A DNA stretch of 64,000 nt, from contig JAVFAS010000005.1 of NCBI GenBank assembly GCA_034002405.1, positions 2,092-66,091 of the forward strand, written 5' to 3'. The translations under genes were made by a program, and so were the position numbers. The notes beneath the pieces were generated by a model. That model ran no database searches. It had not been told where the DNA came from and was given only the letters and a program-made list of their open reading frames with translations. Shown here one piece after another: positions 1 through 64,000 of the stretch; positions within the stretch are counted from its first letter, which is position 1, and each line of letters opens with the position of its first letter. The stretch comes from Bacteroidota bacterium (GTDB lineage Bacteria > Bacteroidota > Ignavibacteria > SZUA-365).

Positions 1-21
1 CGCATCTTCCGTTTGAACGCA

Positions 22-582
22 TCATTCCTTGCGGTTCGTGAGCAAGCCGAGCACGCCACCCATCAGCAATCCTACCCCGAACGCGCCAAGCACCGCGGAA
101 AATGGATGGATCTTGATGTATTCCTCCGACTTTTGCACGGCGGGATCAATGCTCGATTCACGGATGCGCTGCACGCGCTCGCGGGCTTTCTCCTGATACG
201 CCGACGCGCGCTCGCGTATGTTCGCCGCCATGTCATGCGATCGTGCGTCGATGTCCTCTCGCATATCGGAGAGTCCCTCCGCCAGTCGATCGCGGGTATC
301 GAGATATCCCTGATACAATTCCCGCAGCGTCGTTTCAACCTCGCCTTTTTTTTCGCCGTATTTCTCCGAAATCAAATTGACCAATTTGCCGAAATTGCCT
401 TCGATTCTCAGCAGTTCCTCATCGGGAATTTTGTCCCATTTTACCGCGACATGGCCTCGAAAACCGTCCCACTCCTTCTCGAAACGTGGTATTGTCATGA
501 TCGCCTCCACAATCTGATGAGTAGAAAAATCGTGACTGAGTAGAGCGGAATATACAATCGCGTCCGCCTCGTAAAAAGGCAA
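22..582 (-). CDS. CsbD-like general stress protein with DUF883/ElaB-YqjD-like tail-anchor
   Basis: 186-aa ORF. The N-terminal segment KWDKIPDEELLRIEGNFGKLVNLISEKYG looks like the CsbD family. The C-terminal hydrophobic tail AVLGAFGVGLLMGGVLGLL is typical of ElaB/YqjD tail-anchored proteins. The overlapping plus-strand ORF at 13..543 looks like an antisense shadow. Confidence 0.55.
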   Translation of the reverse strand: MPFYEADAIVYSALLSHDFSTHQIVEAIMTIPRFEKEWDGFRGHVAVKWDKIPDEELLRIEGNFGKLVNLISEKYGEKKGEVETTLRELYQGYLDTRDRLAEGLSDMREDIDARSHDMAANIRERASAYQEKARERVQRIRESSIDPAVQKSEEYIKIHPFSAVLGAFGVGLLMGGVLGLLTNRKE

Positions 583-647
583 ATCGCGATCTTGCGTGGA
601 ATTTGCTACATTGTCCCGGAATCGATCGCGAACACACCATTATCCGG

Positions 648-2471
648 ATGAACTCCTCCTTTTTATTGATCGGGCATCGAACCAGCGGGAAAACGGTGCT
701 CGGCACCATGCTCGCGGAAATGCGCGGTCTCCCGTTTGTCGATGTCGACGCTGTCATCGAATCCCGCACCGGACGAAGCGCCGCCGCGTTGGTCACGGAC
801 GATGAGCCCGCCTTTCGCCTCCTCGAACAGCGCATCGTGGAGGAACTGACCGCGGACCCGACACCACGAATCATCGCGACAGGTGGCGGATGCACGACGT
901 GGCCAGCGGGAATCCGCACGATCTGGATATTCCGGGAAGGATGGGAGGAAACCGCGCTGCGGGACCGGCAACGACTGCGGCCGTCGCTCACCCCCGAGGG
1001 AGAAATCGAATGGATGCGCACGACACGCGAGGAGGGGTACCGCCGCGCCGCGCATCTCTGTCTGCATATCGAACGTGGCTGCACCGTGGAAGAAGCCGCA
1101 CGGCGACTCGGGTTGCTTGCGGACTGGCTTGTCGATGCAGCGGGATCTCCCGGACTGGCGAAAAGCTGGTTGGTGCCGCGTGACGCGACGGATCTCACGC
1201 GCGCGATAGCCGATGCCAGGATGTTCGGTATGGCTGGTGTGGAAATCCGCTCGGATGTCTTTCCCGATCCCCCGAGTCCCGACGTGCCCTGGCTTGCCTC
1301 CCTGCGAACCGACGATCCTGGATTTTTCCGGAAATGCGACGCCGCGGCCGCTTTCGACTGCGATGTCACCCTCCTTCGTTGCCTCGATCTGGAGGGATTG
1401 CACGTTCGCCCCCTTATCCTCAGCGCGCACCCGGACGATGTCTTCAAGGAATATTTCGATTTCCTGACCAGTCTTCCGGCCTGGATCGCGGAGACGAGGC
1501 CTCCCTGGTACGATGGACTCCGATTGAAATGGGCACCACGCGTGAAATCCTGGGTGGAACTGCGCTACGCAAATCAGCTCTACAAGGTGTTTGAGAAGAA
1601 CGGTGGACGGGTTTCTTTCTTTCCCGTCGGAAAAACGTGGAAGTGGATGCGCATTCAGCGTCTGTTCAACGGGAATGAACTCAATTACATTTCCACCGGG
1701 TGTCTGGAGCATTCCCATCGTCCTCCGTCGCTCGACTATTTTCTGCCACATGTCATCGGGGATCACGCGCGTGATTTCTTTGGCGTGATCGGAGATCCTG
1801 TGGAGGACAGCTTCGGCGATGTGTTCCACCGCGCACTTGCGCTCGCATCGGTGGACGATGTTCCCGCGACCTATTTGAAGATTCCGTTGCGTGCATCGGA
1901 GCTGGATAATTGCCTGCACCTCCTGCCACAGATCGGCTTCAAGGGACTCTCGGTGACCTCACCCTTGAAACGCGCGGTCGTCGACTCGAATTTCGTGGGG
2001 TCGGAGAAGCCACTCGAGGCAGGAAACACCCTGGTTCTGACCAAGGGCAGTTTCCTGCTCTACGATACCGACGAATGCGGGATGATCGCGGCCCTCGAGG
2101 CAATGGAATCCGATGGAATTGCTCCCGGGGCGGTGTTGCTTTTCGGGAATGGCGGGGTGACACCTGCCGTCACGCGCGCGCTTCTCGCGCGAGGATGGGG
2201 TCCGGTAACGAGCGTCCGCGCGCGCGATGGATGGGGCGAACTCTCCGCGCACAATGTCGCCTTGATCATTGATGCATCGGGCGGTGATGGAAGCGAGCAC
2301 CTGGAGGCACCAGCCTGCCGTGCCTGGCTCGACCTCCGGTATCGGAATCTGCCCGCGCCACCGCGACAGGCAGAGCGCTCCTACAATGGTATGCGGTTTT
2401 ACAAGGCACAGGCGGTTGCACAGCGTGCATTGTGGGGACTCTCCACCGCTCGCACTCATCCACTGCTTTGA
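648..2471 (+). CDS. fused shikimate kinase / type I dehydroquinase-like / shikimate dehydrogenase (AroK-AroD-AroE fusion)
   Basis: The N-terminus has the P-loop GHRTSGKT of shikimate kinase. The C-terminal ~270 aa carry the AroE-type motifs GLSVTSPLK and GNT, plus a Rossmann segment LFGNGGVTPAV. The middle ~250 aa (GVEIRSDVF...LILSAHP...KWAPRVKSW) fit a type I 3-dehydroquinate dehydratase in length and position but are weaker. The likely start is the internal Met MNSSFLLIG. The gene is followed directly by aroC. Confidence 0.72.
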   Translation: MNSSFLLIGHRTSGKTVLGTMLAEMRGLPFVDVDAVIESRTGRSAAALVTDDEPAFRLLEQRIVEELTADPTPRIIATGGGCTTWPAGIRTIWIFREGWEETALRDRQRLRPSLTPEGEIEWMRTTREEGYRRAAHLCLHIERGCTVEEAARRLGLLADWLVDAAGSPGLAKSWLVPRDATDLTRAIADARMFGMAGVEIRSDVFPDPPSPDVPWLASLRTDDPGFFRKCDAAAAFDCDVTLLRCLDLEGLHVRPLILSAHPDDVFKEYFDFLTSLPAWIAETRPPWYDGLRLKWAPRVKSWVELRYANQLYKVFEKNGGRVSFFPVGKTWKWMRIQRLFNGNELNYISTGCLEHSHRPPSLDYFLPHVIGDHARDFFGVIGDPVEDSFGDVFHRALALASVDDVPATYLKIPLRASELDNCLHLLPQIGFKGLSVTSPLKRAVVDSNFVGSEKPLEAGNTLVLTKGSFLLYDTDECGMIAALEAMESDGIAPGAVLLFGNGGVTPAVTRALLARGWGPVTSVRARDGWGELSAHNVALIIDASGGDGSEHLEAPACRAWLDLRYRNLPAPPRQAERSYNGMRFYKAQAVAQRALWGLSTARTHPLL

Positions 2472-2489
2472 CGCGATTTGGAGATTGCA

Positions 2490-3512
2490 ATGCGTGGCAA
2501 TAGTTTCGGCAATTTTCTCGTTTTGACCTCCTTCGGCGAAAGCCATGGACCGGCAATCGGCGCCGTGATCGACGGCTGTCCGGCAGGTGTGGAAATCGCG
2601 GAGCAGGACTTCGAGAACGCCTTGCGCCGGCGTCGCCCGGGACAATCTGCCATCACCAGTGCGCGCGCGGAAGACGATCGCGCGGAGATCCTGAGTGGCA
2701 TCTGGGAAGGCCGGACACTTGGAACGCCGATTGCCGTGCTTGTGCGAAATACGGACGCACGAAGTCGCGATTACGATGCGTCCACGTTTCGGCTCGGTCA
2801 TGCGGACCGCACCTGGGACGGGAAATATGTTCATCGTGATCATCGCGGAGGCGGACGTTCTTCGGGACGCGAGACGATCGCGCGCGTGATCGGTGGCACC
2901 ATCGCGGAGCGCATGCTTCCCGAGACCATGCAAATTGTCGGTTTCACGCGACAAATTGGAAAAACCCGCCTGACCGACGTCTCCCGTGACCTCACGCGCG
3001 CGATTGTGGATTCCTTTCCCACGCGCTGTCCCAACCTGGAATCCGACGCCAGCATCGAGGCCGAATTGCTCGCCCTCAAGTCCCGCGGTGATTCCGTCGG
3101 TGGCATTGCCACCGTGCAGATCGATGGTGTCCCCTCCGGACTTGGAGAGCCTGTCTTCGGCAAGGCCAAGGCGCGACTGGCCGCTGCGATGATGGGAATC
3201 GGGGCGGTCGCCGGGGTTTCGTTCGGAGATGCATTCGATGAATGCCTCGACTACGGGTCCGTATTTCATATGCCGATGGAGGGTTTCGAATCTGGAATCG
3301 CCCGTCGTTCCTATGGAATCCAGGGTGGGATTACCAGTGGCGCGCGCATTGTTCTCAATGTCGCCGTGAAACCAACCAGTACAACAGGCGGGATGGCACG
3401 CCTTGGCCGACACGATCCGTGCATTGTGCCGCGTATCATCCCCGTCCTCGAGAGCATGGTAGCGCTGGTGCTCGCGGACCTTTGGCTTGCCTCGCGTCTC
3501 GACAACATCTGA
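2490..3512 (+). CDS. aroC: chorismate synthase
   Basis: MRGNSFGNFLVLTSFGESHGPAIGAVIDGCPAG matches the chorismate synthase N-terminal signature. There is a 19-nt gap after the aro fusion gene. Confidence 0.9.
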   Translation: MRGNSFGNFLVLTSFGESHGPAIGAVIDGCPAGVEIAEQDFENALRRRRPGQSAITSARAEDDRAEILSGIWEGRTLGTPIAVLVRNTDARSRDYDASTFRLGHADRTWDGKYVHRDHRGGGRSSGRETIARVIGGTIAERMLPETMQIVGFTRQIGKTRLTDVSRDLTRAIVDSFPTRCPNLESDASIEAELLALKSRGDSVGGIATVQIDGVPSGLGEPVFGKAKARLAAAMMGIGAVAGVSFGDAFDECLDYGSVFHMPMEGFESGIARRSYGIQGGITSGARIVLNVAVKPTSTTGGMARLGRHDPCIVPRIIPVLESMVALVLADLWLASRLDNI

Positions 3513-3542
3513 TTCCATGAGATATTCCACACGCACATTCGC

Positions 3543-4757
3543 ATGAGACTCCCCGGTGTCTTCCGCGCGTTCCGGCACAGGAATTTCCGTCTCTTCATCG
3601 CCGGACAGCTCATTTCCCTGATCGGAACCTGGGCACAGCGTCTGGCGGTGGGATGGCTGGCATGGGAACTGACGCATTCCGCGTTCTGGGTCGGAGCCGT
3701 GAGTTTCGCGGGTTTATTTCCGGGGGTGCTGGTCGGACCGTTCGCGGGCTCCGTTGCCGACAGCATGAGCCGACTCCGTCTCCTGAAAATTTCGCAGTTC
3801 GCTTTTCTTGTCCAGGCAGGCATCCTTGCCGCCCTCACCATCGGAGGTGTGATCACGCTGCCGATCCTTCTCGTGCTCGAGGCGGCACTCGCGATCATCA
3901 CCGCGTTTGATATTCCCGCGCGACAAGCCTTCGTGATCGAGATGGTCGGAAAGGAAGATCTTCCCAACGCCATCGCGATCAACTCCATTTCCGTCAATAT
4001 CGCGCGCATGATCGGCCCCGCGATCGCCGGCGTGATCATCGTGACCATCGATATCGGCGAGGCATTTCTGTTCAATTCGATCTCGTACATCGCGGTGCTG
4101 GCAAGTCTTTCGGCTTTGCGCCTGGATCCACGTCCCGCTGTGCGCCGCCTGCAACCGTTGGCCTCCCATGTGTTCGACGGTCTCCGCTACGCCTGGCAAG
4201 AGCGGGGCATTCGGACCTACCTGTTACTGTTCTTTCTCACGGCACTGTTTGGCATGCCATATGGCTCGCTGCTTCCGGTTGTCGCCGAGCAACGATTTTC
4301 GATGGGTGCCGGTGGATTGACCTGGCTCGTGTCAGGTTCCGGTCTCGGCGCCACACTCGGTGCACTGCTGCTCGCCGCCAGGAAAGACACACGCGGACTT
4401 CCGAAAAAGCTTTTCCTCGCCGGTCTCGGGTTCGGCAGCAGTCTCGTTGTGTTTGGATTGATTGGCGACTTCACCCTGGCAGTCGCCTTCGTTCCTGTCC
4501 TCGGCTTCGGCATGATGATGCAGATGGCAGGGAACAACATCATTCTGCAGACGCACGTCGACGAGGCGCAGCGCGGACGTGTCATGAGCATGCTCAGCAT
4601 GAGCTTCCAGCTCGCGATGCCACTGGGCAGTCTCTGGATGGGAAGCGTAGCGGAGCATTTCGGCGATCAGGCGCCGTTTCTTTTCGGTGGAATTTCCGTC
4701 GTCATCGCGGTCACGACGCTGGGACTGTTCTCCTCCCGGTCACTCCAGCGGGCATGA
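3543..4757 (+). CDS. MFS transporter (EntS/enterobactin-exporter-like)
   Basis: 404 aa with about 12 predicted TM helices. The N-terminus RNFRLFIAGQLISLIGTWAQRLAVGWLAWELT is typical of the MFS EntS-like subfamily. Confidence 0.78.
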   Translation: MRLPGVFRAFRHRNFRLFIAGQLISLIGTWAQRLAVGWLAWELTHSAFWVGAVSFAGLFPGVLVGPFAGSVADSMSRLRLLKISQFAFLVQAGILAALTIGGVITLPILLVLEAALAIITAFDIPARQAFVIEMVGKEDLPNAIAINSISVNIARMIGPAIAGVIIVTIDIGEAFLFNSISYIAVLASLSALRLDPRPAVRRLQPLASHVFDGLRYAWQERGIRTYLLLFFLTALFGMPYGSLLPVVAEQRFSMGAGGLTWLVSGSGLGATLGALLLAARKDTRGLPKKLFLAGLGFGSSLVVFGLIGDFTLAVAFVPVLGFGMMMQMAGNNIILQTHVDEAQRGRVMSMLSMSFQLAMPLGSLWMGSVAEHFGDQAPFLFGGISVVIAVTTLGLFSSRSLQRA

Positions 4758-4932
4758 CGCTCGCCGAACACCTTTCCGAATCGGATGCGCACAGGGGAAA
4801 AATGAATCCCTCCGGTGACATTGTCATCATATCCGTTGTATGTTATAAAGATCCCCTCGACGGGAATGAAACAAAACGGACATCGCAGGGGTTATTTTAA
4901 CTGCACTGTTTTTCCACGAAGTCAGGTTACGC

Positions 4933-5406
4933 ATGAAATCTCTTCTTCTCGCACTCGCATTGTTTCTCGTGGCGGGAACGCTGCATGCCCAGGTCGGAAA
5001 AACGGCACCGGGTTTTTCGCTCAAGGACAAGGACGGTACGGTCTATTCTGACCAATCCTTGAAGGGAAAGGTGATTGTCCTGAATTTCTGGGCGACGTGG
5101 TGCCCGCCCTGCCGCGCCGAGATCCCGGCATTCAAGAAGGTGTATGAGCAATACAAGGGGAAGGGCGTCGAGATCGTTGGCGTCTCGCTCGACCAGAAGG
5201 GATGGGATGTGATTCGCCCCTTCATCAAGCAGTATGCGATCAATTATCCCATCGTCCTGGGTGGAGCGGAAATCGCCCGCGCATACGGCAACATCCGTTC
5301 GATCCCCACGACCATCATCATTGATCGGAATGGGAAAGTCGTTGACAGTCATGTTGGTGCGATGTCGGAGCAGCAGCTGATCAAATCGTTCGAGAAACTT
5401 CTCTAA
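4933..5406 (+). CDS. secreted TlpA/ResA-like thiol-disulfide oxidoreductase (thioredoxin fold)
   Basis: Signal peptide MKSLLLALALFLVAGTLHAQ. The motif NFWATWCPPCRAEIP has the WCxxC active site of the TlpA family. Confidence 0.85.
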   Translation: MKSLLLALALFLVAGTLHAQVGKTAPGFSLKDKDGTVYSDQSLKGKVIVLNFWATWCPPCRAEIPAFKKVYEQYKGKGVEIVGVSLDQKGWDVIRPFIKQYAINYPIVLGGAEIARAYGNIRSIPTTIIIDRNGKVVDSHVGAMSEQQLIKSFEKLL

Positions 5407-6746
5407 ATCAATCGTTCGAGTGCCTCGGTGAGGAGATCGACTTCCACGACGTCGATCCCTCGCCGTTTTTTATGCACGGTCCCACGGGGAATCACGATTC
5501 GTTTGAAGCCCAGTTTTTCTGCCTCGATGATACGCTTTTCAACTTGTCCCACTGAGCGTACCTCTCCACCGAGCCCGACTTCGCCGACAACCGCGGTGCC
5601 GTGATCGATCGCGGTGTCGCGGGCACTCGAGACAATCGCGGCACAAACGGCGAGATCCACCGACGGTTCGTCGATACGCACCCCACCGGCAATGTTCACG
5701 AAGACGTCGTACTGTCCCACATGCATGCCGAACCGTTTTTCCAGCACCGCAAGCAGCAGCGACACCCGTCGTGCATCGAGTCCGGACACGGTTCGCTGCG
5801 GCGTCCCGTAATTGCTGGGCGTGACCAGCGCCTGCACTTCGATCAGCAGGGCACGGCTCCCTTCAAGGCTGCTGGTGACACAGGATCCTGAAATTCCGCG
5901 CGAGCGATCGGAGAGAAACACCTCGCTGGGATTCGTGACCTCGCGAAGACCTTCCTCGCACATCTCGAAAATTCCGATTTCATTCGTGCTTCCGAAGCGA
6001 TTCTTCAGCCCCCGCACGATGCGGTAGCTGTGATGGTGGTCTCCTTCGAATTGCAACACGGTGTCGACCATATGCTCGAGCACGCGTGGGCCCGCGATCA
6101 CACCGTCCTTGGTCACATGCCCGATCACGATCATCGGGATATTTTCCGACTTCGCCTGACGCAAGAGCACCGCCGTGCTTTCCCGCACCTGCGAAATGCT
6201 CCCGGGGGCGCTTTCGAGTTCCGGACGAAAGACCGTTTGAATGGAGTCAATCACGACAAGATCGGGTCGTTGTTCATGCACCGCCCGGAGGATGGCATCG
6301 AGGTTCGTTTCGGCCAGCACCAGAAAGTGATCACCGGCGACATGCAGGCGATCGGCGCGGAGCTTGATCTGCCGCAGGGATTCCTCGCCACTGACATAGA
6401 GAATGCGGATCTCGCTTCGACCCAGTTGCGTCATCAGCGTCGATTTTCCGATGCCCGGATCACCGCCCAGGAGAATCATCGAACCCGGGACGATGCCGCC
6501 ACCGAGCACGCGATCGAGTTCCGAGAGTCCGGTACTCAACCGCTCGTCATGCGTGGCACTCACGCGCGTGATTGGATGAACTTTTGCATCGCCGATCGCC
6601 GCGCGCGCGCCGCGCCCAGCGCTTTCCTGCCGGACGGTCTCCTCGAGCAGGGTATTCCACTCCCCACAGCTGTCACACTTCCCGCTCCATCGCGCGGAGA
6701 CGGCGCCACAGGCCTGACAGGTGTACTGTGTTTTTTGCTTTGCCAC
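5403..6746 (-). CDS. radA: DNA repair protein RadA/Sms
   Basis: N-terminal C4 zinc ribbon CQACGAVSARWSGKCDSCGEWNT, RecA-like Walker A GDPGIGKST, and a C-terminal Lon-protease-like domain. Confidence 0.92.
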   Translation of the reverse strand: MAKQKTQYTCQACGAVSARWSGKCDSCGEWNTLLEETVRQESAGRGARAAIGDAKVHPITRVSATHDERLSTGLSELDRVLGGGIVPGSMILLGGDPGIGKSTLMTQLGRSEIRILYVSGEESLRQIKLRADRLHVAGDHFLVLAETNLDAILRAVHEQRPDLVVIDSIQTVFRPELESAPGSISQVRESTAVLLRQAKSENIPMIVIGHVTKDGVIAGPRVLEHMVDTVLQFEGDHHHSYRIVRGLKNRFGSTNEIGIFEMCEEGLREVTNPSEVFLSDRSRGISGSCVTSSLEGSRALLIEVQALVTPSNYGTPQRTVSGLDARRVSLLLAVLEKRFGMHVGQYDVFVNIAGGVRIDEPSVDLAVCAAIVSSARDTAIDHGTAVVGEVGLGGEVRSVGQVEKRIIEAEKLGFKRIVIPRGTVHKKRRGIDVVEVDLLTEALERLI

Positions 6747-6752
6747 GACGGC

Positions 6753-7358
6753 TCAACGTGATTTCAGAATCGTGTTTTCGAGGTCTTCCTCCTGAATACG
6801 GAAGGAACCGCTGAACGCGATTTCCACCGGGGCATCCGCTCTTCCGATGGCCCGGTTGACCCCCTGAAGTTTTGCGTCGATCGCGCCGATGATTTCGCCG
6901 TTTTCATTGCGTTCGATCTTGATCCGCCCGGTTGCGCTGCTCGCATCCGAACGCTTGCGATCGTCGCCGAGATAAAAGCGATAATAGGAAATCCGGGTCG
7001 CGGTTGCCAGATCGTATTCCTTTCCCGCTTCGAATTTCGGCATTTCGATACCCAACCACGTTTCGAGCGTTGTTTCTCCCAGCTCGTCGAAACTGCTGAT
7101 GACCAGTACCTCATTGCCCCCGGGCTGAAGCTGGATGACGCGGATGGCCTGCAATGGATCATCAACATCCTTCGGATCCCCGATCACCGCGTTTTTCACA
7201 TAATACCGCTCGGTGTAGCTGTACACCCGCTCGGGTTGCACCGGTTCAATGGTTCTCTTTTTCTCGATGGGGGGTGCCTGCGGCGGGAGTTGCTCCTCGG
7301 TGGAGGCGCAGGAAACAAGAAATACGGCTGCGAGCAATAAAACAACAGGATATCGCAT
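6753..7358 (-). CDS. hypothetical lipoprotein
   Basis: Start taken at the internal Met MRYPVVLLLAAVFLVSC (signal peptide with lipobox LVSC). No recognisable catalytic motif. Confidence 0.5.
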   Translation of the reverse strand: MRYPVVLLLAAVFLVSCASTEEQLPPQAPPIEKKRTIEPVQPERVYSYTERYYVKNAVIGDPKDVDDPLQAIRVIQLQPGGNEVLVISSFDELGETTLETWLGIEMPKFEAGKEYDLATATRISYYRFYLGDDRKRSDASSATGRIKIERNENGEIIGAIDAKLQGVNRAIGRADAPVEIAFSGSFRIQEEDLENTILKSR

Positions 7359-7383
7359 GATCCCTCCTGGATAGGTATCGTGT

Positions 7384-8550
7384 TTACAGGGTGGAAATTT
7401 CTTCGTGGAAAAACGCCCCGAGCAATTGCTGTGCCGCAAGGAGCGCCGGAACCTGACCCGCGCTTACCTGACGCTCGAGATCCGGAATCATGGCGGAAAC
7501 CTCGGGATTCGTCACAAACCGATCATGCAGCGCCTGTCGAATCGCATCGTGCATCCATGCCAACGCTTGCTCGCGTCTCTTGCGTTCGAGCCACCCGTTC
7601 GCACGCATGCGCGCCCGAAAATCATCGATCATGCTCCAAACATCATCTATACCCGCGCGCGTGAGTGCTGAACAGGTCAGCACTGGCGGGGACCAGTCCG
7701 GCGCCGGATATTTCATCAAATGCAAGGCGCTTTCATATTCCGCCCGTGCCTTTCGCGCATGCAGTTGATTGTCTCCGTCGGCCTTGTTGATGACAACGGC
7801 ATCGGCGAGTTCCATGATCCCGCGTTTGATTCCTTGCAACGAATCACCCGCGCCGGCGAGCATGAGCAGAAGAAAGAAATCCACCATCGAATGTACCATG
7901 GTTTCGGATTGTCCGACACCGACGGTCTCGACAAAGACGACATCGAAGCCCGCCGCCTCGCACACCAGCATGGCCTCGCGCGTCTTGCGCGCCACACCAC
8001 CAAGCGAACCGGCGGAAGGCGAGGGACGGATGAACGCGTTCGGATCGACAGAAAGTTTCTCCATGCGCGTTTTGTCTCCCATGATACTCCCGCGCGAGAT
8101 CTGACTGCTCGGATCGATCGCCAGCACGGCGATGCGCTGTCCATGCTCGGTCAGCACCGAGCCGAGCGCCTCGATGAATGTGCTTTTTCCGACACCCGGA
8201 ACACCTGTGACGCCGATGCGCACCGCGCGGCCGGTATGAGGCAACAGTCGCTCCATGACGGCCATGGCCTTTCGATGGTGTTCGGGTCGCAGGGATTCGA
8301 TGAGCGTGATCGTCTTGCCGAGCACCACGCGGTCTCCATCGAGAATGCCCCGGACATGGTCATCGACGGTGAGCGCACGCGTTGCGCGGCGGCGGGCAGC
8401 AGGCGCGGTGTTCCCGGGGGATTCCACGCCGGGCCGTACATCAAGACGACCCTGGGAACCGCGCGCGGTCTCTTCGTGCCCCGACTCCGCGCCACTGTGC
8501 GCTTCGGCACCACTGTGCGCTTCATTGTCCATGTGTTCCGTGGGTTTCAT
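7384..8550 (-). CDS. meaB: methylmalonyl-CoA mutase-associated GTPase MeaB (ArgK family)
   Basis: P-loop GVTGVPGVGKST and G-protein motifs DVVFVETVGVGQSE and NKAD. The N-terminus has a short His/Ala/Gly repeat (EAHSGAEAHSGAESGHEE). Start taken at MKPTEH. Confidence 0.85.
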   Translation of the reverse strand: MKPTEHMDNEAHSGAEAHSGAESGHEETARGSQGRLDVRPGVESPGNTAPAARRRATRALTVDDHVRGILDGDRVVLGKTITLIESLRPEHHRKAMAVMERLLPHTGRAVRIGVTGVPGVGKSTFIEALGSVLTEHGQRIAVLAIDPSSQISRGSIMGDKTRMEKLSVDPNAFIRPSPSAGSLGGVARKTREAMLVCEAAGFDVVFVETVGVGQSETMVHSMVDFFLLLMLAGAGDSLQGIKRGIMELADAVVINKADGDNQLHARKARAEYESALHLMKYPAPDWSPPVLTCSALTRAGIDDVWSMIDDFRARMRANGWLERKRREQALAWMHDAIRQALHDRFVTNPEVSAMIPDLERQVSAGQVPALLAAQQLLGAFFHEEISTL

Positions 8551-8653
8551 GGCGTGGATTCCTCCGCTGAATCGGAATTCTGCAACGCATTGACATCGCG
8601 GGCAGTCCGCATTACTATTGCGGGCAGTCAGGGATGCACGCATCCCGGGTCCG

Positions 8654-10051
8654 TCAGAAGAGCCGATTGTATCCGTTCAACGCCGCGACACGATAGGCCT
8701 CGGCCATGGTCGGGTAGTTGAATGTCGTGGTCATGAAATATTTGATGCTGTTTCCTGGAGCGGGCTGTGCCATGATGGCCTGCCCGATATGCACGATTTC
8801 CGCGGCATTCTGTCCGAAACAGTGTATTCCCAGCAGTTCCAGCGTCTCGCGATGAAACAGGATTTTCAACATGCCCGCTGTTTTCCCGGTGATCTGGCCG
8901 CGCGCGAGATTGCGGAAGAACGAGCGGCCGACTTCATAGGGAATACGCGCGTCGGTCAGCTCGCGCTCGGTCTTTCCGACACTGCTGATCTCCGGCGTGG
9001 TGTATATTCCGGTCGGAAAATCCTGTACTAATTGATCATCGCAGATGCCGTCCACAATGTGCGTTCCGACAAAACGCCCCTGATCATACGCCGCGCTCGA
9101 GAGCGAGGGAAAACCGACAATGTCGCCGACGGCGTAGATATGCGGTATCGCGGTTTGATATTGTGCATTCACCTTGATGTTGCCGCGATGGTCGATCTCG
9201 ATCCCGAGCTCCTCGAGTCCCAGTCCCGACGAGTTCCCGGTCCGTCCATTCGCCCACAACAGGATATCGCTTTTGATTTTCTTTCCGGTTTTCAAGTGCA
9301 GGACGACGCCGTCTTCCAGCACCTCGACGTGGTCGTATTCCTCGTTCTGACGAATGAGGATTCCTTCCTCGTCGCGCATGTGATAGGAAAGCGCATCGCT
9401 GATTTCGTCATCGAGAAATTCCAGCATGCGCTTGCGGGTGTTGACCAGATTCACCTTCACATCCAGACCGCGAAACGCCGAGGCGTACTCCGATCCGATG
9501 ACGCCCGCGCCGTAAATCGTGATCGAATCGGGGATGCGTTTCATTTCGAGAATCGTATCGCTGTCGACCACGAACGGATTGTTGAAATCCACATCATCGG
9601 GGTGATACGGGTGGGATCCCGTGGCGATGACAAAGGTGTCGGCCTTGAAGGAACGCATCGCGCCGTCGTGCTCGAGCACGCGTACGGTGTGCGCATCGAC
9701 AAAGCTGGCGGACCCGCGGATGACTTCGATATTGTTCCGGTCGTAAAATCCCTGTCGGTCCCGGACCTGCTGATCAACCACATCCTCGACCACGGACATC
9801 AGTTCTTCGTAATTCATCCGAAGATTCCGGGTGACCTTGTCGAAGAGACGGTTGTGCCGAAGTTCCGAATACTGTTGAATGACGTGGATCAACGTCTTGC
9901 TTGGAATCGTGCCCCAGTGCGTGCATCCACCGCCGACCTCGAAGTGGCGCTCGATGACGGCAACCGATTTTCCGGCTTTCGCGGCCTTGATCGAGGCGCC
10001 TTCACCTCCCGGACCGCTGCCGATGACTATGACATCGTATTTCTTTTCCAT
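8654..10051 (-). CDS. sthA: soluble pyridine nucleotide transhydrogenase (Si-specific)
   Basis: Near full-length similarity to E. coli SthA. Shared segments include [56 protein letters not shown] and an FAD/NAD disulfide-reductase fold. Confidence 0.88.
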
Positions 10052-10280
10052 GGATCAGACAATTGCATCGATGACTTCTCCTAATATACGGAATGTCGCG
10101 ATTACCCCGAACACCGCGCACGGAAAAGGCCCGACATCCCTCCGGTCGGCCATTCCGTCCGCGACCGTCGACGTCGGATCAGCGAATGAGGCGGCAGGAC
10201 GGCGGACGGAGCCGGCAGGACGGAGGACGGAATCATTCTCCATGCCGTCCTTGTTGTGCTGCAACAAGACCAACGAACGG

Positions 10281-10907
10281 ATGCACATGCGACACACACC
10301 GATGATCTTCATACTCCTGCTCGCGACGTCGACCGCGTGTTCCCAGCAGGAATCCGCCGAGGTGAAATCCCGTGCGGCGGATCCGGATCAGGGCTGTGGC
10401 ACCGAACTGATGCTGCCACGCGAGGCATCCGCATCCGTCTCGTCAACTCCCACAGCACCGAGATCGAGGACACCCATGCCGAACACCGTGAAATCCGACG
10501 CGGAATGGAAACAAATGCTGACACCGGAGCAATTCCGCGTGCTCCGTGAGAAGGGAACGGAGCCGGCCTTCACCGGCGCCTTCTACCATCACGACGATGC
10601 AGGCAATTATTCCTGCGCGGGCTGCGGCAGCCTCCTGTTTACTTCGAAGGAAAAATACCATTCCGGTTCCGGCTGGCCGAGTTTCAACGCACCGGCGGTT
10701 CCGGAAAACCTGACGATACAGCGCGACGTCAGCCACGGGATGGTTCGCGATGAAGTACTCTGCGCGCATTGCGGTGGACATCTCGGACACGTCTTCGACG
10801 ATGGGCCAAAACCGACAGGCCTGCGGTACTGCATCAACTCCGTCTCGCTCGAGTTCCAGAAAGCCGCATCCGATTCCAAGGAAGCACGGGGGCAGCAGGA
10901 ACGATAG
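10281..10907 (+). CDS. msrB: peptide-methionine (R)-S-oxide reductase MsrB with N-terminal signal peptide
   Basis: SelR domain with a CxxC...CxxC zinc site (CAGCGSLLF...[16 protein letters not shown]) and the catalytic RYCINSVSL motif. The N-terminus [16 protein letters not shown] looks like a signal or lipoprotein peptide. Start chosen at the internal Met, because the ORF 5' end overlaps sthA on the opposite strand. Confidence 0.82.
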
Positions 10908-11127
10908 ACGCGGGTGACGTGTCTGGAGATCGTAACAAAACAGGGCATTCCTTTGTCTCTTGTTCTGCACTGTTTTTTTGAAGTTTTTCCTGAAGCGAAT
11001 TTCTTAATGCGTTTCATTTGAAAAAGTTGTCTTGATGTGGTGCCGCCTGTTTACACCAAGACTTTTTTTTCATATACTACGCAGACGCGATCCGGAAATA
11101 CTGAATGCACCACTTCTCCGGGCACCC

Positions 11128-14100
11128 ATGGTGATACGTTACGTATTTGCTCTCCTTGTTGCCTTCTCCCTGATTCAGCCGACGAATGCCCAGCCGACAC
11201 TGATCTTCAAACGTGTCGAGGTCATGTATCCGAAAATACGCCTGGCGTTCAAGGTGACCTGCGGGGGAACGTTCAGCAACGACATTCAACCACAGCATTT
11301 CGAAGTGTTCGAGAACGGCATCCAGATGAAGGATGCCACGCTCTGGTGTCCACCCGAGCCCGATTGCTGTGTCTCCGTCGCGCTGGTCTTCGACAAATCC
11401 GGAAGCATGCTCGGTCCGAAGCTCGAGAATCTCAAGCTCGGTGCGCACGCCTACATCAATTCGATGAATCCGGATGGGCTCCCCTGCGACGATGCATCCA
11501 TCATCACCTTCGATACGCTCGCGACACTCGCCGTGCCGACGACCACAAACAAACCCGCGCTGCGGGCGGCGGTCGACGGGATGACTGGAGGCGGGAATAC
11601 CGCCGTGTGGGATGCCACGGTGGCGGGTGTGCATGAACTCGCGCGCGGCGGCACCAACCGCTGCCGGGCAGTGATCGTGCTCACCGACGGGGGCGATAAT
11701 TCCAGCCGTTCCTACCGCACGGTGTTCGAGGTGATCCAACAGGCGCTCGCGTCGGATGTCAAGGTTTACACGATCGGCTTCGGTGTCCTCCCGGGATCGG
11801 GCGCCGACCGCGCCCTCTCGCTCCTCGCCACCGTGACGGGTGGCCAGTATTACCAGACCGGTGTCGGTGACGATCTTTCGCAAATCTACGCCAGCATCAA
11901 GCAGGCGGTGAAGGATGATTATCAGGAATGTTTCATCGAGTATGAAACCGGTTGCCCCGACGGTGGAATGCGCACGGTCGAACTCCGGTTGAACAATTAC
12001 TGCGGGGGCTCGGTCGCACAGACGCGGACGTATATCGCCCCGCTCGACCGCAGCCAGTTCCAGCGCGTTGTCATGCGCATCGGCGATGCCGAGGTCGCGT
12101 CGACGAAGGAATTCATCGTCCCGGTCCGCCTGGAGACACCGGTCGATGCCGTCCTCGGCAAATGCAGTTTCCAGATCGGCTTCGACCGCAACGTGATGTC
12201 TCTGTTGCGCGTGACCACGGATGGCACCCTGCTCGACGGACGTGCCGTCTCCTACAACGCTTCCGGTGCCAGCGTCACGATTCAACTGCAGGAGAATTTC
12301 GAACTTCGGACGGACGGCGGTGTGATGTGTTACCTGCACTTCCGCGCGGGTGATGTCGCCCAGATCGTGAACCGTTATGTGGATCTCATAAATTGGACAT
12401 TCGAAGCCTATTGTCTGATTCCTGAAATGTTCCCCGGCCTCGTCCGCATCAATCCGCGTGAACCGGAAATCACCTGCCAGGTGATGGGTCCCGATGCGCT
12501 GAATTGGAATGACGAGGAAAAACGCTATATCCCGAATCCCTTCAACGTCAGCGTTTCGGTGATCAATACCGGAACGAAAGAGGCCTACAACGTCCGCGCG
12601 ATCATTCTGACCGATCCGTCGATCGTACAACTGGTCACACCGACCGAACCGTCCCAACTGGTCACGCCGCGCAACGTCCCACCGGGAGGGGTGGCAACCG
12701 CGCAATGGACGCTGCGTGCGACGAAACAGGAAAATCTTGATTCGATTCCGATCTATTTTTCCGTGCAGGCCGACAATCACCCTAATATCGCCTGCTGGAA
12801 ACGTATTGTTGTCGACCCCGCATTGAGTTCGGTGATTGCCTGCGAACTGAGCGCACCGGATACGATTTACTTCCGGGAGCAATTCTACGAGCCCGAGGAA
12901 TTCGACATCGATGTACGCGCGCACAATGTGGGCAGCGGACAGACGAAGGACGTTCGCGCGCAGCTGCTGCAGGATACCCGCTTCACGATCGTACCGCCGG
13001 CATCGAAGGAACTCGCACCGGTACTTCTCGCCGGCGAATCGGCGGACGCATCGTTCCGTGTTCGCATGCATCCACGCGAGACCGATGGCTATGACACGGT
13101 CTGGGTCAATGTGCAGGGTGACGACACCAACCCCGCATGGTGTTTCGAACCCATCTGGGTCCAGCGCGTCCGCATGCCGGAATTTACCTTGACCTGCACG
13201 ACACCGATCGATTCGCTGGTGTTCAGCGACGCGACGTATGAATACGAGCCCAATCCGTTCACGGTGACCACCATCGCGCGCAATATTGGCGAAACATACG
13301 CGGAGGAATGTCAGATCATGTTTGTCGGCCCGCCGCGCTTCACCCCGATCGGCACCAACCTCCGTCCGCAGGGCACCATGCAGGTCGGAGACACGCGCAG
13401 CGAACAGTGGAGCATCCGTGCGCTGGACCGTACGGAAGCCGCATGGGATACGCTGGTATTCCAGGTCATCGGACGTGGTGGCCTCGGGAAACAGATCGTG
13501 ATCGCGGAATGCCGACTGCCGGTCTTCGTTCCCGCGGTGCGCCGACCGGAGTATGTCCTCAGCTGTGACGCACCGGATTCGCTGGCGTTCGAGGATAATG
13601 CATACCATCCCGATCCGCTCGTCTTCACGATGCAGATCACGAATGTCGGCAATGCCACCGGGCGTGGTCTTCGGCCGGTGATCATTCCCGCGCCATCGCT
13701 CGCGCTCGCCGATGGCGAAGTCGCGGAGCGCTCTGTACCGGCGCTCGCACCCGGCGAACGCCGCGACCTCTCCTGGCGCCTGCATCCCGAGCCCCGCTCG
13801 CATGACGGCGACTATCGTATCTGTGCCCGCGTGGTGGACTCGGTCGGTCTGAGTGATCAGTGCTGCAGGGACATGTTCATCCCGAAAACGGAGAACCCGA
13901 TCCTGAATGCCTCGTGCTTCAGTATCGACACCGTGTTCATCGACAGCCAGACCGGAGCCTACATCGGAAATCCCTTCGAGGTAACACTCGACCTGTCGAA
14001 CATCGGTCTGGGTGCCGCGGAAAATGTCCGCGTGAGTATTTCGGTGCTTGGTTCGTTCATGCAGGTGATCGATCCACGGGAGATGGTCATGGAAAATGTC

Positions 14101-15339
14101 GATGCCGGCGCATCCGTCCGGCTCTCCTGGAACGTTCAGGCGCTCAAGCGTGACGCTCCCGCCGACATCCCCATTGTCCTGACCATTCGATCAGACAATC
14201 ATGAACCCATCGAATGTCAGGTGGTCGTGCACGTTCCCGCGCTGCTGACCCCGGTGCTCGTGAGCCAATGCTCTTCCACGCCGGAGGACTCGCTCTTCTT
14301 CGACTGGGAGACGGGAACCTTCGAATTCGAGGAATGCACCCTCACGCTCACCGTCACCAATCACGGCGCGGTGAACGCACGCAATGTCACGGCCTTGCTC
14401 GTGCTGCCGTCGGGTGTTGTCCTCTCGACGAATGAAGTGACACTCAAATCCGTCATGCCGTCCGTGCTCGCGCCGAATGAGACCGGAACGGTGACGTGGA
14501 AATTCCGTGCCATGCGATCCAATGAGGATTGGACGCGAGAATTCCGTTTCATTGTTCGTGCCGACAACGCCGACGAAACGCTCTGTCTCGACAGCCTCTT
14601 CATCGAGGGGTCGCCGAAGCATGTGACACTTTCCTTCCCCACGTACACCCTGCTGCGCTTCGGCGAGAAGCAGGATCTTCCGGTCTTCATCGACCGGACC
14701 ATCGGGAAGGATCTGTCCGAATACATTCTGCACGTGTACTACGATCCGTTCATTCACCACATCCTCGGCGTGTCCAATGCCGGCACACACACCGCGATCG
14801 GTTGGGTGGGGGCAAAAATGAAAGATCATGGAAATGGTCATGTGGAAATCAGCGACTATACCACCGGCACGCCACTCGCACGTGAATCGGGCGTGCTTGT
14901 AACATTGCAGGTTGAAGGTTTGTTCAACGGCAACAGCGGCGTGGCCTCGTTCGGTGAGTCCCAGTTGCGCATGGACTCCTCGCTTTCGTCCCTCAATCGC
15001 GGCGAAATCTCGCTCGCAACAATACCCGGTAAAGTCATCGCAACGAATGATTGTCTTGAACCATTGCAGGCAACCGACCAGTACGTTCTTCGACAGAACA
15101 TTCCCAATCCCTTCAATCCGGAGACCGTCATCGAATTCGTCCTCCCGGTGGACGAGCACATCCGTCTCGTGGTGTTCGACCGTCACGGACGGGAGGTCGC
15201 GGTTCTCGCCGAGGGTCCCCACGCCGCCGGCACGCATCGCTTGCGATTCTCGGGCGAGGGGTTGCCGTCGGGTATGTATTTCTACCGGCTGGAAACACCA
15301 CGACAGTTCGATCTGCGCAAGATGGTTCTCTCTCGATAA
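11128..15339 (+). CDS. giant secreted T9SS cargo protein with vWA domain and multiple CARDB/Ig-like repeats
   Basis: - Signal peptide MVIRYVFALLVAFSLIQPTNAQ.
- vWA MIDAS-like region VALVFDKSGSM...TDGGDNSS.
- At least 8 repeats with NxG...A.NV.A CARDB-like signatures.
- C-terminal ~80 aa (NIPNPFNPETVIEFVLP...LPSGMYFYRLETP...KMVLSR) match the Por/T9SS C-terminal sorting domain. Confidence 0.8.
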   Translation: MVIRYVFALLVAFSLIQPTNAQPTLIFKRVEVMYPKIRLAFKVTCGGTFSNDIQPQHFEVFENGIQMKDATLWCPPEPDCCVSVALVFDKSGSMLGPKLENLKLGAHAYINSMNPDGLPCDDASIITFDTLATLAVPTTTNKPALRAAVDGMTGGGNTAVWDATVAGVHELARGGTNRCRAVIVLTDGGDNSSRSYRTVFEVIQQALASDVKVYTIGFGVLPGSGADRALSLLATVTGGQYYQTGVGDDLSQIYASIKQAVKDDYQECFIEYETGCPDGGMRTVELRLNNYCGGSVAQTRTYIAPLDRSQFQRVVMRIGDAEVASTKEFIVPVRLETPVDAVLGKCSFQIGFDRNVMSLLRVTTDGTLLDGRAVSYNASGASVTIQLQENFELRTDGGVMCYLHFRAGDVAQIVNRYVDLINWTFEAYCLIPEMFPGLVRINPREPEITCQVMGPDALNWNDEEKRYIPNPFNVSVSVINTGTKEAYNVRAIILTDPSIVQLVTPTEPSQLVTPRNVPPGGVATAQWTLRATKQENLDSIPIYFSVQADNHPNIACWKRIVVDPALSSVIACELSAPDTIYFREQFYEPEEFDIDVRAHNVGSGQTKDVRAQLLQDTRFTIVPPASKELAPVLLAGESADASFRVRMHPRETDGYDTVWVNVQGDDTNPAWCFEPIWVQRVRMPEFTLTCTTPIDSLVFSDATYEYEPNPFTVTTIARNIGETYAEECQIMFVGPPRFTPIGTNLRPQGTMQVGDTRSEQWSIRALDRTEAAWDTLVFQVIGRGGLGKQIVIAECRLPVFVPAVRRPEYVLSCDAPDSLAFEDNAYHPDPLVFTMQITNVGNATGRGLRPVIIPAPSLALADGEVAERSVPALAPGERRDLSWRLHPEPRSHDGDYRICARVVDSVGLSDQCCRDMFIPKTENPILNASCFSIDTVFIDSQTGAYIGNPFEVTLDLSNIGLGAAENVRVSISVLGSFMQVIDPREMVMENVDAGASVRLSWNVQALKRDAPADIPIVLTIRSDNHEPIECQVVVHVPALLTPVLVSQCSSTPEDSLFFDWETGTFEFEECTLTLTVTNHGAVNARNVTALLVLPSGVVLSTNEVTLKSVMPSVLAPNETGTVTWKFRAMRSNEDWTREFRFIVRADNADETLCLDSLFIEGSPKHVTLSFPTYTLLRFGEKQDLPVFIDRTIGKDLSEYILHVYYDPFIHHILGVSNAGTHTAIGWVGAKMKDHGNGHVEISDYTTGTPLARESGVLVTLQVEGLFNGNSGVASFGESQLRMDSSLSSLNRGEISLATIPGKVIATNDCLEPLQATDQYVLRQNIPNPFNPETVIEFVLPVDEHIRLVVFDRHGREVAVLAEGPHAAGTHRLRFSGEGLPSGMYFYRLETPRQFDLRKMVLSR

Positions 15340-15343
15340 CCGC

Positions 15344-17968
15344 ATGAATACGATGTCGTCCGGCACCGTCGCGGTCTTCCGACGGATTCTTTTCCTCCTC
15401 CCGCTCATGCTGCTTTGCGTCTCCTCGACGCTCGCACAGGATGACACGCGGCGAATTCAGTGTTCGGTGACGGGACCGGATTCCGTGCACTTTGACAAAA
15501 CGGAATTCAACCGATACATCCCCGGCACCTTCCCGATCGAAGTCGAGGTCGTGCATCAGGGCAGTGTCGCCATCGATTCGGTGGTCGCCTTTCCGCGGTC
15601 GAATCAGCGCTTCACGGTCATTCCCCCGGCGAGTATTCTGCTGACGCCGCGTCTCGAACCGGGCGCGTCACAGCGTACCACGTTTTCATTGCGGGTGAAT
15701 CCGCGGGATGAAAGCGGCTACGACACCGTGACCGTTGCCATCTCGGGGAAGGAGGGCGCACGAACGGAATGTCAATGCATCATCTGGGTGGAAAAAGAAT
15801 ACCGCCCGATGAACGAGGTCATCTGCCCTGGCAGCGGCAGCATCCCGATCGTCTTTGTCGATACCCTGAACAGGTATGTGCCAACACCGATCCGCATCCC
15901 CGTGTCGGTGATCAATCATGGTGACGCGCCGTCAAAGGACACGCGACTCTTTTATGTGGCAACCCCCGAGGTCTCACCGGTCTTGGGCCAGCAGCTGATT
16001 CTCGATCTCGGGACCATCGCGCCGGGTGCGCGTGTCGATCGCGTGTTCGAACTCGAGGCCATCCCACGCGACGATGACATTACCGTTTCGCTTCCGTTCA
16101 AAGCGCAGGGGAGGGGAGGCCTCGGCGACCGTCTCATCGATACACTGTGCGCGTTTGATCTCTCGATTCCGCCCGTGCGCGAAGTCCTGTTCGAACTCCA
16201 ATGCGAAAGTGATCCTCACATCCGCTTCGAGGACGGTCACTATATCCCGAATCCGTTTGCGTGGAACGTCCGCATTCGCAATACCGGAAGCAGCCGTGCG
16301 AAGAACGTCCGCGCGGTCATCTCCCTTCCCGTCGCGTATGTGCTCGAGGGCGGCAGCAATGAGCTCTTCATCGGTGACATGGCCGCGGGAGAGGAGCGAC
16401 AGGTTTCGTGGACGGTGCGCGCACGCGCGGTATTGGCGGAAGACACCAGCGAGATCTGCGTCCGCGCCTTCGACGAGTTCAACCGGATGGCGACGTGCTG
16501 TGACAGTCTGATTCTGCCCGCCATGCGGAATCCCGAACTCGAAGCGACCTGCCTGGTCTTGCCCGACAGCATTCATGTCGATTCACAGACAGGACTGTAC
16601 CGGCCGGCCGAGTTCACGCTCACCGCGGATCTTCGCAACATCGGCACGGATGTCGCGGACTCCCTCCAGGCGGAAATCATTATCGCGGATCCTGATATCC
16701 GATTCATTGATCCGCCCGGCGCGCGCCAGGATGTGACGGCCCAGCTTTCCCCCGGCGGTGTCGCGCAGGTGCAGTGGCGTCTCGCGCCACTCGCGGTTTC
16801 CGTACCGCGCGACCTTGCGATACGCGTCCGTTTCACCTCGCGCAACAGCGAAACGGTTTTCACGACCTGCCCGGTCCACATTGCCGCTTCTCTCGCACCG
16901 GCCCTGGATTGCGAGGCATCAACCATCCCCGACGACACGCTGCATTTCAATACCGCCACGCTCGAGCATGATGCGCTGCTGTTCACCGCGACGCTGACCA
17001 ATCGCGGCAGCATCGCCGCACGCGATCTGCAGGCAACCGTCCTGCTTCCGCCTGCCATCGGTATCCCGGCGGAGGAAGCCGCCGTGAAGTATCTCGGCTC
17101 TCCCCTCGGTGTGGATTCCACCTGGCGCGTGACCTGGCGCCTCCAACCCGTAAAGAAGCGGGAGGGATCACTCGATACGATTCGGGTGGAATTCCGGTCG
17201 GGGGTGCATTCGGCCTACTGCGGGGACTGGATTTTCGTCATCGGGATTCCCCCGGTCACGGTGTTCACCATCCCACGAAACATTGTCGAGCGGTACAACC
17301 GCGAGTTCACGGTCCCGATTCTGATCGACGAATCCGAGAACAAGGACATTTCGGAAATCGCGCTCACTGTCGAATATGACGAACGACACATCGAATTCCT
17401 TGCCTGGGAGACGAGCGAGACGTTGCTCGGGCAGGGGTGGACGCTCGACACGGGCGGGGAGGAAGGACGGGTGTTTTTCCTCGCGCGCAATGACACGGCA
17501 CGCCTGCAGGGCATTGGCGAACTCATCCGCATGCGCTATCGTGTTCGTTTCGGAGATGGAGATGATATACTCCGATATGCCTCCTCGCCGCTCGAATTCG
17601 ACTCGCTCGCAAGCAGCGTGAACCGGGGAAGCATCCTTGCCCGGTTCTACAACGGTGATGTGATTGTCAGTGGTGACTGCCTGTATCCTCTGGCCGCGAC
17701 GCGGAAGTATATCGTGCTGAAAAACGCCCCGAATCCCTTCAATCCCTCCACGCACCTGCGGCTCGCTCTGCCGTTGCGCGCACATGTTTCCCTTTCCGTG
17801 TTCGACATGCTCGGACGAGAGATTACCTCGCTGCACGACGGCATGTTGTACGCGGGAGATCACGAATTCTCCTTTGACGGAAGCGGTCTGACCAGCGGGA
17901 GCTATCTCGCGATGCTCCGGATCGATGGGACACCCGTGGCCCTTCGTCGAATGATGCTGCTTCGTTAA
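15344..17968 (+). CDS. paralogous secreted T9SS cargo protein with CARDB/Ig-like repeats (no vWA domain)
   Basis: Signal peptide LLPLMLLCVSSTLAQ. Repeat units align with the upstream gene (for example FTVIPPASILLTPRLEPGASQRTTFSLRVNPRDESGYDTV versus FTIVPPASKELAPVLLAGESADASFRVRMHPRETDGYDTV). The C-terminal sorting domain is APNPFNPSTHLRLALP...LTSGSYLAMLRIDGTPVALRRMMLLR. Confidence 0.8.
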   Translation: MNTMSSGTVAVFRRILFLLPLMLLCVSSTLAQDDTRRIQCSVTGPDSVHFDKTEFNRYIPGTFPIEVEVVHQGSVAIDSVVAFPRSNQRFTVIPPASILLTPRLEPGASQRTTFSLRVNPRDESGYDTVTVAISGKEGARTECQCIIWVEKEYRPMNEVICPGSGSIPIVFVDTLNRYVPTPIRIPVSVINHGDAPSKDTRLFYVATPEVSPVLGQQLILDLGTIAPGARVDRVFELEAIPRDDDITVSLPFKAQGRGGLGDRLIDTLCAFDLSIPPVREVLFELQCESDPHIRFEDGHYIPNPFAWNVRIRNTGSSRAKNVRAVISLPVAYVLEGGSNELFIGDMAAGEERQVSWTVRARAVLAEDTSEICVRAFDEFNRMATCCDSLILPAMRNPELEATCLVLPDSIHVDSQTGLYRPAEFTLTADLRNIGTDVADSLQAEIIIADPDIRFIDPPGARQDVTAQLSPGGVAQVQWRLAPLAVSVPRDLAIRVRFTSRNSETVFTTCPVHIAASLAPALDCEASTIPDDTLHFNTATLEHDALLFTATLTNRGSIAARDLQATVLLPPAIGIPAEEAAVKYLGSPLGVDSTWRVTWRLQPVKKREGSLDTIRVEFRSGVHSAYCGDWIFVIGIPPVTVFTIPRNIVERYNREFTVPILIDESENKDISEIALTVEYDERHIEFLAWETSETLLGQGWTLDTGGEEGRVFFLARNDTARLQGIGELIRMRYRVRFGDGDDILRYASSPLEFDSLASSVNRGSILARFYNGDVIVSGDCLYPLAATRKYIVLKNAPNPFNPSTHLRLALPLRAHVSLSVFDMLGREITSLHDGMLYAGDHEFSFDGSGLTSGSYLAMLRIDGTPVALRRMMLLR

Positions 17969-17980
17969 CCGGACACGACA

Positions 17981-18697
17981 ATGCCATTCCGACTTTTCTG
18001 CATATTCCCGCATCCCGACGACGAGAGTTTTCTCATGGGCGGTACCATCGCCACCCTGACCGCCGCGGGACACGAGGTCTCCCTTTACACACTCACGCGA
18101 GGGGAGAACAGCCGGAACGGTCGCATCCTGGGCCTGGATCCGATCGAAGTCGGTCGACGACGCGCGCACGAAGTCGAGGAGGCGTCGCGCATCCTTGGCA
18201 TTCGTCGGTTGATGCTGGCGGATTATCCTGATGGCGGATTACGGGACATGGATCCGCGCATTCTCGAGCGCGATATCGCGCAAAAAATCCGGGAGCTGCG
18301 GCCACATGTGCTTTGCACGTTTGACGTGCAGGGCAGCTCGGTTCACCCCGATCATATTACCCTGCATCATGTCGTCAAGCGTCTGTTTGTCGCGTTGCGT
18401 GAAGAAATCGACGCACTGCAACGATTGTGTTCCTGCGTCCTCCCAAACGACCGGATCGCGCACTGGCCACGCAAGGTTTTCGGTGTGCCGCGCCACCGCA
18501 TCAATGCGGTCATCGACGTCCGTGCGGCACGCTCCATCGAGGAACAGGCACTGCGTGCACACCAAACCGTCACGCGCGACGTGGCGGAACATAACTATGA
18601 TAACTGGATGCTCTGGGACGAAGAATATTTCAGCTTCTTCCAGGAGCTTCACGACCCCCCGGTCCCGGATCTCTTCGACGGAGTCCGACCTGTCTGA
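17981..18697 (+). CDS. PIG-L/LmbE family N-acetylglucosaminyl deacetylase
   Basis: N-terminal FPHPDDESFLMGGTIA and the HPDH motif (SVHPDHITLH) are typical of the LmbE/BshB/MshB-like zinc deacetylases. Lies 13 nt downstream of the second cargo gene. Confidence 0.8.
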   Translation: MPFRLFCIFPHPDDESFLMGGTIATLTAAGHEVSLYTLTRGENSRNGRILGLDPIEVGRRRAHEVEEASRILGIRRLMLADYPDGGLRDMDPRILERDIAQKIRELRPHVLCTFDVQGSSVHPDHITLHHVVKRLFVALREEIDALQRLCSCVLPNDRIAHWPRKVFGVPRHRINAVIDVRAARSIEEQALRAHQTVTRDVAEHNYDNWMLWDEEYFSFFQELHDPPVPDLFDGVRPV

Positions 18698-18772
18698 CCC
18701 GTACCTCATCCCGCTTCGTGCAATCCGTTCCGCCCACCCGTGCTCGATGCGGTTTCCCCATCGTTCGATCAC

Positions 18773-28375: not shown

Positions 28376-29398
28376 TCATATGGTACCGGCGCCACGACGA
28401 CGGAGAAGCGCGATGAATAATGGCGCACCGATCGCGGCCGTGAGCGCACCCACCGGAATTTCAACCGGTGACAAGAGGCTTCGGGCCAGAAGATCACAGA
28501 TTATCAGAAAGGTTGCACCGAGAAAAAACGAGAGCGGTACGAGCAGGCGATGGTCGGAGCCGACGAACAGGCGAATCACATGGGGCACGAGCAACCCGAT
28601 AAATCCGATGGTCCCCGCGACACTGACGACCGCCGCCGTCATGAGCGACGCGAGGATGTAGAGGAGTCCCTGTGTCCGACGAACGCCAAGCCCGAGATGC
28701 GATGCCGTCTCCTCGCCGAGTGCGAGGATGTTCATCCGCCCGGCATAGAGCATCAGCCACAGCGAGAGGACGGCAACAATAGGGACAAGCACCGCAACTT
28801 CCGCCATGCCCGTGCTGCCAAGATACCCGACCAGCCAGAATAACGCCGTACGAACAGGGCGATCCATGGTCGATACGAGAGCGAGGATGATCGCGGACAG
28901 AAAGGCACCGATCATCACGCCTGTCAGAAGCAGTGTGTTGCGCTCCAGCGAGGCGCGGAGGCCGAGACCATAGACCACGACGACAACGGCAAGCGCGGTG
29001 AGAAAGGAGAGAAGTACCTGCGCGGGAAAATACCACGCGGAGAGACCGGTGGCGATGGCCGTCAATGCACCGACCGCCGCGCCACCCGAGACACCCAAGA
29101 TGTACGGATCGGCAAGTACGTTTCGCAGCAAGACTTGAAATACCACGCCGGCTACCGCCAATCCGCCACCGACAAAAAGCGCGGTGAGAATTCGTGGAAT
29201 CCTGATGTCGAACAGAACCGCCCGGACCGTGCCGTACTCCGACTCACCGCTGTTGAATATGGCGGAGAACATTTCCGCGTAGCTCAAATCGAAGGAACCA
29301 ATGCGAAGGGAGAGCATGGCGCTCGCAATCATCAGCAACGCGGCAAACAGACTGAGCCGGCGGACGCGAAGGGGTGTTGCTGAACGTGCGTGCTTCAT
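28376..29398 (-). CDS. FecCD-family ABC transporter permease (iron-siderophore/cobalamin type)
   Basis: 340 aa with about 9 TM helices. The segment RIPRILTALFVGGGLAVAGVVFQVLLRNVLADPYILGVSGGAAVGA is the BtuC/FecCD signature. No ATPase or binding-protein gene is adjacent. Confidence 0.82.
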   Translation of the reverse strand: MKHARSATPLRVRRLSLFAALLMIASAMLSLRIGSFDLSYAEMFSAIFNSGESEYGTVRAVLFDIRIPRILTALFVGGGLAVAGVVFQVLLRNVLADPYILGVSGGAAVGALTAIATGLSAWYFPAQVLLSFLTALAVVVVVYGLGLRASLERNTLLLTGVMIGAFLSAIILALVSTMDRPVRTALFWLVGYLGSTGMAEVAVLVPIVAVLSLWLMLYAGRMNILALGEETASHLGLGVRRTQGLLYILASLMTAAVVSVAGTIGFIGLLVPHVIRLFVGSDHRLLVPLSFFLGATFLIICDLLARSLLSPVEIPVGALTAAIGAPLFIALLRRRGAGTI

Positions 29399-29407
29399 CG
29401 GCTCCCG

Positions 29408-30424
29408 TCATGCATCACTGTCGTCGGGAGAGACCGGGTCCGCGCCCATGATCATGTCCCACATCATATCCTTCAAAGCGGACAATCCATCACCGCTGAC
29501 GGACGAAAAGGCAGCAACGGGAACGTCCATCGTTCGCTGCAATTCCACGATTCTCTCCCGGTCGGCGGGGGCCGCCGCATCGGTTTTCGAAATTGCGACA
29601 AACCACGGCTTCTTCTTCAGTTCGTCGCTATAGGAAGAAAGTTCATTGCGGAGCACCCGCAGATCTTCCTCGTAGTCGCCGCTGAAGCTCTCGATGAGAA
29701 TCGCAAGCACACGGGTTCGCTCGACATGGCGGAGAAACTGAATGCCGAGACCTTTGCCTTCATGCGCTCCCTCGATCAGTCCAGGCAAATCCGCGACGGT
29801 AAAACTGTCGTACTCACGATAGCGCACAATACCGAGGTTTGGCTCGAGCGTGGTAAATGGATAATCCGCGATTTTGGGGCGCGCCGCGGAGATGGTGGAA
29901 ATAAGGGTGGATTTCCCTGCATTCGGAAATCCGACCAGTCCGACGTCGGCGATGAGCTTGAGCTCGAGCAGAAGTTGACGTTCCACCGAGGGACGACCGC
30001 TCTCCGCCGTTCGTGGGGTCTGGTGCGTCGCGGTGGCGAACTCCGCATTTCCGCGACCGCCGCGACCACCGATCGCGGCGCGATATTGCTGACCTGGAGT
30101 CACGAGGTCCGCGAGCAGCTGCGAGGTTTCCGCATCGCGTACGACCGTACCACAGGGCACCTGAATGAGAGCGTCGTCTCCGGAGCGGCCTGTCCGCAGC
30201 GATTTCTGGCCTTTCGCCCCGTTCTCCGCGGCATAGGTGTGCTTGTAGCGCTGGTCGAGGAGCGTATGCAACTGCGGATTCGCGACAAGGATGATGTCGC
30301 CTCCTTTTCCGCCATTGCCGCCGTCGGGACCACCTTTGGGAACGAATTTTTCGCGGCGAAAGCTGACACAGCCATCCCCGCCTTTTCCGGATTGCACGGA
30401 AATGGTTACTTGGTCAACGAACAC
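29408..30424 (-). CDS. obg: GTPase Obg/CgtA
   Basis: Obg fold with Gly-rich N-terminus FVDQVTISVQSGKGGDGCVSFRREKFVPKGGPDGGNGGKGGDI, plus G-domain motifs GFPNAGKST and DLPGLIEGA. Confidence 0.92.
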   Translation of the reverse strand: MFVDQVTISVQSGKGGDGCVSFRREKFVPKGGPDGGNGGKGGDIILVANPQLHTLLDQRYKHTYAAENGAKGQKSLRTGRSGDDALIQVPCGTVVRDAETSQLLADLVTPGQQYRAAIGGRGGRGNAEFATATHQTPRTAESGRPSVERQLLLELKLIADVGLVGFPNAGKSTLISTISAARPKIADYPFTTLEPNLGIVRYREYDSFTVADLPGLIEGAHEGKGLGIQFLRHVERTRVLAILIESFSGDYEEDLRVLRNELSSYSDELKKKPWFVAISKTDAAAPADRERIVELQRTMDVPVAAFSSVSGDGLSALKDMMWDMIMGADPVSPDDSDA

Positions 30425-30430
30425 GGCGAG

Positions 30431-32653
30431 TTACTTCCTGTTTGCGTAGCGTTTGTAGATGTCGTCGGTGAATTTCACCGCGAGACGCGAGTACATATCC
30501 ACGTCGAATTTGATGAACAGCTCGTCGATGTATTCGGAAGCCTGACGCCAGGACGGCTTTCCATTCAGCACCTGGAGCGCGTGTGCAAATGCATCCTCGT
30601 TCTTTTGAAAAAGCTTGCGGACGTATTTTTTCTTATCCGAATCGGGAAGCAACTCACGCAAGTCGCCATATTCCTGGATGACTTTATCCGTGGCGGGAGA
30701 CAAATCCTCTTCCTCTTCCATCGCGTCGATCAACGCAGTGCGCGAAGATATCGACGCTTCCCTCTCGAACGCCGTACCCTCCCGCTGTCCCGACCGACCG
30801 GAATTCTGGTCACCGAAATCCTCGTCGAGCTCCAGATCGCGGAGGAGATCCTCCGCGGGTTCCAGCTCACTGGTCCGGCCGAGAGAAAGCCCGTCTGGCG
30901 TGGATGCATCCGGGAGTGGCTCCATGTCCGTATCGATTTCTTCGATGTCCAGCGCTTCGGCTTCCTTCTCCCAGTCAATATCCATATCCAACACGTCATC
31001 CGATTGATCGGGATCGTCCGCCTGATCATTTGTGTCCGTACGATCCGGCGGCGTTCCGGCAGTCGATGCCGATGCACCGGCATCGCTGTCTTGCGCGGCC
31101 GCTTCCACGTCAGCGAAATCCAAACCGTCATCGGAGATGCCGGCATCGAATGCGGTGGTGCGATACGGATCGCTGCCGATATCGTCCTGCTCGAGAGAGA
31201 GTTCGATGGCCTCGATTTCATCGAGGGAAATATCGGGAATCACATCCTTTGTCTGAAGAAACTGCGCGGTCGGACGGGGCTCCTCCTCTCCGAGCACGAT
31301 ATCGGGAAGTTCGTCGATATCGCTCAGGGGCGGATTCTCCAACTCCGAGGTAGGGGCTTCATCGCTGGGCATGGAAACCAATTGCTCTTCCAGCGCGAGA
31401 ATGCTTTCCGCCGTCAGATCGGAAACCGCGTCGTCGTCTTCACTGTCATCCGCGACGGATGCTTCCGCATCGAGATGAAGAGCGTCGGACGCTTCGGCTT
31501 CCTCCGAATCTTCAAGTGCACTCACGGATGCATCGACAGCATCGTCCTCATCGAGGACGAGATCGTCGAGCGCCACGGCATCATCGATCTCGTATTCGAG
31601 ATGGCTGCGGATGTTGTCATGCTCCTGCATGATCACCCCCTGTTCCTCCTCGGAGATAATGAAATCGAGCGCATCCTGTTCATGGCCGAGATCGCCATGG
31701 TGCATACCCGATTGTTCGTATTCCGGCATGTCCGGTACACTGAAATCCTGCGCCGCGGTCGCCGAGCGCTCGGGCTTCATGCCGCCTTTGTGGCCAAGCT
31801 GTTCGTTCACGATGGTAGATATGTCCATTCCGAGAGTATAATCCTCCTCACCAATGATCATGACCAGGTCGTGCAACGTCAGACGCTCGCGCACCTTCTT
31901 TTCCTGGTCAAGCCGTTCGACGACGGAGGAAAGGTTCTTGTCGTCAAAGAAAATCGAAAGCGCTTCGATCGGTGCGAGCAGTGTCTCCGCGGATGACGCG
32001 AGATTGAACAGCTCATAGATGGGTTCGGTCAGATGCGCCGTCTTGCGGCTGTCAAAACTGCGCACCACCTCGTGATCGATGCGCTCGAGCAACTCGGTGA
32101 ATTTCCGGACATGAATGACGGTCATTCCCTTCTGCGTGAAATACTCCCGGAGGATGACCTGGTAGTATTCGTAGTACCAGAACACCCGAAGCGCATCGAG
32201 AATGTCGTCGGTCGACGCGTGCTCGCGGTCGGCGAACAGATATTTCACCAGCGTCCACTGCGGCCGGCACACGTAATTAAAGAGCAGTTTGACGTTTTTT
32301 TCCAGGGCGGCGAGGTAATCCGGCGCATCGAAGACCGCGTGCTCGCGGGCGCGATCGCTGATGCGATCGAACAAGGCGAGTATTTCCTCATCGTCGTAGC
32401 GAAACCGCGAGGAATCGAGGAGACGCTCCTTTTCAGCAGCCACGAGGATGTTGATATCCGCGTCGAACATGCGGTGCAGCGCGGGCGGAATCGACGAGGC
32501 GAAGATCTGCCGCGACGTGATGGTGTCGGCGTCGCCAATGGTTTCCTTCCGCAGGAAGGCGATGGTGTCATCGATGTTCCGTTCGAACATGTCGGGATCC
32601 ACGATTGTGTTTGGAAAAACGGTCCGCCTTCTCTCAGACGGGAGATCCGGCAT
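30431..32653 (-). CDS. hypothetical protein with conserved N- and C-terminal domains flanking a ~350-aa Asp/Glu-rich low-complexity region
   Basis: 740 aa. Residues ~290-640 are dominated by D, E, S, A and L (for example DDAVDASVSALEDSEEAEASDALHLDAEASVADDSEDDDAVSDL). The N-terminal ~280 aa and C-terminal ~90 aa are non-repetitive and look globular. No motif I can name. 7-nt gap to obg. Confidence 0.55.
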   Translation of the reverse strand: MPDLPSERRRTVFPNTIVDPDMFERNIDDTIAFLRKETIGDADTITSRQIFASSIPPALHRMFDADINILVAAEKERLLDSSRFRYDDEEILALFDRISDRAREHAVFDAPDYLAALEKNVKLLFNYVCRPQWTLVKYLFADREHASTDDILDALRVFWYYEYYQVILREYFTQKGMTVIHVRKFTELLERIDHEVVRSFDSRKTAHLTEPIYELFNLASSAETLLAPIEALSIFFDDKNLSSVVERLDQEKKVRERLTLHDLVMIIGEEDYTLGMDISTIVNEQLGHKGGMKPERSATAAQDFSVPDMPEYEQSGMHHGDLGHEQDALDFIISEEEQGVIMQEHDNIRSHLEYEIDDAVALDDLVLDEDDAVDASVSALEDSEEAEASDALHLDAEASVADDSEDDDAVSDLTAESILALEEQLVSMPSDEAPTSELENPPLSDIDELPDIVLGEEEPRPTAQFLQTKDVIPDISLDEIEAIELSLEQDDIGSDPYRTTAFDAGISDDGLDFADVEAAAQDSDAGASASTAGTPPDRTDTNDQADDPDQSDDVLDMDIDWEKEAEALDIEEIDTDMEPLPDASTPDGLSLGRTSELEPAEDLLRDLELDEDFGDQNSGRSGQREGTAFEREASISSRTALIDAMEEEEDLSPATDKVIQEYGDLRELLPDSDKKKYVRKLFQKNEDAFAHALQVLNGKPSWRQASEYIDELFIKFDVDMYSRLAVKFTDDIYKRYANRK

Positions 32654-32659
32654 CGGTGG

Positions 32660-33484
32660 TCAGATTCCCCACGTATCCGGATAGAGTATGTCGGCATTCA
32701 CGGGACGCGCCCCAATCCGGGCGATGGTGGGAAGCATGCGCTTGAAGCGCTGCCGCACGATGCGCGCGCGCACGGCCGCGATGAATTCCGGCTCGAAGCC
32801 CAGCGCGGCCAAACCGGCGTCATCCACCCGGCCATCGATCATGGAGACAAGCAGTGCATCCACACGATCGTAGGTGAAACCCAGCTCGTCCTCATCGGTC
32901 TGGCCAGACCAGAGATCCGCGCTGGGAGGTTTTTGGATAATCGCATCCGGTATTCCGAGCCAGGCGGAGAGTTGGCGCACCTGGGTTTTGTACAGATCGC
33001 CGAGAGGATTGATCGCGCAGGCGGCGTCGCCAAACAGCGTACTGTACCCCAGCAATGCTTCGGTCTTGTTTCCGGTGCCGACGACGAGACCGTGATCGCG
33101 TGCCGAACGGTCGTAGAGCACGATCATGCGCGTACGCGCCATGATGTTGCCGCGGCGCAGCCGGTTCATCGTCGGATCACCGGCAATGAGCGGGTCCACC
33201 ACAGGGGTGATATCCACGAGGTCGGGTTCGACACCCATCCATCCGGCGACGAGGCGCGCATGCTCGACACTCTCGGCACTGCTGTCACGATGCGGCATCA
33301 TGATGCACGAGACCTGTCGCGGACCCAGCGCGCGAACACAGAGCGTCGCCGTCAGTGCTGAATCGATACCGCCAGACAATCCTACGATCGCCCGGGAAAA
33401 CCCCGCGGTGTCGAATTCCGCTGTAATGAATCCGCACAGCAGATCGACCGTGGCTGATGCGTCAAGTTTCAGTTGAGGTAACAT
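32660..33484 (-). CDS. nadE: NH3-dependent NAD+ synthetase
   Basis: PP-loop SGGIDS (AIVGLSGGIDSALTA) plus the GTGNKTEALLGYSTLFGD motif. Start taken at the internal Met MLPQLKLD. Confidence 0.85.
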   Translation of the reverse strand: MLPQLKLDASATVDLLCGFITAEFDTAGFSRAIVGLSGGIDSALTATLCVRALGPRQVSCIMMPHRDSSAESVEHARLVAGWMGVEPDLVDITPVVDPLIAGDPTMNRLRRGNIMARTRMIVLYDRSARDHGLVVGTGNKTEALLGYSTLFGDAACAINPLGDLYKTQVRQLSAWLGIPDAIIQKPPSADLWSGQTDEDELGFTYDRVDALLVSMIDGRVDDAGLAALGFEPEFIAAVRARIVRQRFKRMLPTIARIGARPVNADILYPDTWGI

Positions 33485-33634
33485 GCACCTGAATACGATA
33501 TTGTTGGAACTTACGAAACCCGACACCGCAAATCAATGCGTGGCGGCGTTCGTTGCGCGTTGCAGCGCGATTTTCTGAAACTGTCGCGGGGCGTTTTCGT
33601 ACACCACTCCTTATCTGGACCTTGGAGAACCGCC

Positions 33635-34510
33635 ATGTCCGCGAAACATCCCCTTGTCATCCCAATTCTCGTCATCCTTGTCGCCGGCGTGCTCAACGCG
33701 CAGGACTCCCCCGTGCGTCATGTTGCCCTGGGCGAGGCCACCGAGGTTGTCGCGAAAATCAATGGGGGCTACGGCACGGTGCATCTGCGACGCGGCGACG
33801 GGCCGATGCTCCTGAGCGTGCGCGAAAGCAACGCAAAGAACCGTGAAGCGCCACCGGAGATTCGCGTCGACTACCGCGTGGAGGACGGGATCGGTTTTCT
33901 GACCGTTGATATGGGAAACGATGGACGCGATGAGATGAACCTCCTCTCCTGCCTGTTGAATGGCCGCGGCGAACGGACGTGGGATGTGACGCTCGCGGGA
34001 GGAATTCCCATTCGACTGGACATGACCATGGGCGCGGGCACGGCGACGGTAGACCTGACCGATATTCACCTGCGTGCGTTTCATCTCGATGCGGGCGCGG
34101 GTACGGTGCTGCTCCACGCCGATCGTCCGAACGCGGAGGATATCGGACATGTGACAATCTCCGCGGGCGTGGGTGCGCTCCGTGCCGAACGCCTTGGAAA
34201 CCTGCGCTTCAACGAACTCGCATTCGAAGGGGGAATCGGCGAGTACCGGATCGACTGCAGTGGCGCACTTCCCGACAACGCGAAAGTCGTGTCCGATGTC
34301 GGCGTCGGGACTCTGACGATCGTCCTGCCACGGGACGTGGGCGCGAAGGCGATCACGAACGATAACTGGCTGAGCAGTCGGAAAATGTACGGGTTCATCC
34401 AGAAAAATGACGTCACCTACTGCACACCCGATTATCAGCGCACCCAACGGCGCGTCCTGCTCGACGTGCGGAGCGGTCTGGGTTCTGTCGTCGTGCGTCG
34501 GATGAAATAA
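33635..34510 (+). CDS. secreted repeat protein (putative adhesin / DUF4097-LiaF-C-terminal-like beta-helix)
   Basis: Signal peptide MSAKHPLVIPILVILVAGVLNAQ. It has repeated V/I-x-L-x-x-G-x-G strands (GGIPIRLDMTMGAGTATVDLTDIHL, LDAGAGTVLLHAD, VTISAGVGAL, SDVGVGTLTIVLP). Functional assignment is weak. Confidence 0.45.
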   Translation: MSAKHPLVIPILVILVAGVLNAQDSPVRHVALGEATEVVAKINGGYGTVHLRRGDGPMLLSVRESNAKNREAPPEIRVDYRVEDGIGFLTVDMGNDGRDEMNLLSCLLNGRGERTWDVTLAGGIPIRLDMTMGAGTATVDLTDIHLRAFHLDAGAGTVLLHADRPNAEDIGHVTISAGVGALRAERLGNLRFNELAFEGGIGEYRIDCSGALPDNAKVVSDVGVGTLTIVLPRDVGAKAITNDNWLSSRKMYGFIQKNDVTYCTPDYQRTQRRVLLDVRSGLGSVVVRRMK

Positions 34511-34647
34511 TGCTCTTCGGATAACCGGGTCTGGTTATCCATAACACAGACTGTCCCGGATTCCCTCCTGTCATGCGTGGTCCGCGACGCCAGTTGTGGC
34601 GAGCGCCGCGGGCATGACGCGGAGGGGCTCCGGGACAGTCCGTTTCG

Positions 34648-34733
34648 TACTCGAGGCCGGGGTCGAACCGGCACGGGTTTTAAAGCCCACTGGATTTTGA
34701 GTCCAGCGCGTCTGCCAATTCCGCCACTCGAGC
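34648..34733 (-). tRNA. tRNA-Leu (anticodon CAA), type II with long variable arm
   Basis: The minus-strand read is GCTCGAGTGGCGGAATTGGCAGACGCGCTGGACTCAAAATCCAGTGGGCTTTAAAACCCGTGCCGGTTCGACCCCGGCCTCGAGTA. It shows a Leu-type D-arm, an anticodon loop CTCAAAA, a long variable stem-loop, and a T-loop TTCGACC. Position 1:72 would be a G:U pair. CCA is not encoded. Confidence 0.75.
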
Positions 34734-34780
34734 AGCAGTCATAATTTCGTGAAACCGTCGCAGGGAAACAAGACGGCATG

Positions 34781-37700
34781 TCATTTCATCAGCAACATCC
34801 GTTGGTGACGCACGATCGTGGGAGTCTGCAGCACGGCGAGATACACGCCCGACGGCAGTCCGCTCCCGTTGAAATTCCGTACATGTGTTCCAGGTTCGAG
34901 CCAGCCATCCGCCAGCGTCACCACCTCGCGTCCGAGCGCGTCGACGATGCGCAAGGATGTCTGTCCGGCTTCGATCAGGACGAACTCGAGGGTTGTCGCG
35001 GGATTGAACGGGTTGGGCCGGTTGGGTTTCAGCTGCACGGCGACGCTGCCGTCAAATAAACGTGTGCCACCGTCCCGGCAGATTCCGAGCAAGGTGAACC
35101 GTCCGTCCTGTGTGTTGATCGTGAGATCACCGCCGATGGCAGCGACATTCTCGATGCGGAGATCGGTGTATTCCGCGTCCCCGAGCGTGACCATCATCGG
35201 GACACGCAGTGCCACGTCCTCGGCATCCGTCAGCAGCGGAATCGTCAGGTCTATGCTGCGCTCGTTGCCGGTAATACTTCCCTGCTCGCCGCCGAGCGGA
35301 ACGAGCAAACTGCTGCGATAGCGTAACGTCGCGCGAATACCGGTCGCGCCAAACAGCGCGATGTTGCGCCCGTTCCGCAATCGCAGCGGGATTTCAATCT
35401 GCTCACCTGGTTCGGCGCTGAGCGTGTCGACCACGAGTTCCACCACCGCGCTCCCGCGGATTCCATGCACACGTAGGAATTGCGGGGAACATGACGGACC
35501 GTGATCGAGCGGCATCGACACGTCGAATTCCTCATCGATCCCGGGATCATCGAATTGCACACGCAGATCGACCGACGAGCCCGGCGTCAGATTGACCGGA
35601 AGACCACCGATGACACGGAACGGTGGAATATCCGTCGCCGAGGAAATCGTGACCGCCGTGCTGCCGGAATTCGTCACCCGGACCATGCGCACGACGGGCA
35701 GATCTTCCGCGCGTTGGAGACCAAAATCCGCCGCGGCAACCGTGAGTCCGACACTGTCCCGTGTCCCGCGGAGCAGCAGATCATGTGTCATGCCACAGCG
35801 ATCAATGGCGATCCGCAGATTCCCCGCATGTGTGCCGGGGGCCGATGGTGCGAAACGAACATGCGCCTCCAGCTGCGCGCCAGCCGCGAGAAACACGGGC
35901 GGTACCGGGGAGAGAAGAAGGAAGGACGGGTCTTGCGAGGTGATTTGGGTGACCGTGTAATCCACCTCGCCGTCATTCCGAATGATGACGGTGGAATCGG
36001 CGAATTCACCGAAACAATGGAGACGGGGAAATTCTTCCAGCGTGGATACGCTGAGATCGACGCGCATGGCACGGGCGGACAGTGTCACCTGCGCCTCGAT
36101 GCCGCATCCGGCTTCATCCGCCGCAAGACGAATGGTTCCGCCCAGACTTCCTGACGTGGCATGCGTCACACGAAGCCCGACCGTGAGCGTCGCGCCCGGC
36201 GGCACCGTTCGTGGCCACAGTGATGGCGCGGGGGACTGTATCACGAACGCGGGATTATCGATGACCGGTATGGCGAAAGTCAGCGGCACCGTACCGGTGT
36301 TCTCGATGTCGAATGTGGCATCGGCGAAATCCGATTCGCAGAGAATCACATCCGGAAAGGCGATACTTGCCGTCGAGACTCGCATCTCCGCCACATCGAC
36401 GTCGATGGCATATGCGATACTGAAGGGACCCGGGGCGGGCGTGTTGCTTTCCAGCAGCAGGGTATCGACGATGCGTCCCCGCTCGCTTCCCTGCCGCGTG
36501 AAACGCACGATGAAATCATGACGCATGCCCGGATCGATCGAGATGGGAAACGCCGTGGGTTCGACAAGCACGAAACCCCGCGTCGAGGCGAAGCGGGCGT
36601 TCGTGATGTACAAGAGCCCGTCACCCACATTCGAGACGGAAAGTGTGTCCAGCGCATTGTCGTCGCAGACAAGACCTGGCAACTGCCGGGCGTTCTCCGC
36701 GAGGAGCTCCGGCGTAGTGCGCGAGATGAAAATATTCGCCGCGGCCTGGGACATCACGAACACCGGCGACGCGACATACGGGTCCGACGACGGCGTGGAC
36801 ACCTGTTGCAGGGCGACGAAATAATAGACATTGTCTTCCGCCGGGAGATCGATATCAAAGGTCCAGCTGTCGCTGTATCCACGCACCGTTCCGAGCGATG
36901 TCCATGGCATGCGGTCGGATTTGAGGTAGAGCTGAATGTCCGCGCCGTTGCCCGTGCCGCTGATGGTGAACTGTCGGCGTACGAACGTCGTCGTATCGGT
37001 GGAGGGTCCGTGGAACATGGTTTCTTCAGTCGGAATCGCATTGCTGAACCACATCATCGGACCGTCCATGCGGATGCGTCCGGCACCGCCACGCGGCCCC
37101 ACGCCAATGCCGCCTTCGGCACGGATTTTCCAGATTCCCGAGGCGAGCTTGCTCTCGAGACTCACGGCGCCACCGGAGCCGGAGCCGCCGTCGCCACTGG
37201 CGCCGTCCGATCCGCCCGCCCCGTTACTGGTGAACAATTGACCCTCAAGCCGCGGGGCGAACAATCGCAGCGCGCCGCCGCCGCCGCCACCGTCACCCGA
37301 ACAGGAGAATGCGAGCTGTGGATTGCCACTCGCCCCACCCGATCCGCCCGCGAGCGGAATGACACTCTCATTTCCATGTGGTTGTCCGCCATTCCCATTC
37401 TGGGACGACGTGCCCGCCGTGGCGTATCCACCGGCACCGCCGGCCTGCTGCTGCTGCTGACCGCTGCCGCCACCATGACCACCCGGGGGATTGCACCCGC
37501 CGCCGTCGCCACAGCCGTTGCCGGAACTTCCGAACGGATGCCCGGTACCGCCGGCCGACGCTTCGTATGCCGGGGCATCTCCGCCCGGAACACCGTTGAG
37601 ACTGCCGCCGGTATTTCCGATGAAGGTACCGGATCCCGCACCGGGATTCCGGTATTCATCACTGCCGAAGGGGTTTCCCGCACGATTGCGTCCACCCCGA

Positions 37701-38470
37701 CCGCCTCCGGTAAAACCATCTCCTCCATCCGCGCCGCTTCCGCTCCAGTCGCAGAAATTCCCGCCACCGCCGCCGCCGCCCGGACCGCCGTGTTTTGCAT
37801 TCGCATCAACCGAAACCTGCGTGTTGTTCCCGGTCCGTACCGGACCTTTCGAAAGGATGACCACCGGGAGAAAACCTTGATTTCCCGGTGTGGCCGGGTC
37901 GCAATCCGCCGTCGAAATGTCGTAGCTGTCGCCGAGCAGCGCGAGACTGTCGATGATGATTGCCCCGCGCGGAGACCGCAGCGCCCACACTCCCCCGCTC
38001 CCGATCGTGCCGCCGGCATTCGTGACTATCGCCGGTTGGGGACGCACGATGTAGAACGTGACCGAGTTTTGTGTCACGCCGTTGTATCGCACCTGCAGCG
38101 GAATGATGAATTCGGGCGCGATGCCCTGCCAGCTGTCGCTGTTGGGCTGCTGATCAGGATGCACGAAGATCTGCGTCGAAATCATACGACCATTCCAGGA
38201 CACCACGAGCGGACCGATGCCGATTTTTGTGGTGTCCGCCGCGTTGACGCATTCAACACGGACCGCATCACCGGGATTGTTCATATAGAAACCATCCGGA
38301 CCGTAATTTCCGATTTGGTCGTGCGGCCCCAGGATTTCAACATACGTGTTCATCCCCGGAGTCCCGAGGTCCGGGATCATGTAGGAAATGGCCTGGGCAC
38401 GAACATCCATCGAAGGAATGAGCAATGCCGCCAGCAGTATCCACTCCGCGATTCGTCGGGCTTGTTTCAT
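34781..38470 (-). CDS. large secreted T9SS cargo protein with Gly-rich region and multiple Ig-like (ASH/CARDB-like) domains
   Basis: Signal peptide MKQARRIAEWILLAALLIPSMDVRAQA. There is a ~230-aa Gly/Ser/Asp/Asn-rich tract (GGPGGGGGGGNF...GGSGGASGNPQ). Several N/T-x-G-based Ig-like repeats follow (IENTGTVPLTF, IIRNDGEVDYTV, VRVTNSGSTAVTI). The C-terminal sorting domain is RPNPFNPATTLEFVL...LPSGVYLAVLQTPTIVRHQRMLLMK. Confidence 0.75.
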   Translation of the reverse strand: MKQARRIAEWILLAALLIPSMDVRAQAISYMIPDLGTPGMNTYVEILGPHDQIGNYGPDGFYMNNPGDAVRVECVNAADTTKIGIGPLVVSWNGRMISTQIFVHPDQQPNSDSWQGIAPEFIIPLQVRYNGVTQNSVTFYIVRPQPAIVTNAGGTIGSGGVWALRSPRGAIIIDSLALLGDSYDISTADCDPATPGNQGFLPVVILSKGPVRTGNNTQVSVDANAKHGGPGGGGGGGNFCDWSGSGADGGDGFTGGGRGGRNRAGNPFGSDEYRNPGAGSGTFIGNTGGSLNGVPGGDAPAYEASAGGTGHPFGSSGNGCGDGGGCNPPGGHGGGSGQQQQQAGGAGGYATAGTSSQNGNGGQPHGNESVIPLAGGSGGASGNPQLAFSCSGDGGGGGGALRLFAPRLEGQLFTSNGAGGSDGASGDGGSGSGGAVSLESKLASGIWKIRAEGGIGVGPRGGAGRIRMDGPMMWFSNAIPTEETMFHGPSTDTTTFVRRQFTISGTGNGADIQLYLKSDRMPWTSLGTVRGYSDSWTFDIDLPAEDNVYYFVALQQVSTPSSDPYVASPVFVMSQAAANIFISRTTPELLAENARQLPGLVCDDNALDTLSVSNVGDGLLYITNARFASTRGFVLVEPTAFPISIDPGMRHDFIVRFTRQGSERGRIVDTLLLESNTPAPGPFSIAYAIDVDVAEMRVSTASIAFPDVILCESDFADATFDIENTGTVPLTFAIPVIDNPAFVIQSPAPSLWPRTVPPGATLTVGLRVTHATSGSLGGTIRLAADEAGCGIEAQVTLSARAMRVDLSVSTLEEFPRLHCFGEFADSTVIIRNDGEVDYTVTQITSQDPSFLLLSPVPPVFLAAGAQLEAHVRFAPSAPGTHAGNLRIAIDRCGMTHDLLLRGTRDSVGLTVAAADFGLQRAEDLPVVRMVRVTNSGSTAVTISSATDIPPFRVIGGLPVNLTPGSSVDLRVQFDDPGIDEEFDVSMPLDHGPSCSPQFLRVHGIRGSAVVELVVDTLSAEPGEQIEIPLRLRNGRNIALFGATGIRATLRYRSSLLVPLGGEQGSITGNERSIDLTIPLLTDAEDVALRVPMMVTLGDAEYTDLRIENVAAIGGDLTINTQDGRFTLLGICRDGGTRLFDGSVAVQLKPNRPNPFNPATTLEFVLIEAGQTSLRIVDALGREVVTLADGWLEPGTHVRNFNGSGLPSGVYLAVLQTPTIVRHQRMLLMK

Positions 38471-38589
38471 CCGGCACCCCTCATCGGTCAGTCTGGAAAA
38501 ATGAAGAATCAGCTAAGTGTAGAAAATCCGATGCACAGATTCAATATGAAAATGCGGGGCTGCCCGAAGATGAGCGCCATCCGGAAATG

Positions 38590-38618
38590 GAAAGACCGCC
38601 GGTCAGGGCGGTCTTTCA
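38590..38618 (-). terminator. rho-independent terminator downstream of mutB
   Basis: AGACCGCC-GGTCAG-GGCGGTCT hairpin flanked by T-rich sequence, about 20 nt after the mutB stop. Confidence 0.6.
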
Positions 38619-38637
38619 TTCGTCATGTCCATATGGA

Positions 38638-40818
38638 TCAGATGTCCGAATCCTCGTCGAGGAGAATGCGCATCACCTGTTGGGCGGCCCGGGAGATGAT
38701 CGTTCCGGGTCCGAATACGGCGACGGCGCCATGCTGATAGAGGAAATCATAATCCTGAACGGGAATGACACCCCCGACCACCACGAGAATATCGTCGCGG
38801 CCGATCTTCCGCAGTTCCTTGACCAGTGACGGAACCAACGTCTTGTGCCCTGCCGCGAGACTGCTGACACCGATCACATGCACGTCGTTTTCCGCAGCCT
38901 GCCGTGCGGCTTCCTGCGGGGTCTGGAACAACGGCCCGATATCGACATCGAAGCCAAGATCGGCAAAAGCGGTGGAGATGACCTTGGCACCGCGATCGTG
39001 GCCATCCTGTCCGAGCTTGGCGATCATGATGCGAGGACGGCGTCCTTCCTGCTGTGCGAAGCGGTCGGTCATATTCTTCGCCGCGATGAAATCACTGTCC
39101 TCGCCTGCTTCGCTGCTGTAGACGCCGGAGATGGAACGGATCACCGCCTGATGCCGGCCGAACACTTCTTCCATCGCCGCGGACATCTCGCCCAGCGTGG
39201 CGCGTTTCCGCGCGGCATCGACACAGGCTTCGAGCAGGTTTGCATCACCGCGTGCCGCGACGGTGATGGCCCCGAGCGCATCGCGCACCGCGGATTCATC
39301 GCGTTCCGCACGCAGATCCGCCAGTCGTTTCATCTGCGCCGCGAGCACCGCGCTGTTATCAACCTCGAGAATGTCGATCGGATCCTCTTTTTCCAGCCGA
39401 AGCTTGTTGACACCCACGATGGTGTCCTTCCCCGAATCGATCCGCGCCTGCTTGCGCGCCGCGGCTTCCTCGATGCGCATTTTCGGCAGTCCCGTCTCGA
39501 TCGCCTTGGTCATGCCGCCGAGCTCTTCCACTTCCTGAATCAGTTCCCACCCGCGATGGGCCAGTTGATGGGTAAGCGTTTCGACGTAGAACGAACCACC
39601 CCAGGGATCGATCGCACGACAGATGTTGCTTTCGTCCTGAATCAGCAGCTGCGTGTTGCGTGCGATGCGCGCGGAAAAATCCGTCGGCAGCGCGATGGCT
39701 TCGTCCAGGGCATTCGTGTGCAAGGATTGCGTGTGGCCCTGCGCCGACGCCATCGCCTCGATGCAGGTCCGTGCGACATTGTTGAACGGATCCTGTTCGG
39801 TCAGACTCCACCCCGATGTCTGGCTGTGGGTGCGCAGGGACATCGACTTCGGATTTTTTGGATCAAACTGCCGGATCATCTTCGCCCAGAGCATGCGCGC
39901 GGCGCGCATTTTGGCGATCTCCATGAAGAAATTCATTCCGATCGCCCAGAAGAACGAGAGGCGCGGCGCGAAGGCATCGATATCGAGTCCGGCCGCGATC
40001 CCGGCACGGACGTATTCGAGTCCGTCGGCAAGCGTGTAGGCCATTTCGATGTCGGCCGTGGCGCCCGCTTCCTGCATGTGATATCCGGAAATCGAGATCG
40101 AATTGAATTTCGGCATGTTTCGCGCCGTGAATGCGATGATGTCGGAAACGATCCGCATCGACGGTGCCGGTGGATAGATGTAGGTATTGCGGACCATGAA
40201 CTCCTTGAGAATGTCGTTCTGGATGGTCCCGCTGAGTTGTTCCATCGCCACCCCCTGCTCCTCGGCCGCGACGATATAGAGCGCCATGATCGGAAGCACG
40301 GCGCCATTCATGGTCATCGATACCGACATCTTGTCGAGCGGGATGCGGTCAAAAAGGATTCGCATGTCCAGAATAGAATCAATCGCCACGCCGGCTTTCC
40401 CCACATCGCCGACTACTCTGGGATTGTCCGAATCATAGCCACGATGGGTGGCGAGATCGAACGCGATGCTCAAACCCTTTTGTCCCGCCGCGAGATTGCG
40501 GCGATAAAAGGCGTTCGACTCCTCGGCGGTGGAAAATCCCGCGTACTGTCGCACGGTCCAGGGTCGCGTGACATACATGCTGCTGTATGGTCCGCGCAGG
40601 AACGGTGGCATGCCGGCGACGAAATCAAGATGTTCGAGACCGGCAAGATCCTCCCGCGTGTAGAGAGGACGAACGGGAATCTGTTCGGGAGTCTGCCAGA
40701 TCAGCGCGTCGGGGTCTTTTCCCCGCGACTCCGCGAGCGCGATCTTCTTCCACTCTTCCATCGTCGATGCCGGCCATCCAGGCGTATTCCAGGTCCCCTG
40801 CGTAAAATCCGGTTTCAT
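38638..40818 (-). CDS. mutB: methylmalonyl-CoA mutase large (catalytic) subunit
   Basis: The ~727-aa product carries the N-terminal MCM TIM-barrel signatures ([47 protein letters not shown]) and a C-terminal B12-binding domain ([23 protein letters not shown]). Start taken at MKPDFTQ, which gives a 4-nt overlap with mutA. Confidence 0.9.
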
Positions 40819-42950
40819 GCTTTCACCTCGCTGGTTTCCGTGATGATGCCGAGACGTCGCAGCACATCCGCGAGTGTCGCGCCCACATCTGATTTCACAT
40901 GGATGAACAAATCGACTCCCGCCTGCGTGAGGATGTCGACGCTTTCCTTCGGATACCCGGCGACGACCACGATCGCGTGACAACCTGCCGCGCGCAGTGC
41001 TTCGAGCATGCCCGGGACCATCACCGGATAGCTCTCATCATCGCTACAGGCAACGATCACGTCGGCATTTGCCGCGATCGCCGCTGCCGCCGCTGCATCG
41101 GGTGTGTCGAATCCGTCATTGTCGATGATCTCCATTCCCGCGGTCCCGAAGAAACCGGAGGAGAACGTCGCGCGCGCGCGACGCCAGAATCCCGGTCCGA
41201 ATGTCGCGAGAAACACACGCGGTCGATGCGCGGCGGCACTCACCGCATCGCGAAGTCGCTCGAAATCCTCCGCCGCGCGAAAGGGTGTGAGGGGTCGCAC
41301 GATCGGAACATCGGCGCCACCGTTGTGGAGCACGTCGTTGACTTCGGCAAGGGTGAGTCCCTCCTGAAGCACGGCTGCCATCGCGGCGACGAGATTGCCG
41401 GTGCCGCTCTCGAACACCGAGCGGAGCGACTGGGAAAGCACGGCGGCGTCACAGGTCCGTGTCGCGAGATGCGTCCGACGCGACTCCTCCACCCGCTCCC
41501 TGACCGCCGCTGCATCGGGAATTCCGTTATTCAGCGGTTTTTCTCCGAGATTCGGATACTGGTTGCTTCCCACGATGACATCGCGGCGACGGGAAATGTT
41601 CGCCCGTTTCTCGGCGGCCGTACGCGCGATGCTGTCCTGAATGAATCCGCTCGATGCCGCGGCGACATATCCACCCCGCGCTTCGATTTCCTGGAACGTT
41701 TCCCAGGCGTGTGCGACGAGGGCGTGTGTCAGCGATTCGACATAGTAGGATCCGGCCGCGGGGTCCGTGACGTGTCCGAGCCGGGATTCCTCGCGGAGAA
41801 TGACCTGCAGATTGCGTGCGATGCGTTTTGAAAAATCGCCTGGCGTGGATGCGATCTCGTCGAAGGGCGCGGTGTACATCGAATCGGTTCCGCCGATCAC
41901 CGCGGCCATGGCTTCGATGGTCGATCGCAGCATGTTGACGTAGGGATCGTACTTCGTCTGATGCCAGAGGGAAGTGCGCGTATACATGCGCATTTTCCGT
42001 GCATCTCCGTCCTTCACGCCGAACGCCGTGGTCACGCGCGACCAAAGCATGCGTGCCGCACGCAGTTTCGCGATTTCCATGAAAAAGCTCATGCCGACCG
42101 GAATATCGAAGCGCATGCGACGCGCGACCGCGTCGGCGGATAATCCCATATCCGTCAACCGGTTCAGATATTCCACGCCGGAGGCCAGCATGCAGGCAAG
42201 TTCCAGTGTCGCGCTGGCACCTGCGTCATGATAACAATCGCCGCACACCGAAATCACGGTGGTCGGCATTGCCCGCTGATCGACGTAACTCACTGCGTCA
42301 TGCATGAGCCGGAAGGTCGTCGAAAGCGAGTACGGCAGGGTGCCCGTGCTGATCAGATGGGCCAGGGGATTGAACGCAACATGTGACAGACTGCGCTCCG
42401 CCACCACGGCCATGGCGAGGAAAACCGGCGACGACAAGCCTGCCTGGATGTCCATGGCAATGCCGGGTTGAATGCGTTCGGATATTCGTTGAAAATCCGG
42501 ATAGTGCTGCACGGCGGTCCCACCCACGCCGACCGTTTTCGCGGAAGCATCACCGCTACCGCGGGCGAGCATCGCCGCATGATCCATGCGAAGCACCGCA
42601 CCATCCTGACCCTGCCGGCGCGCGGACACGATTTCCTCGGCCGCGGCCTCCGGCAGGATCGCACTTGTCGTCTGGGCGATGACCCAGGGATGTGCTGCAT
42701 TGCCGAGTGCACGTGTTCCGCGCACGTACGGCTCGAATCCCGGGAGCGTGTCGATCTGCGGCAGCCCCTCGATATCGTCGCGGAAGTTCATTGGCTCGAC
42801 GGGGAAACCTTCATAAGGGTTCCATATCAGCTTTTCAAAATCGGCGCCTTTCAGATCGGCGGAAACCCGTTCTTTCCATTGTGCTTTTGTCGGTGGAGAA
42901 AACTCTGAAAAGAGCAGGTCTTCTCCTCCTGGCGTTCCAGTGTCATTCAT
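40815..42950 (-). CDS. mutA: methylmalonyl-CoA mutase small subunit
   Basis: 711 aa with the MCM-like fold throughout but lacking the canonical B12 DxHxxG region. It sits immediately upstream of the large subunit and overlaps it, as in characterised mutAB operons. Confidence 0.82.
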
Positions 42951-43063
42951 GCGATTCGTCTCTGCATCGTTGAGAAATCGAGGAACGGTATATTCCGCTC
43001 CCGCGAAAGAGATGTGACAAAATTATCGATTTCCGGGCAGAAAAAAAACGTGATTGTCCTGAA

Positions 43064-43858
43064 TTACGCGAGGTGCACCTTGGTCACGCGAAGATCGGGG
43101 CGTCCGAGAAAAATCTGACCGAGTTCCTGGAATTTTTGCGGGACGTCGGAGACGAAGAATTCATAGCGGGGCTGGTCGGTCGAGGGGTTGAGCATGTCCT
43201 GTTCCCGGAGGAGGTGTTCGACCTGCCGCGCCGCGGCTTCCCCCGAGTCGATGAGCGTTACGTCCGCCCCGACCGCATGCTGGATAACGTCTCGCAGGAT
43301 GGGATAATGCGTGCATCCGAGAATGAGGGTGTCGATGTTCCGATCGCGAAGATCAAGGAGGTATTCATCAGCCACCATCTGCGCGACGGGATGGGTGTTC
43401 CACCCTTCCTCCGCAAGGGGAACGAAGAGAGGACACGCGCGCGCGGTCACATGAACGGATCCGTCCTGGCGGTGCAGCGCGTTGCGGTAACTTTCGCTGG
43501 CGATGGTCGCAAGCGTTCCGATCACACCGATATTCCCGTGGGATGTGGCATGAATGGCGGCGTCCACTCCCGGATCGATCATGCCGACGATGGGGATGTC
43601 GAAGTGGGCCCGGAGATCGTCAATGGCAATGGCGGAGACCGTGTTGCATGCCGCGACAATCAGCTTTACTCCCTGTGTCATCAGAAACGCCGTATCCTCG
43701 AACGCATATTCGCGGACAACCTCGGCTGATTTCGAGCCGTAGGGCACGCGGGCCGTGTCTCCGAAATACGTGATGTTCTCGTTCGGAAGATGGCGCATCA
43801 AGGCGTGCACGACGGTCAATCCGCCGATGCCGGAATCAAACACGCCGATGCTTTTCAT
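43064..43858 (-). CDS. murI: glutamate racemase
   Basis: IGVFDSGIGGLTV, the catalytic FGDTARVPYG and the LILGCTHYP motifs are diagnostic. Confidence 0.88.
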   Translation of the reverse strand: MKSIGVFDSGIGGLTVVHALMRHLPNENITYFGDTARVPYGSKSAEVVREYAFEDTAFLMTQGVKLIVAACNTVSAIAIDDLRAHFDIPIVGMIDPGVDAAIHATSHGNIGVIGTLATIASESYRNALHRQDGSVHVTARACPLFVPLAEEGWNTHPVAQMVADEYLLDLRDRNIDTLILGCTHYPILRDVIQHAVGADVTLIDSGEAAARQVEHLLREQDMLNPSTDQPRYEFFVSDVPQKFQELGQIFLGRPDLRVTKVHLA

Positions 43859-43891
43859 TTTTGCCGCGATGTTCGAACTCGGGGACATCGA

Positions 43892-46294
43892 TTACTCTGC
43901 CAGTGCCTGGATTTTTTCAAGAAGACGGAGACGGAGCTGTTCGCGACGCGTGGAATCCGTGAATGCGCCGCCACTCTCGTCAACGACATAAAAGGAATCA
44001 ACGACGCCGTCGACGCGCGTCGCAATTTTGGCAAATGCGACATTCAATCCAAACAAGGACAGTTCCGCGGAAAGCACATACAACAAACCGAACGTATCGG
44101 GTGCGTACACGTCGACGATGGTCTGTTCCGCACCGGAAGCGGTATGATGCGGATGATATACGACATCGGTTGGAATGTGCGTTGTCGGGAGCTTTCTCAG
44201 CTTCCGAATCCATTTCCGTCGATAGCGGTCGAAGATGGCACCGGCCTCGAGTTCGCCCGCGCAGACCGCACGTATCATGTTTCGAAGCAAGGAACACTGT
44301 TCCTCCCGGAGATGGCCGTCGGTGATGATATCCACGACGCGAAAGGTGTCGATCACGACATCGTGCCGTGTCTCGATGGAAGCATCGACGATGCTACAAT
44401 CGGCCCCGAACAGTGCGGCGGCGAATTGCGAAAGAAGTAGCGGGCGGTCAAGACAGAAAATGGTGACTTCACTGAATGCCCGATGATGCCGCATGTCCAT
44501 GCGAACCAATTCTCCATCGATCACATCCTGGACAGCCGCGCTGAAATCGCGTCCGTCCGTCGTGAACAACGTGTCGCTGCTGTCCGCCCTTTCCCGGATG
44601 GATACGGAAGCACCATCCGTCGTGGACTCGGTCGAGAGCATGCGCGTGGCAACCTCGTGGAGTTCCCTGAGAAGTTCCCGCTTCCAATCGGTCAAGACAC
44701 CGGGATTCAACGCGGCCATGTCGGCGAGTGTGAGCAGATAGAGCAGATCGAGCCGCTGTACCGACTGCACGACCGCGAGAAACGGCTGCAGGGATGTAAT
44801 CTCCCGGAAATTGCGTCGGAAGGCGAGTTGCTCCATTCTCAAGTGCTCGCGGACAAGAAAGGAAACCGTGTCGATGATGTCGTGCCGTCCATAACGCCGA
44901 AGGATCGTCGGAACAAGATCAGCGCCAATCTGTTCGTGATGCGCAAGATCGATGGGCTTGGCGATGTCGTGCAGAAGTATTGCGTAATACAACACGGATT
45001 TATCTGGTATTTGATCCAGTAGTCGCGCGATTGCCGCATCGTCCCGCAGCCGGGTTTCCGTGGCATGGATGGCGCGGAGTGTATGTTCGTCGGCGGTAAA
45101 GAAATGGTAGACGTTATGCTGGAAAAAATGCTCGAGTGCCGCGAACTCCGGAAGAACGGCCGAGAGTACTCCATGTTCGTGCATGAACATCAAGGTCGCT
45201 GCGATGGAGGTGCCGGTGCGCAGGAGGTCGTCGAAACGACGCATGGTTTCCGCGCGGAAGGTTTTCCCTCGAAACGCATCCATGGCACGGATCAGGGCAG
45301 CGGATGGCTGTCGTTGCCCTGTCGCCATGGCAAGAAACACCTCCATGACATCCTGTTCATCGAGCGGCAATGCATGATCCGTTTCAGGTTCATGCGGGCG
45401 ATTCCCGTGAGAAGAGGATGACTGTCGCGCATCGTGAAATGCGAGTTGAACGGAGACGTGAACGGCCCTGGCGTGGGCGTAGTACGCACGCATGAAGCGC
45501 TCGACGGTTTTTTTCTCATCATGCGAACGCATGCCCAGCGATGTCGCCACGCTGCGTTGCAACTCGAAGTCCAACGAGTCGTGGAGATGTCCGCTGTGGC
45601 GATGCATCTCGGCACGCACGGACAGGAAAAACCCATAGGCATCGATCAATGCGTGTCTCCGTGCCTGGCTTAGATCCATCGTGGAAAGAATTTCCCGAAT
45701 GTCAGGCAGGGGTTCGGTTCCCAACGGCCTGGAGGCGATCACGTCGAGCAAACCGATATAGTAGATTCCATGGATATCGCGCAGCGTTCCCGCACTGTTC
45801 TTGATATTCGGTTCAAGCAGGGATACCGCCGATCCATACTGCCGATGTCTCTCCCGCGTGAGCAATTCCAATCCTGCGAGAATGTGTTCTCTCCGTTTCT
45901 TCACCGTCACCTTCATTCCCTCTCGGAATGCGCGATACGTGACGGTATGACCCGCGATGTACCGTGCATCCATCTGGGCGACCCATGAACGGATGTCCGT
46001 ATCGATCATCGCGGATACATCGTCGAGCGAGCGTACCCCCACGCTCACATGCTCGATGCCACTGCTCAGCGCGGCGGTGATCCGCGCATCGAATGATTCC
46101 TGGTCGTCTGATACGTTCTTCCCGGTATGATTTTCATGATCGTCATCCGGACTTCCCTGAAGAACAAGCAAATCCAGATCAGAAAAATCTGTCTGTCCGG
46201 CACGCGCCACACTTCCGGTCACGCAGAGACAGTATCCGCGTGCCGTCCAACGATCCTCCCACATTTCTTTCGCTTGTCGAACGCGATCACTCAT
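43892..46294 (-). CDS. glnD: bifunctional [protein-PII] uridylyltransferase / uridylyl-removing enzyme
   Basis: N-terminal nucleotidyltransferase (GSVARAGQTDFSDLDLLVL), a central HD domain (YYAILLHDIAKP), and C-terminal ACT-like domains. About 800 aa. Confidence 0.85.
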   Translation of the reverse strand: MSDRVRQAKEMWEDRWTARGYCLCVTGSVARAGQTDFSDLDLLVLQGSPDDDHENHTGKNVSDDQESFDARITAALSSGIEHVSVGVRSLDDVSAMIDTDIRSWVAQMDARYIAGHTVTYRAFREGMKVTVKKRREHILAGLELLTRERHRQYGSAVSLLEPNIKNSAGTLRDIHGIYYIGLLDVIASRPLGTEPLPDIREILSTMDLSQARRHALIDAYGFFLSVRAEMHRHSGHLHDSLDFELQRSVATSLGMRSHDEKKTVERFMRAYYAHARAVHVSVQLAFHDARQSSSSHGNRPHEPETDHALPLDEQDVMEVFLAMATGQRQPSAALIRAMDAFRGKTFRAETMRRFDDLLRTGTSIAATLMFMHEHGVLSAVLPEFAALEHFFQHNVYHFFTADEHTLRAIHATETRLRDDAAIARLLDQIPDKSVLYYAILLHDIAKPIDLAHHEQIGADLVPTILRRYGRHDIIDTVSFLVREHLRMEQLAFRRNFREITSLQPFLAVVQSVQRLDLLYLLTLADMAALNPGVLTDWKRELLRELHEVATRMLSTESTTDGASVSIRERADSSDTLFTTDGRDFSAAVQDVIDGELVRMDMRHHRAFSEVTIFCLDRPLLLSQFAAALFGADCSIVDASIETRHDVVIDTFRVVDIITDGHLREEQCSLLRNMIRAVCAGELEAGAIFDRYRRKWIRKLRKLPTTHIPTDVVYHPHHTASGAEQTIVDVYAPDTFGLLYVLSAELSLFGLNVAFAKIATRVDGVVDSFYVVDESGGAFTDSTRREQLRLRLLEKIQALAE

Positions 46295-46379
46295 GATGGT
46301 GTCCTCCCCGCTCCGAATGCACCGTATTGTATTATGAACATCTTTTTCTAAAAATAAGAACAATGATTGTTATTGGAAC

Positions 46380-46598
46380 GGTGGATAAGTGGATAACGGA
46401 AGGAACTCGCGGCGCAGGTGTTGATTTTCAAACAGATAGTATCGAGCTCATTCATCCATCACTTCAAGTTGACGGTGCGTGGAAAATTGGTGGACGAGAG
46501 GATGTGTTCGAAGTGTGCACGGTCACCTTCAACGAAAAAGGGCGGTCATGCACATTGTGCCGACCGCCCTGACCGTTTGTACACGGGTCTTATCCACA
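46380..46598. promoter_or_regulatory. DnaA-box cluster plus AT-rich tract (candidate oriC, dnaA-downstream part)
   Basis: TGGATAA repeats at 46381-46397 (GTGGATAAGTGGATAAC) and a perfect TTATCCACA at 46590-46598. A 50-nt AT-rich stretch at 46324-46376 could be the DNA-unwinding element. Confidence 0.55.
46534..46568 (-). terminator. rho-independent terminator downstream of dnaA
   Basis: GGGCGGTC...GACCGCCC gives an 8-bp GC stem. On the coding (minus) strand it is followed by TTTTT. Lies 55 nt after the dnaA stop. Confidence 0.7.
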
Positions 46599-46621
46599 CT
46601 CGTGGATGGGAGCCATTCCCG

Positions 46622-48055
46622 CTACCGGGAAATGTAGGAAAGCTGTTTCCGCAACTGTTCGATGCGATCGCGCAGCGACCGGTCGCTTTCCATGGCCGAC
46701 TCGATGGTTTTGCATGCATGGATGATGGTACTGTGATCTCGTCCACCAAAATGAAGTCCGATGGTTTTCAAGGATGCGCGCGTGAGATCCTTGGCGAGGT
46801 ACATGGCGATCTGCCGGGGAAAGACCACTTCCTGCTTTCGTGATTTCGCCCGGAGTGCGTTCTCCGGAAGCTTGAAATAATCCGCGACGATCTTCTGAAT
46901 TTGTTCGACCGTGATGTCTTTTTTCTCGGAAGAAATGACATGCCGGAGCACCCGCTCCGCCAGCGTGACATCGAGAGGTTGCTGCTCGAGAGTATGGCGC
47001 GCGATGAGCCCGATGTAACAGCCTTCGAGTTCGCGGATATTTGATTTGACATTCGAGGCGATGAATTCAATCACGTCCTGCGGCAGGTCGATATGGTCAC
47101 TTTCCGCTTTCTTTCGGAGGATGGCGATGCGTGTCTCGAGATCCGGGGGTTGCACGTCGACGGTGAGTCCGCATTGGAAGCGTGAAATCAGTCGCTCGTC
47201 AAGTCCGACCAGATCCTTCGGTGCCCGATCGGACGAAAGAATGATCTGTTTCTTGAGCTGATGCAGGGTGTTGAAGGTGTGGAAGAATGTGTCCTGGGTT
47301 CGTTCCTTGCCGGAGAAAAACTGGATGTCGTCGACGATCAACACATCCATGTTTCGATAGAAATTCGAGAATTCGATGGTGTTGTTCCGCTCGATTGCCT
47401 CGACGAAGTCGATGGTGAATTTCTCGCTGCTCACGTAATACACACGCTTGCCGGGATTGTTCATCGACACATGGTTGCCGATGGCTTGAATCAGATGGGT
47501 TTTCCCCAGACCAACACCACCGTAGAGCACCAGGGGATTGAAAGCCGTCTCTCCCGCATTGTTCGCCACATTCAACGCGGCGGCGCGGGCGAACTGATTG
47601 CCGTCACCGCGGATGAAGCTGTCGAAGGTGAATTTGGGATTGATATTGGTCACGAAGGGTTCACGCACGTACACCGGTGTCGTGGTACCCGCGCCTTGCG
47701 ACGTGGCGGCTGCAGGGGTAGAACCAGACGGATAGGGGTTTCTCTCCACCGCGAACGGAAGCTGTTCCTGCTTCGGCAGCTTGACGGCGTATTGCAGCGC
47801 CGCATTCTCTCCGAGGATTTCCCTGAGGGCCTGCTGGATCATCGAGAAATAGTGTTCCTCGATCCACTCATAGAAGTACGAACTCGGCACCTCCACGGTC
47901 AGAAGCGCATCGTCGAGCGAGGCGGGGAGGATGGGTTCGAACCATGTGCTGAACGTCAGCGGTTTGATCTGAGGACGAATCAGTTCGAGGCATTCCTTCC
48001 AGACGGACGACGCGCTCTTCCCGGTTTCAACATTCATTGCGTTTGAGTTATTCAC
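46622..48055 (-). CDS. dnaA: chromosomal replication initiator protein DnaA
   Basis: AAA+ Walker A LYGGVGLGKTHLIQAIGN, the box VII/sensor motifs, and the C-terminal DNA-binding domain (VVFPRQIAMYLAKDLTRASLKTIGLHFGGRDHSTIIHA). The start appears to be GTG, overlapping a TTATTCACA box. Confidence 0.93.
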   Translation of the reverse strand: MNNSNAMNVETGKSASSVWKECLELIRPQIKPLTFSTWFEPILPASLDDALLTVEVPSSYFYEWIEEHYFSMIQQALREILGENAALQYAVKLPKQEQLPFAVERNPYPSGSTPAAATSQGAGTTTPVYVREPFVTNINPKFTFDSFIRGDGNQFARAAALNVANNAGETAFNPLVLYGGVGLGKTHLIQAIGNHVSMNNPGKRVYYVSSEKFTIDFVEAIERNNTIEFSNFYRNMDVLIVDDIQFFSGKERTQDTFFHTFNTLHQLKKQIILSSDRAPKDLVGLDERLISRFQCGLTVDVQPPDLETRIAILRKKAESDHIDLPQDVIEFIASNVKSNIRELEGCYIGLIARHTLEQQPLDVTLAERVLRHVISSEKKDITVEQIQKIVADYFKLPENALRAKSRKQEVVFPRQIAMYLAKDLTRASLKTIGLHFGGRDHSTIIHACKTIESAMESDRSLRDRIEQLRKQLSYISR

Positions 48056-48284
48056 AAGATTTCGGAATTCATGGTGTGTGGCCTCGCGGGGCGGATCACC
48101 CGCGTTCAGCGCGAGCGTCGCCCGAGGATTCGGACGAGATCGTCGATAAATCCTTTAAATGGAATAGGTTGGAAGAATTGCGCCGCTCCGTTTCGTTCGA
48201 GAGCTGTGCGGAACGCCCTTGACTTCGTGTGACTCACCATCAGGCAAGGCTGGTTGACGCAGGTTATCCACAACTTATTCACAA
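48048..48284. promoter_or_regulatory. DnaA-box cluster upstream of dnaA (dnaA promoter / candidate oriC, upstream part)
   Basis: TTATTCACA at 48048-48056 (overlapping the dnaA start), TTATCCACA at 48264-48272, and TTATTCACA at 48276-48284. Weaker matches near 48297 and 48537. Confidence 0.55.
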
Positions 48285-48559
48285 CAACGCGCGCCGTGTG
48301 GACGAAGTGAAGTATAGAGAGCGAAAACGTGATTTTCAACCGCGAAAAAGTGCGGTGATCACTTGACTTTTTCAAAGTGTACGTCCCGCAATGACTTATG
48401 ACGAAAAAATTTTTCCAATCTTTTTTCTCAAACGTTTTCCCCGCCACACGCATGGCCGCGGCAGGCCGAAGCGGAGATGTGGACTTCGGCATGACTTGCT
48501 TTTCTAACGTCCCGGCCGTAGTATTCAAGGCAATATTGTCCACGGAATTTTGCGACACC

Positions 48560-49102
48560 ATGAGACACGGATTCATTTTTTTTCTTCTCGTCACTCTGCT
48601 TCCGGGCTTGGTTCTTGCCCAGTTCCGGGGCGAGGAACCCGGTCCCCCATCGGTGCGTGATGGCGTGTATCGCAACACGGAATCCAATGCGATATTGGGA
48701 TTCTTTCATCCGGAGAATCTGGAGATGCGTCACAGCGTCTCGGTCAGCTACGGAAGCGTCGGTGATCAGGGTGTCGGTATCTCGATGTACACGAACAGCC
48801 TCCGCTACCGGATTTCGGAGCCGCTGAGTGTGCGGGCCGATGTCGCGATGATGTTTTCCCCCTTCGGGAGCATGTCCTCGCGTTTTCAGCAGGATCTGTC
48901 GGGCATCTTTCTTCGCCGCGCGAGCATTGACTACCGGCCCGGCAAGAACATGCACATCAGTCTGCAGTACCGGAATGATCCATACGCCGTCTACGGTCCG
49001 TATTCCGGCAGCCGCGGTAGCATTGGAGGGTACGGAGTCGGCGGATTCGGGTTTGGTGGCGGGATGTTTTTCGATGACTGGGACGACGAGGATCGTCCCT
49101 GA
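48560..49102 (+). CDS. hypothetical secreted protein with Gly/aromatic-rich acidic C-terminus
   Basis: Start taken at MRHGFIFFLLVTLLPGLVLAQ (signal peptide). The C-terminus reads GGYGVGGFGFGGGMFFDDWDDEDRP. No known domain recognised. Confidence 0.4.
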   Translation: MRHGFIFFLLVTLLPGLVLAQFRGEEPGPPSVRDGVYRNTESNAILGFFHPENLEMRHSVSVSYGSVGDQGVGISMYTNSLRYRISEPLSVRADVAMMFSPFGSMSSRFQQDLSGIFLRRASIDYRPGKNMHISLQYRNDPYAVYGPYSGSRGSIGGYGVGGFGFGGGMFFDDWDDEDRP

Positions 49103-49200
49103 GTTCAGCCTCTTTCGTGTACATGCCATCATGAGCGCGTACATTGGTCTGCCAGGAAATGCCGGGTTCAGCACTCGGCATTTTTTCGTATATTGGTGGC

Positions 49201-49674
49201 ATGACCCGGGCGAAACAGCACAAGCAGCTCAATCCGAAACACCTCGTTCTGAATATCGTGATAGCCGTCCTGGCTGTCGTGGTTTTCTTCCTTCTGTACT
49301 CGTTTATCACCAACACCTTCATCGACCGACCCGTGGACTGGACGGCTGAATCGTCGGAGGATGGGGAGTCCTCGGCGGAAATCATCCAGCTCGACGTGCT
49401 CAACGGCTGCGGCGCCTCCGGCGTGGCACAACGGTTCACCGATTTTCTCCGGAAGCGGAATTTCGACGTGGTGCAGTCCGCGAATTACAAGACATTCGAT
49501 GTCGAGGAGTCTCTGGTCATCGACCGAACCGGAGATCTCGAGACAGCACGCAAGGTTGCGTATGCGCTGGGTATCGAGGAACGAAACATCGTCCAGCAGA
49601 TCAACCCCGATTATTATCTCAACGTGTCCGTGGTCATCGGCAGGGATTACGACACACTCAAACCATCCGAATGA
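49201..49674 (+). CDS. LytR C-terminal domain-containing membrane protein
   Basis: N-terminal TM anchor NIVIAVLAVVVFFLLYSF. This is followed by IQLDVLNGCGASGVAQRFTDFLRKRNFDVVQSANYKTFDVEESLVIDR, the LytR_C signature. Confidence 0.6.
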   Translation: MTRAKQHKQLNPKHLVLNIVIAVLAVVVFFLLYSFITNTFIDRPVDWTAESSEDGESSAEIIQLDVLNGCGASGVAQRFTDFLRKRNFDVVQSANYKTFDVEESLVIDRTGDLETARKVAYALGIEERNIVQQINPDYYLNVSVVIGRDYDTLKPSE

Positions 49675-49729
49675 TGCGGTCACGAATTCGGGTGGCTCAC
49701 AGAACCATTGGTAACAGACTGGAACCGAT

Positions 49730-50074
49730 TTGGAAGCGAAGGAACTGGCGCGGCTGACCGCGGAACTGGCTCTCTCGAAGAAGGCCAAGGATGTACTCAT
49801 TCTCGATCTCACCGGGTTGTCGGATGTGACGAACTATTTCGTTCTCTGCACCGGAGAATCCGACACCCAGGTGAAGGCGATCAGTGACGCCATCGACGAG
49901 GGCACGAAGGAACAGGATGCACGCGTCTGGCGTCGCGAAGGATTGACCAATTTGCAATGGGTGCTGCTCGATTATGTCGATGTGGTGGTGCATATCTTCC
50001 AGCCGCGTGTCCGTGACTATTACGACATCGAGCGGTTGTGGGGTGATGCCCCGCGCACGGTTGTCGAGGACTGA
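49730..50074 (+). CDS. rsfS: ribosome silencing factor RsfS (Iojap family)
   Basis: KAKDVLILDLTGLSDVTNYFVLCTGESDTQVKAISDAI...WVLLDYVDVVVHIFQPRVRDYYDIERLWGDAP is the RsfS/Iojap signature. Confidence 0.8.
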   Translation: MEAKELARLTAELALSKKAKDVLILDLTGLSDVTNYFVLCTGESDTQVKAISDAIDEGTKEQDARVWRREGLTNLQWVLLDYVDVVVHIFQPRVRDYYDIERLWGDAPRTVVED

Positions 50075-50122
50075 TCCGCGAACACCCACCGCCCCACTCA
50101 TCACGAAAATTCCGCGGGACCC

Positions 50123-51754
50123 ATGAAGGACTATCTGAAAGAACAGATCGCACGGGCGTTGTCGACACTCGACCTCGATCCGGTGGATGCGGACATTCAG
50201 TTCGAGAAACCAAAAATCGCCGAGCACGGCGATCTTTCGACGAATATCGCCATGGTGCTGGCGCGTCCCGCGAGAAAAAATCCCCGCCAGATCGCGGAAC
50301 AGCTCGTTGCGGCACTGCGGCTGGATTCCTCCAGAATCGCGGCGGTGGAAATCGCGGGTCCGGGATTCATCAATTTCCGTTTTGCCGAGGCGCATCTGAG
50401 CGACGCGCTGTCAACCATTCTTCGCGACGGCAACGCGTACGGGCGGAGCGACGAGCACGCCGGCAAAACCGTTAACGTCGAATGGGTGAGCGCGAATCCC
50501 ACGGGACCGCTGCACGCCGGACACGGACGGCAAGTCTGCATCGGCGCCACGATCTGCGCTCTGTTGGAGTGGACCGGATGGACGGTCACGCGCGAATACT
50601 ACTTCAACAATGCCGGAAACCAGATGAACAATCTGGCAATCAGCATTCGGGAACGGTATCTCGGATTGTTGGGGGACGCGATTTCAGAGGAAAACATCCT
50701 CTACGCGGGTGAGTACATCCGCGATATCGCGCAGGCGGTGATCGACGAGCACGGTGCGTCAAAGCGCGACGCCCCGCTCGACTTCTTTCGCAAGCAGGGC
50801 GAGGAGCGTTGTTTCGCGATGATTCGTCACACGCTCGACCGGCTCGGCGTGTTTCACGATGTGTTCTACAACGAGGATTCGCTGTACTCCGAAGGGAAAA
50901 TCGACGAGGTGCTCGCGGCGCTGCGTCATGAAGGTGTCGTGTACGACAAGGATGATGCCGTGTGGTTGAAGACGACCGCCTTCGGTGCGGACAAGGATCG
51001 CGTCATCATCAAGAGCAGTGGAGAGCCGACCTACCGCTTACCCGATATCGCCTACCATCGCGAGAAAATCCGTCGTGGCTACGACCGCATCATCGATATT
51101 TTCGGCGCCGACCATATCGCAACCATCCCCGACGTGCTGGCCGCGGTGAAGACCATGGATCTTCGCACCGACCACATCGATGTGATCATTCATCAGATGG
51201 TGAGTTTCGTGCACGACGGCGAAGCGGTCAAAATGAGCAAGCGGTCAGGGAATGTCTATTCCCTCGACGATCTCATCGATGACGTGGGCGTGGATGCGGT
51301 CCGTCTGTTTTTCATCATGCGCGGGGCGAACTCGCATCTCGAATTCGACATCAAGCTGGCGCAGGAGCAAAGCGAAAACAACCCGGTGTATTATCTGCAG
51401 TATGCGCATGCGCGGATCGCCAGCATCCTCCGTTTTGCCGCGAGCGAGGGAATGGACACCTTCGAGGACGTGAACCTCGCGCTGCTCACCCACGACTCGG
51501 AAATCGCGTTGATCAAGGAACTGATGCGCTTTCCGGAATGGATCGCCATCTCGGCGCGGACCTGCGAGACACAGCATCTCTGCACCTACCTCCACAACTG
51601 CGCCACGGCCTTTCACAAATTCTATCACGACTGCCGCGTCGTCACCGATGACCGTGCGCTCAGCACGGCCAGACTGGCGCTGTGCCGCGCGACCATGCAG
51701 GTCCTGCGCAACGGCTTCTCCATCATCGGGATCGACGCGCCGGAAAAGATGTAG
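50123..51754 (+). CDS. argS: arginine--tRNA ligase
   Basis: Class I aaRS with HIGH-like SANPTGPLHAGHGR, KMSKRSGN in place of KMSKS, and an anticodon-binding DALR domain. Confidence 0.93.
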   Translation: MKDYLKEQIARALSTLDLDPVDADIQFEKPKIAEHGDLSTNIAMVLARPARKNPRQIAEQLVAALRLDSSRIAAVEIAGPGFINFRFAEAHLSDALSTILRDGNAYGRSDEHAGKTVNVEWVSANPTGPLHAGHGRQVCIGATICALLEWTGWTVTREYYFNNAGNQMNNLAISIRERYLGLLGDAISEENILYAGEYIRDIAQAVIDEHGASKRDAPLDFFRKQGEERCFAMIRHTLDRLGVFHDVFYNEDSLYSEGKIDEVLAALRHEGVVYDKDDAVWLKTTAFGADKDRVIIKSSGEPTYRLPDIAYHREKIRRGYDRIIDIFGADHIATIPDVLAAVKTMDLRTDHIDVIIHQMVSFVHDGEAVKMSKRSGNVYSLDDLIDDVGVDAVRLFFIMRGANSHLEFDIKLAQEQSENNPVYYLQYAHARIASILRFAASEGMDTFEDVNLALLTHDSEIALIKELMRFPEWIAISARTCETQHLCTYLHNCATAFHKFYHDCRVVTDDRALSTARLALCRATMQVLRNGFSIIGIDAPEKM

Positions 51755-51766
51755 CATCCCGCGCGG

Positions 51767-52462
51767 TCAGAAGCAGTAGAAAATTCCAAGGGAATAGACG
51801 TTTCCGTTCAGGTTGATATTCGAACGGAACGGGGTGGTGGCAAGGTGGTATCGCACGCCGTTCGCAACGACGGCGTCGGTGGGAAACTGGTTTTCCACAC
51901 TCATCTGGGGATCGCGGAACAGGAGCTCGAAACGCATTCCCAAGGCGTCAAATATCAGATATTCAGCTCCGAGAATCACCTGCATTCCCAACGCCGGCGT
52001 CGAGGACACGGATTGCGACTCGATGGCGGCGATCGCGTACCGGCGCTGACCCGTAGAGACGCCAATCCCCCCGCCCACGTACATTTCAAACCGCGCACTG
52101 GAAAACGGAAGTGCAAACAGCGCGCTTCCCTCCAGCAGCAGCACGCGCAACCCGTTCGTGATGGGAGTTCCCACCGGATCGCTGGACACCTTGTCATGCG
52201 AGACATATTCCCCGCGGAGATCGACACGAACCGTCCGCCAGATGCGGGAGCGCCAGGAAACCGCGGCACTGAATGCCGAACCGAGTGCCTCGCTTTGATT
52301 TCGCAGCACGGGATCCGGTGCGTTTGGCGCGGGGAAGATGCGCGCGTCATCATTCAGATTCGCGTGCAGCGTGATACTGTGCTCGCCGCGCTGCGCCGAG
52401 ACGGTGGTCCAGAGCATCAGCAAAAGCAGACACCCCCGAAGGAGCGCTGCGGGGAACGACAT
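51767..52462 (-). CDS. outer-membrane beta-barrel protein (OmpW/porin-like)
   Basis: Signal peptide LLRGCLLLLMLWTTVSAQ. Amphipathic alternating strands. The C-terminus ends in an aromatic residue (NGNVYSLGIFYCF). Confidence 0.5.
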   Translation of the reverse strand: MSFPAALLRGCLLLLMLWTTVSAQRGEHSITLHANLNDDARIFPAPNAPDPVLRNQSEALGSAFSAAVSWRSRIWRTVRVDLRGEYVSHDKVSSDPVGTPITNGLRVLLLEGSALFALPFSSARFEMYVGGGIGVSTGQRRYAIAAIESQSVSSTPALGMQVILGAEYLIFDALGMRFELLFRDPQMSVENQFPTDAVVANGVRYHLATTPFRSNINLNGNVYSLGIFYCF

Positions 52463-52551
52463 CCTTCGGGGGTGTGACATACGGGTCCTTTCCGGAATCA
52501 GAAAATCGGCGGTTTCCTTACGCGGTGACTTTTGGTGATCGCGCCGGGGTC

Positions 52552-54651
52552 TTAACGGAAGAATCGGTCACGATTGTCGACAATATCGATATCCTTCCGC
52601 TTCTGCTCGATCCAGGTCTGGATGAATTCATTCTGCGTGCTCGAGAGAAGCTGCTGACGGATCTCGTCCTTTTTTACCTTGAAGGCCGTCTCGTCGAACT
52701 TCGCCTTGCTGTCGAGGCGCATGACATAGATGCCGCGCTGTCCGCGGAACGGCGCGCTGGAGGCACCCTGTTTGAGGCCGAGGAGTTTGCCGATGAAGGC
52801 CTGGTCGGCACCGACATTGGGAACACCATTCTGAATCTTGAACGGTGGGGTGGTGGTGAGGGTCAGCTGGGGATTCGCGGCCACGATCTGTTCGAGGCTT
52901 TTTCCGGAGGCCATGCTCTTGGCCTTCTTGAGCGTGTTTGCCAGCTGACGCTCGTACACGACCTGCGGTTTGATCTGCTCCTTCACTTCATCGAGAGAGC
53001 GGTAGCCGGCGGGACGCTCATCGGAGACGATGGCCACGACATACCCGCCCGCCGAACGATGGACCTCGCTGATTTCACCGACACCGTTTTCAAACGCGAA
53101 TTTGAGCAGCGCCGGATTCGTTCCGATGTTGGGGATATAGGAACCGGTCTGCTGCGCGAACTCCGGTGTTTCCTGCACCGCAAGCTCCTGCGTCTCGGCC
53201 TCGGCTTCGAAACTGGTTTCGGACGCGAGATACGCGAAGTCGCGGGCACGTTCGAAAATCTGATCCTTCGTGCTCGATCCTGCCTTGATTTCCAACCGCA
53301 CCTCGGCGAGCTTCATCTCGCTGGAGGAACGATCATGCACCTTGATGACGTGCCAGCCGAACTGTGTTTTGACCGGCCCCTTGATTTCTCCGGGACGCGA
53401 TCCGAACACGACATCCTCGAACTCCTTGACCATGCGACCCTTGCCGAACCACGAGAGATCTCCTCCACGTTCGGCGGCACCGGGTTCCTCGGAATACTGC
53501 GCCGCGAGTTTCGCGAAATCGGCACCCGCTTTCGCCTGTCCGAGCACGTCCTCCGCTTTATTCTTCTGCGCTGCTTCATCCTGGCCCCCATCGGTGCGGA
53601 AAAGGATGTGCGACGCGTGATACATCACGTTGTCGCTGCTGCGTGCGTCCATGACCCGGAACAGGGAGAGGCCCGATTCGTTGGGGATCGGTCCGACAAC
53701 AGAGCCGACCGGCTGGGAAAAGACCTGCGTGGCCACTTCCGGCGCAACCTGGTCGCGGGTGAACCAACGCGTGGAATCGTAGGTCGTCTCGGAGTTGTCG
53801 GCGACAAGCTGCACGAAGTCGGTGCCACTCGCGGCAAGATCGCGAATCGTATTCAATTCATTGACGATCGCGGCCGTGTCGCTTTTCGACGGAATCTCGG
53901 AGAAGAGCACATACTTCAGCTTGCGCATCTCCTCGGTCTTGAAACGCTCTTTGTTTTTTTCGTAGTACTTCTCGTATTCCTCCGCTGTCGGCGCGGCGGT
54001 GTCGCTCGCGGCGAACACGCGCGGATCGAAGAACACGTAGCTGCTGACGAAGTCGATATTCTGTTCGATGAACTTCGCTTGAATCGCACCGTCGGGCACG
54101 ACAACCGCCGCGGTGAGAATGTTGGTCAGCTTCGAGCGAAGCAGGTCCTGCTTCAGCTGGGATTCGATGGCGACAAGTGCCTCCTGGTTTTCCGGACCCG
54201 GATTGCGCAGGAACTGCTCGTAGACATCGCGATTGAACTTCCCGGTGGAGTCCATGAAATGCTGCGTGAGAAGCTGGGGAGGATTGGCGCTCCATACCCA
54301 GTCGGTGATCTCCTCATCGGAGACGGAGATCCCAAACTCCTCGATGGCCTGCTCGACAATCGTCTGCGTCACCATATCATTCCAGACCTGCTCACGGATC
54401 TGCATGTAATCGTTTTCCGTAAGCTCGCGGCCACCTTCCTGCTCCTGTTTCTGCTGGGTCGCACGATCGACGATCTCTTGAAACTCCTGGTAGGTGATGG
54501 ATTTCCCACCAACGTTCCCGATTTCGTTCATCGAGCCCTGCATGATCGACCCGAGGTCAAGGTCGCTGAAGACCCAGAACCCGATGAAGATGACCACGAA
54601 AGCCATGATGAAAACGTGCGCATTGTCGCGCATTTTGGTCATCATACCCAT
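52552..54651 (-). CDS. ppiD: periplasmic chaperone PpiD-like peptidyl-prolyl isomerase (SurA/parvulin family)
   Basis: N-terminal TM anchor AHVFIMAFVVIFIGFWVF, a SurA-N-like chaperone domain, and a parvulin PPIase segment HASHILF...GGDLSWFGKGRMVKEFEDVVF...FGWHVIKV. Confidence 0.78.
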   Translation of the reverse strand: MGMMTKMRDNAHVFIMAFVVIFIGFWVFSDLDLGSIMQGSMNEIGNVGGKSITYQEFQEIVDRATQQKQEQEGGRELTENDYMQIREQVWNDMVTQTIVEQAIEEFGISVSDEEITDWVWSANPPQLLTQHFMDSTGKFNRDVYEQFLRNPGPENQEALVAIESQLKQDLLRSKLTNILTAAVVVPDGAIQAKFIEQNIDFVSSYVFFDPRVFAASDTAAPTAEEYEKYYEKNKERFKTEEMRKLKYVLFSEIPSKSDTAAIVNELNTIRDLAASGTDFVQLVADNSETTYDSTRWFTRDQVAPEVATQVFSQPVGSVVGPIPNESGLSLFRVMDARSSDNVMYHASHILFRTDGGQDEAAQKNKAEDVLGQAKAGADFAKLAAQYSEEPGAAERGGDLSWFGKGRMVKEFEDVVFGSRPGEIKGPVKTQFGWHVIKVHDRSSSEMKLAEVRLEIKAGSSTKDQIFERARDFAYLASETSFEAEAETQELAVQETPEFAQQTGSYIPNIGTNPALLKFAFENGVGEISEVHRSAGGYVVAIVSDERPAGYRSLDEVKEQIKPQVVYERQLANTLKKAKSMASGKSLEQIVAANPQLTLTTTPPFKIQNGVPNVGADQAFIGKLLGLKQGASSAPFRGQRGIYVMRLDSKAKFDETAFKVKKDEIRQQLLSSTQNEFIQTWIEQKRKDIDIVDNRDRFFR

Positions 54652-54802
54652 GTCAAACTACTCCACGAATGAAGAACAGTGATACAAACTAACAAATATA
54701 GAGGAGTCGGCTATATAAAGCAACGCATGAAGCGGCGCCCTGTTGGAATAATCCGAACGGGTGCTTCCGCCTCGCGGTCCGTCCGCGACGTGTGATCCGT
54801 CA

Positions 54803-54840
54803 CGAAAACGAACACCCCGCGGTATAAGCAGCCGCGGGGT
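54803..54840 (-). terminator. rho-independent terminator downstream of the FadL-like OMP gene
   Basis: CCCCGCGG...CCGCGGGG stem. It is followed on the minus strand by a T-rich tract (complement of CACGAAAACGAACA). Confidence 0.65.
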
Positions 54841-54864
54841 GCGAGAAATCGGAATCGGATGCGA

Positions 54865-56352
54865 TTAGAACCGATAGGTCAATCCGACGAGCAGACGGGT
54901 GATGTCGACCTCGCGTTCCACGAGAAACGCACTTTCCGGCACGTCTCCATCCGGATCGGTGTAGTTGTAGCTGTACCCCTCGTAATTCGACAGGGTATAC
55001 GCCGCGTTGAGCGCGAAATTATTCTTGAATTCGTAGCCGACGCCGACGGAGATGGTTTTCACGTCGAATTCGGATGTGCCCTCATCCTCGTCATACGGCG
55101 AGAAGCGGTAGCCGAAGCCGCCGCGGAGGAAGAGCCCCGTTTTCGGAACATTGACCTCGGCGCCGATGCGGAAGTTGTTCGTCTGACGGAACTGCCTGCG
55201 AATGTCGCGGTTCAGATCCGTGGTGCTGAAATTATTCGATTCCTCGAATTCCAGATCCGAATAGTCGACGAGCTCGAGGTCGCCGCTGATGGTGGCGAAA
55301 TCGACTGGTGACCAGGAGGCGCCGAAGCTGTAGATCGGAGCGGTGGAGATTTCGTAATTGTTGTTGTCGACATTCAACTCGTACTGAAGACTCGCGTCGG
55401 CGAAGCGGCTCGATCCGGTTTTCGAGTAATCCTCGCTGACCGAAATCACGTTGGCGGTCTGGATGGCCACACCGAAACGTGCCTTGTCCTGAAGATTGTA
55501 GAGAAAGCCGATCTTGAAGTTGAATCCCGAGAGGTCCTGCTCCCATTCTTCGTACAGCTCCAGACGCTGAAAATCCGTCCGGGCGACGTCGTCGATGCCG
55601 ACAATCACGTCCTGCCAGACGTTGTTGACATCCTCTTCGATAAAGGTGCGTTCGTACCGGTACTGTCCGGAGAGGACGTTGAGAGAAATGCCGACGAGCG
55701 CGTTCGGCGCGACTTCGATGCTGCCACCGAAGCTCCACTGGTTGAGACCGCCCTCCTCGATTTCATCAATGGTCTGCTGCACGCGGTTGGCGACCGGGAT
55801 CGCGAGCCATCCCGGTTGGCCTTCGTCGAGGTAGGAGAAAAGAAGGGTGTCCTCGAGACCAAGATTCCAGGCAAAATCCAGTGCTTCATCCTCATTGTAC
55901 AGCGAGGCCTGGATGGAACTCATCGGGTTGAACAGATCCATCTGCATCGTTCCGGCGTAATCGAGCAATCTGTTGTAGCCGGCGGCAACAACGAAGCTTC
56001 CACGTGCCACGGGAAAGGGGATGGCGAGGTTGATATTGCTCAATGCGGTGCTGGATTCACTTCCGCTGCCTCCGCCGAACAGTGCGCCAAGATGGGCATC
56101 GTTGTTCATCGAGACATTGGACATGCCGATACTGAATTCGCTGGCGCGGAGCTGGCCGAGTCCGGCCGGATTCCAGTACAGCGCCGATGCGTCGTTGGCG
56201 AGACCGATGAACGCCCCGCCCATTCCGGCACTGCGGGGACTGACCAGCGTGCCGCTGTGCGACAGACGGAGCGCGTCCTCGGGCACCTGTGCCGCCGCGG
56301 GTATCGCCATGATAACAAGGACAAGGAAGACAAGATATATCGTGTGTTTCAT
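54865..56352 (-). CDS. FadL/PorV-family outer-membrane beta-barrel transporter
   Basis: Signal peptide MKHTIYLVFLVLVIMAIPAAAQ. The N-terminal motif AGMGGAFIGLANDASALYWNPAGL resembles the FadL/TodX NPA hatch region. The C-terminus ends VGLTYRF. Confidence 0.62.
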   Translation of the reverse strand: MKHTIYLVFLVLVIMAIPAAAQVPEDALRLSHSGTLVSPRSAGMGGAFIGLANDASALYWNPAGLGQLRASEFSIGMSNVSMNNDAHLGALFGGGSGSESSTALSNINLAIPFPVARGSFVVAAGYNRLLDYAGTMQMDLFNPMSSIQASLYNEDEALDFAWNLGLEDTLLFSYLDEGQPGWLAIPVANRVQQTIDEIEEGGLNQWSFGGSIEVAPNALVGISLNVLSGQYRYERTFIEEDVNNVWQDVIVGIDDVARTDFQRLELYEEWEQDLSGFNFKIGFLYNLQDKARFGVAIQTANVISVSEDYSKTGSSRFADASLQYELNVDNNNYEISTAPIYSFGASWSPVDFATISGDLELVDYSDLEFEESNNFSTTDLNRDIRRQFRQTNNFRIGAEVNVPKTGLFLRGGFGYRFSPYDEDEGTSEFDVKTISVGVGYEFKNNFALNAAYTLSNYEGYSYNYTDPDGDVPESAFLVEREVDITRLLVGLTYRF

Positions 56353-56439
56353 GAGATTCTCCAGGTAAACCGCGTCGCCGCGGCGTCCGTGCGCATCGCT
56401 GCGCGATTCATCTTCGTGTCTGTTCCGTCTCGCTCGAAA

Positions 56440-57411
56440 TTACCGCGAACGGCTTCGGCCGCCCGAACTCGACGAGCCGGAACTGCTGCGCGACGAACCG
56501 CTGCTTCGCGATCCCGAACTTCCGCTGCTGCTGCGCGACGGGGGTGAGTAGCTGGGTGACGACGATCCCGAGCTGCTCCGGCTGCGGGACGGAGGAGAGT
56601 AGCTGCGCTCGGTGGATCCGGAATTTCCGCGTGCGGGAGGTGAATAGCTGCGCTGGGTCGAGCCACTGCGCGAGCGCACACCCTCGGTCGAACGGCTGCT
56701 TCCGGAACTGCTGCGTGGCGCGGTGCTTTGCGTGCTGCGTGACCGGGTCGGGCTGGTACTCGAGCTCCTCGAGCGTACCGCGTTGTTCTCGCGTGTCTGC
56801 GTATTCAAACGATCGTAGGTGCTGCGTGTGCGTGGAGACGTGGAACGAACGCCGGTCGCGCCGTCCACGGTGCGCGTGACACCGGTCGATCGGGTTGCCG
56901 AACGCGTGACCCCTCCCGTGCGGGTCCGTGTATCGAGCGTGCGCGTGACCCCTCCCGTGCGAATGCGCGTGCCGTCGGTGCGTACGGTGTAGGAAGAACC
57001 ACCGCTATAATACGGGTACCCATACCAGCCACCGTACCCGGCGTAATGGTGATGATGACCATACCAGCCCCAGGACGGACCGTACCAGAACGGATCCCAG
57101 TACGAGTGATAGTATCCCCAATACGGCGGGGTGTAATACCACGGGTCGTAGTATCCCGACCAGACCGAGCCGAAGCGAAGCGGGTAATAAAAATCAAAGT
57201 ACACGCCAGACCGGCGATAGCCGTCGTAGTAGTAATTGTTCGTGATCTGATTGCCCGAGCTGTCTTCATAGGTTTCGGAGTACTCGGGGTAGTCATATTC
57301 CTCGTAGCGTGGATACTCGTCGCGCATGGCGATCTGCGTGTAGCAGCCAGACGTGCCGAGCATCACTACCATGGAAGCAGCTGCAAGGAAAAATATTCTC
57401 ATTCGTTTCAT
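56440..57411 (-). CDS. lipoprotein with Tyr/Trp-rich low-complexity region and Arg/Ser-rich tail
   Basis: Signal peptide MKRMRIFFLAAASMVVMLGTSGC. Then comes a ~90-aa aromatic block (YYYDGYRRSGVYFDFYYPLRFGSVWSGYYDPWYYTPPYWGYYHSYWDPFWYGPSWGWYGHHHHYAGYGGWYGYPYY). GVTRT repeats follow. The final ~110 aa are RS/SP-rich (RSYSPPARGNSGSTERSYSPPSRSRSSSGSS...). Confidence 0.5.
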   Translation of the reverse strand: MKRMRIFFLAAASMVVMLGTSGCYTQIAMRDEYPRYEEYDYPEYSETYEDSSGNQITNNYYYDGYRRSGVYFDFYYPLRFGSVWSGYYDPWYYTPPYWGYYHSYWDPFWYGPSWGWYGHHHHYAGYGGWYGYPYYSGGSSYTVRTDGTRIRTGGVTRTLDTRTRTGGVTRSATRSTGVTRTVDGATGVRSTSPRTRSTYDRLNTQTRENNAVRSRSSSTSPTRSRSTQSTAPRSSSGSSRSTEGVRSRSGSTQRSYSPPARGNSGSTERSYSPPSRSRSSSGSSSPSYSPPSRSSSGSSGSRSSGSSRSSSGSSSSGGRSRSR

Positions 57412-57665
57412 GACACACCTCATCGGTACAGTACGTTGCTCTCTACTATGCAACAATTTTCATGCCTTTATCGTGTCCGCGAACCCGGTGAAAAAATCCT
57501 CTATTTCACCGGATATTCAAGCTACGGGTGCGAAATCTCAGAAGAAAGGCGAAGTGTGGTGACCTCACCAGGGGACGACCTGTGTACACCGCGGGTGACG
57601 ATCGCGATGGGATGGTCACGGCGTTCGGCAGAGATCCGGGAGCACACGCGCGGTTCGGGAGCGAG

Positions 57666-58451
57666 TCAAAGGTAGCGTACGTACTGGATGCGAATCGCGC
57701 GGATGACCTTGTCATTCGGAAATTCGGAGGTCAGGAGGTTCTTGAACAGGATATCCGCATTGAAGCCGATGTTCGTCGAAATCCTGAATCCTGTACCCAA
57801 TGAGCCGTTCCAGAATCCCTTGCTGTTGCGATCGTTGTCGAACGCGAAATTGTATTCGGCGAGCCAGGAGACAATCGGCCCGATCGATTTCTCCATGCCG
57901 ATGTAAAGATTCGGATCGTAATCCTCGTCGTTTCGTTCGAGCGTGTAGTTTGCCCCTCCATGGAAGCTGATGGTCCCATGGAATTGATAATTCTTGCTGA
58001 CCGCGACAAAAAATCCCGGACTTTTCATCACATACTGCCGCATCGAGGGAATCCAGCCATCGCGTCCCTGTGAATCGAAACCGGCGACGACGGCGGGGTT
58101 GACATTCGATTCTTCCATCACGCGATAGCGTGCGGAGATGCCGGGAAGATTATTCCAGGTAATGCCCCCGCTGCCGATCAGATTCGTGCCGCCGAAGGAA
58201 AGGCCGATGTTGAGATTCGGCAGCAGTCCGTAAGTAAACGCGGCGAGAAGTCCGCCATTCGGGTAGAGGTATGTTTCAACCGCGCCCGCCGTGGTGGGGA
58301 TGATCCCGGCCACGGGCATGTCGACCAGGAATTTCGGATCGATGTTGGCACGGTCACCCGCGGAACGCTGCGCATGCAGTCCCGTCGTCAGCAGGGTGAC
58401 GAGCGCGAAGCACAGGGCAGCGAGAATGGAGAGTCGTTGCGTACAGATCAT
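57666..58451 (-). CDS. hypothetical outer-membrane beta-barrel protein
   Basis: Start at MICTQRLSILAALCFALVTLLTTGLHAQ (signal peptide). Gly/Asn-rich alternating strands. Confidence 0.45.
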   Translation of the reverse strand: MICTQRLSILAALCFALVTLLTTGLHAQRSAGDRANIDPKFLVDMPVAGIIPTTAGAVETYLYPNGGLLAAFTYGLLPNLNIGLSFGGTNLIGSGGITWNNLPGISARYRVMEESNVNPAVVAGFDSQGRDGWIPSMRQYVMKSPGFFVAVSKNYQFHGTISFHGGANYTLERNDEDYDPNLYIGMEKSIGPIVSWLAEYNFAFDNDRNSKGFWNGSLGTGFRISTNIGFNADILFKNLLTSEFPNDKVIRAIRIQYVRYL

Positions 58452-58455
58452 TCCG

Positions 58456-59445
58456 TTAACGATTTCCGGCGATGAACGCCTCGGCATCGAGGACATCGTT
58501 TTCGCTCCCAAGGAAGACGGGGGTGCGCTGGTGGATGTCCGACGGCACGATATCGAGAATGCGACGCTGTCCCTCGCTGGCGCGGCCACCCGCCTGCTCG
58601 ATGATCATCGCCATCGGGTTCGCCTCGTACATCAATCGGAGTTTTCCACTCGGATTCTGGCTGTCGGCCGGATAGCAGAAAATCCCGCCGTACAGAAGGG
58701 TACGGTGCACATCGGCGATCATCGATCCGACATATCGTGATTTGTAAGGCCGGCCGCTCGCGTCGTCCGGTGTCTGGAGATAATCGATGTAGCGGCGAAA
58801 TCCGTCATCCCAGAGCCGGCGACTGCCTTCGTTCGTGCTGTAAAAGCGGCCACGCTTCGGAATCGTCAGGTTCGGATGCGAGAGGAGGAAGGAGCCGATG
58901 GTTGGATCGAGTGTGAATCCCTGCACCCCTTCGCCCGTGGTGAAGACCATGATCGTGCTCGACCCATACATGATATATCCCGCGGCGACCTGTTTGAAGC
59001 CGGGTTGAACAACATCCTCGACCGTGCCCCGACCCTCTGTCGTCACGCGGCGGAAGATCGAGAAGATGGTGCCGATGGTGACGTTGACGTCGATATTGGA
59101 GGAGCCGTCGAGCGGATCGAACAACATGACGTAATGGCCGCAGGGAAATTCCGGAGGAATGGGAATGATGGATTCGTTTTCTTCCGAGGCCATGACACAG
59201 AGCTGACCACCACTTTCCATCGCATTGATGATCATCTGGTTGGCGAACACATCGAGTTTCTTGACATCCTCGCCATGCACATTCGTGGCCGCCGCGCGGC
59301 CGAGGATGTTGACCAGTCCGGCGCGACGGACTTCGCGCGAGACGATTTTCGCAGCCAGCGCCAGATTGCGCAGCAGCGTCGAGAATTCCCCGCTGGCTTC
59401 GGGGTGACTTCGCTCCATTTCGGCGATGTAGCGCTGGATGCTCAT
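58456..59445 (-). CDS. fbp: fructose-1,6-bisphosphatase class 1
   Basis: Matches class 1 FBPase along the whole length. Shared segments include DPLDGSSNIDVNVTIGTIFSIFRR, QVAAGYIMYGSSTIMVFTTG and GKLRLMYEANPMAMIIEQAGG. Confidence 0.9.
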   Translation of the reverse strand: MSIQRYIAEMERSHPEASGEFSTLLRNLALAAKIVSREVRRAGLVNILGRAAATNVHGEDVKKLDVFANQMIINAMESGGQLCVMASEENESIIPIPPEFPCGHYVMLFDPLDGSSNIDVNVTIGTIFSIFRRVTTEGRGTVEDVVQPGFKQVAAGYIMYGSSTIMVFTTGEGVQGFTLDPTIGSFLLSHPNLTIPKRGRFYSTNEGSRRLWDDGFRRYIDYLQTPDDASGRPYKSRYVGSMIADVHRTLLYGGIFCYPADSQNPSGKLRLMYEANPMAMIIEQAGGRASEGQRRILDIVPSDIHQRTPVFLGSENDVLDAEAFIAGNR

Positions 59446-59534
59446 GATGTGAACTTCATCGCCGGGTATGTACTGACGGTGGGGCATGGGTGTATTCGTT
59501 GAAGAAGAGTTCGTGGAAATTCGTGCGGGAGTAC

Positions 59535-59951
59535 TCAGGCGTGCGCGTTGGGCAGGCGAATGCTGAGGAACACTTCCATTCCCGACTCGAGCCGGCGGAA
59601 TTCCACCGTGTCCATCATCGCCCGGATAATGAGAACGCCGCGGCCTCCTTCCTTGAGAAGGTTTGTTTCATCGAGTGGATCCGGGATGTTTTCGGGGAGG
59701 AAGCCCGGGCCCTCATCGCGCACGAAGAAATCCAGTCGATCCGCGAAACACTCGCAGCGGAGATGGACATGCTTGTCGGCATTCGCACCGTTGCCGTGGA
59801 TGATGCCGTTATTGACAACCTCGGTGATCGAAATCATCAGGCGGTCGAGCACGGATTCCTCAAGCTGCAGCTCGTCGTTGAGTTCGAGAATGAACTGCTC
59901 GACCAGACGGATGTTCGAGCGCAGGCTCGGAATACTGATGGTTTTTGTCAA
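59535..59951 (-). CDS. anti-sigma regulatory factor (RsbW/SpoIIAB-type serine protein kinase, HATPase_c)
   Basis: 138 aa. The N-box EVVNNGIIHG and the G-boxes DEGPGF and GGRGVLIIRAM match RsbW-type kinases. No STAS or anti-anti-sigma gene is adjacent. Confidence 0.72.
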   Translation of the reverse strand: MTKTISIPSLRSNIRLVEQFILELNDELQLEESVLDRLMISITEVVNNGIIHGNGANADKHVHLRCECFADRLDFFVRDEGPGFLPENIPDPLDETNLLKEGGRGVLIIRAMMDTVEFRRLESGMEVFLSIRLPNAHA

Positions 59952-60023
59952 TATCGCGTCGCTCAGATGGCGTGTCTCCTGCCCTGCGGTGGGGATGCGG
60001 GTCTGTAAGGTAGGGAATCCCGC

Positions 60024-62012
60024 TCACAGATTCCAGAGCATCCGTACAGAGATGTTCGTGGTCGTGCGTACGGGCCGTTCGTCTTCCGAGGTGAACTGCA
60101 ACCACCCCTCGGCAAGAATGTCCGTCGCATCGGAGAGACGAAGACGCATGCTGGCCGTCGGACCGTAGCTGCGCAGCGTCCCGGCCGGCTGGCGGGTCAA
60201 CGCCGTGTATCCGTAGCGGCGCTGTTCGAACAGTCGGAATCCCACCGCGGCGCGGACGGACTCGCCGAGTCGCAGCAACGAAAATGCGAGGGTGCGTTCA
60301 TCGAAGAATTGAAGCGGACGAAGGGTAAATGCCGACCAGTGCAATTCGCCGCGCTCGTAGAAACGGAAATGAAGTTGCAGCTCGCTCCAAATGTTTCCAC
60401 CCAGATGGAGCACCGTCGAATCGGTGAGCGTCAACTGGCGCAACGAGAAACTTCGCTGGGACTGCCCCGCGCTCTCGAAATCGTAGACCGTGTAGTTCGC
60501 GACCACCTCGGCCCCGTTGCGGGAAATAAAGGATGCGCCACTCCGATATTCTGTCGATGGCGCGAGCCGGAGCACGCGGTTCCAGGTGTTGTTGGCGCTG
60601 CGTTCGGAGAAAATGAATACCGTGTGTCGGAGGTTGAAATCGGTCGCGATGGATGCGAGGAAGCGTGGACTGAAACGATGGGACCAACGCACCCCCGCGA
60701 GCACGAACAACTCATCGCGGTCATCATGGTTCTCGTCGCTCGGCGTGTCGTATTGCATCTTCACCGTCGATGCGGAGAACCAGACTGTGTCGCGGTCCGA
60801 TAGCGCGTGCGCAACCTGCAATCCGATCTGCGTTTGGCGGATGCTGTTGTTTTTCTGGCGCTCGAGGGACTGTTGACGCGCGAAACTGACGGAACTCGCA
60901 CCGTCGAAGTCGCGGATTTCATGCAATTCGTCGCGTTCATTGAGCTCCATGCGCAGCTGTCCCGTCGTCCCGGAACCATTGTCATAGAGGAACTGGAGGC
61001 TGCCGTTGAGACGGAACTCGCCGATGTCGGCGTCAAAAAAAGGGAGAGGATCGTCCGGATTTCGCTGCGGGCGCGCACGGGTGATATCCCGCTGGGTGAG
61101 ATCGACGCCGGCGATCATGCGCAGCGGATCGAACACCCGGTACTGCAAGGTGTTGCCGAGGGTGACCACCTGCTCGTCGCGGGATTCGATCGGATATGCC
61201 ACGCCGCGGGTCGCGTCCAACGCGGAATCGTAGGGAAGGTAAAACTCCCGTCGCAGCGAGCGGAACTGCAGCTGCAGGTGATTCTGTCCGTCCTCGGCGA
61301 ATCCCGCAAGGAAATCGGCCGCGCCACGATGTTCCTGCTGGAAGCGTGGATCGATATACTCCGCGGAGGAATACCATTCCGCGACCGTGGCCGTGCGACC
61401 AATGGTCAGATCCCGAAGACGCACATCGGCCGAATACATCAGGCCATGGTCCCCAATGCCCTGTTGGTTGTCGAAACTCACGCCCGCGGTGGGTGCGACG
61501 TGCAGCTGCGGAAACGGACGCCAGCGCACACCGGCCTGGGCCTTGTGTACCGACAGATCATTCAACGCCAGTGCCCGATTGTCGGAAAAAAGAAAAGAAG
61601 AAAAGGAGCCGATAATCGAAAGATCCGGTGCAAGATCATGTTCCGCGCCGAATCCGAATGCCTGTTCGTCCTTCACGGATGTCCGTTCGGTGCGAATCAA
61701 CATCCGCTGAAAGCGTTCATCGGCGCGGATGCGAAACGGTCCGGCGTCCCCGTGCCAGCTTCCGGTGAAATCCCAGAGAAAGGTGTTGACGTTGCGCTCG
61801 AAGGCGAGCGCGATGTGACCCGGGGAGTCCGGTCCCGTCAACGAATCGGAGGCGAGCGTCCCCTCCGCTCCCGCTGTCACACTGCTCGGATCCGTGTCCG
61901 TGTTCGGATTCGTGACTCCCCCCGGATCCGCGACTCCTTGCGCGGCAAGCATCAGCGGCAGGAACAACAGCACGAGGATACACGGAAGGATGTGTCGCTT
62001 CCACATGCGCAT
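60024..62012 (-). CDS. large hypothetical secreted/outer-membrane protein
   Basis: Signal peptide MRMWKRHILPCILVLLFLPLMLAAQG. The ~660-aa body is rich in alternating polar/aromatic residues, consistent with a large beta-barrel. No known motif recognised. Confidence 0.45.
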   Translation of the reverse strand: MRMWKRHILPCILVLLFLPLMLAAQGVADPGGVTNPNTDTDPSSVTAGAEGTLASDSLTGPDSPGHIALAFERNVNTFLWDFTGSWHGDAGPFRIRADERFQRMLIRTERTSVKDEQAFGFGAEHDLAPDLSIIGSFSSFLFSDNRALALNDLSVHKAQAGVRWRPFPQLHVAPTAGVSFDNQQGIGDHGLMYSADVRLRDLTIGRTATVAEWYSSAEYIDPRFQQEHRGAADFLAGFAEDGQNHLQLQFRSLRREFYLPYDSALDATRGVAYPIESRDEQVVTLGNTLQYRVFDPLRMIAGVDLTQRDITRARPQRNPDDPLPFFDADIGEFRLNGSLQFLYDNGSGTTGQLRMELNERDELHEIRDFDGASSVSFARQQSLERQKNNSIRQTQIGLQVAHALSDRDTVWFSASTVKMQYDTPSDENHDDRDELFVLAGVRWSHRFSPRFLASIATDFNLRHTVFIFSERSANNTWNRVLRLAPSTEYRSGASFISRNGAEVVANYTVYDFESAGQSQRSFSLRQLTLTDSTVLHLGGNIWSELQLHFRFYERGELHWSAFTLRPLQFFDERTLAFSLLRLGESVRAAVGFRLFEQRRYGYTALTRQPAGTLRSYGPTASMRLRLSDATDILAEGWLQFTSEDERPVRTTTNISVRMLWNL

Positions 62013-62022
62013 GGAATCAGCC

Positions 62023-63066
62023 TCAGTTGCGGACCTGGAAGCGCCAGGCATCCGAAACACCATTGGGCAGGCCATTCTCCGCCGTGAGAGAAGACACGCG
62101 CCAGTAATAGGTCTGACCCACGGTCAAGGCCGGACCGTCAACGCGATGTGACAGCGTGTCGCCCGCGGCCGGACGAACGAGACGCGACCAGACCTCGCCG
62201 GATGTTTCCGCGAGTAAAACCGTCAGAAGATAGGCATCCGTTTCGGGAACCCGGAGCCATCGAAGGAGAGGATAGGGAGCGGCCTGTCCGTTCGGGAGTG
62301 GTGACACGAGCACCGGTCGCGATGCGATGAAATCGGAGCGCAGCTCCGACCGCGGGCTTTCCAATGCGCCGCGGTCGACCGACGTCACCGCGTAGAAATA
62401 CCGGCGGCCGATCTGCTGCACGGAGGTGTCGTCATGAAACGCGGCATCGGTCTCGGCGAACAGCAGCGCGGGTGTGGGATCTTCAAACGGGGTTTCCGAC
62501 CGGTATATCCGGTAATACGCGAGGTCGGCCTCGTCCACCGGGGACCAGGTCAAACGCAGGAGCTGCTTCCGGCCGTCGTTGTATCCGTTGACATGAAAAT
62601 ATGCGGGCGCGTCGGGCGCGTTGCGATTGTGCGCTATCGCCGAGACGGTGTCGGATGGCACGCTTTCGTTGCCACGTTCGTCCACCGCGGTCACGAAATA
62701 CCAATACGTCGTGTCGTAACTGCGTTGCTGGTCGATGTGATAATTCGTGCTGATCGTATCGACAGCGATGAAGCGGTGAGAATCCTTCGATTCAGCGCGA
62801 TGGACGATGTACCCGCGAAGATCGGGCTCCCGGTTCTTGATCCATCCAATGAATATGTATCCGTCGCGCGCGCCTTCGACCAGCAATCCGGTCGGGGGAA
62901 GCGGTGGTATGGTGTCGGGCCCCGGGTCGATGATGCGTTCGCGCTCGCAGGCCGATGCAAGGATGCAGAGCAGCAGCATGATCGCGACGGGCGTGCGACC
63001 GCGCCAGTCGCGGGACGCGCGCGCAAGGATACCGGTCGGCGATATGGAACGAATGCGAGGTGACAT
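62023..63066 (-). CDS. putative lipoprotein with fibronectin type III-like domains
   Basis: The probable start is the internal MLLLCILASAC (lipobox-like). At least two ~90-aa segments have FN3 features (PP.P.GL.V...W..N.E.DL.GY.V.R, then YYWRVSS). 10-nt gap to the downstream outer-membrane protein gene. Confidence 0.5.
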   Translation of the reverse strand: MSPRIRSISPTGILARASRDWRGRTPVAIMLLLCILASACERERIIDPGPDTIPPLPPTGLLVEGARDGYIFIGWIKNREPDLRGYIVHRAESKDSHRFIAVDTISTNYHIDQQRSYDTTYWYFVTAVDERGNESVPSDTVSAIAHNRNAPDAPAYFHVNGYNDGRKQLLRLTWSPVDEADLAYYRIYRSETPFEDPTPALLFAETDAAFHDDTSVQQIGRRYFYAVTSVDRGALESPRSELRSDFIASRPVLVSPLPNGQAAPYPLLRWLRVPETDAYLLTVLLAETSGEVWSRLVRPAAGDTLSHRVDGPALTVGQTYYWRVSSLTAENGLPNGVSDAWRFQVRN

Positions 63067-63134
63067 GCCGGCAGATCTACGAATTCAATAACATACATTC
63101 CTGTGTTCAGAAGCGAAAGGGGGAAGGCCGTCGA

Positions 63135-63235
63135 CGAGGAAAAAGGGAACGAGGGAAAGGATGAGAATGAGGGAAAGGATGAGAATGAGGGAAATGAGGG
63201 AAATGAAGGAAAAGAGGGGAAGGGAAGACGAGGGG
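63135..63235. repeat. polypurine tandem repeat (18-mer x2 then degenerate 9-mers)
   Basis: GAGGGAAAGGATGAGAAT occurs twice. It is followed by GAGGGAAAT x2, GAAGGAAAA, GAGGGGAAG and GGAAGACGA. The stretch is about 90 % purine on the plus strand over ~100 nt, and it is intergenic between two minus-strand genes. Confidence 0.7.
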
Positions 63236-63243
63236 CGCGGCGG

Positions 63244-63942
63244 TTATCGCTTGTCGAGCAGCGAACGAATCTCACGGAATTCATCCAGACTGCTGTCGAG
63301 CACATCGGAGAGATGCTCGAGCAGCGATGAGAGTTGCTCGACATCCATGGCGACATAGCGTGCGTCGACGAGCGACGAATCCGTGTCCGTGCGCCGTCGC
63401 GTGGCCGGGGTGGTCCGTGGCGCCGCGGAGCGATTGCCCGACTTCTCCTCGGATGCGGCGGGGCGTAGGGTGTTCTCCGCTCTTCCCTCGGCGTATGCGC
63501 GGGATGGCGGCAGGACCGTGGAGCGGATCAAACGGAGATGCGAATCGTCTGACGATGGCGCGGGGAGCGACATTCCCGTCCGTGCGGGACAGAAGAATTT
63601 GTGAAAGAAAAACGAGTAGAGGTCCGGATTCTGGCTGAGCAGGGTTTCCTTCCGGATTTCCTTGAATGCCCGCTTGTGCGCGACATAGAAGAGCGCGTGG
63701 TCGGCATGCTGGAAGGCGAGATCGAGGAAGTCGGACCAATGGATGTGAATGTCCGTGTAGCGAAATCCATGCGTGGGAGAGAGTCCATCGATGAGCAGGT
63801 GCTCGTCCGTCCACTCCGCCGTCCCGAAAAGGTTGCTCCCGATATCCTGCGCGTCATAACGCACGCCGGCGGGAGTGAGAATGAAAAGAATCACCGTATC
63901 GGTATATCGCGGCTCGTGAAGGAATTCGATGGTCGAGGACAT
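63244..63942 (-). CDS. hypothetical protein
   Basis: 232 aa from MSSTIEFLHEP. No motif recognised. Coding-like composition only. Confidence 0.35.
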   Translation of the reverse strand: MSSTIEFLHEPRYTDTVILFILTPAGVRYDAQDIGSNLFGTAEWTDEHLLIDGLSPTHGFRYTDIHIHWSDFLDLAFQHADHALFYVAHKRAFKEIRKETLLSQNPDLYSFFFHKFFCPARTGMSLPAPSSDDSHLRLIRSTVLPPSRAYAEGRAENTLRPAASEEKSGNRSAAPRTTPATRRRTDTDSSLVDARYVAMDVEQLSSLLEHLSDVLDSSLDEFREIRSLLDKR

Positions 63943-64000
63943 AGGGGTAGGATTGTTTCGGATTCTCCGGTCAGGAGTTCTCAATCTATGCATCTTTTCA

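What the first reader, a model, noticed from the sequence alone, without database searches (positions are those of the whole stretch)
30431..32653. Uncharacterised 740-aa protein with a ~350-aa poly-acidic disordered core, tightly linked to obg
Conserved-looking, non-repetitive N-terminal (~280 aa) and C-terminal (~90 aa) domains flank a very long Asp/Glu/Ser/Ala stretch with an estimated net charge below -100. The gene lies 7 nt upstream of obg and 7 nt downstream of nadE on the same strand, so it is probably co-transcribed with a ribosome-assembly GTPase. I know of no characterised bacterial protein with this architecture. Candidate roles are a polycation or ribosome-associated chaperone, or a nucleoid- or polyamine-buffering factor.
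Basis: partly seen in the sequence, partly recalled or inferred. Interest (0 to 1): 0.55.

Follow-up and report, generated by a model that had tools for sequence, protein, structure and literature searches.

The report
Unannotated acidic-linker protein paired with obg
This is a real gene from a large protein family nobody has described: two conserved helical domains joined by a disordered, strongly acidic linker, always encoded directly in front of the essential ribosome-assembly GTPase Obg, which makes it a candidate dedicated Obg partner.

Summary
ORF 30431-32653 (-) encodes two conserved domains around a roughly 365-aa disordered linker with 31% Asp+Glu and 4% Lys+Arg. Net charge is -98 for the linker and -113 for the protein. 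The real start is almost certainly Met22 (32590). The claimed 7-nt gap to nadE is therefore a 69-nt spacer holding a terminator-like hairpin.

An exhaustive profile search finds 1173 cluster representatives. The named ones are all uncultured Ignavibacteria, Kapabacteria or 'Bacteroidota' genomes. They share the N-domain, linker, C-domain plan. Linker length runs from about 27 to 694 aa and 98% of linkers are net negative. The long acidic core is therefore a clade-level expansion of a variable spacer. It is neither strain-specific nor universal in the family.

The gene sits immediately upstream of obg in every context examined: 17 close loci and 9 distant ones. The upstream neighbour changes, and nadE is there only in this clade.

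Best reading: an Obg-linked adaptor or regulator whose polyanionic linker carries conserved short motifs. The genetic linkage is shown. Physical interaction and mechanism are inferred.

The parts
30431..32590 (-). Most likely true coding sequence of protein X (719 aa plus stop), starting at Met22 of the 740-aa ORF
   Evidence: The homologues whose N-terminus is present begin at MFER. The region upstream carries a hairpin and a frame-independent DNA motif.
31790..32590 (-). N-terminal folded domain (aa 22-288). All-helical with six short strands, read as three EF-hand-like helix-loop-helix pairs. Contains the near-invariant NY-x-CRPQWTL, YEYY and FFDDK motifs.
30692..31789 (-). Intrinsically disordered polyacidic linker (aa 289-654), net charge -98
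   Evidence: pLDDT below 50 apart from short helices. 31% Asp+Glu and 4% Lys+Arg. Composition is kept in all clade homologues. No tandem repeats.
31733..31780 (-). Conserved linker motif 1: MKPERSATAAQDFSVP (aa 292-307)
   Evidence: Island of conservation in the 42-sequence clade alignment
31631..31696 (-). Conserved linker motif 2: GDLGHEQDALDFIISEEEQGVI (aa 320-341)
31223..31246 (-). Conserved linker motif 3: DVIPDISL (aa 470-477), next to helices predicted at moderate confidence (aa 463-489)
30950..30985 (-). Conserved linker motif 4: MDIDWEKEAEAL (aa 557-568), a predicted short helix with pLDDT about 64
30821..30868 (-). Conserved linker motif 5: ELEPAEDLLRDLELDE (aa 596-611)
30434..30691 (-). 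C-terminal folded helical domain (aa 655-740). Motifs: GDL, KKKY-x-KKLF, LNGK-x-SWR-x-ASEYIDELF, DVDMYSR-x-AVKFTDDIYKRY.
   Evidence: pLDDT about 92. Mean column identity 0.75. Found with the N-domain in 167 of 194, and later 296 of 354, fetched family members.
30425..30430 (-). 6-nt spacer (CTCGCC) between the X stop codon (TAA) and the obg GTG start. The same close spacing recurs in the related loci.
29408..30424 (-). obg, a short-form Obg GTPase of 338 aa with no C-terminal OCT/TGS domain. It is the invariant downstream partner gene.
   Evidence: Pfam GTP1_OBG 6e-61 and NCBIfam ObgE equivalogs. Lies downstream of X in every context examined. Obg lengths are 326-355 aa in X-bearing loci.
32624..32641 (-). 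Terminator-like GC hairpin followed by a T-run in the nadE-X spacer, inside the ORF's spurious N-terminal extension
   Evidence: Similar hairpin plus T-run in L003, L004 and L010.
32597..32610 (-). Conserved non-coding motif ACACAATCGTGGAT (consensus ACACAAYCGTGGAY), ending 6 nt upstream of the true start codon
   Evidence: Present in at least 11 of 18 related loci, and in a different frame relative to the ATG in 3 of them. Not enriched elsewhere in the window.
32660..33526 (-). nadE (NAD+ synthase). It is the upstream neighbour in this clade only and is not part of the conserved unit.
   Evidence: Replaced by other genes in all 9 distant contexts.

Best explanation
X belongs to a large, unannotated family of cytoplasmic proteins found in Ignavibacteria-, Kapabacteria- and related 'Bacteroidota' genomes. 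The family is co-inherited, and probably co-translated, with the essential GTPase Obg. It has two folded helical domains: an N-domain of about 265 aa built from EF-hand-like helix pairs without calcium ligands, and a C-domain of about 85 aa. These are joined by a disordered, net-negative linker of very variable length. In this clade the linker has grown to about 365 aa with charge near -100, and it carries at least five conserved short acidic-hydrophobic motifs. I propose that the two folded domains dock X to Obg and/or to the pre-50S particle on which Obg acts. The polyanionic linker would then act as a nucleic-acid-like, motif-bearing tether. It would either occupy basic rRNA-binding surfaces (the basic Obg-fold domain or free ribosomal proteins) or recruit further partners, and so tune when Obg engages the ribosome. 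Shown: the gene model, domain plan, disorder and charge, family size, conservation and strict X-obg synteny. Inferred: co-transcription and translational coupling, physical binding to Obg or the ribosome, and the role of the linker.
For: X lies immediately upstream of obg on the same strand in all 17 close loci where both are visible. The same holds in 9 of 9 distant relatives at about 22-30% identity, with spacings from a 14-nt overlap to 89 nt, while the upstream neighbour changes (TPR protein, peptidase S13, RadA-like, ECF sigma). The N- and C-domains are under strong constraint (column identity 0.68 and 0.75 against 0.35 for the linker) and co-occur across the family. Linkers are net negative in 98% of 296 members and become more acidic as they lengthen (rho 0.63). 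The linker holds conserved motif islands that coincide with moderate-confidence helices, which is typical of binding motifs. The Obg N-domain here is basic (pI 9.3). There is precedent: the acidic disordered C-terminal domain of E. coli ObgE binds the basic DNA groove of YbiB and competes with DNA (PMC10123104). Obg in every X-bearing locus lacks any C-terminal domain. The Obg-family DRG GTPases have dedicated partners, and one of them, Gir2/DFRP2, is highly acidic and disordered (PMC3064805; PMC8629797).
Against: There is no direct evidence of interaction. Synteny shows co-inheritance, not binding. fecCD also often follows obg, so part of the block may be conserved simply as an operon. Many family members have linkers of only about 27-60 aa, so the polyanion cannot be essential to the core function. 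Obg tails in X-bearing genomes show no conserved docking feature. No sequence or fold similarity to DFRP or to any ribosome-assembly factor was found. The coordinates of the structure models were not available, so N-C packing and motif docking could not be examined.
Confidence: 0.42

Rival explanations
1. X is a general scaffold, hub or condensate-forming protein (PopZ-like logic: folded interaction domain, acidic disordered linker, helical C-terminal domain). It organises some other cytoplasmic process and merely shares an operon with obg, as unrelated housekeeping genes often do.
For: The architecture is a folded domain, an acidic disordered region and a small helical C-domain. Multiple conserved short motifs suggest several partners. 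Linker length varies freely. fecCD, which is functionally unrelated to Obg, is also often kept in the block.
Against: The X-obg adjacency survives in 9 of 9 deep comparisons while everything upstream is reshuffled. The spacing is tight or overlapping, which is stronger than ordinary operon drift. No Pfam match to PopZ or any scaffold family.
Confidence: 0.22
2. X is a high-capacity buffer or sensor for divalent cations or polyamines. EF-hand-like domains would sense, and the polyacidic linker would bind Mg2+, Ca2+ or polyamines, perhaps linked to ribosome homeostasis.
Against: There is no canonical EF-hand loop: PROSITE PS00018 gives 0 matches in X and 1 in 355 family proteins. No EF-hand Pfam hit. 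The loops are short and their residues are not conserved acidic ligands. Many family members have very short linkers with negligible charge capacity.
Confidence: 0.08
3. X is a nucleoid- or chromosome-associated factor, for example a kleisin-like bridge (N-domain, flexible linker, C-domain) or a DNA mimic acting on DNA-binding proteins.
Against: No Pfam ScpA hit. The C-domain is predicted all-helical with no winged-helix strands. The conserved neighbour is obg, not smc or scpB. The ScpA match is no better than dozens of unrelated small helical domains.
Confidence: 0.05
4. The long acidic core has no function of its own. It is a tolerated low-complexity expansion (neutral drift or an entropic spacer) between two functional domains.
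For: The linker length varies about 25-fold in the family and is short in many lineages. Mean linker identity is only 0.35.
Against: Composition is held at 24-41% Asp+Glu and 1-6% Lys+Arg across the clade down to 35% identity. At least five motif islands are conserved within it. Charge scales systematically with length across the family. There are no DNA repeats that would indicate recent slippage.
Confidence: 0.15

Closest known systems
Acidic disordered C-terminal domain of E. coli ObgE (binds the basic DNA groove of YbiB; PMC10123104)
   Same: A strongly negative, disordered polypeptide functionally attached to Obg, acting as a nucleic-acid competitor. Obg in X-bearing genomes lacks any C-terminal domain, so X could supply such a segment in trans.
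   Different: In E. coli it is about 50 aa and part of Obg itself. Here it is about 365 aa, in a separate protein with two folded domains of its own. No sequence relationship. Short-linker family members have no comparable polyanion.
DRG-DFRP pairs of eukaryotes and archaea (Rbg2-Gir2/DFRP2, Rbg1-Tma46/DFRP1; PMC3064805, PMC8629797)
   Same: A dedicated partner protein for an Obg-superfamily GTPase. Gir2 is highly acidic and largely disordered, with an N-terminal folded domain and a C-terminal GTPase-binding region.
   Different: No DFRP-domain match. The pairing here is inferred from synteny only. The GTPase is bona fide bacterial Obg, not DRG.
spo0B-obg operon of Bacillus subtilis (the origin of the name Obg; PMC8629797)
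   Same: A lineage-specific gene sits directly upstream of, and is co-transcribed with, obg.
   Different: Spo0B is a phosphorelay phosphotransferase with a different fold and no acidic disordered region. No homology to X.
Polyanionic nucleic-acid-mimicking segments of bacterial proteins (RNA polymerase delta subunit C-terminal tail, sigma-70 region 1.1, Hfq and SSB acidic tips); from my own knowledge, not tested here
   Same: Disordered Asp/Glu-rich segments that occupy basic nucleic-acid-binding surfaces. Their acidic-hydrophobic tips resemble the DF-x-VP, IDWEKE and ELL-xx-LDLDD motifs of X.
   Different: Those segments are 15-90 aa. X's linker is 4-20 times longer and lies between two folded domains.
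EF-hand pair proteins (calmodulin-like, myosin light chains, Dcn1 PONY domain)
   Different: No calcium-binding loops, no Pfam EF-hand hit, and only 60-120 of about 265 residues align. No evidence of homology.
PopZ-type polar hub proteins
   Same: Interaction region, acidic disordered linker and helical C-terminal domain.
   Different: No sequence match. X's N-domain is a large folded domain. PopZ is alphaproteobacterial and not linked to obg.

Membership tests
EF-hand calcium-binding proteins | Paired helix-loop-helix fold | tested here: inconclusive
EF-hand calcium-binding proteins | Canonical 12-residue calcium-binding loop (PROSITE PS00018) or a Pfam EF-hand match | tested here: not met
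   0 PS00018 matches in X and 1 in 355 family proteins. No Pfam hit at E<=0.1 to 1.
DFRP (DRG family regulatory proteins) | DFRP domain recognisable by sequence | tested here: not met
   No Pfam family matched X or 59 diverse relatives.
DFRP (DRG family regulatory proteins) | Stable physical complex with the cognate Obg-family GTPase | not testable with these tools
   Only strict X-obg synteny is available. No complex prediction was possible.
Kleisin ScpA | ScpA Pfam match, a C-terminal winged-helix domain, and linkage to scpB/smc | tested here: not met
PopZ polar organiser | PopZ C-terminal oligomerisation domain recognisable by Pfam | tested here: not met
   No Pfam hit.
New 'X' family (N-domain, linker, C-domain, encoded upstream of obg) | N-domain with NY-x-CRPQWTL, YEYY and FFDDK motifs, plus a C-domain with the W-x-x-AS...D-x-x-S...F signature, plus an obg gene immediately downstream | tested here: met

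The most novel reading that the evidence does not exclude
X is the first dedicated bacterial co-factor of Obg. It would be functionally analogous to the DFRP partners of DRG GTPases but evolutionarily unrelated to them. Its folded domains would bind Obg, and its polyanionic, motif-studded linker would act as an rRNA or DNA mimic that gates Obg's access to the 50S subunit, or chaperones basic ribosomal proteins. Natural variants from about 27 to 694 aa would provide a ready-made linker-length series.
Probability: 0.25. Interest if true: 0.75.

Novelty: categorically new. Interest (0 to 1): 0.55.

Why it matters
Obg is essential and universal, yet its regulators and partners are still poorly defined. 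No classical GAP or GEF is known for the family (PMC8629797). A protein encoded in front of obg in every context examined, across a family with over a thousand 50%-identity clusters in the profile search, is a concrete candidate partner. It can be tested by binding assays and complex prediction.

Separately, disordered regions of 350 aa with net charge near -100 are rare in bacteria. This family keeps the same two domains while the linker varies about 25-fold in length and stays negative. That makes it a natural system for studying how polyanionic linkers evolve and what they do.

'Categorically new' here refers to the protein family, which has no detectable sequence relative and no close fold relative. 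The mechanism may still turn out to be a variant of known polyanionic-tail biology.

Tried and rejected
- Pfam, NCBIfam and PADLOC scans of X and of 59 diverse relatives gave no consistent hit.
- PDB sequence-profile searches with four alignments gave nothing meaningful.
- Canonical EF-hand loops are absent.
- Internal duplication of the N-domain sub-lobes, or a relationship between N- and C-domains, was not detected by hhalign: all probabilities are below 20%.
- There are no tandem DNA repeats in the linker.
- A generally acidic, salt-adapted proteome was rejected because neighbouring proteins have about 12% Asp+Glu.
- No sigma-70-type promoter match was found around the operon. This is uninformative for this phylum.
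- The conserved upstream motif as a coding N-terminal extension was rejected, because the motif is kept in different frames.
- The Obg C-terminal tail as a conserved docking site: the tails are variable.
- No homologue of the TPR protein that precedes X in Ignavibacteriales-type genomes occurs in this window.
- Literature searches for Obg plus Ignavibacteria, and for acidic disordered Obg partners, found no description of this family.

Full report
**Observation.** The minus-strand ORF 30431..32653 exists and encodes 740 aa, with 181 Asp/Glu and 67 Lys/Arg, net charge -114. The central segment (aa 289-654) is 17% Asp, 14% Glu, 11% Ala and 9% Ser, with only 4% Lys+Arg and net charge -98. Its 113 acidic residues in 366 have a binomial probability of 2e-20 against the roughly 12.5% seen in neighbouring proteins. 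It has no tandem repeats. Other proteins in the window have ordinary composition, so the acidity is specific to this protein. obg (29408..30424) follows after a 6-nt spacer, and nadE (32660..33526) lies upstream on the same strand.

**Gene model.** The homologues whose N-terminus is present begin at MFER, equal to Met22 (21 of 22 in the alignment; one is N-terminally truncated, and in one the gene call extends upstream). In the wider family the N-domain profile starts at protein residue 1 in most of the 150 listed hits. The 69 nt between the nadE stop codon and Met22 contain two features. One is a terminator-like hairpin plus T-run (32641..32624), with similar hairpins in related loci. The other is a 14-nt motif, ACACAAYCGTGGAY (32597-32610), conserved in at least 11 of 18 loci. 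In three of those loci it lies in a different frame relative to the ATG, so it is a nucleic-acid element and not a peptide. The protein is therefore about 719 aa (30431..32590). It is not 7 nt from nadE.

**Anatomy.** AlphaFold2 with a 23-sequence alignment gives a confident N-domain (aa 20-288, pLDDT about 90) and C-domain (aa 655-737, pLDDT about 92). Residues with pLDDT below 50 (311 in all) make up most of the linker between them, which is interrupted by short helices of moderate confidence. The N-domain modelled alone gives pLDDT 86 and pTM 0.79.
- The N-domain shows six helix, short strand, helix units. I read these as three EF-hand-like pairs.
- There is no canonical calcium-binding loop: PS00018 gives 0 matches in X and 1 in 355 relatives.
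- No internal sequence repeat is detectable.
- Within the clade the linker contains five conserved islands: MKPER..TA.QDF.VP (aa 292-307), DLG.E..LDFIISEEE.GV (320-341), IPDISL (470-477), IDWEKEAE (557-568) and L.PAE.LL..L.LD (596-611). Mean column identity is 0.35 for the linker, against 0.68 for the N-domain and 0.75 for the C-domain.

**Family.** Pfam, NCBIfam, PADLOC and PDB profile searches give no hit for X or for 59 diverse relatives.
- A word-indexed search found 48 close homologues, all labelled 'hypothetical'.
- An exhaustive HMM search with the N-domain profile found 1173 cluster representatives at 50% identity with E<=1e-3, of which 812 have E<=1e-10.
- Where sources give names, they are MAGs labelled Ignavibacteria, Ignavibacteriales, Candidatus Kapabacteria or Bacteroidota.
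- Almost all full-length members combine the same N- and C-domains.
- The linker ranges from about 27 to 694 aa by uniform boundaries (median 116). It is net negative in 98% of 296 members. It becomes more acidic and loses basic residues as it lengthens (Spearman 0.63 and -0.63).
- Within the window's clade the linker is about 170-420 aa among the homologues, and 667 aa in a relative (P0052) found by the profile search, with 24-41% Asp+Glu.

The long polyacidic core is thus neither a strain-specific accident nor a universal feature. It is a clade-level elaboration of a variable, always anionic spacer. Kapabacteria members have comparably long linkers.

**Context.** In the 19 genome loci of the clade, the block nadE, X, obg, fecCD ... 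yidC is fully syntenic wherever the contig extends far enough. The X-stop to obg-start distance is nearly constant. The decisive comparison is with nine distant relatives. X is immediately upstream of obg in all nine, with spacings from a 14-nt overlap to 89 nt. The upstream gene differs: a roughly 1200-aa secreted TPR protein in five, a divergently oriented peptidase S13 in two, and a RadA-like gene and an ECF sigma module in the others. X-obg is therefore the conserved unit and nadE is incidental. Obg in all these loci is the short form (326-355 aa) without a C-terminal domain.

**Mechanism.** The genetic coupling is shown. The rest is inference. The most economical model is that X is an Obg-associated adaptor or regulator. 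Its folded domains would provide the conserved function, probably binding Obg and/or the pre-50S particle. The anionic linker would provide a tunable, nucleic-acid-like tether that carries binding motifs. Two precedents support this. First, the acidic disordered C-terminal domain of E. coli ObgE drives binding to a basic DNA groove of YbiB and competes with DNA (PMC10123104). Second, the Obg-superfamily DRG GTPases have dedicated DFRP partners, one of which (Gir2) is highly acidic and disordered. The Obg-fold domain here is basic (pI 9.3). Against the model, there are no interaction data. Short-linker members show that the polyanion is dispensable for the core role. fecCD also travels with obg in most contexts.

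**Rivals.**
- A general scaffold or hub protein that only shares the operon (0.22).
- A functionless tolerated spacer (0.15).
- A cation or polyamine buffer (0.08). This is weakened by the absence of calcium-binding loops and by the short-linker members.
- A kleisin-like or nucleoid factor (0.05). There is no ScpA signature and the conserved neighbour is the wrong one.

**Verdict.** The family is un-annotated and has no detectable relatives, so at family level it is new. Its function remains inferred. Interest is moderate to high (0.55). It offers a concrete candidate for the long-sought partners of Obg and a striking natural series of polyanionic linkers. It is so far known only from uncultured genomes, and no experiment has addressed its function.

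Noticed in passing
window 32597-32610 (-): A conserved 14-nt motif, ACACAAYCGTGGAY, ends 6 nt upstream of the true start of X. It is present in at least 11 of 18 related loci, and in 3 of them in a different reading frame, so it is a DNA or RNA element of unknown role (leader, translation signal or operator). It is not enriched elsewhere in the window.
   Followed up: partly
window 32624-32641 (-): A GC-rich hairpin followed by a T-run lies between nadE and X, with equivalents in L003, L004 and L010. This suggests nadE is terminated or attenuated before X-obg, although only about 25 nt remain for any promoter.
   Followed up: partly
L020 2420-6001, L021 2379-5999, L023 2364-5987, L025 1324-5001: In Ignavibacteriales-type relatives a roughly 1200-aa TPR protein (N-terminal signal-peptide-like segments in three of the four translated copies) directly precedes X, with 0-50 nt spacing and sometimes a 1-nt overlap. 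This forms a TPR-X-obg string. There is no homologue in this 64-kb window.
   Followed up: partly
A4 alignment columns about 415-440 (e.g. P0098, P0117, P0124, P0130): A distant subfamily has its own conserved linker motif, N[IP]xLSLT[FY][AS]G[LM], which is absent from the window's clade. Linker motifs are therefore lineage-specific.
   Followed up: no
P0052 (1018 aa) and L015 1666-4731: An extreme variant of about 1020 aa. In P0052 the linker is 667 aa and more Pro/Ala/Ser/Thr-rich (24% Asp+Glu).
   Followed up: no
P0039 (860 aa): N-domain plus linker joined to an unrelated C-terminus of about 240 aa in place of the family C-domain. This is probably an assembly or gene-call chimera, or else a rare fusion.
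   Followed up: no
window 34781-38470 (-) and 34647-34733 (-): A 1229-aa protein with a long Gly-rich, low-complexity region and Ig-like domains is conserved in synteny upstream of nadE in the clade. It is followed by a tRNA-Leu(CAA). A LiaF-like gene (33536-34510, +) lies between it and nadE.
   Followed up: partly
window 18773-28186 (-) and 38638-42950 (-): Housekeeping neighbours: smc (18773-22333), a GH2-like glycosidase, yidC-yidD-rnpA (25584-28186), a fecCD permease (28376-29398), and two methylmalonyl-CoA mutase subunit genes (38638-42950, ORFs overlapping).
   Followed up: partly
L004, L011, L014, L015, L016 record titles: Several loci that carry this Bacteroidota/Ignavibacteria-type syntenic block are labelled 'uncultured Chromatiales/Ectothiorhodospiraceae' in their public records. 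This is probably a taxonomic mislabel of the MAGs.
   Followed up: no

What the first reader, a model, noticed from the sequence alone, without database searches (positions are those of the whole stretch)
46295..48560. Candidate bipartite oriC flanking dnaA
Both sides of dnaA carry consensus DnaA boxes. Downstream there are two tandem TGGATAA boxes and a perfect TTATCCACA next to a 50-nt AT-rich tract. Upstream there are three TTAT(C/T)CACA boxes, one overlapping the GTG start of dnaA. Gene order is atypical: dnaN is not adjacent, and rpmH-rnpA lies 18 kb away. The flanking genes are glnD and a secreted protein. Split origins around dnaA are known from Bacillus and Helicobacter.
Basis: partly seen in the sequence, partly recalled or inferred. 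Interest (0 to 1): 0.5.

Follow-up and report, generated by a model that had tools for sequence, protein, structure and literature searches.

The report
Chromosome replication origin around dnaA
This is almost certainly the ordinary chromosomal replication origin of an uncultured Ignavibacteria-like bacterium: its DNA-opening module lies just downstream of dnaA and has been kept there although the usual neighbouring genes have moved away.

Summary
Both spacers flanking dnaA (46622-48037, minus strand) carry three DnaA boxes with at most one mismatch, against 0.07-0.1 expected (0/20000 shuffles). They are the two strongest box clusters in the 64 kb. They also hold its most AT-rich (46325-46374, 82% AT) and third most AT-rich 50-mers. 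Cumulative GC skew is V-shaped with its minimum at 41.7 kb, 4.6 kb from the downstream spacer.

Twelve related genomes (DnaA identity 51-85%, GC 30-58%) share a tandem, 8-bp-phased box pair 210-290 nt after the dnaA stop, followed by 72-94% AT. In relatives with the canonical rpmH-rnpA-yidC<>dnaA-dnaN-recF-gyrB order, this module lies in the dnaA-dnaN spacer. That is where oriC was predicted for Melioribacter roseus. The dnaA-glnD spacer is therefore the likely unwinding part of oriC.

The upstream boxes lie downstream of a conserved sigma-70-like dnaA promoter, inside a leader of about 267 nt. This is the classical autoregulation layout. Whether they are also needed for origin firing (a truly bipartite origin) cannot be decided from sequence.

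Two corrections: the start codon is ATG 48037, not GTG 48055, and the perfect box at 46590 is 200 nt from the AT tract.

Verdict: a real but ordinary feature, a new member of a known kind.

The parts
46622..48037 (-). dnaA coding sequence (471 aa, ATG start at 48037, TAG stop at 46622-46624)
   Evidence: Pfam DnaA_N, Bac_DnaA and Bac_DnaA_C. PDB 8btg at E 6.6e-121. The identical 471-aa product is called on 8 public contigs. GTG 48055 is out of frame in L001, L002 and L004.
46380..46396 (-). Tandem, 8-bp-phased DnaA-box pair TTATCCACT|TATCCACC. Proposed nucleation site next to the unwinding element.
   Evidence: The pair is found in all 12 genomes compared, 210-290 nt after the dnaA stop. It is invariant in alignment A2.
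46325..46378 (.). AT-rich tract, the candidate DNA unwinding element. It also overlaps the likely glnD promoter (-10 TACAAT at 46331-46326, minus strand).
   Evidence: Most AT-rich 50-mer of the window at 82%. Second least stable 41-mer. The 50 nt after the box pair are 72-94% AT in every relative.
46351..46368 (+). Possible DnaA-trio run: AAA AAT AAG AAC AAT GAT on the + strand, equal to NTN x6 on the dnaA-sense strand, 12 nt from the box pair
   Evidence: a run of 6 with shuffle P 0.017. The closest relatives do not meet the 16-nt spacer limit, so this is inconclusive. Criterion taken from PMC8287927.
46534..46573 (-). Intrinsic terminator of dnaA: hairpin GGGCGGTCGGCAC...GTGCATGACCGCCC followed by UUUUU
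   Evidence: RNA fold -28.3 kcal/mol, z -4.26, 0/200 shuffles as stable. Conserved in L001 and L002 (A2).
46590..46609 (.). Perfect box TTATCCACA (46590-46598, +) facing a degenerate inverted box (CCATCCACG, 46601-46609, -), just after the dnaA stop
   Evidence: The inverted pair is clearer in L001 (TCATCCACA / TTTTCCACA) and is aligned in A2.
48048..48056 (+). DnaA box TTATTCACA, 11 nt 5' of the dnaA ATG, in the leader
   Evidence: TGTGAATAACT is invariant in the window and 4 relatives (A1, A3).
48264..48283 (+). Tandem DnaA boxes TTATCCACA-ac-TTATTCACA (11-bp phase) at about +21 to +40 of the dnaA transcript
   Evidence: family D6. Invariant in A1. The same promoter-then-box-pair layout appears in L006 and L084.
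48311..48339 (-). Sigma-70-like dnaA promoter: TTGAAA, 17-nt spacer, TATACT
   Evidence: The only promoter-like hit in 46200-48700, matching 10 of 12 positions. Both hexamers are conserved in A1.
48361..48378 (-). Invariant 18-mer ACTTTGAAAAAGTCAAGT upstream of the dnaA -35. Function unknown; possibly a regulator site or UP-like element.
   Evidence: Unique in the window even allowing 3 mismatches. Identical in L001, L002 and L004. One or two changes in L081.
48389..48438 (.). Second AT-rich tract (74% AT) between the divergent promoters
   Evidence: Third most AT-rich 50-mer of the window.
48496..48524 (+). Likely promoter of the divergent secreted-protein gene: TTGCTT, 17-nt spacer, TAGTAT
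   Evidence: Read from the sequence. TTGATT and TAGAAT are conserved at the same columns in A1. It falls below the scanning tool's threshold in the window.

Best explanation
The region is the chromosomal replication origin (oriC) of an uncultured bacterium close to Ignavibacteria in the FCB group.

The part that opens lies in the 327-bp dnaA-glnD spacer. DnaA binds the tandem box pair at 46380-46396. From there it oligomerises over the adjacent 82%-AT tract (46325-46378) and melts it so that the helicase can be loaded. Forks then leave in both directions. A perfect box just after the dnaA stop and a few degenerate boxes add further DnaA. A strong terminator (46534-46573) shields the module from dnaA transcription.

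The three upstream boxes lie inside the transcribed leader of a conserved sigma-70-like dnaA promoter. There, bound DnaA would repress its own gene. They may in addition contact the downstream complex by looping out dnaA, as in Bacillus subtilis and Helicobacter pylori, but this is not shown.

Shown here: the boxes, the AT tract, the promoter and terminator motifs, their conservation, and the skew switch nearby. Inferred: DnaA binding, the site of melting, autorepression and looping.
For: - Box enrichment: 3 boxes per spacer against 0.07-0.1 expected, 0/20000 shuffles. These are the top two cluster scores in the window, and both perfect boxes of the 64 kb lie here.
- The most AT-rich 50-mer of the window directly abuts the tandem pair.
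- GC skew in 1-kb bins is -0.043 (1-26 kb), -0.005 (26-42 kb) and +0.041 (42-64 kb). The cumulative minimum is at 41704, and the V depth was reached in 0/10000 permutations. Skew is positive at 52-64 kb although the genes there are on the minus strand, so this is not a gene-strand effect.
- The layout is identical in L001, L002, L004 and L081 (76-85% DnaA identity) while the surrounding non-coding DNA has diverged.
- The tandem pair plus AT tract sits at a fixed distance after the dnaA stop in all 12 genomes. This includes L006 and L009, whose downstream neighbour is dnaN, and L003, where one small ORF lies between dnaA and dnaN (Pfam).
- The oriC of M. roseus was predicted in its dnaA-dnaN spacer at the skew switch (PMC3534657).
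- The promoter lies directly 5' of the upstream boxes and is conserved.
- There is a strong terminator after dnaA.
Against: - The skew minimum is 4.6 kb to the left of the proposed DUE. A 16-kb zone of zero skew (26-42 kb) makes the switch broad.
- Only 64 kb of the replicon is visible, so a deeper minimum elsewhere cannot be excluded.
- The AT tract also has to hold the glnD promoter, which by itself accounts for some AT-richness.
- The DnaA-trio criterion is met only weakly. The three closest relatives with the same layout fail the 16-nt spacer limit.
- No binding, unwinding or replication data exist for this lineage.
Confidence: 0.75

Rival explanations
1. Functionally bipartite origin. Both box clusters are indispensable, and DnaA bound upstream and downstream bridges them and loops out dnaA before the downstream DUE melts.
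For: - Two clusters of similar strength are split by dnaA.
- Both clusters stayed with dnaA when the ancestral neighbours on both sides (the rpmH operon and dnaN) were lost.
- L006 and L084 carry extra boxes further upstream of the promoter, more than autoregulation would need.
- Precedents exist in B. subtilis, H. pylori and C. difficile (PMC3479198, PMC7561715).
Against: - The upstream boxes sit in the transcribed leader of dnaA, right after its promoter. This is what plain autoregulation predicts, and a promoter must travel with its gene anyway.
- C. jejuni has DnaA-bound boxes upstream of dnaA and is nevertheless monopartite (PMC6052347).
- No AT tract abuts the upstream boxes. The nearest is about 105 nt away, beyond the promoter.
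Confidence: 0.35
2. The origin lies elsewhere, either in the 26-42 kb zero-skew zone or outside the window. The boxes around dnaA would then only regulate dnaA or titrate DnaA.
For: - The cumulative skew minimum is at 41.7 kb, with a first local minimum at 25.7 kb.
- The least stable 41-mer of the window is at 25150-25190 in a 580-bp non-coding stretch.
- rpmH, a usual origin neighbour, is at 28.1 kb with one near-consensus box upstream.
Against: - No box with up to 2 mismatches occurs in 24850-25600, and only two in the rpmH upstream spacer.
- No other place in the window scores above 3.5, against 9-9.5 at dnaA.
- The downstream module corresponds in position and sequence to the spacer after dnaA in relatives with dnaN downstream.
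Confidence: 0.08
3. Unwinding takes place upstream of dnaA, at the AT tract 48389-48438. The downstream cluster would be the auxiliary half.
For: - The upstream spacer is divergent, so genes point away from it on both sides, as expected at an origin.
- It holds the third most AT-rich 50-mer of the window and a perfect box.
Against: - The AT tract is separated from the boxes by the promoter and a GC-rich stretch, and no NTN run follows the boxes (read).
- AT content is lower (74% against 82%).
- Across the 12 genomes, the downstream pair plus AT tract is the universally conserved unit.
- In all characterised split origins cited, the DUE is downstream of dnaA (PMC3479198, PMC7561715).
Confidence: 0.07
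4. The downstream boxes are a transcription-factor site through which DnaA controls glnD, not origin elements.
For: The pair lies about 50 nt upstream of a likely glnD -10 (TACAAT, 46331-46326).
Against: The same pair plus AT tract, at the same distance from the dnaA stop, precedes dnaN or an unrelated small ORF in other genomes. It therefore follows dnaA, not glnD.
Confidence: 0.05

Closest known systems
Bacillus subtilis oriC (incA/B upstream of dnaA, incC with DUE between dnaA and dnaN) and its basal unwinding system (BUS)
   Same: - Box clusters lie on both sides of dnaA.
- The upstream cluster overlaps the dnaA promoter region.
- A tandem same-orientation box pair is followed by an AT-rich tract downstream of dnaA.
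- The box orientation relative to the AT tract is the one required for trio loading: 5'-TTATCCAC-3' followed by NTN on the same strand.
- DnaA is 44% identical over its full length to Bacillus/Paenibacillus DnaA and matches 8btg.
   Different: - The downstream neighbour is glnD, not dnaN, and the rpmH operon is about 18-20 kb away.
- The boxes in the pair overlap by 1 nt (8-bp phase) instead of being 0-3 bp apart.
- The trio run is weak and is not conserved within the 16-nt spacer limit in the nearest relatives.
- There are no experimental data.
Helicobacter pylori bipartite oriC (oriC1 / dnaA / oriC2)
   Same: - It is a split arrangement with the DUE downstream of dnaA.
- The gene order around dnaA is non-canonical. 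H. pylori dnaA lies between punB and comH (PMC6052347).
   Different: - H. pylori uses a divergent box core (TTCAC), whereas here the E. coli-type consensus occurs perfectly.
- For H. pylori, the requirement for both halves and topology-dependent binding were shown experimentally (PMC3479198). Nothing of this kind is known here.
Predicted oriC of Melioribacter roseus (Ignavibacteria-related), in the 303-bp dnaA-dnaN spacer
   Same: - It belongs to the same wider lineage.
- The origin is placed directly downstream of dnaA at the GC-skew switch (PMC3534657).
- Relatives in this study with dnaN downstream (L006, L009, and L003 with one small ORF between) carry the same tandem pair plus AT tract.
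   Different: - In the window's clade dnaN and rpmH are no longer adjacent.
- The M. roseus sequence itself was not available here for direct alignment.
dnaA autoregulatory operators (DnaA boxes in or after the dnaA promoter, as in E. coli and B. subtilis; established knowledge)
   Same: Boxes lie immediately downstream of a sigma-70-like promoter and next to the start codon.
   Different: Here the boxes sit in a long leader of about 267 nt and are accompanied by an invariant 18-mer of unknown role. Repression was not tested.

Membership tests
DnaA-dependent bacterial chromosomal origin (oriC) | Cluster of DnaA boxes: at least 3 boxes with mean spacing under 100 bp (Mackiewicz criterion as quoted in PMC7561715) | tested here: met
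   Downstream: 6 boxes with at most 2 mismatches in 327 bp. Upstream: 6 in 522 bp. For boxes with at most 1 mismatch, 3 per spacer against about 0.1 expected, 0/20000 shuffles.
DnaA-dependent bacterial chromosomal origin (oriC) | AT-rich, helically unstable unwinding element adjacent to the boxes | tested here: met
   46325-46374 is the most AT-rich 50-mer of the window (82%) and starts 6 nt from the tandem pair. Nearest-neighbour stability is -42.8 against a window mean of -60.8 (sd 4.1). Stress-induced duplex destabilisation (SIDD) was not computed.
DnaA-dependent bacterial chromosomal origin (oriC) | Location at the GC-skew switch of the replicon | tested here: inconclusive
   There is a significant local V with its minimum at 41.7 kb, 4.6 kb away. 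Only 64 kb of the replicon is available, and the switch zone is 16 kb broad.
DnaA-dependent bacterial chromosomal origin (oriC) | DnaA-dependent unwinding and autonomous replication | not testable with these tools
   This needs P1 or KMnO4 footprinting, minichromosome assays or marker-frequency data.
Basal unwinding system (BUS: DnaA box pair, spacer, DnaA-trios) | Tandem box pair in the same orientation, the better box having at most 2 mismatches | tested here: met
   TTATCCACT and TTATCCACC have 1 mismatch each and the same orientation. The pair is conserved in 12 genomes. The boxes overlap by 1 nt, which is slightly outside the described 0-3 bp gap.
Basal unwinding system (BUS: DnaA box pair, spacer, DnaA-trios) | At least 3 consecutive NAN trios on the correct strand within 16 bp of the box (PMC8287927) | tested here: inconclusive
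   Window: 6 trios after a 12-nt spacer, shuffle P 0.017. L006, L084 and L005: 7 trios. L001, L002 and L081 reach only 2 within the limit; in L001 and L002 a run of 4 starts at 18 nt. The motif is so degenerate in AT-rich DNA that this has little weight.
Bipartite oriC (B. subtilis, H. pylori, C. difficile type) | Two DnaA-box clusters separated by the dnaA gene, with the DUE in one of them | tested here: met
   The DUE candidate is downstream, as in the known cases.
Bipartite oriC (B. subtilis, H. pylori, C. difficile type) | Both sub-regions required for initiation, with DnaA bridging them (looping) | not testable with these tools
   These requirements were defined experimentally in PMC3479198 and PMC7561715. 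C. jejuni shows that the anatomy alone is not sufficient (PMC6052347).
dnaA autoregulatory operator | DnaA boxes overlapping or just downstream of the dnaA promoter | tested here: met
   The promoter TTGAAA-17-TATACT lies at 48339-48311 and the boxes at 48283-48264 follow it. Another box lies 11 nt before the ATG. All are conserved in A1. The promoter is predicted only, and the transcription start site is not mapped.

The most novel reading that the evidence does not exclude
The origin of this lineage is functionally split, which I believe would be the first such case in the FCB group (this was not checked in the literature here). It behaves as a self-contained cassette (promoter and boxes, dnaA, boxes and DUE) that kept both halves when an inversion or relocation separated it from both ancestral neighbours, the rpmH operon and dnaN. 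The 16-kb zero-skew zone to its left would be the scar of that move. The invariant 18-mer at 48361-48378 would be the site of a lineage-specific origin or dnaA regulator.
Probability: 0.25. Interest if true: 0.4.

Novelty: new member of a known kind. Interest (0 to 1): 0.25.

Why it matters
It fixes the likely replication start of an uncultured lineage for which no origin has been described. That helps to orient and close metagenome-assembled genomes and to read growth rates from coverage.

The comparison also gives a compact signature for origins across Ignavibacteria-like genomes: an 8-bp-phased box pair plus an AT tract, 210-290 nt after the dnaA stop. It shows that this module follows dnaA rather than dnaN.

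It does not change what is known about how bacterial origins work.

Tried and rejected
- **Chance clustering:** rejected by shuffles.
- **GTG 48055 as the start, overlapped by a box:** rejected. The GTG is out of frame in three relatives, and public gene calls give the ATG product.
- **Alternative origin sites at 25.0-25.6 kb and upstream of rpmH:** AT-rich but essentially box-free.
- **Known RNA families:** Rfam finds only one tRNA in the whole window.
- **A conserved RNA structure in the dnaA leader:** RNAalifold gives no covariation support (term +0.24). The long-range helix it proposes merely pairs the repeated boxes.
- **The invariant 18-mer as a sigma-70 promoter:** no -10 at the proper distance on either strand (read). 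It occurs nowhere else in the window. Its role stays unexplained.
- **DnaA-trio test:** formally positive in the window but not robust in the nearest relatives.
- **Metagenome scan:** added only one close relative (L081) and three distant ones (L082-L084).
- **Whole-replicon skew on relatives' long contigs** (L006 lies on a 3.5-Mb contig): could not be computed, because only about 13 kb per locus can be fetched.
Full report
**What is in the sequence**

The ORF 46622-48037 on the minus strand is a full-length DnaA. It matches Pfam DnaA_N, Bac_DnaA and Bac_DnaA_C and B. subtilis DnaA (8btg) at E 6.6e-121. It is followed on the same strand by glnD (43892-46294), murI and two methylmalonyl-CoA mutase genes. 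It is preceded, divergently, by a gene for a signal-peptide protein (from 48560), then LytR_C, rsfS and argS. The rest of the window holds chromosomal housekeeping genes such as radA, smc, obg, nadE, a surA-like gene and fbp. The rpmH-rnpA-yidD-yidC operon lies at 25.6-28.2 kb. No dnaN was found.

**Check of the observation**

A search for TTATCCACA with up to one mismatch finds 12 sites in 64 kb (6.4 expected). Six of them, including both perfect matches, lie between 46380 and 48283.

- Each spacer has three such boxes. Dinucleotide shuffles of the same spacer give 0.105 and 0.070, and none of 20000 shuffles reaches three.
- A weighted cluster score puts the two spacers at 9.5 and 9.0. The next best place in the window scores 3.5.
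- The most AT-rich 50-mer of the whole window is 46325-46374 (82% AT), six bases from the tandem pair. The third most AT-rich is 48389-48438 in the upstream spacer.

Two details need correction.

- The perfect box at 46590 is not next to the AT tract. It sits immediately after the dnaA stop, facing a degenerate inverted box, and is followed by a strong intrinsic terminator (-28.3 kcal/mol, z -4.3). The tandem pair 46380-46396 is what abuts the AT tract.
- The GTG at 48055 is in frame with the conserved ATG only in the window and L081. It is out of frame in L001, L002 and L004 (coordinates). Independent public gene calls give the 471-aa ATG product. That box therefore lies in the leader, 11 nt before the start codon.

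**GC skew**

Within the window the cumulative G-C curve is V-shaped with its minimum at 41704. In 1-kb bins the skew is -0.043 for 1-26 kb, -0.005 for 26-42 kb and +0.041 for 42-64 kb. A V of this depth was reached in 0 of 10000 bin permutations.

The positive arm persists at 52-64 kb, where nearly all genes are on the minus strand. The signal is therefore not a by-product of gene orientation. The switch is broad and its minimum is 4.6 kb from the proposed unwinding site. This is compatible with an origin at dnaA but does not pinpoint it. With 64 kb only, I cannot show that it is the global minimum.

**Comparative evidence**

The closest DnaA proteins in one-genome-per-species and metagenome collections belong to MAGs labelled 'Bacteroidetes bacterium' or 'Ignavibacteria bacterium'. 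These are L001 (85%), L002 (84%), L081 (79%) and L004 (76%). More distant ones are L009 (61%), L082 (55%), L084 (53%), L003 and L006 (52%), and L005 and L083 (51%).

L001, L002 and L004 share the whole gene order argS-LytR_C-sec<>dnaA-glnD (with murI and MCM also present in L001 and L002), with proteins 41-85% identical. They also have the same box layout: a tandem pair about 240-250 nt upstream, one box about 20 nt upstream, boxes right after the stop, and a tandem overlapping pair 216-222 nt after the stop. L081 shows the same box layout.

In alignments of the spacers these elements stand out as invariant islands in otherwise diverged DNA (A1 and A2).

Most telling, all 12 genomes have a tandem pair with 8-bp phase (TTATNNACA|TATNNACA or near variants, in the dnaA-sense orientation) 210-290 nt after the dnaA stop. 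It is followed by 50 nt of 72-94% AT. This holds although genome GC ranges from 30 to 58%.

- L006 has the canonical order yidC-rnpA<>dnaA-dnaN-recF-gyrB.
- L009 has dnaA-dnaN-recF.
- L003 has rnpA<>dnaA-orf-dnaN (Pfam).

The module in the window's dnaA-glnD spacer thus corresponds in position and sequence to the one that follows dnaA in relatives that keep dnaN downstream. For Melioribacter roseus, a cultured member of the wider lineage, the origin was predicted in that spacer at the skew switch (PMC3534657). The module has followed dnaA, not dnaN, when the neighbourhood was rearranged.

**Upstream spacer**

The only sigma-70-like promoter hit in 46200-48700 is TTGAAA-17-TATACT at 48339-48311 on the dnaA strand. 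Both hexamers are conserved. The tandem boxes 48283-48264 follow it at roughly +21 to +40. The third box lies 11 nt before the ATG, at the end of a leader of about 267 nt.

L006 and L084 show the same order, promoter then box pair, plus extra boxes further upstream. This is the classical arrangement for DnaA autorepression. It is also what the incA/B region of B. subtilis looks like.

A divergent promoter for the secreted-protein gene (TTGCTT-17-TAGTAT, 48496-48524) and an invariant 18-mer (48361-48378) complete the spacer. The 18-mer has no explanation so far.

**Mechanism proposed**

DnaA occupies the high-affinity boxes. The tandem pair at 46380-46396 directs a DnaA oligomer onto the adjacent AT tract, which melts and receives the helicase. 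The orientation is the one required by the basal unwinding system: 5'-TTATCCAC-3' followed on the same strand by NTN triplets. I derived this orientation from the E. coli R1/DUE arrangement (own knowledge), from the 5'-tailed scaffolds used in PMC8287927, and from the C. difficile trio sequence in PMC7561715.

The window has six such triplets after a 12-nt spacer (shuffle P 0.017). The nearest relatives, however, do not keep a run within the 16-nt limit. I rate the trio evidence as inconclusive.

DnaA bound upstream would repress dnaA. Whether it also bridges to the downstream complex is open. All steps after 'the motifs are there and conserved' are inference.

**Comparison with known systems**

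Anatomically this is the B. subtilis / H. pylori / C. difficile type: two clusters split by dnaA, with the DUE downstream (PMC3479198, PMC7561715). Like H. pylori, it has lost the canonical neighbours (PMC6052347).

Membership in 'bipartite origins' rests on a functional requirement for both halves and on looping, which cannot be tested here. C. jejuni is a warning: it has DnaA-bound boxes upstream of dnaA and is nevertheless monopartite (PMC6052347). I therefore file the region as an oriC of the common dnaA-linked kind. The unwinding module downstream is well supported. The bipartite reading is possible at about one in three.

**Verdict**

This is a real feature, correctly spotted, and ordinary in kind. 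The mildly interesting points are:

- the rearranged neighbourhood, with dnaN gone and the rpmH operon 18-20 kb away;
- the fixed-distance 8-bp-phased box pair as a lineage-wide origin signature;
- the 16-kb zero-skew zone to the left of the origin;
- the invariant 18-mer.

Noticed in passing
window 25004-25583: A 580-bp non-coding stretch between a GH2-like gene and yidC. It holds the second most AT-rich 50-mer (25146-25195) and the least stable 41-mer of the window. It lies at the first local minimum of cumulative skew (25.7 kb) but has no DnaA box with up to 2 mismatches. Two copies of the palindrome GTTTCACGTG(A/G)AAC flank the yidC terminator hairpin (about 25516-25563).
   Followed up: partly
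window 28233-28375: The spacer upstream of rpmH carries one near-consensus DnaA box (TTATCAACA, 28277) inside the fourth most AT-rich 50-mer. It may be a relic of the ancestral rpmH<>dnaA spacer seen in L003 and L006.
   Followed up: partly
window 26000-42000: A 16-kb zone of essentially zero GC skew (-0.005) lies between a clearly negative left arm and a positive right arm. It coincides with the block that separates rpmH from dnaA and may reflect an old rearrangement around the origin.
   Followed up: partly
window 48361-48378 (-): The invariant 18-mer ACTTTGAAAAAGTCAAGT lies about 22-39 nt upstream of the dnaA -35. It is identical in L001, L002 and L004 and unique in the window. It forms part of an imperfect 30-nt palindrome (48344-48373). 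Its function is unknown.
   Followed up: partly
L001, L002, L003, L004, L005, L006, L009, L081-L084 (coordinates): Across 12 Ignavibacteria-like genomes with 30-58% GC, an 8-bp-phased tandem DnaA-box pair sits 210-290 nt after the dnaA stop. In low-GC members the box reads TTATTAACA. In the seven more distant relatives (not the window's own clade) it is followed by a conserved CTTATTAT motif.
   Followed up: yes
window 11032-15339 and 14912-17968 (+): Two very long ORFs with CARDB/VWA-type domains overlap by 428 nt in different frames. This may be one gene with a frameshift or assembly error, or two overlapping calls.
   Followed up: no
window 48398-48560: Public gene calls start the secreted-protein gene at 48452 (216 aa). 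The conserved ATG, the signal peptide and a conserved promoter 36 nt upstream point to 48560 (180 aa).
   Followed up: partly
window 38638-42950 and 7384-8643: Two adjacent methylmalonyl-CoA mutase genes have ORFs overlapping by about 170 nt. The MeaB GTPase gene is 30 kb away rather than next to them.
   Followed up: no

What the first reader, a model, noticed from the sequence alone, without database searches (positions are those of the whole stretch)
54865..57411. Tyr/Trp-rich, Arg/Ser-tailed lipoprotein paired with a FadL/PorV-like outer-membrane barrel
The upstream gene encodes a lipoprotein with an extreme aromatic block (about 45 % Y, W, F, H and G over 90 aa, including HHHH) and then an RS/SP-repeat tail. 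This composition is closer to eukaryotic RS-domain or biomineralisation/adhesive proteins than to typical bacterial lipoproteins. An 87-nt gap separates it from a FadL-family barrel on the same strand. PorV of the T9SS is FadL-like, so this pair could be a cargo-shuttle or hydrophobic-substrate uptake module with a novel partner.
Basis: partly seen in the sequence, partly recalled or inferred. Interest (0 to 1): 0.55.

Follow-up and report, generated by a model that had tools for sequence, protein, structure and literature searches.

The report
Disordered lipoprotein with BamG-like barrel partner
A strangely composed outer-membrane lipoprotein (acidic head, tyrosine/tryptophan block, arginine/serine tail) is the near-constant upstream neighbour of a FadL/BamG-type barrel across many Bacteroidota-related phyla, which marks an undescribed and experimentally testable envelope module rather than a PorV shuttle or an assembly artefact.

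Summary
On the minus strand, a 323-aa lipoprotein (56440-57411) lies 87 nt upstream of a 495-aa FadL-family barrel (54865-56352). The aromatic block is stronger than reported: 62% Y/W/F/H/G over 90 aa. The ORF has the same length in three independent assemblies.

The PorV reading is not supported. By fold, the barrel matches BamG and FadL (E 1e-19 to 1e-23), while PorV reaches only 1.6e-6. Its mature N-terminus is 10 residues longer than FadL's, and that extension is invariant, as described for BamG. It is not the BamG orthologue: the Ignavibacterium album counterpart is IALB_2070, whereas published BamG/BamH are IALB_1455/1454.

In 71 of 74 informative related loci, a lipoprotein with the same layout sits upstream. 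That layout is an invariant G|CYT(Q) lipobox end, an acidic segment, an aromatic block and a basic S/R tail ending in R/K. It has no Pfam or NCBIfam family. A third conserved gene (57666-58451/58496) encodes a 12-strand barrel weakly related to the N-terminal barrel of YjbH/GfcD.

Best reading, which is inferred: the barrel docks, and possibly exports, the lipidated N-terminus of the disordered lipoprotein. I call it a new variant of a known kind, interest about 0.6.

The parts
56440..57411 (-). Gene for the 323-aa 'CYTQ' lipoprotein, stop codon included
   Evidence: ORF, sequence and SD-like site; composition; homologues P0121-P0139; same architecture in 71 of 74 informative loci; no Pfam or NCBIfam hit
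57343..57411 (-). Signal peptide and lipobox (aa 1-23, ...LGTSG|C). C-Y-T is invariant and Q follows in 49 of 65 relatives
   Evidence: Pattern read from the sequence; position-by-position counts over 65 loci. No SignalP or LipoP was available
57250..57342 (-). Acidic, Tyr-rich segment after the lipid-anchor Cys (aa 24-54; family mean net charge about -7.5)
   Evidence: There is no D/E within +1..+6 of the Cys in 54 of 65 relatives
56977..57249 (-). Aromatic block (aa 55-145: YYDPWYY, YWDPFWY, HHHH, GWYGYPYY; about 40% Y/W/F; near-neutral charge)
   Evidence: A [YFW][DN]P[WYF][WYF] motif is present in 48 of 65 relatives
56443..56976 (-). Basic low-complexity tail (aa 146-323: first T/R-rich, then S/R/G/P-rich; three SYSPP motifs; ends GRSRSR; net charge +25)
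   Evidence: The family mean tail charge is +22, and 58 of 65 relatives end in an R/K-rich C-terminus
56903..56982 (-). 39-nt tandem duplication (2.1 copies, 78% identity) encoding TRxRTGGVTR(T/S). It is the only TRF-detectable repeat in the gene
56353..56439 (-). 87-nt intergenic spacer, with a GGAG 7 nt before the barrel ATG
   Evidence: The same 87-nt spacing is seen in L001-L004, and most relatives have 9-160 nt
54865..56352 (-). Gene for the 495-aa FadL/BamG-type 14-strand outer-membrane barrel (NCBI MDX9758077.1)
   Evidence: Pfam Toluene_X 67.5 bits; NCBIfam BamG 57.9 bits; AF2 model pLDDT 83.4; Foldseek: BtBamG 5.5e-23, PaFadL 2.6e-21, FjBamG 3.9e-21; accession
56143..56289 (-). N-terminal hatch of the mature barrel (aa 22-70). 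It includes the invariant 10-residue extension QxxEDALR and the NPAGL motif
   Evidence: Invariant columns Q22, D26, A27, L28, R29 and N61-L65; hhalign register against E. coli FadL
57666..58496 (-). Third conserved gene: a 261-276-aa secreted 12-strand barrel ('OMP276'; the NCBI call starts at 58451; MDX9758079.1), weakly related to the N-terminal barrel of YjbH/GfcD

Best explanation
The two genes, together with the 12-strand barrel gene just upstream, form a conserved outer-membrane module of non-Bacteroidia FCB-type bacteria.

The 14-strand barrel is a paralogue of the FadL family and resembles BamG more than transport FadLs or PorV. I infer that it serves as the membrane dock for the invariant, lipidated CYTQ N-terminus of the lipoprotein. 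This would parallel the way BamG clamps the conserved lipidated N-terminus of BamH next to its own conserved N-terminal extension.

The rest of the lipoprotein is probably unfolded. It has an acidic segment, a Tyr/Trp block and a long Arg/Ser tail, which could self-associate or bind anionic envelope polymers through Tyr/Trp-Arg and charge interactions.

A further and less certain step concerns export. By analogy with the lateral-exit model proposed for GfcD/YjbH and lipid-anchored polymers, the hydrophilic tail may pass through a barrel while the acyl chains leave through the lateral opening. That would display the protein on the cell surface.

Shown here: gene structure, composition, fold class, paralogy to published BamG, and strong conserved synteny. 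Inferred: physical contact, topology and export.
For: Synteny:
- 71 of 74 informative loci carry a GCYT aromatic lipoprotein directly upstream on the same strand. These loci span Ignavibacteriota, Calditrichota, KSB1, Poribacteria, Chloroherpetonaceae and Neomarinimicrobiota. Rhodocaloribacter (Rhodothermota) carries the pair as well.
- The I. album genes overlap or abut: LP1/LP2 overlap by 4 nt, and LP2 and the barrel are 2 nt apart.

Conserved ends on both partners:
- Lipoprotein: C-Y-T invariant in 65 of 65, then Q in 49 of 65, then L/F/V/I, then A/G/S.
- Barrel: the mature N-terminus is 10 residues longer than FadL's, and this extension is invariant (Q22, D26, A27, L28, R29). The same feature distinguishes BamG and contacts BamH (PMC12578637, PMC12611786).

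Fold and family:
- Top Foldseek hit is BtBamG, with FjBamG and PgBamG among the FadLs.
- NCBIfam BamG is the best-scoring model for the window barrel and for 7 of 10 relatives tested.

Precedent for gene adjacency:
- bamG/bamH-type pairs are adjacent genes in non-Bacteroidia FCB phyla, and BamG2/H2 are adjacent in Bacteroides (PMC12578637).

Third component:
- A YjbH-N-like 12-strand barrel lies in 47 of 84 loci.
- GfcD/YjbH combine a 12-strand barrel with a lateral-gate barrel and are proposed to export lipid-anchored polymers. Their operons also encode an S/T-rich low-complexity protein (PMC11494523, PMC8592465).
Against: - There is no direct evidence of contact. No complex prediction was possible, because the structure tool refuses chimeric or locus-derived sequences.
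- The lipoprotein shows no similarity to BamH and fails the Bacteroidota surface-export rule. That rule requires at least 2 acidic residues within six of the Cys, and 54 of 65 relatives have none. A periplasm-facing topology is therefore at least as likely as surface display.
- Fold search cannot separate BamG from transport FadLs, and the FadL NPA motif is intact.
- The 12-strand barrel is absent from the Rhodocaloribacter locus and from about 40% of loci.
- The YjbH link is sub-threshold (19.8 bits against a cut-off of 24; hhalign probability 56%).
Confidence: 0.45

Rival explanations
1. This is a hydrophobic-substrate uptake unit. The barrel is a working FadL-type channel for long-chain fatty acids or hydrocarbons. 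The aromatic lipoprotein is an accessory that captures or hands over hydrophobic ligands.
For: - The barrel passes Pfam Toluene_X above threshold.
- The PDB profile search hits TbuX at 4.5e-9, P. aeruginosa FadL and CymD.
- The NPAGL hatch motif is invariant.
- FadL structures score as well as BamG in Foldseek.
- In F. johnsoniae, the bona fide FadL homologue Fjoh_4941 also has an adjacent, co-regulated lipoprotein, Fjoh_4940 (PMC12045153).
Against: [quoted passage not shown]
- No fatty-acid or hydrocarbon catabolic genes are conserved around the pair. Neighbours differ between lineages, apart from the 12-strand barrel.
- A basic S/R tail of about 180 aa and net charge about +22 has no obvious role in lipid hand-over.
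Confidence: 0.25
2. This is an alternative BAM accessory pair, analogous to BamG2/BamH2. The barrel binds BamA, and the lipoprotein replaces BamH as a client-specific or condition-specific module of the beta-barrel assembly machine.
For: - BamG is the best NCBIfam match for most family members tested.
- BtBamG is the top structural hit.
- The barrel has a conserved N-terminal extension.
- BamG2/H2 paralogue pairs exist as putative operons (PMC12578637).
- In this window the pair is followed by a PpiD/SurA-like chaperone gene.
Against: - NCBIfam scores are 27-87 bits against an equivalog cut-off of 250.
- The A1 profile does not find F. johnsoniae BamG in the PDB and finds P. gingivalis BamG only at E 0.016.
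- The lipoprotein is not BamH-like and lacks the acidic surface-export signature.
- The chaperone neighbour is conserved only in close relatives.
- No BamA or BamD gene is linked to the pair.
Confidence: 0.15
3. The lipoprotein acts on its own as a periplasmic tether or spacer. [quoted passage not shown] Its adjacency to the barrel would reflect co-regulation, not contact.
For: - The lipoprotein has no acidic surface-export signature.
- Its charge partition is extreme: head about -7, tail about +22, with an R/K-rich C-terminus in 58 of 65 relatives.
- The disordered tail is long enough to span a periplasm (inference from its length).
Against: - Linkage to one barrel family in 71 of 74 loci across many phyla, with overlapping or abutting genes, is stronger than co-regulation usually gives.
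- The invariant CYTQ N-terminus suggests a specific protein contact rather than mere lipid anchoring.
Confidence: 0.1

Closest known systems
BamG-BamH (and the paralogous BamG2-BamH2) of the Bacteroidota BAM complex (PMC12611786, PMC12578637)
   Same: - A FadL-family 14-strand barrel whose conserved N-terminus is about 10-12 residues longer than FadL's.
- A partner lipoprotein with a conserved lipidated N-terminus.
- The two genes are adjacent in non-Bacteroidia FCB phyla and in the G2/H2 pairs.
- BtBamG is the top structural match.
   Different: - It is not the orthologue: I. album carries this family as IALB_2070 in addition to published BamG/BamH, IALB_1455/1454.
- It scores 58 bits against a 250-bit equivalog cut-off.
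- The lipoprotein is low-complexity, not a folded CBM-like scaffold.
- The lipoprotein lacks the acidic surface-export signature.
- Association with BamA is unknown.
FadL/TodX/TbuX hydrophobic-substrate channels, including the F. johnsoniae FadL homologue Fjoh_4941 with its adjacent lipoprotein Fjoh_4940 (PMC12045153)
   Same: - Membership of Pfam Toluene_X.
- An NPA hatch motif.
- The 14-strand fold.
- An adjacent lipoprotein gene.
   Different: - A longer, invariant N-terminal extension.
- No conserved lipid-catabolism context.
- A lipoprotein partner of unrelated and unprecedented composition.
PorV (T9SS cargo shuttle)
   Same: - A distant FadL-superfamily barrel.
- The N-terminal hatch motif (ARxxGMG...NPAG) gives sub-threshold PorV_fam hits.
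   Different: - Fold similarity is poor (E 1.6e-6, TM 0.33-0.43).
- All PorV models score below their cut-offs.
- No T9SS genes or CTD cargo are linked to the pair.
- It is not a member of the family.
GfcD/YjbH with GfcA/YjbE (group 4 capsule and yjbEFGH systems; PMC11494523, PMC8592465)
   Same: - A 12-strand barrel is combined with a barrel of 14-strand topology that opens laterally.
- An S/T-rich low-complexity secreted protein is encoded in the same operon.
- The 12-strand barrel here shows weak sequence similarity to the YjbH N-terminal barrel.
   Different: - Here the two barrels are separate proteins, and the lateral-gate barrel belongs to the FadL family.
- The low-complexity protein is itself lipidated, aromatic and Arg-rich.
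- No Wza/Wzc-type polysaccharide genes are linked.
- The similarity is sub-threshold.
RcsF-OmpA/C/F and FapF/autotransporter-type threading of unfolded polypeptide through small barrels
   Same: - A lipoprotein with a long, disordered, basic segment is encoded beside barrels.
   Different: - There is no sequence relationship.
- Threading is pure inference.

Membership tests
FadL/TodX/OMPP1 family (Pfam PF03349 Toluene_X) | Sequence match above the Pfam gathering threshold | tested here: met
   67.5 bits against a cut-off of 29.7. Relatives carry PF03349 as well
FadL/TodX/OMPP1 family (Pfam PF03349 Toluene_X) | 14-strand barrel with an N-terminal hatch and a conserved NPA motif | tested here: met
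   AF2 model, pLDDT 83.4. Foldseek gives FadL, TodX, TbuX and CymD at E 1e-17 to 1e-21. N61-P62-A63 are invariant
FadL/TodX/OMPP1 family (Pfam PF03349 Toluene_X) | Transport of long-chain fatty acids or hydrocarbons through the lateral opening | not testable with these tools
   Needs uptake or complementation assays. Model coordinates could not be inspected
BamG (Bacteroidota BAM subunit; NCBIfam NF053685) | Score above the equivalog cut-off (250 bits) | tested here: not met
   57.9 bits. Ten relatives score 27-87 bits
BamG (Bacteroidota BAM subunit; NCBIfam NF053685) | Conserved N-terminal extension of about 10-12 residues relative to transport FadLs | tested here: met
   hhalign register against E. 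coli FadL gives +10 residues. The extension QxxEDALR is invariant in 23 sequences
BamG (Bacteroidota BAM subunit; NCBIfam NF053685) | Orthology to the BamG assigned in the same lineage | tested here: not met
   The I. album member of this family is IALB_2070 (locus). Liu et al. list BamG as IALB_1455 and BamH as IALB_1454
BamG (Bacteroidota BAM subunit; NCBIfam NF053685) | Partner is a BamH-type surface lipoprotein with at least 2 acidic residues within six residues of the Cys | tested here: not met
   A partner lipoprotein exists, but it has no BamH, Pfam or NCBIfam similarity. 54 of 65 relatives have no D/E at +1..+6
BamG (Bacteroidota BAM subunit; NCBIfam NF053685) | Physical association with the back of the BamA barrel | not testable with these tools
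   Needs BamA pull-down or cryo-EM
PorV/PorQ family (NCBIfam NF033709, NF033710) | Score above the family cut-offs | tested here: not met
   PorV_fam 50.8 against 90, matching the N-terminal 60 residues only. T9SS_OM_PorV 13.3 against 250. PorVQ2 34.5 against 325
PorV/PorQ family (NCBIfam NF033709, NF033710) | PorV-like fold | tested here: not met
   8gl6_F has E 1.6e-6 and TM 0.33/0.43 and ranks 46th, below unrelated porins
YjbH/GfcD family (Pfam PF06082), for the upstream 12-strand barrel | Match above the Pfam threshold (24 bits) and the two-barrel architecture | tested here: not met
   The window protein gives no hit. 25 of 40 relatives hit sub-threshold, with a best E of 4e-6 and the N-terminal ~100 profile positions only. 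It is a single 12-strand barrel. hhalign probability is 56%. RefSeq nevertheless names the I. album orthologue 'YjbH domain-containing protein'
Bacterial lipoprotein (signal peptidase II substrate), for the upstream ORF | N-terminal signal peptide ending in a lipobox Cys | tested here: inconclusive
   The pattern ...LGTSG|C, with G at -1, is conserved in all 65 relatives. No SignalP or LipoP was available, and acylation is untested

The most novel reading that the evidence does not exclude
The module may be a dedicated two-barrel exporter that places an intrinsically disordered, lipid-anchored 'sticker' protein on the cell surface.

The Tyr/Trp block and the Arg-rich tail carry the cation-pi grammar of FUS-like condensates and mussel adhesive proteins, and SYSPP recalls the PSYPP of Mfp-1. 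Such a protein could form a self-associating adhesive or permeability-filter layer.

The FadL/BamG-type barrel would release the acyl chains laterally into the outer leaflet. That would make it a lipoprotein flippase, and it would suggest the ancestral job of BamG.
Probability: 0.12. Interest if true: 0.9.

Novelty: new variant of a known kind. Interest (0 to 1): 0.6.

Why it matters
Three points give this weight.

- **BamG context.** BamG/BamH were described only in 2025 as essential, FCB-specific additions to the beta-barrel assembly machine. Why a FadL-type barrel clamps a lipoprotein N-terminus is still unexplained. This locus reveals a second, widespread barrel-lipoprotein pairing of the same general design. 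Its cargo is so simple (a lipid anchor plus an unfolded chain) that it could serve as a minimal system for asking whether FadL-type lateral openings handle lipoprotein anchors.
- **Unclassified families.** The locus defines two protein families with no Pfam or NCBIfam home: the CYTQ lipoprotein and the stand-alone YjbH-N-like 12-strand barrel. It also gives a bacterial lipoprotein with an acidic, aromatic and cationic block layout. I know of no described counterpart; that statement rests on my own knowledge and on four literature searches in which no paper describing it turned up.
- **Testability.** Cultured carriers exist: Ignavibacterium album IALB_2067-2070, and Rhodocaloribacter litoris GQ464_014515 with its neighbour.

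Tried and rejected
- **PorV/T9SS shuttle.** Rejected on fold and model scores.
- **Canonical BamG orthologue.** Rejected through the I. album locus tags.
- **Variable tandem repeat or misassembly of the tail.** Rejected.
- **Single-sequence PDB searches.** These were uninformative. The barrel gave no hits. The lipoprotein gave only chance haemagglutinin matches at E above 0.3.
- **PDB search with an N-terminal hatch profile.** It did not retrieve BamG chains, so BamG and PorV N-termini could not be compared residue by residue.
- **Rfam scan of 51-60.5 kb.** Nothing credible.
- **Second FadL-like gene in the window.** None found.
- **Structure prediction with locus-derived rows.** For the same reason no barrel-lipoprotein chimera or complex could be modelled, and the lipoprotein itself was not modelled. 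Both prediction slots went to the two barrels.
- **Conservation of the other window neighbours.** The PpiD-like chaperone, the 237-aa OMP, FBPase, the HATPase protein and the 683-aa protein are conserved only in close relatives, so I did not count them as part of the module.
- **Literature search for IALB_2067-2070.** No papers.
Full report
**1. What is in the sequence**

Both genes lie on the minus strand. The upstream gene runs from 57411 to 56440 and encodes 323 aa. It begins MKRMRIFFLAAASMVVMLGTSG|CYTQIAMRDEYPRYEEYDYPEY, which is a lipoprotein-type signal peptide by pattern. A GAGG lies 6 nt before the ATG.

- The best 90-aa window (aa 52-141) is 62% Y+W+F+H+G and about 40% Y+W+F, and it includes HHHH.
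- A T/R-rich stretch follows.
- The last 94 residues are 48% S, 16% R, 13% G and 9% P, with three SYSPP motifs and the ending GRSRSR.

The stop codon is followed by exactly 87 nt. Then comes the ATG at 56352 of a 495-aa protein that passes Pfam Toluene_X (FadL/TodX; 67.5 bits against a cut-off of 29.7).

Of 268 stop-to-stop ORFs of at least 100 codons in the window, the lipoprotein ORF is the only one above 25% Y/W/F in any 60-residue window. It reaches 0.47.

**2. The ORF is real and the tail is not a variable repeat**

Three independent metagenome assemblies (Logan contigs L001-L003) carry the gene with identical length. They differ by three SNPs, two synonymous and one E to D, and have no indels.

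Tandem Repeats Finder reports only a 39-nt x 2.1 duplication at 56903-56982.

**3. The barrel is FadL/BamG-like, not PorV-like**

An AlphaFold2 model built on 23 homologues (pLDDT 83.4) shows a 14-strand barrel with long strands and an N-terminal hatch. Foldseek against the PDB gives these scores:

| Target | E-value |
|---|---|
| B. thetaiotaomicron BamG (top hit) | 5.5e-23 |
| P. aeruginosa FadL | 2.6e-21 |
| F. johnsoniae BamG | 3.9e-21 |
| E. coli FadL | about 1e-20 |
| P. gingivalis BamG | 8e-19 |
| PorV (TM 0.33-0.43) | 1.6e-6 |

NCBIfam scoring points the same way. The best model is BamG (57.9 bits), but the equivalog cut-off is 250. PorV_fam reaches 50.8 bits (cut-off 90) and matches only the N-terminal hatch motif. 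Of ten relatives from other phyla, seven have BamG as the best model, and it is second or third in the rest (27-87 bits).

A profile of the family finds TbuX (4.5e-9), P. aeruginosa FadL and CymD in the PDB. It finds PorV only at 0.004 and P. gingivalis BamG only at 0.016.

An hhalign comparison with E. coli FadL fixes the alignment register. The mature N-terminus here is 10 residues longer than FadL's. Those residues (QxxEDALR) are invariant in 23 sequences that range down to 34% identity, as is NPAGL. The two 2025 BAM papers single out a conserved N-terminal extension of about 10-12 residues as the feature that distinguishes BamG from transport FadLs. They also report that it contacts the conserved lipidated N-terminus of BamH (PMC12578637, PMC12611786).

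**4. It is a paralogue of BamG, not the orthologue**

Supplementary Table 1 of Liu et al. lists Ignavibacterium album BamG as IALB_1455 and BamH as IALB_1454. It also shows that bamG and bamH are adjacent genes in most non-Bacteroidia FCB representatives.

The I. album member of the present barrel family is instead 'Hypothetical protein IALB_2070', which is 95% identical to the barrel of an Ignavibacterium MAG locus. It lies at 2.365 Mb of CP003418. The same genome therefore holds the published BamGH pair and this pair.

This step relies on the paper's assignment. I could not retrieve IALB_1455 itself.

**5. The lipoprotein is a conserved partner with a defined architecture**

A scan of one genome per species with the barrel profile returned 80 loci. 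Of the 74 with enough upstream DNA, 71 carry an ORF with the same layout directly upstream on the same strand. The three exceptions are two Latescibacteria and one Gemmatimonadaceae locus. The cultured Rhodocaloribacter litoris (Rhodothermota) has the pair as well (GQ464_014515 plus a 510-aa Toluene_X barrel that scores 303 bits against the family profile).

Over 65 full-length lipoproteins the pattern is as follows:
- The residues after the cleavage site are C-Y-T (65 of 65), then Q (49 of 65), then L/F/V/I, then A/G/S.
- An acidic D/E/Y segment follows, with mean net charge -7.5.
- A near-neutral aromatic block comes next. A [YFW][DN]P[WYF][WYF] motif is present in 48 of 65.
- A cationic low-complexity tail closes the protein, with mean net charge +22. 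It ends in R/K-rich residues in 58 of 65, and 28 of 65 have Y[STN]PP motifs at about 80-90% of the length.

None of the sequences hits any Pfam or NCBIfam model. NCBI annotates relatives as hypothetical proteins.

54 of 65 have no acidic residue within six positions of the Cys. They therefore do not meet the rule used for Bacteroidota surface lipoproteins, including BamH-K (PMC12578637).

**6. A third conserved component**

The gene upstream of the lipoprotein (57666-58451/58496; NCBI MDX9758079.1) is 41% identical to I. album IALB_2067 (E 7e-63). A homologue lies beside the barrel in 47 of 84 loci, including the three loci that lack the lipoprotein.

The family has 444 representative clusters at E of 1e-3 or better among 1.84 billion proteins. 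Its AlphaFold2 model (pLDDT 89.2) is a barrel of about 12 strands with a conserved N-terminal LVDMPTAGLL segment.

Three lines link it weakly to YjbH/GfcD:
- RefSeq names the I. album protein 'YjbH domain-containing'.
- 25 of 40 relatives give sub-threshold Pfam YjbH hits to the first ~100 profile positions.
- hhalign aligns 180 columns with E. coli YjbH residues 30-251, at probability 56% and E 1.2e-4.

GfcD/YjbH are predicted to be a 12-strand N-terminal barrel plus a C-terminal barrel with a lateral aperture, and they are proposed to export lipid-anchored polymers (PMC11494523). Their operons also encode a small S/T-rich low-complexity protein that has been speculated to be a GfcD cargo (PMC8592465). 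I treat this as an architectural parallel and a lead, not as membership.

**7. How it most likely works**

The following points are shown:
- The fold class of both barrels.
- The paralogy to published BamG.
- The near-obligate linkage of barrel and lipoprotein.
- The invariant ends on both proteins.

The following is inferred. The barrel binds the lipidated CYTQ N-terminus of the lipoprotein at or near its lateral opening and N-terminal extension, as BamG binds BamH. The remainder of the lipoprotein is unfolded and acts through multivalent Tyr/Trp-Arg and electrostatic contacts, either with itself or with anionic envelope polymers.

Whether the chain faces the periplasm or is exported to the surface is open. 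The missing acidic export signature suggests the periplasm. The GfcD analogy, the presence of a 12-strand barrel and the BamH precedent suggest the surface.

My confidence is about 0.45 in the docking model as a whole and about 0.12 in the surface-export and adhesive reading. The rivals are:
- An ordinary FadL uptake channel with an accessory lipoprotein (0.25). F. johnsoniae Fjoh_4941/4940 is a precedent (PMC12045153).
- An alternative BAM accessory pair (0.15).
- An independent periplasmic tether (0.10).

**8. Verdict**

It is wrong on PorV.

The finding is a new variant of a known kind, a FadL/BamG-type barrel with a cognate lipoprotein. It involves two protein families without any database home and a lipoprotein of very unusual design, and it is widespread in Ignavibacteriota, Calditrichota, Rhodothermota, KSB1, Poribacteria and relatives. 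Interest is 0.6.

Noticed in passing
L019:5292-5960, L023:5340-5936, L021:5533-5916, L028:5272-5946, L029:866-1573 and ten further loci. I. album IALB_2069 = L084:9534-9998 is the shorter form without CxxCH: Many relatives carry a second, shorter lipoprotein between the first one and the barrel. It starts with the same G|CYT, has a PWW motif and has an S/T/N/R tail ending in RR. In 15 loci it holds a single conserved CxxCH (for example NCLSCHS), the c-type heme attachment motif. This window lacks it. A possible heme lipoprotein beside a Tyr/Trp-rich one is unexplained.
   Followed up: partly
window 57666-58496 (-): This conserved 12-strand barrel has no Pfam hit of its own. Its start codon is called differently by different pipelines: GTG at 58589 gives 307 aa, ATG at 58496 gives 276 aa, and the NCBI call at 58451 gives 261 aa. 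Its invariant polar residues (R125, E129, Q143, H179, E187, E214) might line a pore or a catalytic site.
   Followed up: partly
window 52552-54651 (-) and 51767-52480 (-): Directly downstream of the barrel lie a 699-aa membrane-anchored PpiD/SurA-like chaperone (SurA_N_2 plus two PPIC rotamase domains) and a 237-aa OMP-like protein. The 64-kb window is locally rich in outer-membrane genes, but these two are syntenic only in close relatives (L001, L002, L004).
   Followed up: yes
window 60024-62075 (-) and 62023-63066 (-): A 683-aa secreted protein with no Pfam or NCBIfam hit is alternating and beta-rich and ends in ...RMLWNL, so it may be a large outer-membrane barrel. A 347-aa neighbour sits beside it. 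Both are conserved only in L001, L004 and L021.
   Followed up: no
window 46622-48055 (-); cumulative GC skew minimum near 38-42 kb: The dnaA gene lies about 7 kb from the locus, mapped from the gene calls of L001 (DnaA_N, Bac_DnaA, Bac_DnaA_C). The cumulative GC skew turns near 40 kb, so the window probably spans the replication origin region.
   Followed up: no
window 57480-57507 (-), between the 12-strand barrel gene and the lipoprotein gene: There is a perfect 9-bp stem (CCGGTGAAA ... TTTCACCGG) with a 9-10-nt loop and no T-run. A terminator-like hairpin lies at 57569-57548. Together they may separate or regulate transcription of the lipoprotein-barrel pair.
   Followed up: no
L084:6190-7481 (+) and 11595-21419 (-), I. 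album: Around the I. album module lie a weak 'sugar-transfer associated ATP-grasp' protein, GlmS, a Bac_transf sugar transferase, a DegT aminotransferase and a 1902-aa C25 peptidase with a T9SS tail. This could hint at a link to surface glycan synthesis, or it could be coincidence.
   Followed up: no
L029 (record title 'Bacillota bacterium'), L005 ('Chitinophagales'), L057/L058/L063 ('Cytophagia'): Some record titles look taxonomically odd for carriers of this module. They may be mislabelled MAGs. For that reason I make no claim about the presence or absence of the module in class Bacteroidia.
   Followed up: no
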